The position numbers and the translations under genes were made by a program. Of a stretch of DNA of 64,000 nucleotides, positions 1 to 64,000 are shown piece by piece. Numbering within the stretch: position 1 is the stretch's first letter; each line of letters begins with the position of its first letter. The stretch is taken from NCBI GenBank assembly GCA_963845565.1, contig CAWJSJ010000002.1, positions 160,001 to 224,000 on the forward strand, read 5' to 3'. Source of the stretch: an uncultured Methylomirabilota bacterium. Lineage in GTDB: Bacteria > Methylomirabilota > Methylomirabilia > Methylomirabilales > 2-02-FULL-66-22. Under the pieces are notes generated by a model. It did not search any database. It had not been told where the DNA came from and saw only the letters and a program-made list of their open reading frames with translations.

Positions 1-1
1 C

Positions 2-166
2 TTCGGCGCCACCATCTGCGGCGGACTGGTCGGCGACCTGCTGCGCGAAGCGACGCCGGAGGCCGAGGAGCAGCGGAAAGCCCGCTGCCGCCAATACACA
101 CTCGCGGCGGTGCGCCTGTGCCTCGACACGCTGGATCGTCACGGGAAGGCGTCGCCCGGGCAGTAG
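2..166 (+). CDS. 3' fragment of a probable C-GCAxxG-C-C family protein (truncated by window start)
   Basis: Own translation of frame 2: FGATICGGLVGDLLREATPEAEEQRKARCRQYTLAAVRLCLDTL...* (TAG 164-166). The FGxxxC...C..Y...A pattern resembles the family C-terminus. Confidence 0.5.
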   Translation, partial: FGATICGGLVGDLLREATPEAEEQRKARCRQYTLAAVRLCLDTLDRHGKASPGQ

Positions 167-225
167 GTCGGGCGGAGTGACAGCCTGAGCGGGCCGGCGG
201 CCCCGGTTGACGGACCGGGCTTGCC

Positions 226-1062
226 ATGGTACCCATGGGTATGAAACGCCTCGGCACTGCACTCGTCTTCGCGTGTCTCGTCGGCCTTCTCGCCACGCCG
301 GTACGGGCGCAGGATTTGCCCGTCTTCGATGCGCACATCCATTACAGCCAGCCGGATTGGTCGGTGTACTCCCCCGACGCCATCCTCGCGCTCTTCGACA
401 AGACCGGGGTGCGCTGGGCCTTCGTGTCCAGCACACCGGATGACGGTACGGTCCGTCTGTACGACAAGGCGCCGGACCGGATCGTGCCGGTTCTGCGCCC
501 CTATCGCACTCGAGCGGACATGGGCACCTGGACGACGGACGCCTCCATCGTCTCGTACGTAAGGGAGCGCCTGCAGCGGCCGATCTACAAGGGACTCGGA
601 GAGTTCCATCTGTCGGCCTCCCAGGCCGCGGACCCCACAGTCAAGGAGTTGGTGACGCTGGGCGCACGGCACGGCCTGTTTCTGTACGCCCACACGGATG
701 CCGCCGGCATCGAGGAGTTGCTACGGCTCTATCCGCAGGTACGATGGCTCTGGGCGCACGCGGGGCTGGGCGAGCCGTTCGAGGCCGTCGCCCGCGTGGC
801 CGACCGGAATCCCGCGCTGTTGATCGAGCTGTCGTTGAAATCCGAGGTCGCCGCCGCCGGACAGCTTGACCCGCGGTGGAGGGATCTGTTTCTGCGCCAC
901 CCGGACCGGTTCATGGTGGGAACCGATACCTGGATCACCCCGCAGTGGGATCGCTTCCCGGAGATCCAGGCGACCGTCCGGGGCTGGCTCGGCCAGCTTC
1001 CCCGGGATGTCGCCGAGAAGATCGCCTACCGGAACGCCCGAAAGTTCATCGGCCTTCCCTGA
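226..1062 (+). CDS. Secreted amidohydrolase-family (TIM-barrel metallohydrolase) protein
   Basis: Signal peptide-like N-terminus (…TPVRA/QD), DAHIHY metal motif, GEFH, WAHAG and GTD motifs. Confidence 0.8.
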
Positions 1063-1255
1063 TCGCGCGCGGCCGAAACCGGCGCGCCCCGAACGCCCTG
1101 CCCGTCAGGTCAGTTTTCGATCGCAGGATTTCTGCTTGACGCCTCGTCAGGCCTCGACCGATACTCGCGTCGCCAGGGTGCTGGTGGGCACCGCGATGGA
1201 CTGTGGGCGCCCCACCCGCACCTTTCTTTCAGCCCGCACGCCTCCCGGAGGACCC

Positions 1256-2905
1256 ATGAGTCTGCATCCGCTCGCCGGCATGCCAGTCCCGGCCTCGCTC
1301 GTCATCAACGTTCCCCGGCTCGTCAGCGACTATTTCAGCCTGCATCCGGATTCGACCGACAAGAGCCAACTGGTGGCATTCGGGACATCGGGCCACCGAG
1401 GGGTCTCGCACAAGGGCACCTTTAACGAGGATCACATCCTGGCGATCGCCCAGGCCACGGCGGAACACCGGCGGGCCAAGGGGGTCACCGGCCCCCTCTT
1501 TCTCGGCATCGACACCCATGCCCTCTCCGAGCCCGCCTTCGTCTCCGCCCTCGAGGTCTTCGCGGCGAACGGCGTGGAGGTCCGGATCCAGCGCGGGCGC
1601 GGCTACACGCCGACCCCGGTCATTTCCCACGCCATTCTGGCGCATAACCGGGGCCGTGCGTCCGGTCTGGCCGACGGGGTGGTCGTCACGCCGTCGCACA
1701 ACCCGCCCGACAACGGCGGATTCAAATACAACCCACCGCAGGGCGGCCCGGCGGACACCGACGAGACTGCGATCATCGAGACCCGGGCCAACGCACTCCT
1801 GGCGGGAGGGAATCGCGAGGTCAAGCGTATCTCGCTCGCGGCGGCACTCCGCGCCTCCACGACGCGCGAGCACGATTATCTCGAACCCTACGTCGCCGAT
1901 CTCGCCGGCGTGGTGGATTTCGACGCCATCCGCGCGAGCCGCATCCGGATCGGCGTTGACCCCATGGGCGGTGCGGGACTGGCCTTCTGGGAGCCCATCG
2001 CCACCCGCTATCGGCTCGACCTCACGGTCGTCAACCCGCGCCTGGACCCCACTTTCGCCTTCATGACCATGGACCACGACGGCAAGGTGCGGATGGACTG
2101 CTCCTCCCCGTATGCCATGGCCGGCCTGATCGGTCTCAAGGATCGTTTCGACGTCGCCTGCGGGAACGACCCCGACACCGACCGCCACGGCATCGTCACG
2201 CGGTCGGGCCTGATGAACCCGAACCACTACCTGGCCGTGGCCATCTGGCACCTGTTCCAGCACCGCCCGGGTTGGCGCCCAGATGCCGCCATCGGCAAGA
2301 CACTGGTCTCCAGTGCCATCATCGATCGCGTGGCGCGATCGCTCAACCGCCGACTGTGCGAGGTGCCGGTCGGGTTCAAGTGGTTCGTGCCGGGTCTGCT
2401 GGACGGGAGCTTCGGATTCGGCGGCGAGGAGAGCGCCGGCGCCTCCTTCCTGCGCCGGGACGGCTCTGTCTGGACCACCGACAAGGACGGGATCATCCTG
2501 GGACTGCTCGCGGCCGAGATCATGGCAACCGCCGGGAAGGATCCGGCGCAGATCTACCAGGAATTGACGCAGCGATTCGGCGCGCCGGTGTACGCCCGGA
2601 TCGACGCGCCCGCCAGCGCGAGGCAACGGCAGATACTCAAGGCTCTCTCGGCCGGTGACGTCCGCGCCACCTCGCTCGCCGGTGAGCCGATCCTCGATCG
2701 GCTCACCCACGCGCCCGGTAACGGAGAGGCGATCGGCGGCCTCAAGGTCGTGGCCGAGAACGGCTGGTTCGCGGCGCGCCCGTCGGGCACCGAGGACATC
2801 TACAAGATCTACGCGGAGAGCTTCAAGGGCGCCGACCACCTGCGGCGCATCCAGGCGGAGGCGCAGGCCATCGTCTCCGCCACCTTCGCGGCAGCCGGCG
2901 CCTAG
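1256..2905 (+). CDS. pgm: Phosphoglucomutase (alpha-D-glucose-1,6-bisphosphate-dependent)
   Basis: [15 protein letters not shown] phosphoserine loop, NDPDTDRH metal loop, GEESAG, RPSGTE; GGAGGA RBS before ATG 1256. Confidence 0.95.
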
Positions 2906-3034
2906 GAGGTACGGTGCCCATCACGGCGCCTTGGATGGTGGCGAGCCAGGTTTCCGTAGGTAGAGTGAACTTTCGGCGACCGGGAGAACTGGCGCGACGC
3001 CTCTTAGCAGAGCGCCGAAAAACCCATTTTCGCC

Positions 3035-3158
3035 CAGGCTGCTCAAAAGGGCCCAGATGCAAGGCGGCGCGCGACGGGCCGAGTGAGGCGTACTAGGGTA
3101 CGCCGCAGCGAGTGCCCAAGCAAGCCAACGCGGCGGATGGGCCCTTTTCAGTAGCCTG
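3035..3158 (+). repeat. Palindromic intergenic repeat family R1, copy 1
   Basis: CAGGCTGCTCAAAAGGGCCCA...GGCGTAC-tagg-GTACGCC...TGGGCCCTTTTCAGTAGCCTG; four further homologous copies in the window. Confidence 0.9.
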
Positions 3159-3968
3159 TTAGCGATCCCACCAGATCAGCGCCGACCGCATGCCGTCGGG
3201 CCAGCGGTAGCCGCCCTCTCCGAAGGTCAGGCGGCGGGTGAGGATTTCGAGGATCGTGGCATCGTGGCGATCGTCGTCGAGGCGCAGGTGCCGCTTGGCC
3301 CGAGCGACGGCGTCGTCGAGCGTGGGATCCTTCCAGACGCGGACCGGCTTCGGCTCCATCAGGACATTGGGGTGGTATCCCGCCGACAAGAGCAGGTTGT
3401 ACCCCACGATGAAGTTCGGGCTGTCGTGCCACCGGCCATGAAACTTCTGGCTCAACTCGCCGATCACGCCGTCGTGGGCAGGCAAGCGGAGCGCCAGATA
3501 ACAGGTCTGCCTGGCGCACGTCTCCATCTTCCGCACGAAGCCGAGTAAGTCTGGAGTCGTGTAGGTCGCATGAATGGCGATGGCAACGTCGTGGGGCGGC
3601 ACGGCGGCCGTGAGCCAGGGCGTACCCACCACGTCCAGGTTACCGATGTCCTGCGCCGCGGCCCGCTCGACCAGCACCTGGCGCATACCCTGGAGCGGCT
3701 CGACGGCGGTGACGCGGCGCACTTTCCTGGCGATAGGCAGGGTCCAGCGGCCGATCCCCGCGCCGATATCAAGCACCGTCATCTCTGGGATGAGCCGACC
3801 GAGGACGTGATCCAGAAGCGGGTCCGGGGCGTGCCCTCCCTCCCCATCCAGCTTCCGCGCCACGCCGCGCCAGCGCTCGACCATCTGCGCCGCGCCCTCC
3901 TCGCTCGCCTGGAGGTCGCACGACGCCAGCTCCCGCCAGAGTTCAGGCCAGTCCATTGGAATCGTCAT
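3159..3968 (-). CDS. Class I SAM-dependent methyltransferase
   Basis: VLDIGAGIG motif I and VTAVEP. Start set at MTIPMDW; the longer ORF-track N-terminus is an off-frame read of the permease. Confidence 0.85.
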   Translation of the reverse strand: MTIPMDWPELWRELASCDLQASEEGAAQMVERWRGVARKLDGEGGHAPDPLLDHVLGRLIPEMTVLDIGAGIGRWTLPIARKVRRVTAVEPLQGMRQVLVERAAAQDIGNLDVVGTPWLTAAVPPHDVAIAIHATYTTPDLLGFVRKMETCARQTCYLALRLPAHDGVIGELSQKFHGRWHDSPNFIVGYNLLLSAGYHPNVLMEPKPVRVWKDPTLDDAVARAKRHLRLDDDRHDATILEILTRRLTFGEGGYRWPDGMRSALIWWDR

Positions 3969-4073
3969 ACGAACACCCCTGCGTCCAGCGGCCTCGTGAA
4001 GGCGGAGATGGTCTGGGGCGCGGGCGTGGAAAAGCATAAGGGCTCGGAACCGTCCCGCCTCCCGAGCCCTCGG

Positions 4074-4102
4074 CTGATCGCTGATCGCCGAACGGCCGAC
4101 CG
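4074..4102. repeat. Short degenerate heptamer tandem repeat (GCTGATC/GCCGAAC/GCCGACC)
   Basis: gctgatc gctgatc gccgaac ggccgac c, directly after the permease stop. Confidence 0.5.
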
Positions 4103-4948
4103 CTACCCCTTCACCGCCCCCGCCGTCAGCCCCGACACATAGTACTTCACAAAGAACGAGTAGATGAGGGCGATCGGGAAGGAACCGAGGACCGCAGCCG
4201 CCATGAGCGAGCCCCAGAACAGCGTATCGGCCTTGATCAGATCGCTCACCACCCCTACGGGGATGGTCTTCATCGAGCCGGAGGACATGAAGATGAGGGC
4301 GTAAAGAAACTCGTTCCAGCACAGGGTGAAGCAAAAGATCCCCGCCGAAAGGAGACCGGGAACGGACAGCGGCAGGATCATCCGCACCAGGATCTGCAGC
4401 CGCGAGCAGCCATCCGCCATGGCACTCTCCTCGATCTCCCTGGGGATCGTGCGGAAGTATCCCATCAGGAGCCAGGAGGCGAACGGGATGAGCTGCGTGG
4501 GATACGTCAGGATCAGCGCCCAGTAGGTATTGTAGATACCAAGCGTGGCAATGACCTGCGCGAGGGGAAGAAACAGAAGCGTGGGCGGGACGAGGTACGC
4601 CAGGAAGATCCCTACGCCCAGAAAATTGCTCCCGGGGAACCGGAGGCGAGCCAGCGCATAACCGATGAAGACGCTGCAAGAGAGCGACAGGATCGTGGAG
4701 ACCACCGAGACGATCAGCGTGTTTTTCAACCATTCGTTGAACGCGGTCTCGCGGAACAAATAGGTGTAGTTCTCCCAGGTGAACTGCTGAATCCAAAAGG
4801 GGTTGAACTTCATTTCGAACAGGTCGTTCGTCGGTTTGAAGGAGACGATGGCCATCCAGTAGAACGGAAACAGTAGGAAGACGAGATAAAACACGAGCGG
4901 CAGGTAGATATTGAGCAGCCGGTTGCTCAGTCGTTCACTTCCAACCAT
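4103..4948 (-). CDS. Carbohydrate ABC transporter permease (MalG-like)
   Basis: EESAMADGCS EAA loop, WNEFL, multiple TM segments. Confidence 0.92.
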   Translation of the reverse strand: MVGSERLSNRLLNIYLPLVFYLVFLLFPFYWMAIVSFKPTNDLFEMKFNPFWIQQFTWENYTYLFRETAFNEWLKNTLIVSVVSTILSLSCSVFIGYALARLRFPGSNFLGVGIFLAYLVPPTLLFLPLAQVIATLGIYNTYWALILTYPTQLIPFASWLLMGYFRTIPREIEESAMADGCSRLQILVRMILPLSVPGLLSAGIFCFTLCWNEFLYALIFMSSGSMKTIPVGVVSDLIKADTLFWGSLMAAAVLGSFPIALIYSFFVKYYVSGLTAGAVKG

Positions 4949-4949
4949 G

Positions 4950-5894
4950 CTATTCCTCCCGCCGCAGGTACACCAAGAGAATCACCGCAAACACGGACAA
5001 GATCGGGAACATGTACAGGGCGATGGCCGCCCCCATGCCGATCTCCGTCGCGGACAAGCCGATCTGGTAGGCGTACGTCCCGAAAATGTGCGTCTGGTTG
5101 GCGGGTCCGCCCTTGGTGAGAACATAGATCAATTGGAAGTCCGCGAACGTCCAGATGACGGACAGGAGAGACGCGATCAGGACGACCCCCTTGATATGGG
5201 GTACGGTCACGTGCCGGAACCGGTGCCACAAGCCAGCCCCATCAATGGCTGCCGCCTCGTGCAGTTCGTTGGGCACGGCTTGGAGCCCGGCCAGGATGGT
5301 GATGCCGAAGAACGGGACACCGCGCCAGATGTTGGCCAGACAGACCGACGAGATGGCCAGCATGGGGTCCCCCAGGAAGTTGATGTTCGTCTTGATGAGG
5401 CCGAGATTCTTGAAGAGCCACGAAATTGGGCTGAACACCGGATCGAAGATCATGAACCACCCGAGGGTGGACAACGCCGTCGGCACAATCCAAGGCATCA
5501 TCACCGCCGCCCGGATCGGGTTACTGAACTTCATGTGGTTGTTCAGCAACAGGGCCAAGCCCAGACCCAGGGCCGCCTTGAACGGCACCGTCACCATGGC
5601 GTAGACGAGCGTATTCCACGCCGTTTGGTGGAAGATGGTATCGGTCAGGAGATCGGCGAAGTTCCTGAGGCCGATGAATTTTCCGAGGCCTCGTCCGATT
5701 GCGCTATCCGTGAGGGACAGCCAAATCCCCAGGAAGAACGGATAGGCCATGAAGACCATGAGGAGCAGGGCGCCCGGCAGCATAAGGATGACGCCCAGGC
5801 TCGACTCGCGCTCCAGCAGCGATCCCGTCGTGACGGCGGTGCCGCGTAACTCCCCCTTACGGGCCAATGCACCCTCCAAAGCGAGGGCAGTCAC
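4950..5894 (-). CDS. Carbohydrate ABC transporter permease (MalF/UgpA-like); start uncertain (GTG 5894 or TTG 5933)
   Basis: EAAAIDGA loop, FIGLRNF, LTKGGP. Confidence 0.9.
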   Translation of the reverse strand: MTALALEGALARKGELRGTAVTTGSLLERESSLGVILMLPGALLLMVFMAYPFFLGIWLSLTDSAIGRGLGKFIGLRNFADLLTDTIFHQTAWNTLVYAMVTVPFKAALGLGLALLLNNHMKFSNPIRAAVMMPWIVPTALSTLGWFMIFDPVFSPISWLFKNLGLIKTNINFLGDPMLAISSVCLANIWRGVPFFGITILAGLQAVPNELHEAAAIDGAGLWHRFRHVTVPHIKGVVLIASLLSVIWTFADFQLIYVLTKGGPANQTHIFGTYAYQIGLSATEIGMGAAIALYMFPILSVFAVILLVYLRREE

Positions 5895-5944
5895 GCTGCG
5901 TGGCGTGACTGCCCTTCGTTCCCGTTCACGCAATCAAACTAAAG

Positions 5945-5979
5945 TCAGACGGCGCGGACTTACGGTCCGCGCCGTCTGA
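5945..5979 (-). terminator. Perfect 15-bp stem-loop between the binding-protein and permease genes
   Basis: TCAGACGGCGCGGAC-ttacg-GTCCGCGCCGTCTGA, followed on the minus strand by CTTTAGTTT. Confidence 0.65.
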
Positions 5980-5989
5980 AAGCGAATCC

Positions 5990-7321
5990 CTAGACGCCGT
6001 ACACCCGCTTGAGCTGCTCGGCGCCCCACTCGATGGACGCCTTGGCATCACCGCTCTGCACAGCCTTGGCGAAGGTGTCCACAATGATGTACTTGGACCA
6101 GGCGAGAGACGCCTTCTCGTTCGGCGGCCCAGGCCAACCCACGTCTACTCCGTACTTGGGCTGCTCGCGGAAGGGGAGCATCTTCGGATCCTTCGTCCAG
6201 ACCGGATCATTGTAGTACTTGGTCACCGCTTGCAGCATGTAGCCTTCCTGCAACCGCCACCAGGCGCCGTACTGTTCGTCCTGGAACCACCATTTCAAGA
6301 ACTCCTTAGCGCCAGCCACGTTCTTGGAGTTCTTGAGGATGGCGAAGGTCCGACTCCCCAGCCAGTAGAACCGGCCGGCTGGCCCCTTCGGGATCAGGAT
6401 GTGGTGGGTGTCCTTGGCGATCTCCGGCTTGTCCTTCTTAGCGGCGAAATAGATGCTGGACCCGTTGTAGGTACTGGAGATCTGCTCGGACAGGTAGGCC
6501 CGGTTGTTGTTGCTGTCATCCCAGGAGGTGCCCGTCGTGTCGTAGCCATCTTTCCAGGCCTGGATGAACTTCCGCATGCCCTCGACGAATTCCGGCTTGT
6601 TGAACTGGACCGACTTCCCGTCTTTGTCGATTTCCATGGCCCCATGGGCCCACATGTAAGGATAGACGTACCCCGGCGGATCACCCGTGCTGTGCCCCAG
6701 TGCCTGGCCGAAGGGCTTCCCCTTTGCCTTGCACTTCTTGGCGATATCGAAGTACTGATCCCACGTCAGATCAACCTTGGCGCCATCCTCGGCGTTGGCC
6801 ACGCCAACTTCCTTGAACAGGTTGATTCGATAGGCCATGGACGCATTCGACATGCCATGCGGGATACCCAGATATCGGCCGTTCACCGGCGCGGAGTTTG
6901 CGACGTACTTCTCGAAACCGCCTCCCGCCTTGGCGAAGGCCTCCGCCTCCGGCGTCAGGTCCACCAGGTTGTCCTTGTACAGGTGATTCCAGGACGGCCA
7001 CAACTCCACGATGTCCACGCCGCCGGCCTGGATAGCCGCCGCGATCTTCGGCTGCAGGTCGGGCCAGTTCAGGAAGTCGGCACTCATTTCGACGCCGTTC
7101 GCCTGACCCCATGCCGCGGCCTGCTTCTTGTAAAGGTCTTGCCCGGGGGCGATGAAGTACGTCCCCTGCAGGACCGTCAGCTTCGTCCCCTTGAGGACCG
7201 CCGGTGCCTGACCGAACACCGTATTCGGCATGGACCCTAGGGCGGCGACGCCCACGCCGGCGGCCCCGACCTTCAGGAACTCACGCCGACTCAGCTTCTT
7301 CCCCGTTTTCGTCTTGTCCAT
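5990..7321 (-). CDS. Extracellular solute-binding protein (family 1 type) with Tat signal
   Basis: SRREFLK twin-arginine motif; GGAGG RBS before MDKTKTG; adjacent to sugar permeases. Confidence 0.9.
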   Translation of the reverse strand: MDKTKTGKKLSRREFLKVGAAGVGVAALGSMPNTVFGQAPAVLKGTKLTVLQGTYFIAPGQDLYKKQAAAWGQANGVEMSADFLNWPDLQPKIAAAIQAGGVDIVELWPSWNHLYKDNLVDLTPEAEAFAKAGGGFEKYVANSAPVNGRYLGIPHGMSNASMAYRINLFKEVGVANAEDGAKVDLTWDQYFDIAKKCKAKGKPFGQALGHSTGDPPGYVYPYMWAHGAMEIDKDGKSVQFNKPEFVEGMRKFIQAWKDGYDTTGTSWDDSNNNRAYLSEQISSTYNGSSIYFAAKKDKPEIAKDTHHILIPKGPAGRFYWLGSRTFAILKNSKNVAGAKEFLKWWFQDEQYGAWWRLQEGYMLQAVTKYYNDPVWTKDPKMLPFREQPKYGVDVGWPGPPNEKASLAWSKYIIVDTFAKAVQSGDAKASIEWGAEQLKRVYGV

Positions 7322-7678
7322 CCAGAACCTCCTTTGGAAGTCATTGCTGGCTTCTCCGTCATCCATGCTTCCCGCTTGCGGGCTGCGAAACCCACTCACC
7401 CCCTTTCCTGACGCGGTTCCCTGCTACCCTCAATACCGATGGAGCGCTCAATAGGACGTGACACCCAACGTGCTTATTCGCGGGCTCCGTTGAAAGGGGA
7501 ACGCCACCACGGCCCGAACCTGGCAGCCACCCGGTGAAACGTGCACTTGTAGCAAACCTATCCTTGTCGGCAGGCACGTGTCAAGGGGATTTGGAGGAAG
7601 GGCCGAATCTGCGCTTATCCCGAAGCGGCATCGGACACAACGGGTTGCCGCCCGGTCCCGCGAACGCCTACCCGACGG

Positions 7679-8614
7679 TCATGCATCCAGCCCCTCCGGG
7701 TGGAGCGGCTGATGCTCGCGCCCCTTCATCAGCATCATGAGCGCCTCGCTGCATGGGGCGGCGAGGCCGAGCCGGCGGCTCTCCCGGGCGACGTAACCGT
7801 TCAGGGCGTCGATCTCGGTCCGCCGGCCCCGCTCTAGGTGCTGGAGCATCGACACGCGATGGAACTTCTTGGCACAATAGGCCTTGATGGTGTGCAGGGG
7901 ATCGGCATCGGGAAGCGTGACTCCCTTGGCCCGCACCAAGGCGATGGTCTCTTCGATGATGCGGCTCTGGAACTCGTCCAGCTCCTTCACCTCGCGGATA
8001 TGCCCCGGGCGCAGGTTCGTGATGGCGCAAATGGCGTTTATGCCGCAGTTGTGCACGAACTTGCCCCAGATGGTTACCATGATGTCCGGTTCGAGGACGG
8101 GCTCTAGGCCGGCGCGCGTGAAGAGATTTGCGATGGCCGCCAGCCGCGGGCTTCGCGAGCGGTCCAGTTCGCCAAGGTACGTCGGCCCCTGGTTCGTGTG
8201 CGTCACCCGCCCCGGAGCCTTGAGGTCGCCGCTGTGGAAGCTCAGGCCGGCCATGACGCGGCCGGCGCCGAGAACCTCCGTCAGGATCTCGACATTCCCC
8301 ACCCCATTTTGCAGGGTCAGGGCGTACCCGGATTCCTTGAGCACGACCCCGGCCGCTCGAGCCGCATCGGGCGTGTTGTACGTGTTGACGCAAATCACGG
8401 CGACGTCCGCCTTGGGCGCCTCGGCCGGATCGGTCGTCGCCCCCACCGGTGCGGTGAACTCTCCGTGGAGCCCGTCCATTCGGAGCCCGTGCGCCCGGAT
8501 CTGACGCACGTGCTCCTCCCAGACGTCGATCAGCGTGACCTGTTCCCCGACCCTGGCCAGATTTCCCCCGTAGACACACCCCATGTTTCCGGCGCCGATG
8601 ACCGCAATCTGCAT
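7679..8614 (-). CDS. Ketopantoate reductase (PanE/ApbA) family oxidoreductase
   Basis: IGAGNMG, LQNGVGN, WGKFVHNCGIN, SMLQH...RRTEIDALNG. Confidence 0.88.
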   Translation of the reverse strand: MQIAVIGAGNMGCVYGGNLARVGEQVTLIDVWEEHVRQIRAHGLRMDGLHGEFTAPVGATTDPAEAPKADVAVICVNTYNTPDAARAAGVVLKESGYALTLQNGVGNVEILTEVLGAGRVMAGLSFHSGDLKAPGRVTHTNQGPTYLGELDRSRSPRLAAIANLFTRAGLEPVLEPDIMVTIWGKFVHNCGINAICAITNLRPGHIREVKELDEFQSRIIEETIALVRAKGVTLPDADPLHTIKAYCAKKFHRVSMLQHLERGRRTEIDALNGYVARESRRLGLAAPCSEALMMLMKGREHQPLHPEGLDA

Positions 8615-8772
8615 ACCGATTCTCCCTTGTCCGCCGCTCGCCCACCCGTCACCGGCGGCGGAACGCCGCCCTGAGGCCACCAGGTCATCCTGATCGTCAA
8701 GCTGGCGATGGGAATCCGGCGATCTTCCTTGCCTCTTCGCAGGACGAGAGGCCCGCGACCGCTCGGGCGGGG

Positions 8773-9657
8773 TCAGGCGGCCCAGATTTTCGGGAAGGAC
8801 ACCCGCATGGTGAATCCAGCCTGGGGATGATTGTGGCAGGTGCAGACCTGCACGTCCCCCCGAACGCTCAGGAGCATCAGCGCGTCGGCTCGGCTGAGCT
8901 GCAGCCGTTCCCGCAGGATGCCGACCATCTCCTCCACCGCGATGCGCATAGTCTCCAGGCAATCGGCGTGCGCCGCCATGGTGCCGACGCGCCCCTCCCG
9001 CTCCAGCCGGGGCCAGCGGAGCGCCATACCCTTTTTCAGTCCGACCCGCAGGGTCACCTCGGACGGCAGATCGAACCCGCCCCCGGACAGCTCCCCATCC
9101 CCCATGCTGGCATGGACATCCCCGAGGCCGAAGAGTGCTCCCGGCACATTCACCGGCAGGAACACGGTCGCCCCGGGCGCCACATCGTTGTTGTCCATGT
9201 TGCCGCCGTGCGACCCGGCGTACATGTTGCTGACCGGCTCCCCGGCCGGCGCCGTGCCGATGGTCCCGATCATCGGCCGGATCGGGAAGCGGATCTCGGG
9301 CGTGAACACCACGTCGTTCCCCTCGACCCGGAGGATCTTCGCCTGGGAACGGTCCACCACCCCCGTGACGAGGCCCCAGGTCGGTCGGATCGTGGTGTAA
9401 CCCAGGGGGCCCGGCCGGATCTCCAGGATGTCCAGGGTCAGCGCGTCGCCGGGCTCGGCCCCCTCCACCGCGACGGGCCCCGTGGCCGGGTTCGGTCGGA
9501 ACCGTTCCGTGTAGTAGCGGTCCGCCTCGCTCCGGATCGTCCCGTCGTGGGAGTCTTCGGTCTCCAGGCAAAGGACATCGCCCGGCCGCACGGTGACGAC
9601 CGGCGGGATGCTCTTGTCAAACGCGCCGAACGTCTTGTCGCGCCCAACACGTATCAT
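8773..9657 (-). CDS. Acetamidase/formamidase family protein
   Basis: NPATGPVAVEGAEPGD, HGGNMD, GDVHASMGDGE. Confidence 0.9.
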   Translation of the reverse strand: MIRVGRDKTFGAFDKSIPPVVTVRPGDVLCLETEDSHDGTIRSEADRYYTERFRPNPATGPVAVEGAEPGDALTLDILEIRPGPLGYTTIRPTWGLVTGVVDRSQAKILRVEGNDVVFTPEIRFPIRPMIGTIGTAPAGEPVSNMYAGSHGGNMDNNDVAPGATVFLPVNVPGALFGLGDVHASMGDGELSGGGFDLPSEVTLRVGLKKGMALRWPRLEREGRVGTMAAHADCLETMRIAVEEMVGILRERLQLSRADALMLLSVRGDVQVCTCHNHPQAGFTMRVSFPKIWAA

Positions 9658-9761
9658 ACTCACCTCGGCGCGAGGATTCGTACTTCTCGAAACCTCGCCG
9701 AAAGATTCGGTTGATCGTGTCCCGTGTGCGTCTTGTGCGTCTTGTGGCGATACGATCCGGC

Positions 9762-10601
9762 TCAACCCGCGAGGAGCTGCCGGAGGTATTTCGCCGAGGT
9801 GCGCGCCACGGGCTCAGGGTCGCCCTCCGAGGCGATGACCACGGAGGCCGAGCCGGGGCGACCTTCCTCGCGGAGCACCCGGGCGATCGCCGGCCAATCC
9901 AGGACCGGTTTGTTCACCAGGACGCCGGGCGGGTAGCGGCTCGGCTCGAAGAGGTGGATGTGCTGGGCCCGACCGCGGGCCGCCCGGATCCCGGACTCGA
10001 TCGAGCGCTCGGCCCCGTAGAGCTGATGGGTATCCAGCATAGGCGCGAAGGCCGGGCTGCCGATCCGGTCCACCCACGCCATCACTTCGTCCATGGTGTT
10101 GATGTAGCTGGTGAACTCCGTCTCGGCCGCCTCCAGCAGGATGGTCGCCCCGACCCGCTCGGCGTGGGCGGCCAGCTCCCGGAAGACCTCGTCGGCCATC
10201 CGGTCCATCTCGGCCTTGGTGGCGCCCGGGATACCCTTCCCACGACAGATCCCGAGGTGGACCCGGCTCCGGAAGTATCCGCCGAAGTCGAGCATCGCCT
10301 TGAAGCCGCGGAGCGCCCGGCGACGAATCTCGGGATCTTCATGGATCAGGGCCAGCTTTTGCGCGGCGATCCGGCCTGAATTCACCACCGGCATGACGGC
10401 GCCCGTCGCGGCCAGCGCCTTCTCGAAGGCGACCGGATCGGGCACGCGCTCCGGATCGGGCATGAACTCGATGCCGTCGTACCCCCAATCCACGGCGGTC
10501 CGCCCCAATTCCTCCGGGGTACCGGTCAGCACCTTGACCAGAAAGCCCAGGGACAGGAAATCCGGCGTGGAAGCGAAGAGGCACAGGCGAATCGGTGGCA
10601 T
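9762..10601 (-). CDS. Sugar phosphate isomerase/epimerase (xylose isomerase-like TIM barrel)
   Basis: GYDGIE, LLEAAE, MLDTHQ and HIHL metal-binding pattern. Confidence 0.8.
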   Translation of the reverse strand: MPPIRLCLFASTPDFLSLGFLVKVLTGTPEELGRTAVDWGYDGIEFMPDPERVPDPVAFEKALAATGAVMPVVNSGRIAAQKLALIHEDPEIRRRALRGFKAMLDFGGYFRSRVHLGICRGKGIPGATKAEMDRMADEVFRELAAHAERVGATILLEAAETEFTSYINTMDEVMAWVDRIGSPAFAPMLDTHQLYGAERSIESGIRAARGRAQHIHLFEPSRYPPGVLVNKPVLDWPAIARVLREEGRPGSASVVIASEGDPEPVARTSAKYLRQLLAG

Positions 10602-10734
10602 GAGGGCTCCTTCCAGTGTGGGCGCGGAGGGGTTGACCTGGCTTCGGTCCGGCAACACTCGGCCCGCGGAGCGCCACTCCGGACGCCCCGCGGGCTTGCA
10701 CGCTCCTGACAAGCTGCTGAAAACTCATTCGGCC

Positions 10735-10859
10735 CAGGCCGCTCAAAAAGACCCAGATGCCAGGCGGCACGTCGCAGCCCGAGCGAGGCGTACTGGAGGT
10801 ACGTCGCAGCGAGTGGCGAGGCGGGCCAACGTCGCAGATGGGCCTTTTTCAGCGGCCGG
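10735..10859 (+). repeat. Repeat family R1, copy 2 (extra AAGCTGCTGAAAA leader at ~10711)
   Basis: CAGGCCGCTCAAAAAGACCCA...GGCGTACtggagGTACGTC...TGGGCCTTTTTCAGCGGCCGG. Confidence 0.9.
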
Positions 10860-10869
10860 CTAAGGATAC

Positions 10870-11931
10870 CTACTTCATCTCTCGGATCTGCTTGACGATG
10901 CTCTCGCCGTTCGGGATCTGCTTCAGATACTTGTCGTACACCGGCTGGACCGCCTTCTGGAACCCGGCGATGTCGATCTGCCGCTCGATCTTGTTCTTGT
11001 ACTGCGTCTCGGCGGTCTTGAGCGCGGCCTCGTCGTAGTAGTTGCTGAACCAGCGCATGTAGTCCCGCGACGTTTCGGCGGCCTTCTGGAACACCTGCCG
11101 ATCAAAATCGCTCAGGCTCTTCCACCAGGCCAGGTTGGCGATCACCACCGCGGGATTGTAGAAGTGATTGGTGATCGACACATAGGGTGTGACCTCGACC
11201 GTCCGGTTGTTGAGGTGGTTGATGGCGGGGTTCTCCTGCCCGTCGATCACCCCTTGCTGCAGCGAGGTGAACACCTCGGGCCAGGCCATGGCCACGGCCT
11301 GCGCCCCCATGGCGTTCAGGCTGTCCACCATCACCGGGCTCTCCATCACGCGGATCTTCAGGCCCTTCAGGTCGCTGGGCGACTTCACCACTCGCTTGGA
11401 GTTGGTGAGCTGCCGGAATCCGTTTTCGTACCAAACCACGCCATAGAGACCCTGCTTCTCGAACTCGGCCAGGATCTGGCGGCCGATGGGGCCGTCCAGA
11501 GCCTTGTAGGCCTGCTGCGTGTTGGTGAACAGGTAGGGCAGGTCCACCAGTTTCATCAGCGGGTTGAAGGCCGACAGGGGGCCGGTCGAGGTCATGGTGA
11601 GCTTCATAGTGCCCAGCTTCACGCCTTCGACCAGATCGCGCTCGCCGCCGAGTTGGGAGCTGGGATACGCCTCGAACTTGAACCGCCCCTTGGTCATGTC
11701 CTCGACGATGGACGCCATGACCCGCATGCCGACCCAGTAGTGGGACTGAGGCGGTGCCGTCGACCCGACTTTCAACACCACTGGGCTTTTGTCGCCCCAG
11801 GCTTCCGTGGCCCCGGACTGCCCTGCTGCCGGCTGTCCTGCCTGGGCAACTCCCTGGAGGGCTGATACCGCCGCCAGGAGCATTACTGCGGCCACCATCG
11901 CTACCCACGTCGCCGTCCTCCGCGTTGCCAT
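10870..11931 (-). CDS. dctP: TRAP transporter substrate-binding protein DctP (system 1)
   Basis: Signal peptide, YPSSQLGGE, ENGFRQ, DLKGLKIRV, LQQGVIDGQEN. Confidence 0.93.
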   Translation of the reverse strand: MATRRTATWVAMVAAVMLLAAVSALQGVAQAGQPAAGQSGATEAWGDKSPVVLKVGSTAPPQSHYWVGMRVMASIVEDMTKGRFKFEAYPSSQLGGERDLVEGVKLGTMKLTMTSTGPLSAFNPLMKLVDLPYLFTNTQQAYKALDGPIGRQILAEFEKQGLYGVVWYENGFRQLTNSKRVVKSPSDLKGLKIRVMESPVMVDSLNAMGAQAVAMAWPEVFTSLQQGVIDGQENPAINHLNNRTVEVTPYVSITNHFYNPAVVIANLAWWKSLSDFDRQVFQKAAETSRDYMRWFSNYYDEAALKTAETQYKNKIERQIDIAGFQKAVQPVYDKYLKQIPNGESIVKQIREMK

Positions 11932-11989
11932 GACATTCCTCCTTGTGTGATGCGGTTCTCGGTCGATCGAACCGGCGATGCGCATACCG

Positions 11990-13267
11990 TTAGCGCATGA
12001 AGAGCCGGGGCACCAACAGCACCGTATCCGGAACAAACATGATCAGCACCAAGACCACCAGGATTGCCCCCAACAGAGGGAGGCTGGCCCGAAAAACCTG
12101 CATGATCGGCACCCCCCCGATTTGCGCGGCAACGATGGTACACACCGCAACCGGCGGCGTGATGAGACCGATGGCCAAGGCAACGATCGTGATCAATCCA
12201 AAGTGGGTCAGGTCCAAGCCGATGAATCGCACGACCGGGAGAAACATCGGGACGAGAATGATAATATTTGCGCCCAGGTCCATGACAAAACCCGCCAAGA
12301 GATACACCGCCACGATGAGACAGAGCAGGACCGTCTTGTTTGAGGTGATGGAGGTCATGATCTGAAAGACCTGGATATGCAACTGGAGAAACGTGAGGAT
12401 CCAGGCGAACAGCCCTGCCGCCGCGATGATGTACATGATGATCGCCGTACTCTTTGCCGCCGCCGCCAGGACCTGGGGGACGTGGGAAACTTTCAGCTCA
12501 CGGAACGCCAGCAAGGCCACGGCGAGGGCGTAGACGACCGCGACGACGGCGGCCTCGGTCGGCGTGAACACGCCAAAGAGGATGCCCCCCACGATGATCC
12601 CCGGCATGACCAGCGCCAGCACCCCGTCCCGCAACGAAGACAGAAATTCCCGGAACTGAAAAGACGTGCGATTCCCCCACGCGTACTTCCGGGCCTTGTA
12701 ATAGTTCACCGCCATCAGGGCCAGCCCGATCAGGATCCCCGGGACCATCCCGCCCAGAAAGAGGCGGGTGATCGACTCGAGCGCCACCATCCCGTAGATC
12801 ACCATGGGGATGCTTGGCGGAATGATGATGCCGATCACCGAGGCCACCGCGACGAGGGCCGTGGCGTAGTCCCGCGGAAAGCCGCCGTGAACCATCATGG
12901 GAATGCTGAGCGGACCGAGGGCGGCCGTGTCCGCCACTGCTGCCCCCGAGATGCCGGCAAAGAACATATTGGAGAGCACCGTGACGTGTCCCAGGCCCCC
13001 CGTGACGAATTTCGTGGACTCGTCGGCGACCCGGATGACGCGGCGCGCCACCCCGCCCTGCTCCATGATCTGCCCCGCCAAGATGAAGAAGGGCACCGCC
13101 AGGAGGATGAAGACGTCGGAGCCCGTGAAGAGCCGCTGCGTGATCAATCCCAGCGGCATATCGGGAATGATCACGATCGCGATCCCGCAGATGACCGTCA
13201 GGGCATAGGCGATCGGCATGTTGAACGTGACGAGAATGAGGAAACCGGCGATCAGCCAGAGGCCCAT
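11990..13267 (-). CDS. dctM: TRAP transporter large permease DctM (system 1)
   Basis: LAVPFFILAG, GISGAAVAD, IIPPSIP, FTPTEA, TPPV. Confidence 0.93.
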   Translation of the reverse strand: MGLWLIAGFLILVTFNMPIAYALTVICGIAIVIIPDMPLGLITQRLFTGSDVFILLAVPFFILAGQIMEQGGVARRVIRVADESTKFVTGGLGHVTVLSNMFFAGISGAAVADTAALGPLSIPMMVHGGFPRDYATALVAVASVIGIIIPPSIPMVIYGMVALESITRLFLGGMVPGILIGLALMAVNYYKARKYAWGNRTSFQFREFLSSLRDGVLALVMPGIIVGGILFGVFTPTEAAVVAVVYALAVALLAFRELKVSHVPQVLAAAAKSTAIIMYIIAAAGLFAWILTFLQLHIQVFQIMTSITSNKTVLLCLIVAVYLLAGFVMDLGANIIILVPMFLPVVRFIGLDLTHFGLITIVALAIGLITPPVAVCTIVAAQIGGVPIMQVFRASLPLLGAILVVLVLIMFVPDTVLLVPRLFMR

Positions 13268-13752
13268 TTGTCGATCTCCTCCTTTTGCTGAGAGCCCGGC
13301 CGGGGGAAAAAGACATAGCACGCCAGATTGAGCAGCATGATGACGGCCGCCAGCGGAATCGCCGCATAGGGAATCCCCATGGGCAACTCCATGGCCGGGG
13401 ACGGCTGGCTCATGTTGACCAACACCAGGCCAAACCCCGTGAACACCACGGTGAGCAGGGTCGCCACATACAGCAGGGCCATAGCAATCTCGGTCACGCG
13501 CTGCCAGCGCGGGGAAAAGCTCTTGGTCAGCAAGTCCATCCCCGGATGCCCGCCCTGCTTGACCACCACCGCCGCGCCGATCCAGATGATCCAGACGAAG
13601 ACGTAGCGCGCGACCTCTTCGGACCAGGACAGCGGCTGCTGGATGAAAAACCGGAAGATCACCTGGGTGAAGACCACGACGACCATGACACCAAGAAGGA
13701 TCTGGGTCAGGAGGTCCGCGGTCCGATTCACCACCTCCACCAATCGTCGCAT
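13252..13752 (-). CDS. dctQ: TRAP transporter small permease DctQ (system 1)
   Basis: WSEEVARY motif, about 4 TM segments. Confidence 0.9.
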   Translation of the reverse strand: MRRLVEVVNRTADLLTQILLGVMVVVVFTQVIFRFFIQQPLSWSEEVARYVFVWIIWIGAAVVVKQGGHPGMDLLTKSFSPRWQRVTEIAMALLYVATLLTVVFTGFGLVLVNMSQPSPAMELPMGIPYAAIPLAAVIMLLNLACYVFFPRPGSQQKEEIDKWASG

Positions 13753-13790
13753 ACGTTGCTCACCTCCACGAGCAGCGGCCGGAGGATCGG

Positions 13791-14825
13791 TCAGCGCCGG
13801 TATCGGGCCAGCTTGGCCTGGAACCCGGCCCGCGCAACAACCTCGGTGTTCACGATATGCTTCGGGATCTCCCCCCGGAAGACCGCCAGACACGCCTCGC
13901 AGTCGGCGATGGCGTTGTCCCTCACGATCTCTTCGGTCCACGCGATGGCGTGGGGCGCCAGGATCACGTTGTCCAGTGAGAGGAGCGGATCGGCCGGGTC
14001 GATTGGTTCCTGGTCGAAGACATCCAGTGCGGCGCCGGCGACGCGCCGCTCGGCCAACGCGGTGTGAAGCGCGTGCGGCTCGATGATTCCGCCCCGCGCG
14101 CAGTTCACGAGGAACGCCGTGGGCTTCATCAGCCCCAGTTCGCGCGCGCCCAGCAGGTGGCGGGTCTCCCGGTTCAGCAGGCAGTTGATCACGACGAAGT
14201 CGGACTGGCGCAGCAGGGTCGCAAGATCGACCAGCTCCACTCCAAGTGCGTCCGCAGCGGCACGGGACGCGTAGGGATCACTGGCCAGGATCCGGCCGGG
14301 GCCAAGCGGGCGGACCAGCCGGACGAACTCCGCTCCGATGTTGCCCAGGCCGACCGTGCCGACCACCCGCCCCTGGACGCACACACCGAGGCCCACACCA
14401 TCTCCGCGCCACGTCCCGGCCCGAATCGCCCGGTCCTTCGCCCTGAGCCCCTTCGACAAGGCCAGCAGCATCGTGAGCTCCGCCTCGGCCACGGGGCGCC
14501 GCACGCCGTCCGGCGTAATGCAGAGCGCAACGTCGTTCGCCGTGCAGGCGTCCACGTCAATCATGTCGTACCCAACCCCCCACCGCGCGATGACCGTCAG
14601 CCGGTCGTGCCCGGTGAAGCTGTCCGGGCCGAACTTCAGGGCCATATTGATCACCGCATCCGCATCCTGGAGCTGTGCCGGTGTCGCCGTCGGCCCGGCT
14701 TCCGCAAGCCGTTCGTACACCAGCCCCGGCACCCCGTCAAATCGCTCCGCCAGCATCGGATCGATCAGTCCCTTGGCGTGGCGATCGAAGTCGGGGGTGA
14801 TGCCCACCCGAAACATGTCGCTCAT
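13791..14825 (-). CDS. D-isomer-specific 2-hydroxyacid dehydrogenase (NAD-binding)
   Basis: RWGVGYD, VGLGNIG, VNCARGG, ALDVFDQEP, LAPH. Confidence 0.9.
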   Translation of the reverse strand: MSDMFRVGITPDFDRHAKGLIDPMLAERFDGVPGLVYERLAEAGPTATPAQLQDADAVINMALKFGPDSFTGHDRLTVIARWGVGYDMIDVDACTANDVALCITPDGVRRPVAEAELTMLLALSKGLRAKDRAIRAGTWRGDGVGLGVCVQGRVVGTVGLGNIGAEFVRLVRPLGPGRILASDPYASRAAADALGVELVDLATLLRQSDFVVINCLLNRETRHLLGARELGLMKPTAFLVNCARGGIIEPHALHTALAERRVAGAALDVFDQEPIDPADPLLSLDNVILAPHAIAWTEEIVRDNAIADCEACLAVFRGEIPKHIVNTEVVARAGFQAKLARYRR

Positions 14826-14848
14826 CGGCCCCTCCATCGCCGGCGTCG

Positions 14849-15826
14849 TCAGCGCGCGCGGCTGGTCAGCAGTCCCACCACCTTCTGCAGGACATGCTCC
14901 GAAGTCATCTCATAGTGGTCGAGCAGGTCGTTGACGTGGCCGGTGTGGATGAAGTCGTCGGGGTCGGTCCCGATGGCGCCGACCGGCACGCCACAGCCGG
15001 TGCCAGCCAGGGTCTCGGCGACCAGCGAGTACAGGCCGCCGCTCCGACAGTGGTTCTCCGCGGTCACGATGACGGGCACCTTCCCGGCCAGGTCGCGTAC
15101 CAGATCCCGATCGAACGGTTTCAGCGACGGATGATGATCCACGCGGACCCGGATGCCTTTGTCCCTGAGCTTTCGCGCGGCCGCCTTGGCGGTCCGGATC
15201 ATGTATCCGGTGCACACGATCCCGGCGTCTACGCCGTCATCCACCACCGTCACGCCTTTGCCAAGTCGGAAGCGGTAGCCGTCGGCGACCTCGTTCTGCG
15301 CCACCTCGCACCGGACGATCCGGAGATAGAACGGCCCGGGGGTTTCGACGGCCACGCGGAGCGCCTGCGCCATTTCGTCGTTGCAGCCCGGCTCGATGAC
15401 GGTGAGGTTCGGTATGCGCAGGAGGATTCCGAGCTCCTTATCGCTCTGGTGGGTCGCCCCCGCCTTGCCGGTGAACAGGCCGGCGTACGCCCCCAGCACC
15501 TTCACGTTGAGATTCCCGTAAGCCACCGTGACATAGAGTTGATCCATGTACCGGCGGCAGAACGCATCGAAGGTGCACGGAAATGGGATATAGCCCTCTT
15601 GCGAAAGGCCGGCTGAAATAGCCATCAGGTTTTGCTCTGCAATGCCGACTTTTACGAGCTTGTCCGGATGGAAGTGCTCGAAGATGTGGAGTCCTGACGA
15701 GGTCCGCAGGTCGGCGTCCACGGCGACGATCCGTGGATGCTCGGCGGCCAGGTCGGCGAGCGCGTAGCCCATCTGGAATCGCATCTCGGTCGTCTTTTCC
15801 CGGGCGGGGATCGTGAACTGTGCCAT
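14849..15826 (-). CDS. Transketolase, C-terminal (pyrimidine-binding) subunit, set 1
   Basis: VGIAEQN, GATHQ, GPFYLR, LKPFD, TAENH. Confidence 0.9.
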   Translation of the reverse strand: MAQFTIPAREKTTEMRFQMGYALADLAAEHPRIVAVDADLRTSSGLHIFEHFHPDKLVKVGIAEQNLMAISAGLSQEGYIPFPCTFDAFCRRYMDQLYVTVAYGNLNVKVLGAYAGLFTGKAGATHQSDKELGILLRIPNLTVIEPGCNDEMAQALRVAVETPGPFYLRIVRCEVAQNEVADGYRFRLGKGVTVVDDGVDAGIVCTGYMIRTAKAAARKLRDKGIRVRVDHHPSLKPFDRDLVRDLAGKVPVIVTAENHCRSGGLYSLVAETLAGTGCGVPVGAIGTDPDDFIHTGHVNDLLDHYEMTSEHVLQKVVGLLTSRAR

Positions 15827-15837
15827 GATCAGGCTCC

Positions 15838-16875
15838 TCAGGCCTGGCGATCGGTGATCTGATCGGGATTGCCGTGCAACGGGCCGACGATCTCGATGGC
15901 GGTGTGCAGCGCGGCGGGAAGCTCTGCGGGGATCCCCAGACGCTTGCCGTCCTGCTCCCACAACTCGCGCAGCCAGGCGCCGGCGGCAGCGGCGTCTCGC
16001 GGCGCCGAGGTGTGCCAGTTGGGATTGTACTGGCACTCGGACACCTTCTTCCCCTTGACCGTGTTGAGGATGATCGCGATGGGTCGTCCACGGCGCAGCT
16101 GCCGCAACTGGGTGAACAGGTTGACGAGCTCGGACACGTCATGGCCGTTTCGCACCTCATAGACATCCAGACCAAAGGCGCGCAGCTTGTCCGCGAACGG
16201 TTCGAGGCTCATGTCCTGGCTCAGAAACCCCTTCGCTTGGACCTTGTTGTAGTCCACCACGAAGACCATATTGTCCAACCGGTAGTGAGACGCCGCCATG
16301 AACGCCTCCCACACCGATCCTTCGTTGCACTCGCCGTCTCCGGTCAGCACGTAGACGGTCCGGTCGTTGTGATCGGGACCGTTCCGGCGCATTCCCAGCG
16401 CCCGGCCGACCGCGACGCCGGGAATCTGGCCCAAGGAGCCACCGCTGATCTCGATCCCGGGCGTCCGCAGCCAGTCGGGGTGAGATTCCAGGTGAGAGTC
16501 CCAGCACCCATAGCCCTTGAGATCCGTCAGCGGGAAGTACCCGAACAGCGCAAGGGCCGTGTAGTGCCCCGGGCAGGCATGGCACTTCGACAGATAGAAG
16601 ACGTCTCGCATCGCCCACTTGGGATCGCGCGGATCATGGCGTAGGGCATAGTTGTACAGGACCGCCAGGAACTCCGCCTCGCTGAAACTCCCCCCGGGAT
16701 GTCCCAGCCCGGCGCAGGTCATCTCGTGCACCGTGTAGCTTCGGATGAGATAGGCGAGCGTCTCGGTGTTTCGGAGCAGATCGGCGTACTCGCCGTGGAA
16801 CGGCAGGCAGTCCACAGACGTGATTGGGCGCGCTCGCCATGGCTGCCAGAACTCACGAACGTCGAAAGGATCCAT
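15838..16875 (-). CDS. Transketolase, N-terminal (ThDP-binding) subunit, set 1
   Basis: GHPGGSFS, LSKCH, GSLGQ, GDGECNEG...N ThDP motif, TVKGK. Confidence 0.9.
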   Translation of the reverse strand: MDPFDVREFWQPWRARPITSVDCLPFHGEYADLLRNTETLAYLIRSYTVHEMTCAGLGHPGGSFSEAEFLAVLYNYALRHDPRDPKWAMRDVFYLSKCHACPGHYTALALFGYFPLTDLKGYGCWDSHLESHPDWLRTPGIEISGGSLGQIPGVAVGRALGMRRNGPDHNDRTVYVLTGDGECNEGSVWEAFMAASHYRLDNMVFVVDYNKVQAKGFLSQDMSLEPFADKLRAFGLDVYEVRNGHDVSELVNLFTQLRQLRRGRPIAIILNTVKGKKVSECQYNPNWHTSAPRDAAAAGAWLRELWEQDGKRLGIPAELPAALHTAIEIVGPLHGNPDQITDRQA

Positions 16876-16896
16876 CGACTCTCTCCGCGTGACGGG

Positions 16897-17673
16897 TCAT
16901 ATCTCCACGATACGCAATCCAGCGATCCCGTGCGCCAGTGCGTCCCGGTACAGGCCGACGTCGCTGCGATATGCGATACAGCGAAAACCCATCTCTGTGA
17001 GCGCGAGGCCTTCGTCGTGGCTAAACGCCAGAAAGCCTGCCGCCTTGCCGGTGGCGTCGGCCGCTTGGACGATCGTCCGGAGCGCCTGAAGGTACGTGGG
17101 ATGGGCGTACTGGCCGGGAACGCCGAGGGATGTCGAGAGGTCCATCTGCCCCATCCAGAGAACGTCGATGCCCTCGACGGCCGCGATCTCCCGGCACCGC
17201 TCCACACCCTGCGCAGTCTCGATCTGGGCTATCAGCATCGTCTCGGCATTGGCCCGTCGCATCGCGCCGGCGACGTCTTCCCCTCGGTAGTCGTCGTGGG
17301 CCAAGCCACCGGAGACGCCGCGCCGCCCATCTGGTGGGTACTTCGCCGCCTCCACGATGCGTCGAGCCTGTTCTGGCGTCTCCACCAGGGGAACCATGAT
17401 CCCCAACGCGCCGACATCGAGGAGACGCGAGATCAGGTGCGACTGGAGCGTCGGCACGCGGACGAGGGGGACTGGCCGCGTGAAGCGCATCACCGCCATC
17501 GCCCGCGCCAGCGTCTCTAGTTCCCAGGGGGTGTGTTCCTGGTCGAAGAGTACGAACTCCGCTCCGGCCGCCTCCGCAATCCGGCCGATCCCGGGCGTAA
17601 CGAACTCGAACACCATCGTCCCGACGAGTCGCCTTCCAGCAGCCAGTTGCCGCTTCACAGGATTCTCGCGCAT
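16897..17673 (-). CDS. HpcH/HpaI aldolase family protein (copy 1)
   Basis: FDQEH, LLDVGALGIMVP, YPPDGRRG, QIET, GQMDLS. Confidence 0.9.
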   Translation of the reverse strand: MRENPVKRQLAAGRRLVGTMVFEFVTPGIGRIAEAAGAEFVLFDQEHTPWELETLARAMAVMRFTRPVPLVRVPTLQSHLISRLLDVGALGIMVPLVETPEQARRIVEAAKYPPDGRRGVSGGLAHDDYRGEDVAGAMRRANAETMLIAQIETAQGVERCREIAAVEGIDVLWMGQMDLSTSLGVPGQYAHPTYLQALRTIVQAADATGKAAGFLAFSHDEGLALTEMGFRCIAYRSDVGLYRDALAHGIAGLRIVEI

Positions 17674-17688
17674 CTCTCTCCTTGGCGG

Positions 17689-18978
17689 TTATCTCCGCCC
17701 GAACAGAAGATTCGGAACCCAGAGACTGAGCGATGGAAATGCTATCAGAACAGCGACAGCGGCCACCATGCCGACGAGGAAGACGAGGCACTCGGGAAAC
17801 ACTTCCTCCATCTTCGAGTCGGTGACCATACAGGTGGTGATCAAGCACGGGGCGACGGGTGGAGTCACCAGGCCGACGGCCAGCGTCGAGACCAGAATCA
17901 CGCCGAAGTGAACACCGTCGTAACCGAGCTGTCTCGCCACCGGCAGGAAGATCGGCACGAGGATGACGATCGCCGGGGCGGGATCCATGAACATGCCGGC
18001 CAGGAGCAGAAGCACGACCAGTCCGCCCATCGTCACCGCGGCGCCCGGAGAGTTGGCGATGATCCACTCCGCCAGGCGCTGGGGGACCCGATCCGCCGAC
18101 AGGATATACGCCACAAGCGACGCGCCGGCCATCATGAAGAGGATGCCGCCCGAGTCCCGGGCCGACTCCTTGATCGTCTGCCAGAGGTCGCGTCGGTCGA
18201 GATTCTTGTAGACCACGCCCGCAACCAGAATGCAGTACAGGGCGGCGACCGCGGCCGCCTCTGTTGCCGTGACGACGCCGCTGAAGATTCCGCCCAGGAT
18301 CACAATGGGCGTGAGCAGGGCCCAAAAGCCGTCCTTAAACGTCGCCGCGACCTGCCGAACCGAGAATCGCTGGTCGCCTTCCCAGCCTTCACGTATGGCC
18401 CTGAGGTGATTGACCCCCATCATGATGAGCCCGAGGAGGATGCCCGGGATGAGGCCGGCGGCCAGGACGCGGCCGACGGACTCGCTGGCGGAGACAGCGT
18501 AGATCACCATGGGGATACTGGGGGGAATGATGATGGCCAGCGTTGAGGTGACCACGGACAAAGCGACTGAGTAGTTCTTCGGATAGCCCGCGTTGACCAT
18601 CGCGACAACCTCGATCCGCCCCAGGCTTCCCGCATCCGCGACCGAGGAGCCGGAGATGCCCCCGAAGATCATGCTTCCGACAACATTCACGTGGCCTAGC
18701 CCGCCGCGCAGCCAGCCAAAGAGCGCGCTCGCGAACTCGAAGATTCGCTGGCTGGTCCCTCCCGTCTCCATCACTCGGCCAACGAAGAGAAATAACGGCA
18801 CGGCGATCAGGAGAAAGCTGTTCAAGCCGGTAAACATCATGATGGGAATCAGGCCAAGCGGCGACGACCCGAAAAGCCAGAGAGAGCAGACCGCCGCAAG
18901 CGTGATTGAAAATGAAACAGGCGTCCCGACGCAAAGAAAGAGTGCCGTGAATAGAAACCAGCCAGCCGACACGCTCAC
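17689..18978 (-). CDS. dctM: TRAP large permease DctM (system 2)
   Basis: IAVPLF, GISGSSVAD, IIPPSIP, TATEA, TPPV. Confidence 0.92.
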   Translation of the reverse strand: MSVSAGWFLFTALFLCVGTPVSFSITLAAVCSLWLFGSSPLGLIPIMMFTGLNSFLLIAVPLFLFVGRVMETGGTSQRIFEFASALFGWLRGGLGHVNVVGSMIFGGISGSSVADAGSLGRIEVVAMVNAGYPKNYSVALSVVTSTLAIIIPPSIPMVIYAVSASESVGRVLAAGLIPGILLGLIMMGVNHLRAIREGWEGDQRFSVRQVAATFKDGFWALLTPIVILGGIFSGVVTATEAAAVAALYCILVAGVVYKNLDRRDLWQTIKESARDSGGILFMMAGASLVAYILSADRVPQRLAEWIIANSPGAAVTMGGLVVLLLLAGMFMDPAPAIVILVPIFLPVARQLGYDGVHFGVILVSTLAVGLVTPPVAPCLITTCMVTDSKMEEVFPECLVFLVGMVAAVAVLIAFPSLSLWVPNLLFGRR

Positions 18979-19460
18979 TGGTCGATTCTCCCCAGGTCAC
19001 GGATATCGGCTATCAACCTCTCAATAAGCCGCAGGATGCCCAGGAAGCAACCGACCGGATAACAGACATACACAATCCACTGCGGGATCGGCGCAGAGAA
19101 CCAAAGCCGCTTGGACGCGAATTGATTCAGAAAGAACTTCACGCCGAGCCAGAACAGGATAACTAAGAGACCGATCATCAACAGATGGGTCAACACCCGG
19201 ATGGCCCGCTGACTCCGCGCACTGCAGAAGAGTGGAATGAGGTCGATGCCAATATGCGCATCGCCTACAATGGCCGCCGACAGCCCGATGAAACCGATGG
19301 TGTAGAGTTGGTAGCGCGCAAATTCCTCAGTGATCGGCAGGTTGATACTGAGTAGGCGCGCGGCCGCCTGCGCGAGAAGCGTCAACATGATCAGCACAAG
19401 GAAGGTGCCCCCTATGCTGCTCTCGAACTCTGACCATCGATGCGCGTTTCGTCTCGACAT
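18975..19460 (-). CDS. dctQ: TRAP small permease DctQ (system 2)
   Basis: TEEFARY, HIGID, TM segments; overlaps the dctM start. Confidence 0.85.
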   Translation of the reverse strand: MSRRNAHRWSEFESSIGGTFLVLIMLTLLAQAAARLLSINLPITEEFARYQLYTIGFIGLSAAIVGDAHIGIDLIPLFCSARSQRAIRVLTHLLMIGLLVILFWLGVKFFLNQFASKRLWFSAPIPQWIVYVCYPVGCFLGILRLIERLIADIRDLGRIDQ

Positions 19461-19494
19461 GGGCAGCTCTCGAATCTTTTCGTCTCGGCAGCAT

Positions 19495-19527
19495 TGCAGC
19501 GGGCGAGGCGCGTCCTCGCCCGCTGCA
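19495..19527. terminator. GC-rich stem-loop between dctP and dctQ (system 2)
   Basis: TGCAGCGGGCGAGG-cgcgt-CCTCGCCCGCTGCA. Confidence 0.6.
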
Positions 19528-19536
19528 CTTCGGCTC

Positions 19537-20522
19537 CTACCGCATGTTTCGGGCCTGCTTCACGAGTTCGGCACCTACTTGCGGCAAATACTTCTCGACC
19601 ACGGGTTCGACCTGTTTCCCGAAAGCTTGTTTCTCCGCGTCGCTCAGGGAATAGACCTGCATTCCCTTCTCGCCGAGCGTCTTCACCGCTGTGACCGCGT
19701 ATTCGTCGATCAGTTTTCGCTGGAACAGGCGAGTGTCGTTGGCTGCCGTCATCACGATCTTCTGCAGGTCGGGTCCCAGTGAATTGAAGAGCTTCTCGTT
19801 CATGATCATCACCAGCGCATCGTAGGAGTAGTCCCAGAGGCTGGCGTACTTCTGGACCTCGTAAAGCTTGCCAGTAACCAAAACGTCGACGGGATTCTCC
19901 TGCGCATCCAGAGTCCCGAGTTGAAGCGCGGTAAACACCTCACCCCAGGGCATCGGGGCAGGCGCCGCACCGAGTGCCCGCATGGTGTCGACATGCAGAG
20001 CGCTCTGCAGGACCCGGATCTTGAGACCCACCATGTCTTGCGGCGTCTTGATCACCCGCTTCGAATTGGTCACCTGTCGCGGCGTACGCGGGCACCCTGG
20101 AGTACGCGAATACCCTGCGCCTGGAACTTCGGGCCGATCTTGGCACCCGGCTCGCCATTGATCACGCGCGTCAGGTGATCAATATCCTTGTAGAAAAACG
20201 GCAGGCCGACGATCATCGCCTCCTTGACCAAGTTCGTCAGGACTGGCGACGCGATCAGCGCCGCTTCCACTGCCCCGGACTGTACCATCTGAGTGAGGGT
20301 CTCCTGGTTACCGCCGGCCAGAGCACCACCGTGGAAGTTCTGCAACTTGATCTTCCCGCCCGTCCGTTCTCCCAGCAATCGACCGAACTCCCGGATCATC
20401 TGCCCATCGATCGACTCAAAAGGACCCGTGCCGTCCATCTTGACGATGATCTGTGCCTGGGCGAGGCCAACCGCACCGGTCAGTACGATTCCGAGCACCA
20501 CTAGCAAGAACAGTCGTTTCAT
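19537..20522 (-). CDS. dctP: TRAP substrate-binding protein DctP (system 2), split by a frameshift near 20090
   Basis: N-half has a signal peptide and FHGGAL; C-half has RQVTNSKR, GLKIRV and LQLGTLDAQEN in another frame. Confidence 0.85.
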
Positions 20523-20564
20523 CGCGCCTCCTCCGTCCGTTCGGACCATCCGGCCACCCGCGCG

Positions 20565-21332
20565 CTAGCTGCGCACGGCCGCGAGACCCTGCCGTAGCGC
20601 CTGCTGATAGATCCAGACGTCTGCGGTGTACACCAGGAACCGGAACCCTTGTTGGCGCCGCGCTTGAAGCTCCGCCACATCCAGGCTGCCGAAGCCGCCG
20701 GCCTTCCCGTGCCGCTGGCAGGCCTCCAGCACGCGGGCCACGGCGCGCTGGAAGTCGGGATGCGTGAACTGGCCGGGGATCCCCATGGAGTTGGTGAGGT
20801 CGAACTGCCCGATCCAGAGCACATCCACCCCGTCCACGGCGGCGATCTCGTCCGCCCGCTCGACCCCCTGTGCGGTCTCGATGAGGGCAACGAGAAGGCG
20901 TTCCTCGTTGGCGCTTCGCATCTTCGCCGCAACGTCGCCCGATTGGTAGTCGTCGTGGGCCACGTTGAAAGCGGCGCCCCGGCAGCCCGCAGGGGGATAG
21001 CGGGTGAAGCGCACGGCCTCCTGAGCTTGCGACGCACTTTCCATCATAGGCAGAACGATGCCCATGGCGCCCACGTCAAGAAGGCGCGCCACGAAATGGT
21101 ACTGCCCGGCCGGCGGCCGGACGATCGGAACCAGATCCGTTCCCCGCGAGGCGGCCATCAGACGCTTGATCGTCTCGATGCTCCAGCCGGTGTGCTCCAT
21201 GTCGAACACGGCGAACTCGGCGCCGGCGGCAGCAGCGATCCGAGGGATGCCCGAGGTGTCGAACTCCAACATCATGGTGCCCACCGAGATGCCGCCGCCC
21301 TGCAATGCCCGCTTGACACGGTTCTCTCTCAC
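20565..21332 (-). CDS. HpcH/HpaI aldolase family protein (copy 2)
   Basis: FDMEH, LLDVGAMG, YPPAGCRG, LIET, GQFDLT; clear paralog of 16897-17673. Confidence 0.9.
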   Translation of the reverse strand: MRENRVKRALQGGGISVGTMMLEFDTSGIPRIAAAAGAEFAVFDMEHTGWSIETIKRLMAASRGTDLVPIVRPPAGQYHFVARLLDVGAMGIVLPMMESASQAQEAVRFTRYPPAGCRGAAFNVAHDDYQSGDVAAKMRSANEERLLVALIETAQGVERADEIAAVDGVDVLWIGQFDLTNSMGIPGQFTHPDFQRAVARVLEACQRHGKAGGFGSLDVAELQARRQQGFRFLVYTADVWIYQQALRQGLAAVRS

Positions 21333-21357
21333 GCTCGACTCCTTGTCTTGGGACGGG

Positions 21358-22119
21358 TCACTCAGGAATTACGATCGTCTCGCCCGGCTTCGGAGCGTAC
21401 GGCTTCGGCCCTTCCAGGCTTTCCAGGATTGCGAAGAACTTCCGCACGTCCGCCGAGTCGGCAGGATCGAGGTAATGGCAGCAGATGGCGTGCTCGACCT
21501 TGAGCCATTGCGCCGCCAGCGCCCCTTCCTCGCCCGACATCTCGTTGCCGTAGAAGTCCATCATGCCGTTCTGCTCGTAGTATTCACGCGTCTGCATGGC
21601 GGCGCAGAACAACCCTACCGTGGGTTGATACAGCTCGCCGATCAGCTTCAGGTCGCTGAAGAGCGCCGTATCGCCGGAATGGTAGATCCGGCACCGATCG
21701 GAGGCGTACAGGATGAAGCCCATCGGGGCGCCCGAGAGCCATTTCCCGTCCGGCGCGAGACCGACCGAGGCGTGGAAGCTGGGCACCGCTCGCACCCGGA
21801 TGCCGTTCGGATTCGTCTGCGCGTTCCAGGTCAGGACGCGGAACTGCTTCGGGTCCACACCCTGGCACGTGAGGAAGTACTTGACCTCCGGCCCGCAGAC
21901 CACCGGGCAGCGGAACCGCTTCGCGACGTCGGCCGCCTCGCCGAGGTGATCGCCCGCCAGGTGCGTGACGAGGAGCAAGTCCACCCGCTCCAGATCCATG
22001 ACCCTGACCGAACTCACGGGATTGAGACGCTCGAGACAAGGATCGATCATCACAACGCGACCATCGGAAAGTGTGATCCGAAAGGCGCCGAGACCCAGGA
22101 ATTGAATCTGCGTGCTCAT
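21358..22119 (-). CDS. Metallo-beta-lactamase-fold metal-dependent hydrolase (UPF0173-like)
   Basis: MIDPC, VTHLAGDH, SFH, YHSGDT, CCHY. Confidence 0.82.
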   Translation of the reverse strand: MSTQIQFLGLGAFRITLSDGRVVMIDPCLERLNPVSSVRVMDLERVDLLLVTHLAGDHLGEAADVAKRFRCPVVCGPEVKYFLTCQGVDPKQFRVLTWNAQTNPNGIRVRAVPSFHASVGLAPDGKWLSGAPMGFILYASDRCRIYHSGDTALFSDLKLIGELYQPTVGLFCAAMQTREYYEQNGMMDFYGNEMSGEEGALAAQWLKVEHAICCHYLDPADSADVRKFFAILESLEGPKPYAPKPGETIVIPE

Positions 22120-22138
22120 GTCGTCTCCCGATTCGAGA

Positions 22139-22987
22139 TCATCGCTCGTGTCGTCTTGCGCAGGATCGGTCCGCGGCCCGACGCCCGAGTTCTTCCGACC
22201 CGCAACGGCGACGCCTTTCCCCTCCGGGGCATCGACACGCTTGGGAATCCGTCTCCGCGGCTTCCCCCGCCAGCACTCGCCGCATCGTCTGTTCGGCTTC
22301 GCGCAGATGGCCGGCCATCGCGGCCCGGGCCTTCTCGGAAGACCGGGCTCGAATCGCGTCGTAGACGTTCCGGTGATGGTGCAGTGCCTTCGCCTGGTAG
22401 TCGGGCAGTCGCACCCCGAGCAACCGTGCGCGCATGAGCACCTCGGAGATGGAACGCAACACAATGGGAAAGAGGGGATTCTTACTGGCGATCGCCACGC
22501 GATCGTGGAACTCGTAATCGATCTTCGCCCAGTCTCCTCGACTGCTTCCCGGCCGAGCCATCAGGCCGAGCAACCGCTCCAGTTCCGCCAGGTCATCGGG
22601 CCCGCGACGTTCCGCCGCCAGCCCGGACATCTCGATTTCCAGGATGCGACGCATTTCGAGGATGTGCCCAGACGTTACATCCCCCGTCTCCATATGCGAG
22701 ACGCAGATGCCGAGCAACTCGGAGACCAGATCGGTCGAGGGGGCCCGGACATATGCCCCGGCGCCGTCCCGAACCTCCACGAGTCCCTTCGTCGAGAGTG
22801 TGCGTAGCGCCTCGCGGATCACGGTCCGGCTGACACCCAGACGGCTGCCCAGTTCGCGTTCGGACGGAAGGCGGTCGCCAGGTTGGAATGTGCGGCGCGT
22901 GATGAGAGACTGCAATTGCTGGGTGGCGCGGTCCGCAAGCTTGGGCTCACGCACCAGCGGGGCGTAGGCATCGTCTCGACTGACCAT
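22139..22987 (-). CDS. FadR/GntR family transcriptional regulator
   Basis: GDRLPSEREL..LGVSRTVIREAL HTH and FCD domain (DYEFH..SKNP). The C-terminal tail is unusually long and may be an artefact. Confidence 0.9.
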   Translation of the reverse strand: MVSRDDAYAPLVREPKLADRATQQLQSLITRRTFQPGDRLPSERELGSRLGVSRTVIREALRTLSTKGLVEVRDGAGAYVRAPSTDLVSELLGICVSHMETGDVTSGHILEMRRILEIEMSGLAAERRGPDDLAELERLLGLMARPGSSRGDWAKIDYEFHDRVAIASKNPLFPIVLRSISEVLMRARLLGVRLPDYQAKALHHHRNVYDAIRARSSEKARAAMAGHLREAEQTMRRVLAGEAAETDSQACRCPGGERRRRCGSEELGRRAADRSCARRHER

Positions 22988-23008
22988 GGCGGGCCCCTTA
23001 GGATGGAT

Positions 23009-23054
23009 TGGTATGCTGGCATGCGGTATACCAGACATGACTTTCGCTTGTCAA
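23009..23054 (-). promoter_or_regulatory. Sigma70-like promoter overlapped by a GntR/FadR-type palindrome
   Basis: Minus strand TTGACA-N18-TATACC; palindromes GGTATACC and TGGTAT-N13-ATACCA lie over the -10. Confidence 0.55.
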
Positions 23055-23060
23055 CCTCCT

Positions 23061-23146
23061 TCGCCGGCTCATTTCTTCAGTGGCCAGACAATCTATGTGA
23101 ATGGCGGCTTCCTTGCCGGAAGCCATTGGAATGCGCCGCCAGGTAG
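23061..23146 (+). pseudogene. Remnant of an SDR oxidoreductase C-terminus
   Basis: SPAHFFSGQTIYVNGGFLAGSHW resembles the SDR C-terminal motif (S.FITGQ.I.VDGG); no N-terminal part is present. Confidence 0.5.
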
Positions 23147-23241
23147 CGGCCTGAGTACCTGTCAGAAGAAACATCTGCCCTGAGGGGTTGACCCTGCCGA
23201 TCGGGGCGTCTCGGCAAAACACTATATATTGCTCTTCTCCC

Positions 23242-24102
23242 CTATGCCGGTGCGCCTTGTCGGAGACGTAGCGCTGTCTCAATCTCGGCCACGGCTGTGT
23301 CGCGGATCTCCCGACTTATTGGGCTGGCATGCCACTCCATGACATGCTCCATGAAGGACACGCCCTTCCCTTTGACCGTTTTGCAGATGAGGACGGATGG
23401 TCGGCCTTTTGTCCCTCGGGCCCAGGCGAAGGCGTCCACGAGCGCCGCCACGTCATGGCCGTCAACTTCCCGCACGTTCCAGCCGAAGGCGGACCACTTG
23501 TCGGCATACGGCTCGACGTTCATCACGTCCTGCAGTTGGCCATCGACCTGTAGATTGTTCCGGTCCACGACCGCCGTGAGATTGTCCGAGTGGTAATGGG
23601 CGGCCGCCATCGCCGCCTCCCAGATCATACCTTCCTGCGTCTCCCCGTCCGAGAGTAGACAATACACCTGGAACCCCTTGCCCGCTTGTTTCGCCCCCAG
23701 GGCCATCCCCAGCGCCACCGAGAGCCCCTGGCCCAACGACCCGCTCGTCATATCGAGGCCCGGCGTCTTCCGGCAATCCGGATGCCCCTGGAGGATCGAC
23801 CCTAGATGGCGAAGCGTCCACAGGTGTTCGCGGGCAAAGTACCCGCGGCGGGCCAGGGCGGCGTATACCATGGGGGCCGCGTGGCCCTTGGAGAGCACCA
23901 AGCGATCCCGATCTTCCCAATCAGGCCGATTCGGGTCGAGGCGCATGGCGTGCCAGTACAACGCCACCACGATCTCGGCGATGGAGAAGGACCCGCCCGG
24001 ATGCCCGCTCCCCCCGTGGTAGATCATGTCAATCACGTCTCGCCGGAGTTCATAGGCAACGATATCGAGGTCCCGGACCTGCAATTTGCCATCTGTCGTC
24101 AT
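23242..24102 (-). CDS. Transketolase, N-terminal subunit, set 2
   Basis: GHPGGSFS, LSKGHA, LQGHP, GSLGQG, SDGETQEG...DRN, KTVKGKG. Confidence 0.93.
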   Translation of the reverse strand: MTTDGKLQVRDLDIVAYELRRDVIDMIYHGGSGHPGGSFSIAEIVVALYWHAMRLDPNRPDWEDRDRLVLSKGHAAPMVYAALARRGYFAREHLWTLRHLGSILQGHPDCRKTPGLDMTSGSLGQGLSVALGMALGAKQAGKGFQVYCLLSDGETQEGMIWEAAMAAAHYHSDNLTAVVDRNNLQVDGQLQDVMNVEPYADKWSAFGWNVREVDGHDVAALVDAFAWARGTKGRPSVLICKTVKGKGVSFMEHVMEWHASPISREIRDTAVAEIETALRLRQGAPA

Positions 24103-24136
24103 GCGCGCTCCATTCGAGTCACTGCGCGATGTGGCC

Positions 24137-25087
24137 CTACTGCTGGTTTGCCAAAGCACGGATCGCGTCGATAATGGCCGGCCGGCCGACTCCATACTTA
24201 TTGCGGACACTCTCGCTCGGTCCCGATTCGGTATAGACATCCCGGATCCCCAGGGCATGGAATCGCGTCATGACGCCTGCGGTGAGAAGTGCGTCACTGG
24301 AAGCCGAGCCGAGTCCACCTATCACGCTGTGGTCCTCGACGGTGACGAGTCGTCCGGTCTTCCGAACGGAGGCGCAGAGGAGGTCGGCATCCAGTGGTTT
24401 CAGCGTCGGAAACTCCAGTACCTCCACGGACAGCCCTTCCGCCTGCCATGGCGTCTGCGGCGGCCAAGGCGCGATGCACGGCGAGACCGTAAGCCGCGAC
24501 CGTCACATCCGATCCCCTCACGCAGCCGATACCCCCGGCCGATGACGAACTTCATCGTCTCGACGTGGACGCAGGGCACGTTCTCATACTCCAGCCGAAT
24601 ATAGATCGGCCCCGCATGCTGCACCGCCGCTCGCAACATCTTCCGCGTCAGCACGGCATCGGAGGGGCTCATCACCACTAGGTTGGCGAAGCTCCGCATG
24701 ATGGCAATGTCCTCGAGCGATTGGTGGGTGGCGCCATCCTTCCCGTTGCTGAGCCCTGCATATCCTCCGATGATCTTCACATTGAACCGCGGGTAGCAGA
24801 TCGATGTGCGGATCGGCTCCGCAGCACGCAACGAGGCGAAGATGGCGAACGTGACGGCGACCGGGACGCGTCCGGCCGCGGCGAGGCCGGCCGCGATCCC
24901 GAACAGGTTTTGCTCGGCGACGCCGACGTCGTAGAAGCGGCCCGGGAAGGCGTCGCGGAAGCGCCGCGTCCGCGAGGTCCGCGATACGTCGGCGTCCAAG
25001 ACGACCAACCGCCCTTCCTCTGGGCGCAAGCGCGATCAGTTCGTCAATCAGCGCTTCGCGCGGATCGGTGAGTTGTGACGAGGTCAC
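24137..25087 (-). pseudogene. Transketolase C-terminal subunit, set 2, broken by about 3 frameshifts (possibly assembly indels)
   Basis: Pieces in different frames: DPREALIDEL / LDADV..VGVAEQN..GATHQ..GPIYIR / GSDVTV / LKPLD..TVEDH..GGLG; GAGGAGG RBS before GTG 25087. Confidence 0.85.
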
Positions 25088-25107
25088 GAGTCCTCCTCGG
25101 GGCGAGC

Positions 25108-26389
25108 CTAAAAGTAGCTGAAGATTAGGTTCGGGAGCCATGTCACGAGCGCCGGGATGTAGGTGATGAGACCGAGGACCCCGAGGAGCGCGATGAAGAA
25201 CGGGATGCTCTCCCTGATGTACTCCTCCACCGAGATCTTCGCGATCGCGCACGACCACGAACATGCACATGCCCACCGGGGGCGTGAGGAGCCCGATCAT
25301 CAGGTTGAGCACGAAGACCACGCCGAAGTGGACCGGGTCGATATGGAAGGCCTTGATCAACGGGATGAGGATGGGCGTGGACAGCACGATGATGGCCGTG
25401 GTTTCCATCACGCATCCCAGGATCAGAAAGGCGATATTCAAGATGAGAAGGAGCACCACCGGACTCGAGGTCACATTGCTCAGCGCCCGGAAGATCGCGT
25501 CCGGGATTTTCTCGGCCGCGATCACCCACCGCAGGGGCGACGTGGCGGCGATGATCAACATAACCACCGCCGTGCTCATGGCCGTTTGCGCGAAGATCCC
25601 CGGCAGCATCCGCAGGGTGAGCGTCCGGTAGATGAAGAGTCCGAGGATCAAAGCGTAGACCGCGGCCACGCCCGCGGCCTCCGTCGGCGTGAAGATCCCA
25701 CCGATGATCCCGCCCATAATGATGACCGGCAGGACGAGCGCCGTGGCTGACTCCCGGAAACTTTGCCCGAACTCCCCCCACGTCGCTTTCTGGTCCCGCG
25801 GCAGGCGCCGGCGTCTCGCCAGGATGGAAATCGCGACCATGAGGAACGCCGCCATGAACAGCGCCGGCACCGCACCGCCCAGGAAGAGCTTCCCGACCGA
25901 CACGTTCGCCATGCCGCCGAAGATGACCATGGGGATGCTCGGCGGGAAGATGGGCCCGATCGTCGCCGATGCGGCGGTGATGGCCGCGGCAAACTTCGCC
26001 GTGTACCCCTGCTTCTGCATGGCAGGAATCTGGACGGCCCCGAGGCCCGTGGCGTCGGCCACGGCGGAGCCCGACATGCCGGCCATGATCAGGTTGGAGA
26101 TCACGTTGACGTGCGCGAGCCCCCCCGCGATATGGCCGACCAGGGCACGTGTGAACCGAAAGAGGCGGTCGGTGACGCCCGCCTCATTCATGAGACCGCC
26201 CGCCAGCATGAACAGGGGAACTGCCAGGAGGACGAAGGACTGGATCCCCCCGACGAACATCTGAGGGATCATATCCAGCGAATTGCCCATGAGGACCATG
26301 ACGATGCAGGAGGTGACCAGCAGCGCGAAGGCCAGCGGGACGTTGGCCGCCACCAAGACCGCGAGCACGAGGCCCAGGATCGTGGTCAT
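25108..26389 (-). CDS. dctM: TRAP large permease DctM (system 3), frameshift near 25250
   Basis: LAVPLF, GMSGSAVAD, FPPSIP, FTPTEA, TPPVG; the last helix (ESIPFFIALL...WLPNLIF) is in another frame. Confidence 0.9.
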
Positions 26390-26886
26390 TGGGCCGCCCC
26401 CTCCGGCGGGCGGCCGGGCGTCCGGCGCCACGGCCGCTCCTCCCACAGCGCCAGCAGCGTGTAGCACCCCATGAACAAGGCCGACACGGGGACCGCCGCG
26501 TAGAAGTATGCCTGGGACACCACCATCGCCCCCGTGCGGGATGGGGCGATCGCCAGGGTATAGCGCATGCCAATCACGAACAGGACCGCGAACAACCCGA
26601 GCAGGAGAACGTTTGTGCCGAACTCCAGCCACCCCCTGACCCCGTCCGGAAGCAGGCGGACGAGAAGCTCGATCCGGATGTTCGCCTTCTTGGAGATGGC
26701 GTAACTACCCGCCAGGAAGGACATCCAGACCAGTCCCATGGTACCCAGCTCGCCGCTCCACGGGAGGGAACTCCGCAGGATGAAACGGAAGACCACCTCG
26801 AGGGCCACCGAGGACACGATCACCGTGAGAGTGAGGCCGCTCAGAACATAGAGCACTTTGTCCATGATGCGCCGCGCTGCGATCAT
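26386..26886 (-). CDS. dctQ: TRAP small permease DctQ (system 3)
   Basis: WSGELG, NIRIELL, TM segments. Confidence 0.87.
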   Translation of the reverse strand: MIAARRIMDKVLYVLSGLTLTVIVSSVALEVVFRFILRSSLPWSGELGTMGLVWMSFLAGSYAISKKANIRIELLVRLLPDGVRGWLEFGTNVLLLGLFAVLFVIGMRYTLAIAPSRTGAMVVSQAYFYAAVPVSALFMGCYTLLALWEERPWRRTPGRPPEGAAQ

Positions 26887-26900
26887 GCTTTCCTCGCCTC

Positions 26901-26934
26901 CCCCGCTACGCCCCCGGGTGGGGGCGTAGCGGGG
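26901..26934. terminator. GC-rich stem-loop between dctP and dctQ (system 3)
   Basis: CCCCGCTACGCCCCC-gggt-GGGGGCGTAGCGGGG. Confidence 0.6.
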
Positions 26935-26946
26935 TCGGGACCAGGG

Positions 26947-27936
26947 CTATTTCACGGCTACGATCTTCTCGTAGAGGCCGGGGCTCCAGAGCGCTTCCAG
27001 CTCCTTCATGTATTTCTTGGCGTTCTCGCGGAAGAGCGGCACGTTAGGCTCGATGATCTTCATCCCAAGCTTGATGAACTTCTCTTTGGCCTTCTCGTCC
27101 GCCTCCAGCTGAAGCTTGTTGTTATACTCCCGGGCCTCCTTCACGGCGCTCACGATGATCGTTTGATAGTTCGCGGGCAGGCTGTCGAAGAACTTGGCGT
27201 TGATACCAACGATCTGGGACTGGTAGATGTGGCCAGTCAGCATGACGAATTTCTGGACCTCGTAGTACTTCTTGGAGTCGATCGTGCCCAGGGCGTTCTC
27301 TTGCCCCTCGGCGACCCCCTGCTGGAGGGCCATGTAGAGTTCCGCGAAGTCCACCGGCACGGGGTTCGCGCCCAAGCTCTTCACCGCCGCCAGATAGATC
27401 GGCGCCTGCGGCGCGCGGATCTTCACCCCTTTCAGATCGTCCGGCTTCGTTACCGACAGGCTCTTGGTGGTCAGATGCCGCGGGCCGTTGATCCACAGGG
27501 AATCGAGCATTTTGACGCCGTTGCTCGCGAGGAGCTTGTCACCCAACTCCTTCCCGACGGGCCCTTCCATGGTCTTCTGCAGATGTGCGTAATCCCGCCA
27601 GATGTAGGGACACAGCATGACCTGGAAGTCCTTGACGTAGTTCCCCAGGTTGCCGGGCGACACGATGAACATCTGCATGGTGCCGCCCTGGGTGAGCGAG
27701 ACCATCTCCGGCTCGGTGCCGAGCTGCTGGGCCGGGAAGTGGTCTACCTGGATCTCGCCGTTGGATTTGGCTTTCACGATCTCGGCGAACTTGTTCCCCG
27801 CCAGCGTGTGGTAGTGATCCGGCTCGTTCGGCACTGCCGATCTTGATGGTGTACTTGGCCGTCCCGGCCGAGGCGCTCCAGGGCAGCAGGAGCAGGGCAC
27901 AGACACGAGAGTGGTCAGGATTCCCCAGCGCTTCAT
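26947..27936 (-). CDS. dctP: TRAP substrate-binding protein DctP (system 3); two compensating indels in the signal-peptide region
   Basis: FPAQQLG, NGPRH, DLKGVKIR, LQQGVAEGQEN. An alternative frame at ~27845-27900 reads CALLLLPWSASAGTAKYTIKIG. Confidence 0.9.
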   Translation of the reverse strand: MKRWGILTTLVSVPCSCCPGAPRPGRPSTPSRSAVPNEPDHYHTLAGNKFAEIVKAKSNGEIQVDHFPAQQLGTEPEMVSLTQGGTMQMFIVSPGNLGNYVKDFQVMLCPYIWRDYAHLQKTMEGPVGKELGDKLLASNGVKMLDSLWINGPRHLTTKSLSVTKPDDLKGVKIRAPQAPIYLAAVKSLGANPVPVDFAELYMALQQGVAEGQENALGTIDSKKYYEVQKFVMLTGHIYQSQIVGINAKFFDSLPANYQTIIVSAVKEAREYNNKLQLEADEKAKEKFIKLGMKIIEPNVPLFRENAKKYMKELEALWSPGLYEKIVAVK

Positions 27937-28037
27937 GGCTCGACGCTCCTTTCCGAGAGAGTGACGGGTTGAAACAGGACCGTGTCGAAGAGTGTTCCAG
28001 GCATGGTGCGCTACCGGCATCCGCGCCTCCGGCGGCG

Positions 28038-29132
28038 TCACTTCGTGCCGACCGACGGCTCAGGAATTCCTCGCGCGTCTACGCCCACCCGAGCCGCCAT
28101 GGCCCGGATGCCGCGCAGCGTTTCCGCATTGAGCGGAACCCCCTCCGCGCGGTACCGCCGCTCGGTGTCGGCTTCCAACTCGCCGGGCGAGTACACGCGG
28201 TCTGACCCCGGCGCGGGCCGACTCGTGCGGATCTGGCGGACGACGGCATCCACGCGCTGCTTGAAGAGCGCGGGATCGAGGAAAGGGCGGACATTCAGCG
28301 CCAGAAAGAAGTGCCCGTCGGCCCCGGGTTTTGGGCCGTCCACCATGTTCCCGAGCGCCGTACCGAAGCTCGCCCCGGCTAACAGGGTGGAGAGCACACC
28401 CATGATGATCGCCAAGCCTGTCCCTTTGTAGCCGCCGATGGGCTGTAGGAGGCCGTCTAAAGCCGCTCCCGCGTCCGTGGTGGGATGGCCGGCCGCATCG
28501 AAGGCCCATCCCGCGGGAATCGGGAACGCTTTCTGATGGTAGACCCGGATCTTACCGTGGGAGGAGGCGCTGAACGCCGCGTCGAAGACGATGGGCGGCT
28601 CCGCCGCCGCGGGGATGGCGATCCCGAGGGGGTTGATCCCGAGAATCTTGTCGATCCCCCCCCAGGGGGCCATGGTCGGCAAGGCGTTCGTCGTCGCGAC
28701 CCCGATCATGTCCTCGGGCAGCGCCATCATCGCGTAGTACGCCATTGCCCCGGAGTGGTTGCTGCCCCGGACCACCGCAACCGACACGGCCGCCTCTTTC
28801 GCCTTGGCGATCGCGGCCCGCATGGCGAAGGCGGAGCCGATCTGGCCCATGCTGTTGCCGCCGTCCACGACGAGCGCCCCACCTGTTTCCGACACGATCT
28901 GCGGACGGCCCCGGGGATTCACGCCGTCATCGAGGAGCTTCCCGACGTAATCCGGGACCCGCAGCACGCCGTGGGAGTGCACGCCCCGGAGATCCGCAGC
29001 CACCAAGGTGTCGGCCAGGAGCGCGGCATCGGAAGCGCCCATTCCGCATGCCGCGAAGATGTCCCGGCAGACGGTGTGGAGCACCCCATAGGAAAGCCTT
29101 GTTTCCGTTTCACTTCCGGGATAGCTCGCCAT
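28038..29132 (-). CDS. Ldh_2 family (malate/L-lactate/sulfolactate-type) oxidoreductase
   Basis: ADLRGVHSHG, VDGGNSMGQ, SNHSG, GINP, GGYKG. Confidence 0.92.
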   Translation of the reverse strand: MASYPGSETETRLSYGVLHTVCRDIFAACGMGASDAALLADTLVAADLRGVHSHGVLRVPDYVGKLLDDGVNPRGRPQIVSETGGALVVDGGNSMGQIGSAFAMRAAIAKAKEAAVSVAVVRGSNHSGAMAYYAMMALPEDMIGVATTNALPTMAPWGGIDKILGINPLGIAIPAAAEPPIVFDAAFSASSHGKIRVYHQKAFPIPAGWAFDAAGHPTTDAGAALDGLLQPIGGYKGTGLAIIMGVLSTLLAGASFGTALGNMVDGPKPGADGHFFLALNVRPFLDPALFKQRVDAVVRQIRTSRPAPGSDRVYSPGELEADTERRYRAEGVPLNAETLRGIRAMAARVGVDARGIPEPSVGTK

Positions 29133-29305
29133 GTGCGTCCTCGCTATGACGACGGTGAACCGTCGGATATGATGAAAAAGGAACGAGCAAAATGGCGCGC
29201 AAGTGGCGCGGAGGCCCTAGGCGGGAGGGGATGCGGATTCGAACTGAAGCGTCCATGCGGGCGTTCTCGTCGAACCGTACGTTTCTTCTCTTGTGTAGTC
29301 CTATT

Positions 29306-29320
29306 ATCATATAGTATGAT
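29306..29320. promoter_or_regulatory. Palindromic operator candidate between divergent genes
   Basis: ATCATA-tag-TATGAT in the AT-rich divergent region next to a FadR-family gene. Confidence 0.5.
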
Positions 29321-29356
29321 GAATCACAAGATAGAAAAAATAGAAAGGCCAGACCG

Positions 29357-30109
29357 ATGGATCAAGCGCCAGGCCTTCACCTGCAAGAGAATGGTGGGCG
29401 CCGCCTTAATCTTCACGCTCAGGTTGTCCGGGAACTCGGCCTCCGCATCCTGGCCGGAACGTTTCGCCCTGGAGATGTCCTCCCGAACGAAAACGACCTT
29501 GGGCGTGAACTAGGTGTCAGCCGGTCCATCCTTCGCGAGGCGATAAAATCCCTTGCCGCCAAGGGCCTCGTCGCATCGCGAACACGCGTGGGAACCCACG
29601 TTCGGGAACCACAGCATTGGAACCTGCTCGACGTGGATGTCCTTAGTTGGCGGTACGCCACGATGCCCCGGATGGCGTTCTTCCGGGACCTGTTCGCCGT
29701 CCGCCGTGTCGTCGAACCCGCGGCGGCCGAACTCGCGGCTGAAAAGGCGGAGCCCACCGATCTAGAAGCGATCGAGACCGCCTGCACCGCCATGGAGCAG
29801 GCGGACCCTACGTCTCAGGCGGCCATCGAAGCCGATGTCGCCTTTCACCGCGCAATCCTCACCGCCTGCCACAGCGATCTGCTCCTCCAGTTGGGCACAC
29901 TCATCGGAATTGGCCTCGTGACGAGCTTTCGGATTTCCACGCGGTTCTATCCGGTCTCTCTACCTCACCATCGACCAGTATTGAACGCCATTCGCAACCG
30001 GCGTCCTGCCGACGCGCGTGCGGCCCTGCAGACGCTCCTAACTGAGACGTTCGGGGACATCGAGCGCGAACTCGTGGAATCTTCTGCCGCGCTACCGGGA
30101 CAACCGTAA
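29357..30109 (+). CDS. FadR/GntR family regulator (DgoR-like)
   Basis: LPNENDL..LGVSRSILREAIKSL, WNLLD.DVLSW, DVAFH. Confidence 0.92.
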   Translation: MDQAPGLHLQENGGRRLNLHAQVVRELGLRILAGTFRPGDVLPNENDLGRELGVSRSILREAIKSLAAKGLVASRTRVGTHVREPQHWNLLDVDVLSWRYATMPRMAFFRDLFAVRRVVEPAAAELAAEKAEPTDLEAIETACTAMEQADPTSQAAIEADVAFHRAILTACHSDLLLQLGTLIGIGLVTSFRISTRFYPVSLPHHRPVLNAIRNRRPADARAALQTLLTETFGDIERELVESSAALPGQP

Positions 30110-30573
30110 CTCCCTGGTTTTCTGGAAGACGCCGTGCCGTTGTTACTCGCGCGGCAGTCCCCCGCGTCGCGTCATTCGGTTCCTGGCCAGAATCCGCTCA
30201 TCACGCCACGCCCGGTTGCGGAACTTCGGTAGCACTGCGCTCAAACAGCGATGTCGAGGGGGCGCCGATCAACAATCGGTGATCGGCGGCGAAGAGAATA
30301 TGCTTCTTCACTGCGTGGTGCGGGCCAGAAACAGTCTTCCATAGCGGAGCGGACACTCGGGCGTGATTCCTGCGGACCGCAGGCGCGTCCTCCCCCTTTT
30401 GGGCGTCATGAGGGATTCTCGTGCTGGCACGCGCTTGCCAAGCTGGCTCGCGACCGGAGTGTGGAGCCTTCAGCTCTCGCCCGCAATCAGCCGCGCGCAT
30501 GTCCGTGTGGCGCCAGCGCCCACTGTACCCGCGGGCTGGCCGCAATGGGGCGACAGCCTCGCGCCGTGCGGGC

Positions 30574-31911
30574 TCAGGCGAGCCCCATCGCCCGCACTTC
30601 CTCGGTCAGGCACCGGTCGAGGATCGCCACCGCTTCGTCGAGGTCCGCTTTGCCGATGATCAGCGGCGGGGCGAATTCCAGCGCCGTGTTCATGGCCTTG
30701 ATGATCATCCCCTGCTCCCGCGCCCGGTCGACCAGGCGGGTGAGGCCCGCCGCCGGGAACGGCGCATGGGTGGCCTTGTCCGTCGTGAGCTCCAGGGCCG
30801 CCCACAGACCGATGCCCCGTGCTTCGCCGACGATGGGATGGCGCTCCAGCTCCTTGAGGCGGCCGAGGAAGTACTCGCCCTGCCGCCGCGAGTTCTCGAC
30901 CAGCTGCTCGCGCTTGATGATCTCGATGTTGGTGAGCGAGGCGGCGCACGCCACCGGATGGTTCATGTAGGTCTGTAGGTTGGCGAACATCTCTACGGGC
31001 CGGACGACCGCGTCGGTGGCTCCCACCGCCCCCATGGGCACGTAGCCGCTGGAGATCCCCTTGGCCATGGTCATCAAGTCCGGCCGGATCCCGAAGTGCT
31101 CGCTGGCGAACCACGTGCCCGTGCGGCCGAACCCGCAGATGACCTCGTCGACGATCAGAAGGATCCCGTACCGGTCGCAGATCTCTCGGATGATCGGCCA
31201 GTATTCCGGCGGCGGCGCGCAGACCCCGAACGCCTGCTGGATCGGCTCGCCGATGAAGGCCATGACCTGACTCGGATCCTCGAACTGGATGAGACGCTCG
31301 ACGTCCCGGGCACAGGCGAGGTCGCACCCCGGATAGGTGAGGTGCAGGGGGCAGCGATAGCAGTAGGGCGACTCCGCGAAGATGGTACCTGGGGGAAGGG
31401 GCTCCATCATCTGCCGGATGGGAAGGACCGTCCCCAGCACGCGCAGCGCGCCCCCCGTCACGCCGTGGAAGGCGCCGCGACGGCTGACCATCTTGAACCG
31501 TGCCCGCTCACCCCGGTGGTGATGATAGTGCTTGGCCAGCTTCAGGGCCGACTCCACCGCCTCGGAGCCGCTGCTCACGAACAGGAAGTTGGCGATGGGC
31601 GCGGGCACCAGTGCGGCCAGCACGGCGGCCAGCTCGACGGCGCGCGGGTTGCCGAACTGCATCGGGGTGTAATACGGCATCGCCAGGATCTGGTCGGCCA
31701 CCGCCTGGGCCATCTCCTTCCGTCCGTAGCCGATGTGGACCGGCCGGGTCCACCCCGAGACGAGGTCCAGGTAGGCCTTGCCGTGCTGGTCGAAGATGCG
31801 CACCCCTTCGGCCCGCGCGATGATGGGAATACCTCTCTCCAGGTCCCCCTTCGAAGTTCTGGGGTAGATCACGTGGTCCTGGCTGCAGCCCTGCACATTG
31901 GAATCCGGCAT
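30574..31911 (-). CDS. Class III PLP-dependent aminotransferase
   Basis: SSGSEAVE, FHG, LLIVDEVICGFGRTG, MAKGISSGY. Confidence 0.93.
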   Translation of the reverse strand: MPDSNVQGCSQDHVIYPRTSKGDLERGIPIIARAEGVRIFDQHGKAYLDLVSGWTRPVHIGYGRKEMAQAVADQILAMPYYTPMQFGNPRAVELAAVLAALVPAPIANFLFVSSGSEAVESALKLAKHYHHHRGERARFKMVSRRGAFHGVTGGALRVLGTVLPIRQMMEPLPPGTIFAESPYCYRCPLHLTYPGCDLACARDVERLIQFEDPSQVMAFIGEPIQQAFGVCAPPPEYWPIIREICDRYGILLIVDEVICGFGRTGTWFASEHFGIRPDLMTMAKGISSGYVPMGAVGATDAVVRPVEMFANLQTYMNHPVACAASLTNIEIIKREQLVENSRRQGEYFLGRLKELERHPIVGEARGIGLWAALELTTDKATHAPFPAAGLTRLVDRAREQGMIIKAMNTALEFAPPLIIGKADLDEAVAILDRCLTEEVRAMGLA

Positions 31912-31931
31912 CGCTCGCCTCCTTCGTCTGG

Positions 31932-32034
31932 TTAGGAGCCGTTACGAAATAACCTATACATCTCTTTTTATTTCGTTACGGCTCCTTATGCCGTTTCGGA
32001 ATCTCCGCTCAACTAATTCTTTGACAACGGCTTA
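31932..32034 (+). repeat. Double-hairpin intergenic repeat family R2, copy A
   Basis: TTAGGAGCCGTTACGAAAT..ATTTCGTTACGGCTCCTTA-TGCCGTT..TTGACAACGGCTTA; three copies in the window. Confidence 0.9.
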
Positions 32035-32236
32035 CCGACGGCACGGGGTGACCGTGCTGACGCTACCGTGGAGCACCGGGCGGGGTCAAGCCCAAAGGTG
32101 ACGGCGTCCGGTCGGCTGTGCCGCCGATTTCACCTGGGTCCCGCAGCGCCACGGAGAAGGGTCTTTCACCGGGACTGCCAACCTTGTATAACGTTACGGG
32201 GCGCCGCCACCGACATTCCACGCAGGAGGTCGTTCC

Positions 32237-33463
32237 ATGAAGTCTCGGCAGGCCCTCTGCCTCGTCTCGGTCGCACTCACGCTGCTCATTTCGGGTGCAC
32301 TTCCCCCGTCGGTCTTTGCGGCCGGTCCCGGGGACGCCCGCAATGTGGAGTTGGTCGGTCGCCTGGATATCGAAGGCGGGGGGATGGTGGATGTCCAGGG
32401 TAACCTTGCCGTCATCGGCCACATGGCGCCCCCGCACGCCACCAGCCTCCTGGACGTCTCCGATCCCGCACGTCCCACGCTGCTCGCACGCATCCCCACC
32501 ACGCCGGGCACCCATTCCCACAAGGCGCGGCTCTGCGGGAGCGTCCTGATCACGAACCACGAACGGTATGGGGGGTGGGGGCCGGGGAGCCGGGTGGGGC
32601 TCGGGTTGTTTGACGTCTCGGACCCTCGGCGGCCGAAGGAAATCGGCTTCCTGGAGATGGGCGGCGCGAACGGCCGGGGGACCGGGGTCCACCGGTTCCA
32701 GGCGGATTGCCCCCGGAAGCTGATCTACGCCGGCGCCGGTATCGAGGGCTACCAGGGCAACGTCACGCTGATCGTGGATTTCTCGGACCCGCGGAACCCA
32801 CGAGAAGTGTCCCGATGGTGGATGCCCGGCCAGTGGACCGCGGGCGGCGAGAGGTCAGCGGGCGGGGTGAGCTACCGGACCCATCACCCCAACCGGCTGG
32901 AAGACCGCCTCTACGTCCCGCTCTGGATGGGGGGCGTGGCCATCGTCGACGTCGCCGACATCGCGAATCCGAAGACGGTGAGCCACCTGAACTATTCTCG
33001 ACCCTCCGGCGCCCCCACCCATACGACCCTGCCTGTCCGGCATCCGATCCTGGGGCGCCGCTGGCTGGTCGTCTTCGACGAGGACCTCGGCAGTGGGTGC
33101 GAGCGACCGGCGGGGATGTGGATGGTGGACATCACCGACGAGACCCGGCCCGTGGTCGCTGCGGAATTCCAGCCTCCACGTCCCGCGCGCTGTGAGGGCC
33201 GCAGCGGCGCTCACCAGCCCCACGAGACAGTCCGCCCCGACAACCTCGTGTACGCTGCCTGGTTTTCCCGCGGCCTCCGGGTCATCGATATCTCGAACCC
33301 CGCCCGCCCCGTCGAGGTGGGCCACTATCTTCCCCGCTTCGCCAAGGGCCGGCTGCCCCTGAGCAACGACGTCTTCGTGGACCACCGGGGACTCATCTAC
33401 CTGATCGACCGCGACAACGGCTTGGACATCCTGCGGTTCACGAGAGGGCGGAGCGGTTCCTGA
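32237..33463 (+). CDS. Secreted LVIVD-repeat protein
   Basis: Signal peptide; repeated LLDVSDP, LFDVSDP, IVDFSDP, IVDVADI, MVDITDE and VIDISNP; His-rich conserved positions. Confidence 0.85.
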   Translation: MKSRQALCLVSVALTLLISGALPPSVFAAGPGDARNVELVGRLDIEGGGMVDVQGNLAVIGHMAPPHATSLLDVSDPARPTLLARIPTTPGTHSHKARLCGSVLITNHERYGGWGPGSRVGLGLFDVSDPRRPKEIGFLEMGGANGRGTGVHRFQADCPRKLIYAGAGIEGYQGNVTLIVDFSDPRNPREVSRWWMPGQWTAGGERSAGGVSYRTHHPNRLEDRLYVPLWMGGVAIVDVADIANPKTVSHLNYSRPSGAPTHTTLPVRHPILGRRWLVVFDEDLGSGCERPAGMWMVDITDETRPVVAAEFQPPRPARCEGRSGAHQPHETVRPDNLVYAAWFSRGLRVIDISNPARPVEVGHYLPRFAKGRLPLSNDVFVDHRGLIYLIDRDNGLDILRFTRGRSGS

Positions 33464-33553
33464 ACAGGGACACACCGAGGAGAGCGGCGCCATCCGGCGC
33501 AGAGACACACCCACGGGAGGGGTTCGGCAGCGAACTGAAAAACCCGTTTCCCC

Positions 33554-33699
33554 CAGGCTGCTCAAAACGGTCCAAATGCCAGGCGGCACGCTGTAGCCCG
33601 AGCGAGGCGTACTGGAGGTACGCCGCAGCGAGTGGCGAGGCGGGCGGGGCACCCAGCCAAAGGCTGGGTCACCGCAGATGGGCCGTTTTCAGCAGCCTG
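33554..33699 (+). repeat. Repeat family R1, copy 3 (carries an extra hairpin module)
   Basis: CAGGCTGCTCAAAACGGTCCA...GGGCACCCAGCCAAAGGCTGGGTC...TGGGCCGTTTTCAGCAGCCTG. Confidence 0.9.
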
Positions 33700-35943
33700 T
33701 CAGGGCGCCGTGTCTCGTGGCAACGCCTTTTGAACTATCGCGGCGATCGGATCGTCGGGGGCGCGGCGGACGAATCCTTCCAAGAGGCGACGCGCGATGG
33801 GCAGCGAGCTGCGCAGCAGGTGGTCCCCCGCCGTCCGGCGCAGCAGCGGCGCGTGCGCCGGGTCCGAAAGCACCACGCCCAGCACCCGAGCCGCGCGCTC
33901 CGTCGGAATGACCGCCACCACGCGCACGGCGGTGTCCAGTGCGCCTGGCTTGGTCCCCTTGCTGAGCTGGAGGAACCGCTCCAGCCCGTCAATCGTGGCG
34001 GGGTCCTTGCGGAACGAGAGCTCCTCGAGCGCCTTCTCGGCGGCGCCCGGCTCCAGGGCCGGAAGCGCGTCGGCCAGGGCTGCCATGGCCCCGGGCGCCC
34101 GGCTCTTCACCATGGCGGAAACCGCCGCCTGCTGCACTCGCCCCTCCGGATGTCGGAGCGCACCCTGCATTCTCTGGGGCAGCTCCGGATCGTCCAGATC
34201 GCCCAGGACGGTGCAGGCATCACGCGCCACCGACCACCGCGCGTCACCCAACCGCTGGCGCGCCGCCTCGATCGCGGCCGGCCCGAGCTGCGTCAGCAGG
34301 CGCAGCAGGAGCGGGCGCCTGGGCATCTCCGCCTCCTCCGCCAGACGGCGGAAGGCTTCTTCTCCGCTCGCCGACCCCAGCCATCGCAAGAGCTCCACGG
34401 TCGTCTTGCAGAGTCCGGCGTCACCTCGTTTCTCCAGATAGACGTCGATCAGTCGCGACGCCGCCTCGGGAGGAAGCAGACGCCCCAACGCCGCGCCGCA
34501 ACACGCCTCGTGCCGGCGCGGATCGCGAGCGCGCGAGTGTTCCAGCACCAACCCCGCACGATGAGCCGGATCCAGGTCCCCGGCAGCGGTCGCGATCCGA
34601 ACCACGCCGGCAAGCGCGTCGGCGACCGCCGCGTGGCACTCCGCGGTGAGCTGGTGCTCGTCCAGCAGCTCCGTACCGAACCGGTCGGCGACCTCGAGCA
34701 GGAACGCCAGGGTCGGCGGTTCGGCCATGAGGCGCAGCAGTTGGAGCGCCCTGGGCAGCTCGGCCTGCACGATGGATGACGAAGCATCCAGGAAACGGAA
34801 ATAGTGGCCGGCGACCTCCAGGGCCGGGTCGTACTTCCGCGCCCCGAGGCATTCCTTGACGTAGTCGAGCAAGCTTTGGAATTCTTGGTCGTCGTACTGC
34901 GTCGCCTGGAGGAGCCGCTCGCGCCGCTCACTCTCCGAAAGGCCGCCCCACAGGACGCCGTGCCGAATGCGTTGATACGTTTCGGGAGGTAGGTGTGCCT
35001 CCTCCAGTGTGCGAGCGAGCTTCTCCAGAACGCGGTCCGCCATCTGGGTCATGCTCAAGCCGACCATCATGACTTGGATGGCCTCCCCCTCGGCGACGGC
35101 CGCCGACGGCCCCGGGGGCGCGGCGGCGAGGTGCCTGGAGACCCACGCCACGGTCGCGTCTTCCACCACATTGGCGGCGATATCTTCCGCCGGTCGCCCA
35201 CGCAGTTCGGCTTGCGTGCCGATCGGCAGGGCGGACAGCAGATGCTCGGGAGGCACCTGGCGCAGCAACTGGGCCAGGGCGGCCACCACCTCGCGGGGAT
35301 CGGCCGTCTGCTGCACGAGGGCGGCCTCGGTCGCCTTGCCGGCCAGCGCCAGGATTTCTTTTCCGTCGGGAAGTGCGTCGGAGGAGGCTCGCTCCATCTG
35401 CGCGAAGCGCACCAGGGCATCCAGCCCCGACCCGCCTCCCAGGCCCTGGGAGGTCGGGGGCTTGTCGCCCCGCAAATACGATTCGGCGTCCGTGTCCAGC
35501 ACGGTGTCGCCGCCGTCCTGCTTCTTGACCGGCACCACGCGGACGCGGCCGACGGGATGCTCGGCGAGGAACTTCGCGATGCCCCCCTTGGCTTCGATCT
35601 CTTTCGGCTTCGCGGCCAGGACGCGCAGCGCCTGTTGAAACTCCGCCCGGCTGATCTCCCCCGGGAACGTGATGGCAGCGATGCCGCGCTTGCCGAACTC
35701 CGCTTGGAGCATGCCCAGCAGGGGGTCGTCCGTGAGGAGGTCGTTCAGGAGTACCCGATGATCCGCAAATCCGAAGGTGAACTGCGGCGCGAGCTGCAGC
35801 AGGATTCGGAGGGTGTCATAGGCTTGCTCCACGGCCTTTCCGGCCGCGGGATGGTCCACCGAGTACATGACCACAGCCTTGAAGGCGGTCTGGACGTTGC
35901 GCCCGAACGTCAGCCCCTGCGCTTTGAGTTGTGCCTTGTCCAT
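33700..35943 (-). CDS. HEAT-repeat-containing protein
   Basis: C-terminal LGDARWSVARDACTVLG and LRHPEGRVQQAAVSAM HEAT-like units; helical composition. Confidence 0.75.
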   Translation of the reverse strand: MDKAQLKAQGLTFGRNVQTAFKAVVMYSVDHPAAGKAVEQAYDTLRILLQLAPQFTFGFADHRVLLNDLLTDDPLLGMLQAEFGKRGIAAITFPGEISRAEFQQALRVLAAKPKEIEAKGGIAKFLAEHPVGRVRVVPVKKQDGGDTVLDTDAESYLRGDKPPTSQGLGGGSGLDALVRFAQMERASSDALPDGKEILALAGKATEAALVQQTADPREVVAALAQLLRQVPPEHLLSALPIGTQAELRGRPAEDIAANVVEDATVAWVSRHLAAAPPGPSAAVAEGEAIQVMMVGLSMTQMADRVLEKLARTLEEAHLPPETYQRIRHGVLWGGLSESERRERLLQATQYDDQEFQSLLDYVKECLGARKYDPALEVAGHYFRFLDASSSIVQAELPRALQLLRLMAEPPTLAFLLEVADRFGTELLDEHQLTAECHAAVADALAGVVRIATAAGDLDPAHRAGLVLEHSRARDPRRHEACCGAALGRLLPPEAASRLIDVYLEKRGDAGLCKTTVELLRWLGSASGEEAFRRLAEEAEMPRRPLLLRLLTQLGPAAIEAARQRLGDARWSVARDACTVLGDLDDPELPQRMQGALRHPEGRVQQAAVSAMVKSRAPGAMAALADALPALEPGAAEKALEELSFRKDPATIDGLERFLQLSKGTKPGALDTAVRVVAVIPTERAARVLGVVLSDPAHAPLLRRTAGDHLLRSSLPIARRLLEGFVRRAPDDPIAAIVQKALPRDTAP

Positions 35944-36163
35944 AGGGTCAACGAAGAGAGGGGTTGCCTGGGGTGCCCGGCCGCCGCACGGTGGGCGGTT
36001 CACGGCTGCGCCCGAAGGTATCGCCGAGGGGAATGCGAAGTCAAGGGGAAAGGCCGCACTCACTTCGCGTCGCGGGACGCATCCGAACGACGCCTCGCGC
36101 ACCCGCTGCGCCGACCAGATTCCCCGCGGGCAGGACATGACGATGCTAATAGATCGCTTCTCT

Positions 36164-36288
36164 CAGGCTGCTCAAGAAGGCTCAGATGCAAGGCGGCGAG
36201 CGTAAAGCCGAGTGAGGCGTACTCCAGGTACGCCGCAACGAGCGCTTAAGCGCGCCAACGCAGCAGATGGGCCGTTTTCAGCAGCCTG
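36164..36288 (+). repeat. Repeat family R1, copy 4
   Basis: CAGGCTGCTCAAGAAGGCTCAGATGCAAGGCGG...GGCGTACtccagGTACGCC...TGGGCCGTTTTCAGCAGCCTG. Confidence 0.9.
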
Positions 36289-37641
36289 CTAGAGGCCGTA
36301 CACTCGCTTGAGCTGCTCCACACCCCAATCCACCGCCGCCTTGGCGTCGCCGGACTGGACGGCCCGGGCGAAGACGTCCACCACGATGTACTTGGACCAG
36401 GACATGGAGGCCTTCTCGGTCGGCGGCCCGGGGTAGCCGATCGGGACGCCGTACCTGGGTTCCTCTCGGAACACCGTCACCTTGGGATCCTTGAACCACA
36501 TCGGATCGTCGGCCAGGCGCTTCACGTGCTGGAGATGATACCCCTCCTGCAGCCGCCACCAGGTATCGTACTGCTCGTCCTGAAACCACCACTTCAGGAA
36601 CTCTCTCGCCGCGGGGACATTCTGGGAATTCTTAAGGATCCCCATCGTGCGCGTCCCGAGCTGGTAAAAGCGGCCGGCCGGCCCCTTGGGGATGTGCATG
36701 TGCTGCATGTCCGCCGCGATCTCGGGCCGGTCCTTCTTGGCCGCGACGTAGATACTCGAGCCGTTCAGCGTGCAGGCAACCTGGCCGGAGAGGAACGAGC
36801 GGTTGTTGTTGCTGTCGTCCCAGGACGTGCCCGTGGTGTCGTATCCATCCTTCCAGGCCTGGATGAACTTTCGCAGGGCCTCAACGAACTCCGGCTTGTT
36901 GAACTGGATCACCCTGCCGTCCGCGTCGGTCTCGGCCGCCCCGTAGGACCACATATAGGGATAGCAGAACGACGGCGGGTCCCCGGTGCTGTGGCCGAGG
37001 GCCTGACCGAAGGGGCGCCCCTTCTCCTTGCACTTCTTGGCCAGTGCGTGGAACTCGTCCCAGGTCAGGTCCAGCTTGGCGCCGTCCTCGGCGTTCGCAA
37101 CCCCAGCCTCCTTGAACCAGCCGATCCGGTAATTCATGGCGATATTGGTGCTGCCGTGCGGTATGCCGTACCAACGGCCGCCGACATTTCCGGACTTCAG
37201 AACGTACTCCTCGAAACCTCCGCCTCGTCGCCCAACTTCCTCGGCGTCCTCGGTGATGTCGACCAGGTTGTCCTTGTACAGATAGTTGGCCGCCGGCCAC
37301 AGCTCCGCGACGTCCACCCCGCCGGCATGGATCGCGGCGGAGATCTTGGGCTGCACGTTCGCCCAGCTCAGGAAGTCGGTGACGACCGTCACGCCGGCCA
37401 GCTTGCCCCATTCCTGGGCCTGCTTCCGGAAGAGATCCTGGGCCGCGGCCACGAAGTAGGTGCCCTTCAGGATGGCCAGCTTGGTTCCCTTGAGGTGGGT
37501 GGGCGCCTGGCCGAAGGCCTTCCCGGCCAGAGATCCAAGCCCGCTGAGGCCCAGCCCCGCGGCGGCGCCCGCCTTGAGAACCGTTCGGCGGCTCACTGAG
37601 GGATTCCACCGCCCACCGTGACCCTGACGCGTTCGAGTCAT
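36289..37641 (-). CDS. Orphan extracellular solute-binding protein, Tat signal; paralog of 5990-7321
   Basis: SRRTVLK; long identical blocks with the first binding protein, e.g. KFIQAWKDGYDTTGTSWDDSNNNR and FGQALGHSTGDPP. Confidence 0.9.
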   Translation of the reverse strand: MTRTRQGHGGRWNPSVSRRTVLKAGAAAGLGLSGLGSLAGKAFGQAPTHLKGTKLAILKGTYFVAAAQDLFRKQAQEWGKLAGVTVVTDFLSWANVQPKISAAIHAGGVDVAELWPAANYLYKDNLVDITEDAEEVGRRGGGFEEYVLKSGNVGGRWYGIPHGSTNIAMNYRIGWFKEAGVANAEDGAKLDLTWDEFHALAKKCKEKGRPFGQALGHSTGDPPSFCYPYMWSYGAAETDADGRVIQFNKPEFVEALRKFIQAWKDGYDTTGTSWDDSNNNRSFLSGQVACTLNGSSIYVAAKKDRPEIAADMQHMHIPKGPAGRFYQLGTRTMGILKNSQNVPAAREFLKWWFQDEQYDTWWRLQEGYHLQHVKRLADDPMWFKDPKVTVFREEPRYGVPIGYPGPPTEKASMSWSKYIVVDVFARAVQSGDAKAAVDWGVEQLKRVYGL

Positions 37642-37716
37642 GATCGCCCTCCTCTCGCGGCCTTCTGTGCGGGGTGTGTGCTCGGGGAGTCCCGGCGCGT
37701 GGAACCCGCCCGCCCC

Positions 37717-37820
37717 TAAGCCGTTGTCAAAGAATAACTTGACTGGAATATTCCCGTAACGGCATAAGGAGCCGTCAACGAAATAAAGAAATGGACAAGT
37801 CATTTCGTAACGGCTCCTAA
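37717..37820 (-). repeat. Repeat family R2, copy B (inverted)
   Basis: Reverse complement reads TTAGGAGCCGTTACGAAAT..ATTTCGTTGACGGCTCCTTATGCCGTT..TTGACAACGGCTTA. Confidence 0.9.
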
Positions 37821-39483
37821 GACGGCTCGACGCCGCGTTCGTTGAGCAGCTTCACGCCGAGCTCCCGGAGTTTGTATTTCTGGATCTTGCCGCTCGCGGT
37901 CATCGGGTAGGCATCCACGAAGAACACGTGTCGCGGCACCTTGAAGTTCGCGATCTTGCCCCGGCAGAAGTCCTGCACGTCCTCCTCGGTGATGGTGGCG
38001 CCGTCCTTCCTGATGACGAAGGCGCCCACCTCTTCCCCGTACTTGGGGCTGGCGATCCCGGCCACCTGGATGTCCCGGACGCCCTCCATGCGAAGGAGGA
38101 ACTCCTCGATCTCGCGCGGGGAGATGTTCTCACCGCCGCGGATGATCATGTCCTTGATCCGACCCGTGATCTTGAAGTAGCCGTTCTCGTCCATCGTGCC
38201 GAGGTCGCCGGAGTGCAGCCAGCCCGTCGCGCGTCGATGGCCTGCGCGGTCGCCTCGGGCATCTCGTAATAGCCCTTCATCACGTTGTAGCCCCGGCAGA
38301 CCACCTCCCCCTGCGTCCCGGCGGCACCTCGGTGTTTGTCTCGGGATTCACGATCCGCACCTCGATCCCCGGCAGGCGCTGCCCGACGGTGGAGACGCGC
38401 AGCTCGATAGGGTCGTCGGTGGAGGTCTGCGTCATGACCGGCGAGCCCTCGGTGAGGCCGTAGGCGATGGTGATGTCGCGGCACTTCATGTCCGCGATCA
38501 CCCGCTTCATGATCTCCATCGGGCAGGGCGAGCCCGCCATGATGCCGGTGCGGAGTGAGGTACAGGTCGAACATCGCGAACATGGGATGGTTCAGCTCCG
38601 CGATGAACATCGTCGGCACGCCGTAGAGCGCCGTGCACTTCTCCTTCTGGACCGAGGCCAGGACGAGGAGCGGATCGAAGCTCTCCACGATCACCGCCGT
38701 GGCCCCGTGCGTGACGATGGCCATGATGCCCCAGCACCAGGCCGAAGCAGTGAAACAGCGGGCACCGGCAGGCAGAGCGCGCGTCGGCCTCGGTGAACTT
38801 CTGCCGTTCGCCGATGTGGAAACCGTTGTTGAGGATGTTGTGGTGGGTGAGCATCACCCCCTTGGGGAAGCCCGTCGTCCCCGAGGTGTACTGCATGTTG
38901 ATCACGTCGTGGCAGGTCAGGCCCGCCGAGACGCCCTCGCCAGCGCCTCGTCGCTGCGCGTGGGCGCCGAGGAGGAGCAGCTCCTGGGTGTTGTACATCC
39001 CCCGGTGCTTCTCCGGCCCGATGAAGATCACGCTCTCGCAGCCGCGGGAAGCGCGCGCGATCTGGAGCCGGCCCCGCTCGCAGGACTTCAGCTCGGGCAC
39101 CAGCTCGTTGACCATGGCCACGTAGTCGCTGTCGCGGAAGCCGTCGATCAGGCACAGGGCCCGGATGTCCGACTGCTTCACCAGGTACTCCAGCTCGTGA
39201 CGTCCGGTAGGCGGTGTTCACCGTCACGGACGACGACCCCGATCTTGGCGGTGGCAAAGAGCAGCGTGAGCCAGTCGGGGACGTTGGTGGCCCAGATACC
39301 GAGGTGGTCGCCCTTGCCGAGGCCGATGGCCAACAGACCCTTGGCGAGCGCGTTCACTCGGCGATCGAACTCCGCGTAGGTGAAGCGCAGGTTCCGATCG
39401 GGATAGACCATGAACTCCTTGTCGGGATGGCGGGCAACCTGCGCTTCCAGCACCCGACCGAGGGTATCGGTAATGTAGTCCAT
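37817..39483 (-). pseudogene. AMP-binding acyl-CoA synthetase broken by many frameshifts (pseudogene or low-quality assembly)
   Basis: Pieces across frames: [49 protein letters not shown]. Confidence 0.88.
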
Positions 39484-39500
39484 GCGGGCTCCTTCCGGGA

Positions 39501-40077
39501 TCACGACGGGGCGTACACGACCGCCAGGATCTGGGCGGGCCGGTCCCCGGCGCTATGTACGCTGTGGGCAACGATGCTGTCGTAGTAGATCGAGTCGCCG
39601 GTGGCAAGCCGGTAGGTCTCGGTGCCGTAGGTGATCTCGACCTCGCCGGAGAACACGTAGATGAATTCCTCGCCCTCGTGGGCCGACGGCGTCACCTCTT
39701 GGGCCGAGGAGGGAAAGATGTCGATCAGGAACGGCTCCATGTGGCGACCCGCCTTGTTGGCCGCCAGAGAAAAGAAGTCCAGGTCGCTCGACCCCGGGTG
39801 CTTCTTGTCCGACACGTACATCACCTTGCGCTTCTCCCCCGACCGGACGACCACGGGCCCCACATTCTCCTGGTCGTCGAGGAAGGTCCCGAGCCGCACG
39901 CCCGAGGGCCCGGGCGATGCGAATCAGGGGCCCCAGCGACGGAATCAGCGCGCCCGATTCGATCTGGCCGATGACCACCGCCTTCAGGTCGGCGCGGTCC
40001 GCCAACTGCTCAACGCTCAGGCCCCGCGACTCGCGTACCGCCTGCAGCTTCCAGCCGATCGTGTTCTTGTCCGCCAT
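39501..40077 (-). CDS. XRE-family HTH + cupin transcriptional regulator, frameshift near 39900
   Basis: N-terminal HTH ([22 protein letters not shown]) and cupin ([18 protein letters not shown]) in different frames. Confidence 0.87.
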
Positions 40078-40250
40078 GCGTCACCTCGCCGCCATCCGTG
40101 GTTGGCCGGCCCGGTCCCGCCCATCGGGCCGGGCCCGCGACACGGATTGTGCACATTTTTTCGATCCGTTCAAGGAGAAGTCCCGCAATGTCGTGAGAGT
40201 ATCCCAGGCGCCACGCTCCAGGTCAACGTGGCAGAGCCAAGCGCATCTCC

Positions 40251-40279
40251 TTGACACCCATTTCGTACGCTGATAGTTT
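40251..40279 (+). promoter_or_regulatory. Sigma70-like promoter upstream of the leuB-like gene
   Basis: TTGACA-N17-TAGTTT with an extended TG. Confidence 0.5.
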
Positions 40280-40365
40280 GCCTCGCGTTTCTTGGAGCCG
40301 GAGCAGGGATGCCTGTGACATGCGTGCCACCTGACGGTTCGGACAGCAAGGGAGGGGATGCGACC

Positions 40366-41436
40366 ATGGCCAAGAAGAGCTACAAGATTGCGGTGGTCCC
40401 CGGCGACGGCACCGGACCCGAGGTGATCCGGGAGGCCCTGAAAGTCCTCAACGCCGCCGAGAGGCGATTCGGCTTCTCGCTGGCCTTGACGAACTACGAT
40501 CTCGGCGCGGAGCGGTATCTGCGGACCGGCGAGATCCTGCCGGCCTCGGTCCTCCAGGAGCTGCGCGGTTTCGACGGAATCCTTTTGGGCGCCATCGGGC
40601 ACCCCGACATCACGCCCGGCCTGCTGGAGAAGGGGATCTTGCTGCAGATGCGGTTCGACCTGGACCTGTACATCAACCTGCGTCCGGTGAAACTGTTCCC
40701 GGGCGTCGAGTGTCCGCTGAAAGACAAGGGACCGGAGCACATCGACTACGTCGTCGTGCGCGAGAACACCGGCGACGTCTATACCGGCGCGGGCGGGGCG
40801 ATGATGAAGGGCACCCCCCATGAGGTCGCCACACAGATCTCGCTCTACAGCCGGCACCAGGTGGATCGGTGCCTCAAGTACGCCTTCGAATACGCACGCC
40901 GGCGCAATAGGCGCAAGACGCTGGCGCTGTGCGGGAAGACCAACGTCCTGACCTACGTGTACGAGATGTGGGAGCGGGCCTTCCACGAGATGGGGGGCCG
41001 GGATTACCCGGACATCAAACGCGAGTATTACCATGTGGACGCCATCTGCATGTGGATGATCAAGAACCCCGAGTGGTTCGACGTGATCGTCACCGGCAAC
41101 ATGTTCGGCGACATCATCACCGACCTCGCCGCCATCACCCAGGGCGGCCTGGGGATCGCCGCCAGCGGCAACATCAACCCCGAGGGGGTCAGCATGTTCG
41201 AGCCGATGGGCGGCTCCGCACCCAAGTACGCCGGGAAGAACGTCATCAATCCGCTGGCGGCCATCTGCGCGGGCGGGATGATGCTGGACACCCTGGGCGA
41301 GTCCGCCGCCGCCAAGGCCGTCGAGGACGCCGTGATGTGGACCACGGCGAACAAGGTTCGAAACCTCGCCGCGGGCCAGATGGGCTACACCACCACCGAG
41401 GTCGGCGACCTGGTGGCCACCCGGGTGGCCGGATAG
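40366..41436 (+). CDS. leuB: 3-isopropylmalate dehydrogenase (isocitrate/isopropylmalate dehydrogenase family)
   Basis: PGDGTGPEV, LYINLRP, VRENT, NMFGDIITDL, FEPMGGSAP; substrate not provable because it is not in a leu operon. Confidence 0.75.
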   Translation: MAKKSYKIAVVPGDGTGPEVIREALKVLNAAERRFGFSLALTNYDLGAERYLRTGEILPASVLQELRGFDGILLGAIGHPDITPGLLEKGILLQMRFDLDLYINLRPVKLFPGVECPLKDKGPEHIDYVVVRENTGDVYTGAGGAMMKGTPHEVATQISLYSRHQVDRCLKYAFEYARRRNRRKTLALCGKTNVLTYVYEMWERAFHEMGGRDYPDIKREYYHVDAICMWMIKNPEWFDVIVTGNMFGDIITDLAAITQGGLGIAASGNINPEGVSMFEPMGGSAPKYAGKNVINPLAAICAGGMMLDTLGESAAAKAVEDAVMWTTANKVRNLAAGQMGYTTTEVGDLVATRVAG

Positions 41437-41601
41437 CATTCCTCCTGAAAAAGGCCCACCTGCGGTGACCCAGCCTTCGGCTGGGTACCCCGCTCGCCTT
41501 GGCACTCGCTGCGACGTACCTCCAGTACGCCTGGACCCAGCGGACTGGGTACCCCGGCTTGCGGCAAACCGCCTTGCGTCTGGGCCTTTTTGAGGAGGCT
41601 G
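41437..41601 (-). repeat. Repeat family R1, copy 5 (inverted; two extra hairpin modules)
   Basis: Reverse complement reads CAGCCTCCTCAAAAAGGCCCA...GGCGTACtggagGTACGTC...GGGTACCCAGCCGAAGGCTGGGTC...TGGGCCTTTTTCAGGAGG. Confidence 0.88.
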
Positions 41602-41884
41602 GGCGAGAGAGGATATACAGCGGTCTGCCGCGGATCACATACCCGTCAAGCCAAGGCAATCGTTCTCGCGCCCCCGGAGGCAGTCCTCCGGGGGCGTTGC
41701 GTTTTCAGCCTACCCCGTGGTCCCCCCATAGTTCCGTCCGTCCGTTGCATGCCGGCGAGCCGGACTGCTCCGAAACCGGACGCGCGATCCCCCCAGGGCC
41801 CCTTTTCCTTCCGGGAACTCTTTCCGTACGGTCTGGTCTAACGGAGCATGAGTCCCGAAACTCCCACTCACCAAGGAGGGATCT

Positions 41885-42641
41885 ATGCGACGCGTATTCC
41901 TGGCGGTGTTGCTCCTGGGGATGGCCGGCGCGGCTGGGCGGAAGCACCGGAAGGGCGGTGGATGTGCAGATCCGGTCGGATAGCGGGCGGATCCTCCCGC
42001 TCTACCCGGTGGCGACGCCGTCCGCAAACCGGAGAGTGTACGTCGAGGCGGTCAAGGGCGACCACTACGGCATTCTCGTCCGGAACCTTCTGAATCGGCG
42101 CGTCGGCGTGGTGATCGCGGTGGACGGTCGGAACATCATCTCGGGCCAGAAGTCGTGGCTTCGAAACACCGAGCGGATGTACATCCTGGAACCGTACGGA
42201 CAGGGAGAATTCAAGGGGTGGCGCACCAACCTCGACAGCATCAACCGCTTCTACTTCACGGACGCCGCTGATTCGTACGCCGCCGCCTTTCACGACGAAT
42301 CGGCAATGGGGGTGATCGCCGTGGCGGTCTATCCGGAGGTCCCACGCCACGATCCCGCAGATCTTTCGCGGTCATCGATGGGTTCGGCCCGTCGCGACGC
42401 ACCCGCGGCGAAGTCCGAAGCAGAGAGCGCCGGCACGGGGTTCGGCAGGCAGGAGCACTCGCCGGCGCGCGTGGTGGCGTTCGAGCCGGAGGCCGCGGCC
42501 GCGGAGAAGATCTACCTCAAGTACGAGTGGCGCGCCGCCCTCTGTCGCCAGGGCATCCTGCGCTGCGGCGCGAACCCGCCTCCGCGAAACCGCCTGTGGG
42601 ACGACGACGGTTTCGCACCTCCTCCGCCGCGCAGGTCCTGA
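41885..42641 (+). CDS. Hypothetical exported protein, frameshift near 41935
   Basis: AGGAGG RBS and signal peptide MRRVFLAVLLLGMAGAA, then coding continues in another frame (VIAVDGRNIISG, RFYFT, GVIAVAVYPE, AGTGFG). Confidence 0.7.
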
Positions 42642-42765
42642 CGACCGTGGTCAGCGGCGAGTGGGGTCGGCGACGCGCGCACCGCCACACACGGGGACTG
42701 GCAGGCTCGACCGAATGACAGGCCAGACACGTGAAATCCATGACGGCACCCCGAGAGGTAGCAAA

Positions 42766-42796
42766 ACGGCGCCTGACCCATGGGCCAGGCGCCGTC
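42766..42796. terminator. Stem-loop between convergent genes
   Basis: ACGGCGCCTG-acccatgggc-CAGGCGCCGT, followed by TTT on the minus strand. Confidence 0.55.
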
Positions 42797-42821
42797 TAGA
42801 GTCCTTCGAAACAGCGTGCGG

Positions 42822-44930
42822 CTACTTCCGCTTCAGGATGACGCGGGCGTCCACGACGCGGCAGCCCTTGCCCTCTTCGTAGAGGAGAATCGGGTTGGCG
42901 TCGGTCTCGGCGATCTCGTCGTCGAGGTCGGCCACGAGCTGGCTCAGCCGCGAGAGAACGCCGGCTAGGGCCTCCTGGTCGCGCCGCTTCTCGCCCCGGA
43001 CCCCCTGGAGCATCGGGTAGCCCTTGATCTCCTGCTGCATGGCCAGGGCGCAGTCGATGGAGATGGGGGCCACGCGGAAGGTCACGTCCTTCAGGACCTC
43101 GACGAACACCCCGCCCAGACCGAACATGATCGTGGGGCCGAAGGTGGCGTCGTTGACCGAGCCGACGATCACTTCGCTGCCGAGCGGCGCCATCTCGCAC
43201 ACCAGGATGCCGTGGATGTCGGCGTCCGCCTTGTACCGCTTGGCGTTCTCGATGATGGTCCGGAACCCGACCCGCACTGCCTCGGCGTCCTTCAGATTCA
43301 CCCGCACGCCGCCGGCGTCGCTCTTGTGCAGGATGTCGGGGGAGACGATCTTCAGGACGACCGGGAAGCCAAGCTCTTGGGCATACTTGACTGCCTCGTC
43401 CTCGGTCTTGGCCAGACTGGACTTGGTCACCGGCAGACCGTAGCAGGCGAAGAGCGTCTTGGCCTCGGGCTCGGTGAGCGCTTGGCGGCCGGCCTTCCGG
43501 GCCAGGTCGATGATCGCCTTGGCGCGCTTCTTGTCCACATCGGCGTAGGGCTCGAAGTCCACCTTGCAGCCCACCTCCGAGAACCGGGCCGCCTGGCGCA
43601 GGGCCGCCAGGGCCGACATCGTCTTGTTGGGGCAATCGTAGTACGGGATGGACGCGTCCAGCAGGAGTTTTCCCGCTTCCACGCTGCCCGCTCCGCCCAC
43701 GAAGCAGGCCACCACGGGCTTGTCCTTTACGCCCGATTCCGCCAGCTTGGTGATCACGGCGTTGGCGATGTCCGTGGCCTTGGTGACGGCCGTCTCGCAG
43801 TAGAAAACGCCGACGCCGTCCACCCAGGGGGACTTGAGCGCGGCCGCGATCGCCCCCTCGTAGCCGGCCACGCCGCTGCCGCCGGTGATGTCCACCGGGT
43901 TCTTGGCGCTGCCGAAATCCGGCATGAACTTGCGAAACTCTGCCTGGGCGTCGGCCGGCGCAGTCTGGAGCGGGATCCCGTGCCGCTCGGCCGCATCCGA
44001 TCCCAGCACGCCGATCCCGCCGCCGTTGGTGATGATCACGACGTTGCCGCCCTTGAGCACCGGCTGCATCGCCAGAGCCTGGCTCTTGTTCAGCATGTCC
44101 TCCAGATCGGTCGCCCAGATCATGTGGGACTGATTACAGGCAGCCTGGTACACCTTGACCGACCCGGCGAGCGAGCCGGTGTGGGAGGCGGCGGCGGCGG
44201 CGCCGTGCGCCGACACGCCGGCCTTGAGCGCCACGATGGGCTTCCCCGCCCAGCGGCCGGCCTGCATGAACTTGTAGCCGTTCTTGACGCCTTCGATGTA
44301 GAGGGCGATGCACTTCGTGTTCGGATCCTGGGCGTAGTATTCGATGCAGTCCGCGAAGTCCAGGTCCGCCATGTTGCCCAGCGAGATCATGGACGAGACG
44401 CCGAACCGGCGGACGAAGGTCACGGTGTCCAGCGCGATGATCAGGGCGCCCGACTGCGAGATGAGGGTCGTATGGCCGTTGTACGGCAGGACCGGCGCGA
44501 AGCTGGCGTTCGCCTTGGCCGGGTTGCTCATGGTCCCCACGATGTTCGGCCCGATAACTCGACCGCCCGAGGCTTTGACGATCCGGTTCAACTCCTCCTC
44601 GTCCTTCCTGTTCCCCACCTCGGCGAAACCGCTGGTGATGACGATGTGGCCCTTGACCCCTGCCTTGGCACACTGCCGCGCCACGTCCAGCACCTTATCG
44701 GCGGGAACGCAGTACACCGCGGCGTCCACCGGCCCCGGCACGTCGGCGATGGAGGGATACGTCTTGAGGCCGAGGATCTCCGTGGCTCCCGGGTTGATTG
44801 GGTAGATGGGGCCGGGAAAGCCGCCGTCGATCAGATTCTTGGTGACTTGCTGGCCGATGGTCCCCTCGCGGCGAGAGGCACCGATGACGGCAATGGACCG
44901 AGGATTGAATACGGGCTCGAGTTCGTGCAT
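42822..44930 (-). CDS. Acetate/acyl-CoA ligase (ADP-forming), alpha-beta fusion
   Basis: SIAVIGAS, GPN, SQSG, SHTGSLAG phospho-His, NGGG, NPVD, HKSDAGGV ATP-grasp. Confidence 0.92.
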   Translation of the reverse strand: MHELEPVFNPRSIAVIGASRREGTIGQQVTKNLIDGGFPGPIYPINPGATEILGLKTYPSIADVPGPVDAAVYCVPADKVLDVARQCAKAGVKGHIVITSGFAEVGNRKDEEELNRIVKASGGRVIGPNIVGTMSNPAKANASFAPVLPYNGHTTLISQSGALIIALDTVTFVRRFGVSSMISLGNMADLDFADCIEYYAQDPNTKCIALYIEGVKNGYKFMQAGRWAGKPIVALKAGVSAHGAAAAASHTGSLAGSVKVYQAACNQSHMIWATDLEDMLNKSQALAMQPVLKGGNVVIITNGGGIGVLGSDAAERHGIPLQTAPADAQAEFRKFMPDFGSAKNPVDITGGSGVAGYEGAIAAALKSPWVDGVGVFYCETAVTKATDIANAVITKLAESGVKDKPVVACFVGGAGSVEAGKLLLDASIPYYDCPNKTMSALAALRQAARFSEVGCKVDFEPYADVDKKRAKAIIDLARKAGRQALTEPEAKTLFACYGLPVTKSSLAKTEDEAVKYAQELGFPVVLKIVSPDILHKSDAGGVRVNLKDAEAVRVGFRTIIENAKRYKADADIHGILVCEMAPLGSEVIVGSVNDATFGPTIMFGLGGVFVEVLKDVTFRVAPISIDCALAMQQEIKGYPMLQGVRGEKRRDQEALAGVLSRLSQLVADLDDEIAETDANPILLYEEGKGCRVVDARVILKRK

Positions 44931-45065
44931 GTGATCCCCCCTGCCATGATTGCTGGCGAGGCACAAAGGTTATTGGAGCGCAAACCTGATCGGAAAAACC
45001 CTACGAAGGGTCCGTGGGTGGCCGGCGCTGGCCGTGTTTCTCTCCCCACGAATGTTGGCAGCTTC

Positions 45066-45170
45066 TTAGGAGCCGTTACGAAATAACGTGATCGTCTTGA
45101 TAATTTCGTTACGGCTCCTTATGCCGTTTCCAGAATATCTCTGGTCAAATTATTCTCTGACAACGGCTTA
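45066..45170 (+). repeat. Repeat family R2, copy C
   Basis: TTAGGAGCCGTTACGAAAT..ATTTCGTTACGGCTCCTTATGCCGTT..CTGACAACGGCTTA. Confidence 0.9.
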
Positions 45171-45476
45171 ACGCCGCTTCGTTGCGACTTTTTGCAAGTG
45201 CTGGACCACTCAGATGGTTCAATCTAACTCGTGATTCGTAAAGGGCTCTCCCGGAGAACGACGGGTTCCTCGATGAGCGGGCCCCGCGTGGAACGCGACA
45301 TGTTGTCCCACGGTGTTTGATAATCGCCCCGTCTGCCTTATATATAGCGTTTGCGACCGAACACTGCAAGCCCCGGCGGTCGGAACCCGATCGGGTGACC
45401 GGAGAACCGAACAACCGTTCGGACCTGCCGCCCGTCGTCGCGCCACACGCTACGGCGCCGGAACGTGCAACGCTCG

Positions 45477-48400
45477 TCAGCCCTCGAGTCGCGCCAGGCG
45501 ATCCGACGCAAAACCCCGCCGCAGCGTGTGTTCGCAGATCACCCGTCCTTCGACAAATTGAATCAGGTAATCCGGGCCGCCCGCCTGATATCCCACGCCC
45601 GACATCTGGCGCCCGCCGAACGGCTGGCGCCCCACGATGGCCCCGGTGATCCCGCGGTTGATGTACAGATCTCCCACGCGGAAGGCCTCCTCCGCCCGGC
45701 GAAGGTTGGTTGGACTTCGCGAGAAGACCCCGCCGGTGAGCGCGTAGTCGCTGTCCATGGCGAGCGCCAGCGCCGCCTCGAAGTCCTTGGCCGGCATGAC
45801 AGAGAGGACGGGCCCAAAGATCTCCTCCTGGGCCAGCGGGCTCGCGGGCGGCACGTCGGCAAAGATGGCGGGCGGCACGAAGTAGCCTCCCAGGGATCCC
45901 AGATCCGCCGGAACGTCCCGGATGAGGGCGGGGCGGGCACCGCTCCTCCCCGCTGCGATGTAGTGCTGGACTCTCCGCTGCGCGGCCTGGTCGATCAGCG
46001 GCCCCACCACCGTCGCCGGTTGGTCCGCCGCCCCCATGGGCAGCGTCCGGACCGCTTCGACAAGGCGCGCCAGCAGTCGGTCGTAAACGCGCCCGACACC
46101 GATCACGCGAGAACAGGCAGAACATTTTTGACCCGAGTAGCCGAAAGCCGAGGCGACAATCCCCTGGACCGCCTCGTCCAGGTCGGCGTCGTCGTCCACC
46201 ACGATCGCGTTCTTGCCCCCCATCTCGGCCACCACCCGCTTCAGGTGCCGGGCGCCCGGCACGGTTTGCGCGGCCAGACCGTAGAGTCGCGCACCCACCT
46301 CGCGGGAGCCGGTAAAGACGATCATCCGGACGGCGGGGTGGCGGGCGAGTCGATCCCCCACGACCTCACCGGGGCCGGGCAGATAGTTCACGACTCCCGG
46401 CGGCAGGCCGGCCTCCTCCAGGATCGCCACGAGGTGGGCCGCGATCACCGGCGTCGGTCTGGCCGGCTTCATCACCACCGTATTCCCGGTCGCCAGGGCA
46501 GCGGCGGTCATGCCGGTGAGAATCGCCAAGGGGAAATTCCAGGGGGCGATCACGCCCACCACGCCGCGCGGCTCCCGCAAATACAGATTGATCTCTCCGG
46601 GAAACTCGCCCAGGCGCCGCGGTGCCTGCAGATCCATGGCCTCACGGCCGTAGTATTCCAGGAAATCGATCGCCTCGATCACATCGCCGTCCGCTTCTCG
46701 CCAGGGCTTCCCGGCCTCGTGGACGATCCAGGCAGCCAGATCGGTGCGCCGCTCCCGGAGGATCACCGCCGCCCGGTGCAAGAGCTGCGCGCGATCGCGC
46801 ACCCCGCGATCCCGCCAATCGGGAAACGCCCGCTCAGCCGCCGCCACTGCCTCGTCCACGTCTGCGGCCGTGGCCGAGGCGGCCCACCCCACGACTTCGC
46901 CGGGCCGAGAAGGGTTGAGAGAGGCAAGCCTGTCGGGGGTCTCGACGGATCGCCCCCCGATGACCAGCGGGTGGAAACGCCCGAACTGGCGCCGGACGCC
47001 GGCGAGCGCCTCGGCGAAGCGGTCGCGCTCGATGGCCAAGGCAAAGTCCGCCCGGGGTTCGTTCGCAAAGGGGGGCAGAGCGTCCCGGCGGGAACCCGGC
47101 GCCGCGGGGGCGGGGGCGGCCTCAGCCGGCGCGCCGGCCTGAGGGGGCGCGAGCAACGCGTCCGGCGATTCGCCATCCGCGAAACCGCGGCGGAGGAAGG
47201 ATTCGTTGGAGGTGTTTTCCAGCAGCCGACGTACCAGATACCCCATGCCCGGGATCAGTTCTCCGAAGGGCATGTAGACCCGCACGCGCTCCCCCTGCTC
47301 GCTTAGCGCCCGGGCCAGGGGCGCCGCCATGCCGTAGAGAACCTGATACTCCACGCTCTTCGGCGGGAGGCCCATCGCCTCGCGGCACGCCGCGGCGTAG
47401 GCAATCGACCGGATGTTGTGGCTACCCAGGACGAGGTCCACCGTGTTCGCTCGCTCCAGGAAGTAGCGCGTCAGGCGCTCGAAGCACGCATCCGTCTGGC
47501 TCTTCACCGCATAGACGGGAATCGGCCATCCCTCCAACCTCGCACGCGCGACCTCGTAGTCCCAGTACGCTCCCTTTACCAGTCGAACGGTGATCGGCGC
47601 CCCCCGCTGCAACGCCCACTCCACCAGGCGTCTGGCATCGGCCTCGGCCTCCAAGAGATACGCCTGCAGGACAATCCCCACATTCCGGTTCGACCGAAAC
47701 TCTGGCTCGGCGCAGAGCTCCGTGAAAACCTGGAGCGTGAGGTCCTTCAGCCGATGGTCTTCCATGTCGATCTGGATGTGCGCGTTGTGCGTCTGGGCGG
47801 CCCGGAAGATGGGGCGGAGGCGCGTCTTCACCGTATCCGCGGCACCCGCGGGATCGATCGGATCGAAATACGGGGAGAGGGCGGAGAGCTTCACCGACAC
47901 GTTCACGCGAGGCAGCGCACCCCACGGGGCCGCGTCCAGGCCTTCGTGCGCGTGCCAGGTTCGGGCCGCGGGCGAGAGCTGTTCTACCAGCGCCAAGTAC
48001 CGCGCCTGATACGCCGCCGCCTCGTCGTCGCTTACGCAGGCCTCGCCCAGGAGGTCCAGCGTGGCGGTCAACCCCGTGCGACGGACCCGTCGCACGGCGC
48101 GCCCAGCCTCTGCAGGTGTGGCACCCGCGATGAAGCGGCGACCGAGGTGTCGCACGGCGACCCGGAGGGCACCGGCGACAACCAGCTCGCCGAGCCAGCC
48201 GAGTTCGGCAACGACCAGACCAACCCGCGTGAGGCGGGCGAACGGCCCGGGCCGATCGCCGAGGTAGTCGCGCAGGTGGCGGACCGTCTCGGTCGCATCC
48301 CCCAAGGCGGGGAGGACGTCCACAAATCGAAAGAGCTGCAGCTTGGCGTCCTCATCTGTCATCGCCCAGGCCAGGAGGCGGGCGGTCAACCGATCACCCG

Positions 48401-48500
48401 CCAGGAAACCGGCAGCGTCTCCGCGGACGCGCCCAAACAGGTCGCGCCCGATTTCGCGAATTCGTTCCTCCGGGACCGCGAACGCTCTAGGCGCAGCCAT
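45477..48500 (-). CDS. putA: Bifunctional proline dehydrogenase / P5C dehydrogenase
   Basis: LFRFVDVLP, DLLGE, VRLVKGAYWD, YLVRRLLENTSN, PWNFP, EMGGKN, GQKCSACS, EEIFGP. Confidence 0.95.
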   Translation of the reverse strand: MAAPRAFAVPEERIREIGRDLFGRVRGDAAGFLAGDRLTARLLAWAMTDEDAKLQLFRFVDVLPALGDATETVRHLRDYLGDRPGPFARLTRVGLVVAELGWLGELVVAGALRVAVRHLGRRFIAGATPAEAGRAVRRVRRTGLTATLDLLGEACVSDDEAAAYQARYLALVEQLSPAARTWHAHEGLDAAPWGALPRVNVSVKLSALSPYFDPIDPAGAADTVKTRLRPIFRAAQTHNAHIQIDMEDHRLKDLTLQVFTELCAEPEFRSNRNVGIVLQAYLLEAEADARRLVEWALQRGAPITVRLVKGAYWDYEVARARLEGWPIPVYAVKSQTDACFERLTRYFLERANTVDLVLGSHNIRSIAYAAACREAMGLPPKSVEYQVLYGMAAPLARALSEQGERVRVYMPFGELIPGMGYLVRRLLENTSNESFLRRGFADGESPDALLAPPQAGAPAEAAPAPAAPGSRRDALPPFANEPRADFALAIERDRFAEALAGVRRQFGRFHPLVIGGRSVETPDRLASLNPSRPGEVVGWAASATAADVDEAVAAAERAFPDWRDRGVRDRAQLLHRAAVILRERRTDLAAWIVHEAGKPWREADGDVIEAIDFLEYYGREAMDLQAPRRLGEFPGEINLYLREPRGVVGVIAPWNFPLAILTGMTAAALATGNTVVMKPARPTPVIAAHLVAILEEAGLPPGVVNYLPGPGEVVGDRLARHPAVRMIVFTGSREVGARLYGLAAQTVPGARHLKRVVAEMGGKNAIVVDDDADLDEAVQGIVASAFGYSGQKCSACSRVIGVGRVYDRLLARLVEAVRTLPMGAADQPATVVGPLIDQAAQRRVQHYIAAGRSGARPALIRDVPADLGSLGGYFVPPAIFADVPPASPLAQEEIFGPVLSVMPAKDFEAALALAMDSDYALTGGVFSRSPTNLRRAEEAFRVGDLYINRGITGAIVGRQPFGGRQMSGVGYQAGGPDYLIQFVEGRVICEHTLRRGFASDRLARLEG

Positions 48501-48668
48501 TATCACGACCTCCTCGCTGGCGGGCGGGGCGAACGGCCGTTTCCTCTAATGGCGGAGCTGTCAACTGGCTCTGAGGCGGGTCTCGCGCCCGCTGGCCTAA
48601 CCGGGCCAGCGGGCGCGGAGAACACAGGATCGGCCCCCCAACGCACCGCGGCGCCGGGGGAATCGGGC

Positions 48669-49917
48669 TCAGGCTGTCCGAACGCGTGCTCCTGCCTGGC
48701 GCGCGGACACCGTCTCGGGCGAGAACTCCCCTTCCGAGTAGGCGACCGCTGCCGTGCAGGCCACGTCGCCCGTCACGTTGAGGCACGTCCGCCCCATGTC
48801 CAGGATCACGTCGATTCCGGCGATGAGACCGAGACCCTCCAGCGGCAGGCCGACGCCCTGCAGGACCATGGCCAGCATGATCAGGCCGGCGCCCGGAACG
48901 CCCGCCGTCCCGATGGAGCCGAGCGTCGCCAAGAGGATGATCATCAGGTACTGGTTAAATCCAAGTGGCACACCGTAGAGAGACGCGATGAAGAGCGCTG
49001 CGATCCCCTGATAGATGGCCGTGCCGTCCATGTTGACGGTGGCCCCCAGGGGGAGCGTGAAACTGGTAATGCTCCGCGGGAGGCCCAACTTCTCCTCCGA
49101 GACGCGCATCGTCACCGGAAGCGTGGCGTTACTGCTCCGGGTGACGAAGGCCATTACCATGACCTCCGTGATCGCTTTGAAGAATCGGAACGGGTTCACA
49201 TGCGCCAGGATCTGGACGATTGAGGAATAGACGATCGCCACGTGCAGGAAATAGGCGAGGTAGCACACCAGGATGAGGTTCAGGAACGGCAGCAGGACCT
49301 GGGGCCCCTGCTTGGCGATGGTTGCGGCGATGAGCGAGAAAACGCCCAGAGGCGCGAACCACATCACGATCGTCGTCAGCTTGTACATCGTCTCGGCCGC
49401 ACTGTCAGCGACCGCGATTAGAGCCTTGCCCTTGTCCCCGATCAGGACCGCCGCGATTCCGAAGAGAATCGCGAAGACGATCACCGGCAGGACGTCGCCC
49501 TTGGACAACGACTCAAACGGGTTGGTGGTCACCAGATTGAGCAGGACGTCCTTCAGGGCGGGGATGGTGGGCGTCTTGAAGCCGGCGACCGGCGAAAGCT
49601 TCATGCCGGCGGCCGGGTTGAAGATCCCGGCAATGACCAGACCGATGGCAGACGGCGATGGCCGTGGTCGCCAGATAGATCACGATGATCTTGACGCCCA
49701 CGCGTCCGAGCTTGATGGGATCGCTGATGGAGGCCGTACCGGTGAGCAGGGAGAAGAACACCAGGGGCACGATGAGCATCTTCAAGAGCCGGAGGAAGAG
49801 ATCCCCGATCCAGCTCAGACTGAGGCTCGCATCCTTGAAGAGGAGCCCGAAGACCGCGCCAACCGCAAACCCGATCAGAATCCATCCGAGCAGTCCGATC
49901 CGTCGTCCTTCTGCCAT
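48669..49917 (-). CDS. Dicarboxylate/amino acid:cation symporter (DAACS, GltP-like), frameshift near 49650
   Basis: FLRLLKMLIVP in one frame; TRSSNATLP, GATVNMDG and RTCLNVTGD in the next. Confidence 0.9.
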
Positions 49918-50368
49918 GACCCTGTCCTCCATTCGTGCGTCACGAGGCGACCTGGACCCCCTCCCGGTCTCCGTTCGTCAGAATGGTTCGATCATGCCTG
50001 ACGTTCCGAACTCGTCGGTTTCGTTTCACCTCCTATCGGCGCCGGGAACGACCCACGCGGAAAAGGGATCCGCAGAAAAGACGGCCCTCCGGGATCGGCA
50101 CCCCGCAGGGCCACGCTCATCGTGTTCGACGTTCGCCGAGCAACTGGCACACGATCGGATCCCCCAAGGACGTCCATCTGCCGCCCCACCTTCCCCAAGG
50201 GAACCCACGGCTGATTTCGATTGAAGCGTAGTCCGACCCGGCGGCCGCTGTCAAGGCGAATGACCCGAATGATCGGTCTTGCCGGACGCCGGTCGAGACC
50301 GAAAAGGTGCTTATTTATGGCCGGTTATGACGTAATGAAAAATAACCTATTCAAAATATAAAAAAAAC

Positions 50369-50399
50369 TTGACTAGCTGACTCCCCTGGCCGCTACACT
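50369..50399 (+). promoter_or_regulatory. Candidate promoter of the light-stress cluster in an AT-rich patch
   Basis: TTGACT-N19-TACACT preceded by an A/T-rich tract (50335-50368). Confidence 0.4.
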
Positions 50400-50421
50400 C
50401 CGTCTCGTAATGAGGAGCGAA

Positions 50422-51906
50422 ATGGAGCGAATGATTCTGGTGACGGGAGCGACGGGATACATCGGAGGCCGCCTGGTGGCGGCCCTGGAAAACGCGGGGC
50501 ATCGCGTTCGATGTTTGGCGCGTCGGCCCGAGACCCTCCACGGGCGCGTCGGCGCGGGAACCGAGGTTGTGCAGGGAGACTGCTTGGCCCCGGCCAGCCT
50601 CGGTCCCGCCCTGGCCGGCGTCCACACGGCCTACTATCTTGTGCACTCCATGGGAGCTACCAAAGACTTCGCCGCGCTCGACCGTGAGGCGGCATGGGAG
50701 TTTGGGCGGGCGGCACGGGAGGCCGGTGTCCGGCGCATCATCTATCTCGGTGGCCTCGGCGAGCCAAGCGACGACCTATCCGCCCACCTGAAGAGTCGCC
50801 AGGAGACCGGTGATATCTTGCGTGAGAGCGGAGTCCCCGTCGTCGAGTTCCGCGCCTCGATCGTGATTGGCTCCGGCAGCCTTTCGTTTGAGATGGTACG
50901 TGCCCTGGTGGAGCGACTCCCGGTGCTCATCTGCCCGAAGTGGGTCTCCGTCGCTGCCCAACCCATAGCGATCGAGGACCTGATCGCGTATCTGGTGGCG
51001 GCACTCGACCTCCCCGAGGCCAGCGCCGGCATCTTCCCGATCGGCGGGCCGGACGTTGTCTCGTACGGTGACATCATGCGGGAGTACGCTCGCCAGCGGG
51101 GTCTCCGGCGCTGGCTGATCTCCGTGCCCGTCCTCACCCCGCGGCTCTCGAGCCTCTGGCTGGGTCTGGTGACTCCCCTCTATGCTCGGGTGGGCCGGAA
51201 ACTGATCGACAGCCTCAGGAATCCCACCATCGTGCGAGACGAGAGCGCCCGACACACCTTCCAGATCCATCCCCGATCCCTCCGCGAAGCGATCGCCCGG
51301 GCCGCCTCTCTGGAGGATGCCGAGCAGGCAGCCACCCGCTGGTCCGACGCCCTCTCGGCGGGTGGCGTGCAGCCTGCTGGGTGGGGCGGTTCCCGGCTGG
51401 GGACCCGAATCGTGGACAGCCGGGCTGTGACGGTGGACTCGCCCCCCTCTGCGGCCTTCGCTCCGGTGCGTCGCATCGGAGGGGCTCAGGGCTGGTATTG
51501 CGGCAACGCCCTGTGGCGGCTGCGCGGGTTCCTGGATCTCCTGGTGGGCGGCATCGGCATGCGTCGTGGCCGTCGGGATCCAGAGTTGCCCCATCCGGGC
51601 GATGCCCTGGACTTCTGGCGCATAGAAGCCTACGAGCCGGATCACCTCCTGCGTCTGGTTGCCGAGATGAAGCTCCCCGGCCGGGCCTGGCTGCAATTTG
51701 AAGTCACCCCGCGCGCCGGGGACGTCTCCGAGATTCGGCAGACGGCCATCTTCGATCCGGCAGGTCTTGCCGGCTTGCTCTACTGGTACGCTCTCTATCC
51801 GCTGCATGCGATCATCTTCCGCGGGATGCTGAATGGCATCGCGGCAAGGGCGACGTCCGGAGATACGAAGAAACCCCGCCATATCACGCACGAGGTGCTG
51901 GCATGA
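50422..51906 (+). CDS. YbjT-like atypical SDR/NAD(P)-binding oxidoreductase with C-terminal DUF2867
   Basis: ILVTGATGYIG, YYLVHSM, IGSGSLSFE, GDALDFWR, AEMKLPGRAWL, YWYALYPLH. Confidence 0.88.
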   Translation: MERMILVTGATGYIGGRLVAALENAGHRVRCLARRPETLHGRVGAGTEVVQGDCLAPASLGPALAGVHTAYYLVHSMGATKDFAALDREAAWEFGRAAREAGVRRIIYLGGLGEPSDDLSAHLKSRQETGDILRESGVPVVEFRASIVIGSGSLSFEMVRALVERLPVLICPKWVSVAAQPIAIEDLIAYLVAALDLPEASAGIFPIGGPDVVSYGDIMREYARQRGLRRWLISVPVLTPRLSSLWLGLVTPLYARVGRKLIDSLRNPTIVRDESARHTFQIHPRSLREAIARAASLEDAEQAATRWSDALSAGGVQPAGWGGSRLGTRIVDSRAVTVDSPPSAAFAPVRRIGGAQGWYCGNALWRLRGFLDLLVGGIGMRRGRRDPELPHPGDALDFWRIEAYEPDHLLRLVAEMKLPGRAWLQFEVTPRAGDVSEIRQTAIFDPAGLAGLLYWYALYPLHAIIFRGMLNGIAARATSGDTKKPRHITHEVLA

Positions 51907-52679
51907 GTCCCACCACGGAACGAGCGGTCTTCCTCATCCTGGGGGCCACAGGCGGAATCGGCTCGGCGCTGGCTCGGCGCCTGGCGAAGTCGGGCGGCCG
52001 TCTCGCCCTCGCCGCCCGCACGTCGGAGCCACTGGAGAGCCTCGCGCACGAGACCGGCGGTATTGCGATCCGAACGGACGCCACGCAGCCGGCCGAGGTG
52101 GACGCCGCCGTTGCCCGCACCCGTGACGAATACGGTCGGCTGGACGGCGTCGCGCACTGCGTGGGCTCTCTGCTGCTGAAGCCGGCCCATATGACGACCG
52201 ACGAGGAATGGTCGCAGACGCTGAACGCCAACCTTTCGTCGGCCTTCTACCTGTTGCGCGCCGCCGCCCGCGTGATGCAGCGGACCGGCGGATCCATCGT
52301 CCTGGTCTCCTCGGCCGCCGCCTCGACCGGCCTCGCCAACCACGAGGCCATCGCTGCGGCGAAGGGCGGGATCGCTGCCATGGCCACATCCGCCGCCGCA
52401 ACCTACGCCTCCCGGAACATCCGGGTCAATTGCGTGGCCCCCGGCCTGGTCCGGACGCCGTTGACCGCTCGGCTGACCGAGAGCGAGGTATCATTGAAAG
52501 CCTCCCAAGCAATGCACCCGCTGGGACGGATCGGAGATCCCGACGACGTGGCAGCCGCCATCGCCTTCCTGCTGGACCCGGCGAACAACTGGATCACAGG
52601 TCAAGTCCTGGGAGTGGATGGCGGCCTGGCCACCCTCAAGGTATCGGCCGGCCGCTCGGCATCGGCAAACGCATCATGA
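51903..52679 (+). CDS. SDR family oxidoreductase (non-canonical catalytic motif)
   Basis: [38 protein letters not shown] in place of YxxxK. Confidence 0.88.
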
Positions 52680-52809
52680 TAGAACCCACTCGCCAGCCGC
52701 ACATCCCGGCGCCTGCGGCTGGCATCCGCCCGAAGGTGGCTTTGGCGTGGCGCCCAATCGAATGACAGGGGCCAACGGGACCCCCGTGGCCCTGCGAGGA
52801 GGAGATCCA

Positions 52810-53307
52810 ATGAAGGCGATGGTCAATCTCAAGAAGTTGTTCGCTCCCATGTTGGTCGCCGTAGCCCTGGTGGCCTGGGCCGTGATTCCGGCCCCTGCCG
52901 ATACCCAGAAGGACATCGTGGACACCGCCGTCTCGGCTGGCCAGTTCAACACGCTGGCCAAGGCGCTGACCGAGGCCGGGCTCGTCGAGACCCTGAAGGG
53001 TAAGGGACCCTTCACCGTGTTCGCTCCGACGGATGAGGCGTTCGCCAAGTTGCCCGCGGGCACGCTGGAGGCGCTGCTCAAGGACAAGGCGAAGCTCACG
53101 GCGGTCCTCACCTATCACGTCGTTGCAGGGAAGGTGATGGCGTCGGACGTGGTCAAGCTCAGTGAGGCCAAGACAGTCCAGGGACAGAACGTCAAGATCA
53201 CCACCATGAGCGGGGTCATGGTGAACGACGCCCATGTCGTCAAGGCTGACGTCATGGCCAGCAACGGCGTGATCCACGTCATCGACAAAGTGATTCTGCC
53301 CAACTAA
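52810..53307 (+). CDS. Secreted single-domain fasciclin (FAS1) protein
   Basis: Signal peptide, [30 protein letters not shown]. Confidence 0.93.
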
Positions 53308-53315
53308 CCGACCGA

Positions 53316-53350
53316 CCCGCTCCGGGTCTGTAAGGTCCGGAGCGGGCTTT
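53316..53350 (+). terminator. Intrinsic-terminator-like hairpin after the fasciclin gene
   Basis: CCCGCTCCGG-N11-CCGGAGCGGG-CTTT. Confidence 0.5.
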
Positions 53351-53396
53351 CCCTCAGCGTCAGTCGAGCTCAACTTCACGTCACGCGGAGTGTCCC

Positions 53397-54011
53397 ATGT
53401 CATCTCTGACACTGCTGGATGAACTCGAACTCAGGATGCCCCCGGCGGAACGCACCATGGAAGGGGCCGTCACGAGTATTCTGCATGCCATCGGCGAGGA
53501 CCCGAGCCGGGAAGGCCTCCTGAAGACCCCGGAGCGCGTGGCCAAATCCCTCGCCTTCCTGACGTCCGGCGCCGACAAGACCGTGGCGGATGTCTTGAAC
53601 GGTGCCGTCTTCACCGAGGATTACGACCAGATGGTCCTCGTCAAGGACATCGAGTTCTACTCGCTCTGCGAGCACCACATGCTCCCATTCCATGGCAAGG
53701 CCCATATCGCCTACCTCCCGGCCGGTCGTGTGGTCGGGCTCAGCAAGCTGCCCCGTTTGCTTGACGTGTACGCCCGACGCCTGCAAGTCCAGGAGCGTCT
53801 CACGCAGCAGGTCGCCTGGGCGCTTCAGGAAGCCCTGCGGCCCCGCGGCGTCGCGGTGCTCCTCGAGGCCGCCCACTTCTGCATGATGATGCGGGGCGTG
53901 GAGAAGCAGAACTCCAAGACCGTCACCTCGGCCCTGCTGGGCGAGTTCCGGGACTCTCCGGCGCTGCGCAACGAGTTCCTCTCGGCCGTCCGCGGTTCCG
54001 CGTCCTTCTGA
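53397..54011 (+). CDS. folE: GTP cyclohydrolase I
   Basis: [45 protein letters not shown]. Confidence 0.95.
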
Positions 54012-54198
54012 GGCGACGGATACTCCGATGCGGATAAGCTCACCTCTTGCACAGGTCCCTTCCGTGATAGAATCCACACGCCCGGACGCGCCGGGATCGA
54101 AGGATGCCTCGTGTCTTCAAGACAGCGCGGCCACCGGGCGGATCGCGCCGGCATCCTTCCTGTCCCGCTTCTCACCTGTTCCCATGCAAGGGCCCGAC

Positions 54199-55131
54199 AT
54201 GTCCCCTTCTCGTGAGCCGTCTTCGGAGTCCGGAGGCAAGCTGTCCATCGGCGCGCTGTCGCGGGCCACCGGAATCCCGATCGAGACGCTGCGTACCTGG
54301 GAGGCGCGGTACGGCTACCCGGTTCCGGAGCGTAAACCCTCCGGGCATCGCGTGTACCTCCTGACCAGCATCCCGCGGCTCCGACGCATCGCGGAAGCCC
54401 TGGCGCGCGGCCACCGGGCCGGGGATGTGGTCACGGCTTCCGACCAGACCCTCGCCGACCTGTTGGCTGCAACCAGCGTCACCGCGGCAGTCGCTCGGCC
54501 CACGACGGGCATGGTCCCCGGCGGGCCGTCCGACCTTCTGCATGCGATCCAGGCGTTCGATGCGGCCGGCCTTACCCGGACGCTCCTGCAGGATTGGGCA
54601 CGGCTTGGCCCCCTCGACTTCCTGAACACCCGGATCGCTCCCGCCATCCGGGAGATCGGCGACGCCTGGGAAGGTGGCCGTCTCGAGATCCGCCACGAAC
54701 ATTTCTTCTCCGAAAAGGTCGGCGACCTGTTGCGCAGTCTTCGGCTTCCGTTCGAGGAGCGCGGCCACGGCCCGCTGGTGGTGTGCTCCTCGCTCCCAGG
54801 CGAGCGGCACGCCCTCGGCCTCCAGATGGCGACCCTGGTGCTTTCCACCGCCGGCTGCCGCACCTTGTTCTTGGGTACGGAAGTCCCGGCCGCGCAGATT
54901 GCCTCTCTCGCCAGAGACCTCAACGCCCGGGCGGTGGCCGTCAGCGTCTCCCGGGCCTCGCGCGGAGCGGCCATGACCGCCCAGATCTCCAGCTTGCGGC
55001 GGTCGGTGCCACGCCGCGTCGGTCTGGTCGTTGGCGGGGACGGTGCGCCCCGGCCTCGGCCCGGCATAGCCGTGATCCAGGATCTCGCCGAGCTGGATAC
55101 CTGGGGACGGCGCTTGGCCGTTCCGGCCTAG
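54199..55131 (+). CDS. MerR-family B12-binding photoreceptor/repressor (CarH/LitR type)
   Basis: MerR HTH with RTWEARYG; W-x9-EH (WEGGRLEIRHEH); ExHxxG (ERHALG); VSVS and VVGG of the cobalamin Rossmann domain. Confidence 0.88.
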   Translation: MSPSREPSSESGGKLSIGALSRATGIPIETLRTWEARYGYPVPERKPSGHRVYLLTSIPRLRRIAEALARGHRAGDVVTASDQTLADLLAATSVTAAVARPTTGMVPGGPSDLLHAIQAFDAAGLTRTLLQDWARLGPLDFLNTRIAPAIREIGDAWEGGRLEIRHEHFFSEKVGDLLRSLRLPFEERGHGPLVVCSSLPGERHALGLQMATLVLSTAGCRTLFLGTEVPAAQIASLARDLNARAVAVSVSRASRGAAMTAQISSLRRSVPRRVGLVVGGDGAPRPRPGIAVIQDLAELDTWGRRLAVPA

Positions 55132-55153
55132 ACGACACAGAAGGGCGGAGACG

Positions 55154-56579
55154 TTGACGAGGCTGCGCTACCGACGGCATACCCGGATCGCCGCCCCGGC
55201 AGCGGACGTGTTTACCTGGCACGCCCGCCCCGGCGCCCTGGAGCGGCTCACCCCGCCCTGGGAGCAGCGTCACGGTGGAGAGTCGGACGGGCGGCGTCGA
55301 GGCGGGCGCGCGGGTTGTCCTGCGCGTAGAAGCCGGACCGGTCCGGCTTCGCTGGATCGCCGTCCACGACGACGTCATCCCCGGCCGCCAGTTCTGTGAC
55401 CGGCAGGCCCAGGGGCCGTTCCGATACTGGCGGCACCGACACCGCTTCGAGCCGGAGGGGACGTCCGCCTGCCGGCTCGAGGATGACGTCGAATACGCGT
55501 TGCCATTGGGATGGCTCGGGAGTATCGTGGCTGGAGGAAGCATCCATGAAAAGCTCGATCGGATGTTCGCCTATCGCCACGCCGTCACCAAGGCGGACAT
55601 CGAGACGCACGTTGCTCGTGAGGGGCGCCGGGCCATGCATGTCGCCGTCACCGGATCGCGGGGCCTCGTCGGGTCGGCCCTGGTCCCCTTCCTCACGACG
55701 GGTGATCACCGAGTAACCCGCCTGGTCCGCAGGGCGCCTGTCGGCCCCAACGAGGTCGCCTGGGATCCCGCGCGCGGCATGACCGATCTGTCCCGCCTCG
55801 AGGGGGTGGATGCGGTGGTCCATCTGGCCGGGGAGAACATCGCCGCGGGGCGCTGGACACCGGCTCGCAAGGCGGAGATCCGGCGAAGCCGCGTGGAAGG
55901 GACGCGCAGCCTGTGCGAGGCACTGGCCCGCCTGGCACATCCCCCGAAGGTCCTCGTGAGCGCCTCCGCCGTCGGTTTCTACGGAGACCGGGGCGACCAG
56001 ACCCTGACCGAAGAGAGCGGCGCGGGGAATGGCTTCCTGCCCGACGTCTGCCGCGAATGGGAGGCGGCCACCGAGCCGGCATCCCGGGCCGGCATCCGGG
56101 TGGTCAATCTCCGATTCGGCATGATCCTCAGCCCCGCCGGGGGCGCCCTTCGAAAAATGCTCCTGCCCTTCAGGCTGGGGGCGGGTGGGAGGGTCGGCAA
56201 TGGCCGGCAGTTTATGAGCTGGATTGCGCTCGACGACGCCATCGCGGCCATCCATCACTGCCTCTGCGAGGAGTCGGTCCGGGGACCGGTCAACCTGGCG
56301 GCGCCGGGACCGGTGACCAACGCCGACTTCACCCGCATCCTCGCCCGGGTGCTCCGACGGCCCGCCGTGATCCCGCTCCCGGCCTTCGCGGCCCGGCTGC
56401 TCTTCGGCGAGATGGCCGACGCCCTGCTCCTCGCCGGCGCGCGCGTCCTGCCCGCTCGACTCCAGGCGTCAGGGTATCGGTTCCGGTATCCGGATCTTGA
56501 GTCGGCCTTGCGGCATCTGCTCGGCCGGCGGGAAAAGGGACAACTCGGCAACTCGGCAATTGGGCAAGTAGGCAATTAG
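55154..56579 (+). CDS. SRPBCC-domain + TIGR01777 epimerase fusion, frameshift near 55270
   Basis: VFTWHARPGALERLTPPW, then GPFRYWRHRH and VAVTGSRGLVG, HLAGENI, SASAVGFYG, GRQFMSWI in the next frame. Confidence 0.87.
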
Positions 56580-56665
56580 GAAAGGCGGAGGCGCAGGCCC
56601 CAATTCCCCGAATTGCCGAGTCGCCGAGTCGCCCAATTGCCTAATCGCCCAATTGCCCAGTTGCC
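56541..56665. repeat. Inverted pair of octamer tandem arrays (GGCAATTN / NAATTGCC)
   Basis: caactcgg caactcgg caattggg caagtagg caattagg ... ccgaattg ccgagtcg ccgagtcg cccaattg cctaatcg cccaattg cccagttg. Confidence 0.8.
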
Positions 56666-56702
56666 GGCCCGCGTGCAAAACGAGATGCTCCACGGTGAAA
56701 CG

Positions 56703-58199
56703 ATGGACCGCGACCGCATTCGCACCCCACCAGAGCGAATCAGGCGCCTGAACGACCGGCCGGAACGGTCGCGGGCGGATTACGTCCTGTATTGGGTCCA
56801 GATGTACCACCGGGCGGAGCAGAACTGGGCTCTGACGGCGGCCATCGAGGAGGCGAACCGTCTCGCACTGCCCGTCGTGGCGTATCAGGGGCTGGGGCAC
56901 ACCTACCCGCAGGCCAACGACCGGCTCCACCGGTTCATCCTGGAAGGGGTCGCGGAACTCCCGGAGCGGTTCGCGCGACGCGGCATCCGCTACCACTTCT
57001 ATCTGCGCCGACGCGCGACGGACCCGAACGACCTGCTGTACCGCTTGGCGCAACGGGCTGCCTTGGTGGTGACGGATGACTTCCCCGCCTTCTTCATCCC
57101 CGATCAAACCGCCCGCGTCGCCGGCAAGCTGGACGTCGCCATGTCGGCGGTGGACAGTAACGGCATCGTGCCCTTGGCGGCGATCCCAGGGGAGCAATAC
57201 GGCGCCTACACGCTTCGCCCCCGGATACGGCGGCTGCTCCCCGACCACCTCGGTCCCGTGCCGGAACCGTCCGTTATGCGCGATAGTCTGGACCTTCGCC
57301 TTGATGGCCCCGGGACTCAGGTGGCGCTCGACTCGCTCGACTCCTTGATCGCGGGCTGCGCCATCGATCACGATGTCCGACCGTCCTCCGTCTATCGCGG
57401 AGGGTACCGCGAGGCGCGGGAACGGCTTGCCCGATTCATCGCCGGTCCGCTGGACGGCTATGGCACGGCACGCAACCAGCCGGGCGCCGAGACGACATCG
57501 CGGCTGAGCCCGTACCTGCATTTCGGCCAGATCTCCCCGCAAGAAGTCGCCCTGGCCGTCCGGGACGCCACCGGCGCCCCCCGGGAGCATCGGGACGCGT
57601 TCCTGGAGGAGTTGATCGTGCGCCGGGAGCTGGGGTACAATTTCTGCCGGTTCAATCCGAACCATCGAACCCTGGACGCGCTCCCCGCGTGGGCGAAGGC
57701 CACGCTCTCCGCGCACGCGGCTGATCCGCGACCCCACCTGTATGCGCCGGAGGATTTCGAGAACGCCAAGACTCATGATTATCTCTGGAACGCGATCCAG
57801 GCCGAACTGCTGACCACCGGTCTCATGTTCGGCTACTACCGGATGTACTGGGGCAAGAAGATCATCGAGTGGAGCCGCACCCCGGCCGACGCGCAGGCGA
57901 TCATGATCGGCCTGCACGAGAAGTATGCCCTGGACGGCCGGAATGCCAACACCTACAGCAACATCCTCTGGTGTTTCGGCAAGCACGACCGCCCCTGGTT
58001 CGAGCGTCCGGTGTTCGGCAAGGTGCGCTATATGTCGCTCGGCGGGATGGAGTCGAAGACCAACGTCGCATCGTATGTGGACCGGGTTAACCGCTGGTGC
58101 GCGGAGGCCGGCCGGCCGGACCTGTGCGTGCAGGCACCCGTGAAGCCGACACGGACGAAGCGCAATTCTGAAAGGAGGAGTCCTCATGCCCCGCGTTGA
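56703..58199 (+). CDS. phr: Deoxyribodipyrimidine photolyase, class II CPD type
   Basis: YVLYW..HRAEQNWAL, SRLSPYLHFGQIS, EELIVRREL, RMYWGKKIIEW, LDGRN, HDRPW.ERPVFGKVRYM. Confidence 0.93.
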   Translation: MDRDRIRTPPERIRRLNDRPERSRADYVLYWVQMYHRAEQNWALTAAIEEANRLALPVVAYQGLGHTYPQANDRLHRFILEGVAELPERFARRGIRYHFYLRRRATDPNDLLYRLAQRAALVVTDDFPAFFIPDQTARVAGKLDVAMSAVDSNGIVPLAAIPGEQYGAYTLRPRIRRLLPDHLGPVPEPSVMRDSLDLRLDGPGTQVALDSLDSLIAGCAIDHDVRPSSVYRGGYREARERLARFIAGPLDGYGTARNQPGAETTSRLSPYLHFGQISPQEVALAVRDATGAPREHRDAFLEELIVRRELGYNFCRFNPNHRTLDALPAWAKATLSAHAADPRPHLYAPEDFENAKTHDYLWNAIQAELLTTGLMFGYYRMYWGKKIIEWSRTPADAQAIMIGLHEKYALDGRNANTYSNILWCFGKHDRPWFERPVFGKVRYMSLGGMESKTNVASYVDRVNRWCAEAGRPDLCVQAPVKPTRTKRNSERRSPHAPR

Positions 58200-58533
58200 C
58201 TGGAGCTATCACCGCCCCGGGTGAAAGACCTGCGCCAAGACGCAAGAGTTTCTTGCGAAGAAGAAGGTCGAGACCGTGACGCAGGTGGACGCCAAGAAGA
58301 CGACGCTGAAGGAGGCAGAGGCCCTGGCGCTGGTCCGGGAGGTGGACGAGATCTACGCCAGCAAGGGAAAGCAGGTCGTGCATCTCGACCTCCGGAAGGA
58401 GAAGCCGGACAAGGCCGCCCTCCTGGGTCTGCTGCTCGGGCCGACGGGAAATCTGCGGGCGCCGACGCTGCGGAAAGGGCGGACGCTCCTCGTCGGTTTC
58501 GACGAGGTGTCCTACGCCGCAGTCCTGAAGTAG
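58186..58533 (+). CDS. ArsC/Spx-like thioredoxin-fold selenoprotein (UGA 58222-58224 read as Sec; UxxC motif), 115 aa
   Basis: AGGAGGAG RBS; MPRVDWSYHRPG-UGA-KTCAKTQEFL continues in frame into the 58276 ORF (GPTGNLRAPTL, LVGFD); SECIS-like hairpin downstream. Confidence 0.82.
58241..58257 (+). promoter_or_regulatory. Candidate bacterial SECIS stem-loop
   Basis: CGCAAGA-GTT-TCTTGCG; the apical loop starts with GU, with the G 24 nt after the UGA. Confidence 0.65.
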
Positions 58534-58542
58534 GAGAACGGT

Positions 58543-59040
58543 ATGCTCCACCGCGAGGCCCGGCGAAATCCGGCGTGGCAGGCTCTCGTCTTGGGCCTCT
58601 TCTACCTGGTGTGTTTCCTGGCCGCGGGCCTGGGCTCGCTGTTCACCATGGCCTCTGTCGGGGGCTGGTACACCACGCTCGTCAAGCCGTCGTGGCGCCC
58701 CCCGGATTGGATCTTCGGGCCAGTCTGGACCGTCCTGTACGCCACCATGGCCGTCGCCGGCTGGTTGGTGTGGCGGCGGGGCGGCCTGGCGAGCGTGCCG
58801 GCCCTTCGGTGGTTCGCGGCGCAGCTCGTCCTGAACGTCGGCTGGTCGGTCGTCTTCTTCGGCCTCCGGATGCCGGGGCTGGCGTTCGCCGAGATCCTGG
58901 CGCTCTGGCTTGCCATCGCGGCGACGTTGATGACATCCTGGCGAGTGTCCCGACCCGCGGGTATCTTGCTGGTCCCGTATCTGTTGTGGGTGAGCTTCGC
59001 GACGGTCCTGAATTTCGCCATCTGGAGGCTGAACGCGTGA
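58543..59040 (+). CDS. tspO: TspO/MBR tryptophan-rich sensory protein
   Basis: WYTTLVKPSWRPPDWIFGPVWTVLY, LNVGWSVVFF, PYLLWVSFATVLN. Confidence 0.93.
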   Translation: MLHREARRNPAWQALVLGLFYLVCFLAAGLGSLFTMASVGGWYTTLVKPSWRPPDWIFGPVWTVLYATMAVAGWLVWRRGGLASVPALRWFAAQLVLNVGWSVVFFGLRMPGLAFAEILALWLAIAATLMTSWRVSRPAGILLVPYLLWVSFATVLNFAIWRLNA

Positions 59041-60326
59041 CGCATCCGGGTGGAACGCTCGTTCCGGTGGCCATCGTAGGCGCGGGGCTGGCCGGCCTCG
59101 CCTGCGCGCGGACCCTCGCCAAGGCCGGCGTCTCCGTCACGATCCTGGAGGCGTCGGACGGCGTCGGGGGGCGCGTCCGGACGGATACGGTCGAGGGCTT
59201 TCGCCTGGACCGCGGCTTCCAGGTCTTCTTCACCGCCTATCCCGAGGCGCGGGCCGTGCTCGATTACCCGGCGCTCGATCTTCACGCCTTCGCGCCGGGC
59301 GCCCTGGTACGGGTCGACGGACGTTTCTATCGGATCATGGACCCGGCCCGCCGCCCCTTCGCCGCCCTGGCAGGGTTGTTTGCTCCGGTCGGGTCTCTCT
59401 CGGATAAGGCGAACACGCTCCGGCTTCGTCGGCAGGTTCTGTCTGCCTCCGTGGACTCCATTTTTTCCGCGCCGGAGCGGACCACGGAGGTCGCACTCAA
59501 AGAGTTCGGCTTCTCCGATCGCATCCTGGATCGCTTTTTTCGCCCGTTCTTCGGAGGGATTTTCCTTGAACGGGATCTCACGACCTCCAGCCGGATGCTC
59601 CGCTTCGTGTACCGGATGTTGGCCGAGGGCGATACGGTTCTGCCGGCCGAGGGCATGGAGGCCATCCCGCGACAGCTCGCCGCGGCCCTGCCCGAGGGCT
59701 CGATTCGCCTCCGCGCCCGCGTGACCGCCGTCGAGCCGGGCGCGGACTCCGCCCTGGTCCTCTTGGAGGGCGGGGAATGGCTGCGCGCCGGAGTCGTGGT
59801 CCTGGCAACCGAGGGCGACGCGGCGGCGGCGCTCACGGGGGCCTTCCCGGCGCCAAGGCCGCGACCGGTTGCGTGCCTCTATTTCTCCGCCGACCGCGCT
59901 CCGCTGCAGGAGCCCCTCCTCGTCCTGGATGGGGACGGCTGCGGACCCGTAAGTACCCTTGCCGTGCCAAGCCGAGTGGCGCCCAGTTACGCCCCGGCGG
60001 GCGGCCACCTGATCTCGGCCACGGTCCTGGGCGCGCCCGTCGAAAGCGACGCGGGTCTGGAGGCGCGCGTTCGCGGGCAACTCGCGGGCTGGTTCGGGAC
60101 GGCGCCGGTGGCTCGCTGGCGGTATCTTCGGACTTATCGGATTCCCTTCGCCCAGTTCGATCAATCGCCGGGCGTCCTGGAGCCCGCCCACCGCCCGGTC
60201 CGGCTCGGGCCCCGGCTCTTCGTCTGCGGCGACCATGTAGAGAACGCCTCCATCAATGGCGCCATGGCCGCCGGCCGCCGTGCAGCCGAGGCCATACTCG
60301 CCTCCCCGCAAGGAGTCCTGTCATGA
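59037..60326 (+). CDS. FAD-dependent oxidoreductase (amine oxidase / protoporphyrinogen oxidase-like)
   Basis: IVGAGLAG, EASDGVGGRVRTD, LDRGFQV, CGDH..SINGAMAAG; GTG start overlaps the tspO stop. Confidence 0.87.
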   Translation: MTHPGGTLVPVAIVGAGLAGLACARTLAKAGVSVTILEASDGVGGRVRTDTVEGFRLDRGFQVFFTAYPEARAVLDYPALDLHAFAPGALVRVDGRFYRIMDPARRPFAALAGLFAPVGSLSDKANTLRLRRQVLSASVDSIFSAPERTTEVALKEFGFSDRILDRFFRPFFGGIFLERDLTTSSRMLRFVYRMLAEGDTVLPAEGMEAIPRQLAAALPEGSIRLRARVTAVEPGADSALVLLEGGEWLRAGVVVLATEGDAAAALTGAFPAPRPRPVACLYFSADRAPLQEPLLVLDGDGCGPVSTLAVPSRVAPSYAPAGGHLISATVLGAPVESDAGLEARVRGQLAGWFGTAPVARWRYLRTYRIPFAQFDQSPGVLEPAHRPVRLGPRLFVCGDHVENASINGAMAAGRRAAEAILASPQGVLS

Positions 60327-61303
60327 CCACGCCAGCCGACGCGCCCGAAGGAGACGGCCGGCCCATCCGGGTCGGGATCAGTAGCTGCCTCCTCGGCAAC
60401 GAGGTCCGCTTCGATGGCGGCCACAAGCGGGACCGGTATCTCACGGACACCCTCGGACAGTTCTTCGAATGGGTGTCGGTCTGCCCCGAGGTCGAAATGG
60501 GCCTGGGCACGCCGCGCGAGACCCTCCGGCTCATCGGAGATGCGTCGGCCCCCCGCCTGGTGTTCGGAAAGACCCGTGGAGACCAGACCGACGGAATGCA
60601 GAACTGGTCGAAGGCGCGACTGGAGCAGCTCGCGACCGCGGATCTCTGCGGGTACATCCTGAAGAGCGACTCGCCGAGCTGTGGGATGGAGCGGGTGCGC
60701 GTCTACGGAGAAAGTGGGATGGCCAGCAAGACCGGGGTCGGCATCTACGCCCGCGCCCTGCTGGATCGCTTCCCCCTCCTGCCGGTGGAAGAGGAGGGCC
60801 GGCTCCACGACCTGCCCTTGCGCGAGAATTTCGTGGAGCGCGTCTTCTGCTACCGCCGCTGGCGCGATCTGACGGCCGGGGGCCTCACCCGGGGGAAGCT
60901 GGTGGCCTTCCATACCGCCCACAAGCTCCTGCTCATGGCCCACAGCCCCAAACACTACACGGCGCTGGGACAACTCGTGGCCGCCGCCAAGGCGCGTTCC
61001 CCGCGAGAACTGGAAGCCGAGTACGGTGCGCTCTTCATGACGGCCCTCAAGATCAAGGCGTCGGCCAAGAAGCACGTGAACGTCCTGCAGCACATCCTGG
61101 GGTACCTGAAGCGCGACCTGGACGCCAAGGACAAAACAGAACTCCTGGCCGTGTTCGGCGATTACCACAAGAACCTGGTTCCCCTGGTGGTGCCCCTGAC
61201 GCTCCTGAAGCACCACCTGGCCCGGATCCCGGTCCCGTACATCCAAGACCAGATCTATCTCCACCCTCACCCCAAGGAACTGATGCTCCGCAACCACGTG
61301 TGA
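60323..61303 (+). CDS. DUF523 + DUF1722 (YbgA-like) thiouracil desulfidase-family protein
   Basis: GISSCLLG..VRFDGGHK, CPEVEMGLGTPR, KSDSPSCG, EEEGRL, FHTAHK, NVLQHILGY, YLHPHP. Confidence 0.92.
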   Translation: MTTPADAPEGDGRPIRVGISSCLLGNEVRFDGGHKRDRYLTDTLGQFFEWVSVCPEVEMGLGTPRETLRLIGDASAPRLVFGKTRGDQTDGMQNWSKARLEQLATADLCGYILKSDSPSCGMERVRVYGESGMASKTGVGIYARALLDRFPLLPVEEEGRLHDLPLRENFVERVFCYRRWRDLTAGGLTRGKLVAFHTAHKLLLMAHSPKHYTALGQLVAAAKARSPRELEAEYGALFMTALKIKASAKKHVNVLQHILGYLKRDLDAKDKTELLAVFGDYHKNLVPLVVPLTLLKHHLARIPVPYIQDQIYLHPHPKELMLRNHV

Positions 61304-61317
61304 GGTCTGCGCACGCC

Positions 61318-62790
61318 ATGAGCGACGGGATACGTCCGGGAGAAAACGAGGGAGAGGTAGGGACACGCTGTGCACTGGCGCGCGCCGCCCAAGAGGAATG
61401 GAGCGCGCGTCCACTCGCCGCGCGCGTCCGGGTCATCGAGGGAGCCGCCCGACTGCTCGCCGGGGAGGCGCCTCGTCTCGCCGCGCTGCTGTCCGAGGCG
61501 TCCGGGCAAGCGCCCGCGGCCCTGTGGAGCGCGGAGATCCTGCCCACCCTGGACGCCCTGCGCTGGCTGGCGCGCGTTGGGGCTCGGCATCTCGCGCCGC
61601 AGCCGCTCCGGCGGTCGCGCCTGCAGTGGTATGTCCGCGCCACCCGTCACACACTCACCTGGGATCCTTTCGGTGTGGTGGGGGTGATCACGCCGGGAAA
61701 CGCCCCGCTCTTTCTGTCCGTCCCCCAGGTTGCGGCCGCTCTGCTGGCAGGGAACGGCGTCCTCTGGAAGCCGGCGCCGGCCGGCGATGCGCTCGCCGTC
61801 CTTGCGGCCTCCGCCTTCCGGCAAGCCGGCCTGCCCGAAGACCTCCTCCAGGTGGTCCAGGGCGGGGCGGAGGCCGCGCGGTCCGTGGTCGAGGTTGGCG
61901 TGGACAAGCTGTTCTTCACGGGAGGCTCGGCGGCAGGCCTCAGCCTGTACCGCCTGCAGGCCGAGCGGGGTCGGCCTGCCGTCCTGGAGCTTTCCGGCCG
62001 CCACGTCGCGGTGGTGCTCGCCGACGCGGACCTGACCATGGCGGCGCGCGGGATCACCTGGGGGAAGCTGGCCAACCGGGGGCGGAACTGCATCTCCGTC
62101 CAGCTGGTTCTGGTGGCGCGGCCGGCCTATGCGGACTTCCTTGCACGGGCCGGCAATGCGATGGCCGTTGCGGCGGCGGCGCCCGACCTCGGCCCTCCGA
62201 ATCCGAGTGGGCTGGCGCGCCTCCGTCGGCTGACGGAGGAGGCCGTGGAGCGCGGCGCACGCCTGATCTGCGGCAATGGCACGGGGCCCACGCTCCTCGC
62301 GGACGTTGCGCCCGGCATGTGGGTCGTGGACGAAGAGATTCAGGGGCCGATCCTGACGGCGGCGCCGGTGGACTCGGAAGCGGAGGCGATCGCCTGGATC
62401 AACCGGGGCGCCTACCGGCTCTCCGCCAGCCTGTGGTCGGCTGACCCTGTGCGGGCGCGCCACATGGCGGCGAGGCTGGACGTCGGACAGGTCTGGATCA
62501 ACGACGCCCTGCATCCGGTCGCCCAGCCCGCCGTTCCGCTGGTCGGTCGCGGGCAGAGCGGCTTCGGCGCCAGCCGCGGCCTGGCGGGCCTGCTGGAGAT
62601 GGTCCAGCCGAAGGTGACCTCCGAGACGCCCGTGCGCGCGGCGCGGCGCCACTACGACCCCATCCCCCCGGCAGGCGCCGACCTGTTCCGGGAGACGGTC
62701 GCGGTGGCCTTCGCCTCCGGCGCGAAGTCCCGCCTTGCCGGCCTGGGCCGGCTGCTGCGAACCCTGATCGGACTGGTGGGGGCGCGATGA
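61318..62790 (+). CDS. Aldehyde dehydrogenase family protein (possibly carotenoid aldehyde oxidase)
   Basis: GVVGVITPGN, WKP, FFTGG, LELSG, GRNCIS catalytic Cys, EEIQGP; overlaps a CrtI-like gene. Confidence 0.85.
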   Translation: MSDGIRPGENEGEVGTRCALARAAQEEWSARPLAARVRVIEGAARLLAGEAPRLAALLSEASGQAPAALWSAEILPTLDALRWLARVGARHLAPQPLRRSRLQWYVRATRHTLTWDPFGVVGVITPGNAPLFLSVPQVAAALLAGNGVLWKPAPAGDALAVLAASAFRQAGLPEDLLQVVQGGAEAARSVVEVGVDKLFFTGGSAAGLSLYRLQAERGRPAVLELSGRHVAVVLADADLTMAARGITWGKLANRGRNCISVQLVLVARPAYADFLARAGNAMAVAAAAPDLGPPNPSGLARLRRLTEEAVERGARLICGNGTGPTLLADVAPGMWVVDEEIQGPILTAAPVDSEAEAIAWINRGAYRLSASLWSADPVRARHMAARLDVGQVWINDALHPVAQPAVPLVGRGQSGFGASRGLAGLLEMVQPKVTSETPVRAARRHYDPIPPAGADLFRETVAVAFASGAKSRLAGLGRLLRTLIGLVGAR

Positions 62791-64000
62791 GCCGGATCGT
62801 CGTCGTCGGGGCGGGGTTTGCCGGGCTGACCGCAGGGGCCGTCCTGGCAGCCCGGGGTCATGCGGTGACCGTCGTGGAGGCTGGCCCGACGGTCGGCGGC
62901 CTGGCGTGCCGCATGACGGCGGCCGGGGCCCGCGTGGATCTCGGCCCCACCATCCTCACCGATCTCACCCCCCTTCGACTCCTCGCGGAGCGGCTCGGCG
63001 CCTCCCTGGAGAGCTTGGCAGCTGTCAGGCGGCTCGACCCTGGCTTTGTGGCCACGTTCCCCGGCGGGATCGCCCTCCCGTTCCATACGGACCCGACCCG
63101 CGTGCGATCCGCCCTTGCAGCCCTGGGACCCGAGGCGGCGACGGACTGGGAGCGGGTTCGCGATCTCGGATCACGCGCGCTGCGGCTCGCCGAGCACTAT
63201 TATTCCCGCGGCGACATCAGCGGACCGCGCGATCTGGTGGGGTTTCTCATGGGAGGCGGCATCGCCCTGGGCGACGTCATGCCGTTCCTCCGCCATGGCT
63301 CGCTCGCCCGCCTGCTCAGCGCCACCGTTCACACCCCGGCCCTGCGGACGCTCCTCGGTCATTTCGCACGGCTCATGGGGGCGGATGCCGAGACCGCGCC
63401 GGCCGTCTCCCTGGTGATTCCCCATCTCCTCACCCAGCTCGGCGTCTGGTACCCAGACGGCGGCATCGCGGCACTGGCGGAGACGGTGGGCCGTCTGGCC
63501 GAAAAGCACGGGGCGTCCCTGCGGCTCGGCGAGGCCGTGGAAGGGCTGGAGACCTCAGGCGGCCGGGTGACTGCCGCCCGGACGGCGGGCGGGCGCCTGC
63601 CGACCGACGCGTGCGTGTGCGCCGTGGACCTCGCCACCACGGCCCGCTGGATCGGCACCGGTCGTCTCGGACGGCTGGCAGCACGGCTCCGACCGGCCCG
63701 GACGGCGCGTGTCGCCTGGTGGCTGGTGGAGGGTCGGCCGCCCGTCGCCATCCATCATGCGTACCACTTCGGGGCGGACCGCGCCACCGAGCCGCTCTAT
63801 GTGGCCGTCCCCACCCTGACCGACCCGTCCCTGGCGCCGGAGGGGGCCAGCATCGTGTACGCGCTCCGCCACTGTCCGGCGAACCAGCCGCAGGCGCCGG
63901 AGTTTGCCCAGGTTCTGCAGGCGGCTGTCGCTGCGGCCGATCAGTGGCCGGGCGGGCGCGTTCTCGCCTCGGGCCTCTTCACCGACGCGACGAGCTGTTA
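62787..64000 (+). CDS. Phytoene desaturase (CrtI/CrtN/CrtP) family protein, truncated by window end
   Basis: Own translation from ATG 62787: MSRIVVVGAGFAGL..EAGPTVGG..VDLGPTILT; GVWYPDGGI; LYVAVPTLTDPSLAPEG. Confidence 0.8.
   Translation, partial: MSRIVVVGAGFAGLTAGAVLAARGHAVTVVEAGPTVGGLACRMTAAGARVDLGPTILTDLTPLRLLAERLGASLESLAAVRRLDPGFVATFPGGIALPFHTDPTRVRSALAALGPEAATDWERVRDLGSRALRLAEHYYSRGDISGPRDLVGFLMGGGIALGDVMPFLRHGSLARLLSATVHTPALRTLLGHFARLMGADAETAPAVSLVIPHLLTQLGVWYPDGGIAALAETVGRLAEKHGASLRLGEAVEGLETSGGRVTAARTAGGRLPTDACVCAVDLATTARWIGTGRLGRLAARLRPARTARVAWWLVEGRPPVAIHHAYHFGADRATEPLYVAVPTLTDPSLAPEGASIVYALRHCPANQPQAPEFAQVLQAAVAAADQWPGGRVLASGLFTDATSC

Follow-up and report, generated by a model that had tools for sequence, protein, structure and literature searches.

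A probable selenoprotein of the ArsC-related NF041106 family in a predicted light/UV-stress operon of a Methylomirabilota bacterium

The DNA analysed here, referred to as the window, is a 64,000-nt stretch from an uncultured Methylomirabilota bacterium (assembly GCA_963845565.1, contig CAWJSJ010000002.1, positions 160,001 to 224,000). From position 50410 to approximately position 62790 it carries a run of 12 genes on the same strand, with gaps of -14 to 184 nt. In order, these encode a DUF2867 epimerase-like protein, a short-chain dehydrogenase, a fasciclin-domain protein, FolE, a CarH-type regulator, an SRPBCC-TIGR01777 protein, a class II photolyase (phr), a putative selenoprotein, TspO, a flavin oxidoreductase, a RudS-type protein and an aldehyde dehydrogenase (Table 1). 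The identities that an earlier note, made by reading this DNA without database searches, had given to the class II photolyase, the CarH-type regulator with its MerR and B12-binding domains, and TspO all hold; the photolyase scores 428.6 bits against TIGR00591, below the cut-off of 550, and the regulator scores 110 bits against the NCBIfam CarH equivalog, below the cut-off of 400. In Pseudomonas, comparable sets of genes are induced by light under LitR (PMC9758184), and RudS genes often lie within light-responsive operons (PMC11417400). Judging by gene order, the selenoprotein gene would be co-transcribed with phr and tspO, its translation would be coupled to the phr stop, and, should the upstream CarH control the gene run, light would induce it.

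Table 1. Positions, in window coordinates, of the selenoprotein gene, its parts and the genes around it
Feature	Positions	Strand	Basis or remark
NAD-binding/DUF2867 protein and short-chain dehydrogenase, opening the run	50410..52679	+	annotation
Fasciclin-domain protein	52810..53307	+	annotation
folE, GTP cyclohydrolase I	53397..54011	+	annotation
CarH-type regulator, Wx9EH and ExHxxG motifs	54199..55131	+	MerR HTH and B12-binding domains; motifs as in PMC9304148
SRPBCC-like domain fused to TIGR01777/DUF1731 epimerase-like protein	55154..56579	+	frame break near 55260-55275
Class II CPD photolyase (phr)	56685..58199	+	start 56685 or 56703
Ribosome-binding site AGGAGGAG	58173..58180	+	within photolyase 3' end; 5 nt before ATG 58186
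ArsC-related selenoprotein gene (predicted), 115 aa, U13-K-T-C16	58186..58533	+	NF041106
In-frame UGA, codon 13, inferred Sec13	58222..58224	+	conservation in homologues
Cys16, predicted resolving cysteine	58231..58233	+	unchanged across the 66-sequence alignment
Bacterial SECIS-type hairpin, 7 bp, GUU loop	58241..58257	+	folding, homologue comparison
85-aa stub ORF, as standard callers report	58276..58533	+	ORF calls, database proteins
TspO	58543..59040	+	annotation
Flavin amine-oxidoreductase-family protein	59067..60326	+	start approximate
RudS-type DUF523 + DUF1722 protein (tRNA 4-thiouridine desulfidase family)	60323..61303	+	family as in PMC11417400

Our search for regulatory signals around these genes was negative for CarH operators: there are no tandem 11-bp TnnACA/TnnRCA repeats in the cluster and no relaxed triplets in 49900-63000, and the window as a whole holds no strict TnnACA pair and three relaxed pairs, all outside the cluster. 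In other bacteria, CarH operators can be degenerate, or there may be none beside carH (PMC9304148). A sigma-70 scan gave three weak sites against 0.9 expected, none of them at the cluster start, and terminators were not in excess (7 against 6.2). Contigs from the RNA libraries of two studies (X16, 57884-58799; X17, 57882-58646) each span phr, the selenoprotein gene and tspO; they represent related strains, with 12 and 44 differing letters, and may derive from DNA, such that neither co-transcription nor a light effect is thereby proven.

The start of the selenoprotein gene overlaps the end of phr, whose stop codon lies at 58197-58199, by 14 nt, and most homologues have a purine-rich ribosome-binding site positioned as it is here. 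The frame reads MPRVDWSYHRPG-TGA-KTC-AKTQEFL and continues with no shift via the GTG at 58276 to a TAG at 58531-58533, giving 115 codons. The earlier note had described the ribosome-binding site and overlapping ATG, the shift-free passage through the UGA into the downstream ORF, and the truncation of the gene by standard callers, all of which are borne out. Indeed, a protein search returned 2919 homologues, and the CxxC start is missing from 114 of the 120 matches listed and present in 6; most of the CxxC-less proteins among the matches listed are stubs of 82-88 aa. In our predicted model, the corresponding 85-aa stub lacks the active site and the first strand and helix. We suggest that the gene call deserves correction, because databases carry the 82-88 aa stub without the active site. 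Three database proteins (P0002, P0072 and P0075) have a tryptophan at the UGA site, most likely as artefacts of the callers. The read-through product is basic, with 22 K/R and 14 D/E residues counted from the sequence.

Conservation of the UGA was assessed in two sets of sequences. The first consists of 60 related genomes, which are incomplete, so that a gene "not found" in them is not to be equated with an absent one; 19 match NF041106 over the cut-off, each with exactly one TGA. The second was drawn from the best 80 of 499 relatives fetched, of which 6 repeated the first set and were dropped, leaving 74 distant loci. Among the best 80 of 499, the nearest named loci to the selenoprotein gene belong to Methylomirabilota. 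The UGA column is TGA in 71 of the 74 distant loci and a Cys codon in three, matching the expectation in the earlier note that homologues would have Cys or Sec at this position; Cys is found there in 6 database proteins as well as these 3 genome loci. A sequencing error at the TGA is ruled out by its conservation across homologues, and the reads show no change at 58222-58224 among the 40 matches listed. Reading of TGA as tryptophan (genetic code 4) is likewise ruled out: TGA stops 740 of the genome's 1404 long ORFs, and the sole tRNA with a UCA anticodon is tRNA-Sec. Since TGA is the commonest stop in the genome, the in-frame UGA points to recoding rather than another genetic code.

The earlier note had also placed a 7-bp hairpin with a GU-starting loop 24 nt past the UGA, and this is correct: the stem is CGCAAGA/UCUUGCG, the loop GUU occupies 58248-58250, and 23 nt separate the UGA from the loop, which begins at the 24th base. 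The bacterial SECIS model requires a loop of 3-9 nt, a stem of 4-16 bp, a G in the first two loop positions, a spacing of 16-37 nt, and a minimum free energy of at most -7.5 kcal/mol (PMC13188914). The hairpin fits the geometry; the 54-57 nt past the UGA fold at -14.9 kcal/mol, within the limit, and the isolated upper stem at -7.4 kcal/mol is borderline. By itself the hairpin is modest in a shuffle test (z = -2.25 for 58222-58275), with z scores of -0.16 to -2.21 for four other fold windows, some of them in another register. The stem is made of the rare codons CAA, TTT and CTT, which have synonymous shares of 15%, 15% and 5% in the 1404 long ORFs, and synonymous recoding of this gene gave an equally stable hairpin in 4% of 200 recodings. 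Across homologues, however, the hairpin exceeds chance: one lying 22-23 nt after the UGA, with a G in the first two loop positions, was found in 89 of 90 TGA loci, where synonymous recoding predicts 36.6, and in none of the 3 Cys loci; this count uses a threshold of -3 kcal/mol that was our choice, and leaves out relative G020, whose motif is UxxY. Relatedness among the loci, and the fact that the three Cys loci form one clade, mean that the hairpin and UGA counts are not independent events. On sequence comparison, the UGA at codon 13 is very likely decoded as selenocysteine, helped by the hairpin that follows it.

Decoding of this kind would depend on SelB, which, following the known bacterial pathway, would bind the hairpin and deliver Sec-tRNA to the UGA. 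Profile searches of the genome found selA (578 bits), tRNA-Sec (selC; 76 bits) and an intact selD (343 bits) that has its own in-frame TGA followed by a hairpin. The check for selABCD proposed in the earlier note thus came out positive for selA, selC and selD; selB is present too, on contig C4 (about 5490-7400), but in this assembly three +1 insertions interrupt its first 300 bp. If selB were broken, the UGA could be a true stop in this strain, leaving a pseudogene or a gene from which the 85-aa stub alone is made, and damage to the gene in relatives (half deleted in G018, cut after approximately 32 codons in G044, Cys16 changed to Tyr in G020) would be in keeping with such decay. However, in a 97%-identical metagenome contig (L170) precisely these three bases are absent and the selB frame is open, frame breaks occur at 6 of the 47 orthologue sites tested in this assembly, and selB is found over the cut-off in 53 of the 60 relatives. 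We therefore regard the selB breaks as likely assembly errors. Intact selA, selC and UGA-containing selD, and a stub that would lack the active site, first strand and helix, also argue against a true stop, which we consider extremely improbable. None of the findings that the earlier note had named as fatal to a selenoprotein was encountered, namely TGC or TGT in the reads, homologues without Cys or Sec at this position, or a genome without selABCD.

The read-through protein matches the NCBIfam model NF041106, "ArsC family (seleno)protein", with 143.6 bits against a cut-off of 85 over model positions 1-107 of 107, and has the UxxC motif of that family as U13-K-T-C16; it also scores 30.4 bits against Pfam ArsC (PF03960; cut-off 24). 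In a 2026 review (PMC13188914), NF041106 appears under the name "Arsenate reductase-like protein" with a UxxC motif and a citation of Zhang and Gladyshev 2008. That Global Ocean Sampling study (PMC2398784) has a row "Arsenate reductase 2" (cd03032, UxxC), counting 42 sequences with Sec and 238 with Cys; the row is most probably the same family. These matches, the predicted fold and the Sec machinery support the claim of the earlier note that this is a UxxC selenoprotein gene of the ArsC/thioredoxin fold, but not that it is hidden or unusual, given a curated family with a UxxC form listed since 2008. The gene, correctly spotted but an ordinary find, adds one more member to a selenoprotein family already on record. 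Methylomirabilota can have very large selenoproteomes, with 63 genes in one metagenome-assembled genome (PMC13188914), and selenocysteine use here belongs to the protein family and to a Sec-rich phylum rather than to the light operon. Our literature search, mostly outside subscription journals and without supplements, found no paper on the function of NF041106 or joining the family to photolyase or CarH.

To consider what the protein does, we used an AlphaFold model (pLDDT 92.9) and an alignment of 66 sequences, from which G020, with its Tyr at position 16, was excluded. The model has a thioredoxin-like core with an insertion domain, as in the ArsC/Spx/YffB fold. Foldseek gave Spx as the best match (E = 6.5e-5), and structure comparison matched the ArsC-related 3gkx (VIA Z 9.5, rmsd 2.7, 90 aligned) and YffB (Z 9.1, rmsd 2.8, 86 aligned); a single-sequence search of the PDB gave nothing below E = 0.03. 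Invariant in the alignment are W6, Y8, R10, G12, U/C13, C16, G85, P86, G88, L90, R91, A92, P93, G104 and F105.

The family name suggests a reductase for arsenate or a similar oxyanion, consistent with the Pfam ArsC score, with the invariance of R10 and R91, and with the basic composition noted above. E. coli ArsC, however, is matched by Foldseek only at E = 0.14-0.34, and K60 and invariant A92 align to R60 and R92 of Spx. We take those Spx residues to be equivalent to Arg60 and Arg94 of E. coli ArsC (triad Arg60/Arg94/Arg107). No ars genes are found among the annotated neighbours (58 proteins from 23 loci). H9-x3-U13 corresponds to the first half of the ArsC motif HX3CX3R, but the closing position is A17, which is variable across the 66 sequences (motif from PMC3169414). 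On balance we think an oxyanion reductase improbable. We attach slightly less weight still to the idea of a redox-sensing transcription factor that, like Spx, binds RNA polymerase. The best match by sequence is to Spx chains (profile E = 4.4e-8) as well as by Foldseek, and both proteins have an N-terminal CxxC; nonetheless, the protein scores 34.5 bits against TIGR01617 (cut-off 75) and 20.4 bits against the Spx model (cut-off 123), Gly52 of Spx is a gap or Glu and RPI is APT (features from PMC4180751), and the insertion has a predicted beta-hairpin at 55-68, where YffB has helices.

The protein thus shares its fold with ArsC and Spx but carries the signature residues of neither. Its most likely activity, going by sequence and model, would be dithiol-type oxidoreduction in which Sec13 attacks and Cys16 resolves. 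By fold and motif, the selenolate of Sec13 would attack an oxidised sulfur on the substrate, Cys16 would resolve the mixed bond to leave a selenenyl-sulfide, and a cellular reductant would then restore the protein; the invariant R10 and R91, together with the cis-Pro-like P93, may shape an anion-friendly active site.

We next turn to the genes around it. The earlier note had coupled the selenoprotein to the photolyase and to CarH, and neither coupling is supported by the relatives. Among the 19 related genomes with the selenoprotein gene over the cut-off, three (G017, G022 and G016) have a full-length photolyase gene immediately upstream, the one in G016 being split over two contigs with two internal TAG codons. 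In G004 and G014, a remnant of phr comprising its last 46-52 codons precedes an intact selenoprotein gene; the photolyase has therefore been deleted there and the selenoprotein kept. A CarH query matched in G008 and G023 alone, neither of which has the selenoprotein gene over the cut-off (the G008 contig ends just past TIGR01777), such that none of the 19 has a CarH match. TIGR01777 and RudS are more constant neighbours: TIGR01777 is upstream in 11 of the 19, once across a contig break, and RudS is downstream in 7, one of them broken. The selenoprotein gene is damaged or missing in G002, G018, G020 and G044, and it stands alone, outside any such cluster, in eight genomes of one family (f7). 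In 6 of these 8 loci it is divergent to fae and mtdB; we gave no weight to this formaldehyde/methanopterin link because it involves one family and opposite strands. One lineage (genus g1 and a neighbouring family) holds a TIGR01777-phr-selenoprotein-(tspO)-RudS operon that is decaying piecemeal, the version in this genome, with CarH, being the fullest seen. The photolyase-adjacent arrangement is local, and most relatives have lost it or never had it.

Apart from the selenoprotein gene itself, no family recurs as a neighbour in more than 10 of the 74 distant loci, and a light-type cluster gene lies near the selenoprotein gene in 5: TIGR01777 in L032 and L055, RudS in L056 (24 nt downstream), a photolyase in convergent orientation in L086, and an SRPBCC-like gene with a distant fasciclin gene in L041. 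A sixth locus, with a 24% match to aldehyde dehydrogenase, was left out of the count. On a tree of 94 rows and 114 columns, in which 52 of 91 branches are open, the light-linked rows are scattered, with 8 changes, 3 of them forced by starred branches. With 69 of 74 distant loci lacking light-type cluster genes, the special link between selenium and light that the earlier note had proposed is weakly supported; there is a faint sign of a recurring tie to stress clusters, and the counts speak against a strict one. For the lineage with the light operon, a role in photo-oxidative defence is plausible from this analysis.

An alternative possibility is that the selenoprotein is a dedicated light/UV part that keeps the photolyase or RudS, an Fe-S tRNA desulfidase, reduced and active, and that the operon reflects this role. 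G016, G017 and the G014 remnant retain the 14-nt overlap with phr, the same 7 of 19 relatives have RudS within 1 kb downstream, and RudS genes, as cited above, commonly sit in operons that respond to light. The distant TIGR01777, RudS and photolyase neighbours in L032, L055, L056 and L086 could be read in the same way; the L056 protein falls apart from this genus on a poorly resolved tree. Nonetheless, neither photolyase nor a remnant adjoins the selenoprotein gene in 14 of the 19 relatives, and light clusters occur where the gene was not found in the stretches fetched: G052 has phr, tspO, RudS and DUF2867, G036 has phr, RudS and DUF2867, and G023 has CarH-like, fasciclin and phr-like genes. 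In G002, TIGR01777 is joined directly to RudS, with the selenoprotein gene missing between them. Conversely, the gene is kept without a genome-wide RudS match in G004, G005 and G022, and the distant loci lack light-type neighbours in 37 of the 41 with 3 kb on both sides, as in the 69 of 74 overall. We consider a dedicated light/UV partner unlikely. The more specific proposal that a Methylomirabilales lineage recruited the selenoprotein into a B12-photoreceptor operon as a reductant for RudS (or photolyase) is, in our estimate, more doubtful again. If it were true, light would switch on a selenium enzyme that aids removal of a UV-sensitive tRNA base by RudS, and RudS (or photolyase) would be the first substrate for the uncharacterised NF041106 family.

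We propose instead, with a probability of roughly 0.72, that the gene encodes a member of NF041106 in which UGA13 is read as selenocysteine via the hairpin, and that this small, general thiol-disulfide oxidoreductase is located in a predicted light/UV-stress operon but is no dedicated photolyase partner. Most likely, one lineage has placed a general dithiol-type oxidoreductase in its light/UV operon. The operon context is a modest lead to follow (RudS, TIGR01777, light induction), and the locus offers a minor example of a light-stress operon being lost bit by bit in a lineage reported to have very large selenoproteomes; a general link between selenium and light biology is not shown by these findings.

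The closest known system is NF041106 (ArsC_rel_Se_1) itself, which the protein resembles in its whole-length match, UxxC motif and length, and in the dominance of the Sec form with rare Cys forms; the protein is identical in kind, and the difference lies in gene context alone (TIGR01777, photolyase, TspO and RudS, plus CarH here). The gene run resembles the LitR/CarH clusters of the Pseudomonas pplR/pmlR regions, in which the same kinds of gene (phrB, folE, short-chain dehydrogenase, FAD oxidoreductase, RudS) surround a CarH/LitR-family regulator (PMC9758184, PMC11417400), but here the regulator is a CarH of class I type that has both B12 motifs, the photolyase is class II, a selenoprotein has been added, and the operator search was negative. 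With glutaredoxin-dependent ArsC of the E. coli R773 type and with YffB, the protein shares the PF03960 fold family and the H-x3-C/U start of the catalytic motif; unlike them, it has a second Cys and no Arg at the close of HX3CX3R, probably lacks the Arg60 and Arg94 positions, as judged by alignment through Spx, and was not seen in ars operons among the annotated neighbours. Lastly, Bacillus Spx and MgsR (TIGR01617) share with it the thioredoxin-like core with an insertion, the N-terminal CxxC, and a proline before the third core strand, whereas the protein scores below their cut-offs, lacks Gly52 and RPI, has a predicted beta-hairpin in the insertion, and would carry selenocysteine in place of the first Cys.

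The selB gene of the source genome (loci L005 and L009) contains three single-base insertions within 300 bp; their net effect is that the frame is regained, leaving an open frame of 664 codons in which the GTPase domain is scrambled. A 97%-identical metagenome contig (L170) carries selB without these three insertions. To the left of the predicted operon, a transporter-like gene, presumably a dicarboxylate/amino acid symporter judging by its sequence motifs, is broken into two overlapping frames, and its counterparts in relatives are single ORFs of 412-420 aa. The split is likely to be another assembly error. A 1009-aa gene upstream resembles bifunctional proline dehydrogenases and is putatively PutA, and a homologue also stands before TIGR01777 in the related genome G005. 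Within the operon, the SRPBCC-like N-terminal part of the TIGR01777 gene begins in a different frame from the remainder; in G008 and G002, an SRPBCC-like gene is instead placed after RudS, and TIGR01777 is a separate gene of ~300 aa.

Coordinates of the features discussed
Feature	Sequence	Position	Strand	Location
1009-aa gene	window	45477-48506	-	upstream
Transporter-like gene	window	48669-49932	-	
AT-rich patch	window	50310-50410		ahead of first gene of same-strand run
Conserved non-coding stretch	window	54045-54075		5' of carH
SRPBCC-like N-terminal part of TIGR01777 gene, in a different frame	window	55154-55275		
selB	G000:C4	~5490-7400		
TIGR01777-Sec gene fusion	G018:C35 (L153)	9100-9320		
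Sec gene and neighbours	L056	5720-9267	all one strand	

The AT-rich patch, which includes an A-run and TTGACT, is a candidate for the main promoter of the same-strand run; it is not among the sites given in the output of the sigma-70 scan. The short stretch ahead of carH is conserved between the window and the G008 locus L165 (TTGcACAGGT...TCCGTGATAGA) and resembles an internal promoter that contains a single TnnACA.

Among relatives, G018 has lost the UGA-containing half of the Sec gene through a deletion, and the remaining second half is now fused to the end of TIGR01777. U-K-T-Y replaces U-K-T-C in G020 (L151), and just the first ~32 codons are present in G044 (L173). In both G044 and G048, selB, TIGR01777 and the Sec gene lie on one contig. 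For family f7 (L144-L149, L154), the Sec gene is divergent to fae and a methylene-H4MPT dehydrogenase gene in six of the eight loci, at the edge of a methanopterin C1 cluster. At the distant locus L056, it is found with genes for a CrtC-type lipocalin, RudS, D-aminoacyl-tRNA deacylase and a BrxA-type disulfide isomerase.

Families f4, f7 and others (L126-L134) also carry another, more divergent group of ArsC-like genes, whose reading frame likewise contains a TGA (NLEG-U-PTC, NRAG-U-PAC). This group is present in ~20 relatives, where it scores under the NF041106 cut-off, and may represent another Sec subfamily.

The AlphaFold model of the Sec-gene protein (me4f73b1a22a4) predicts a beta-hairpin at residues 55-68, within the insertion domain. 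The fold relative YffB has helices at the same site; the hairpin may be a structural mark of family NF041106.
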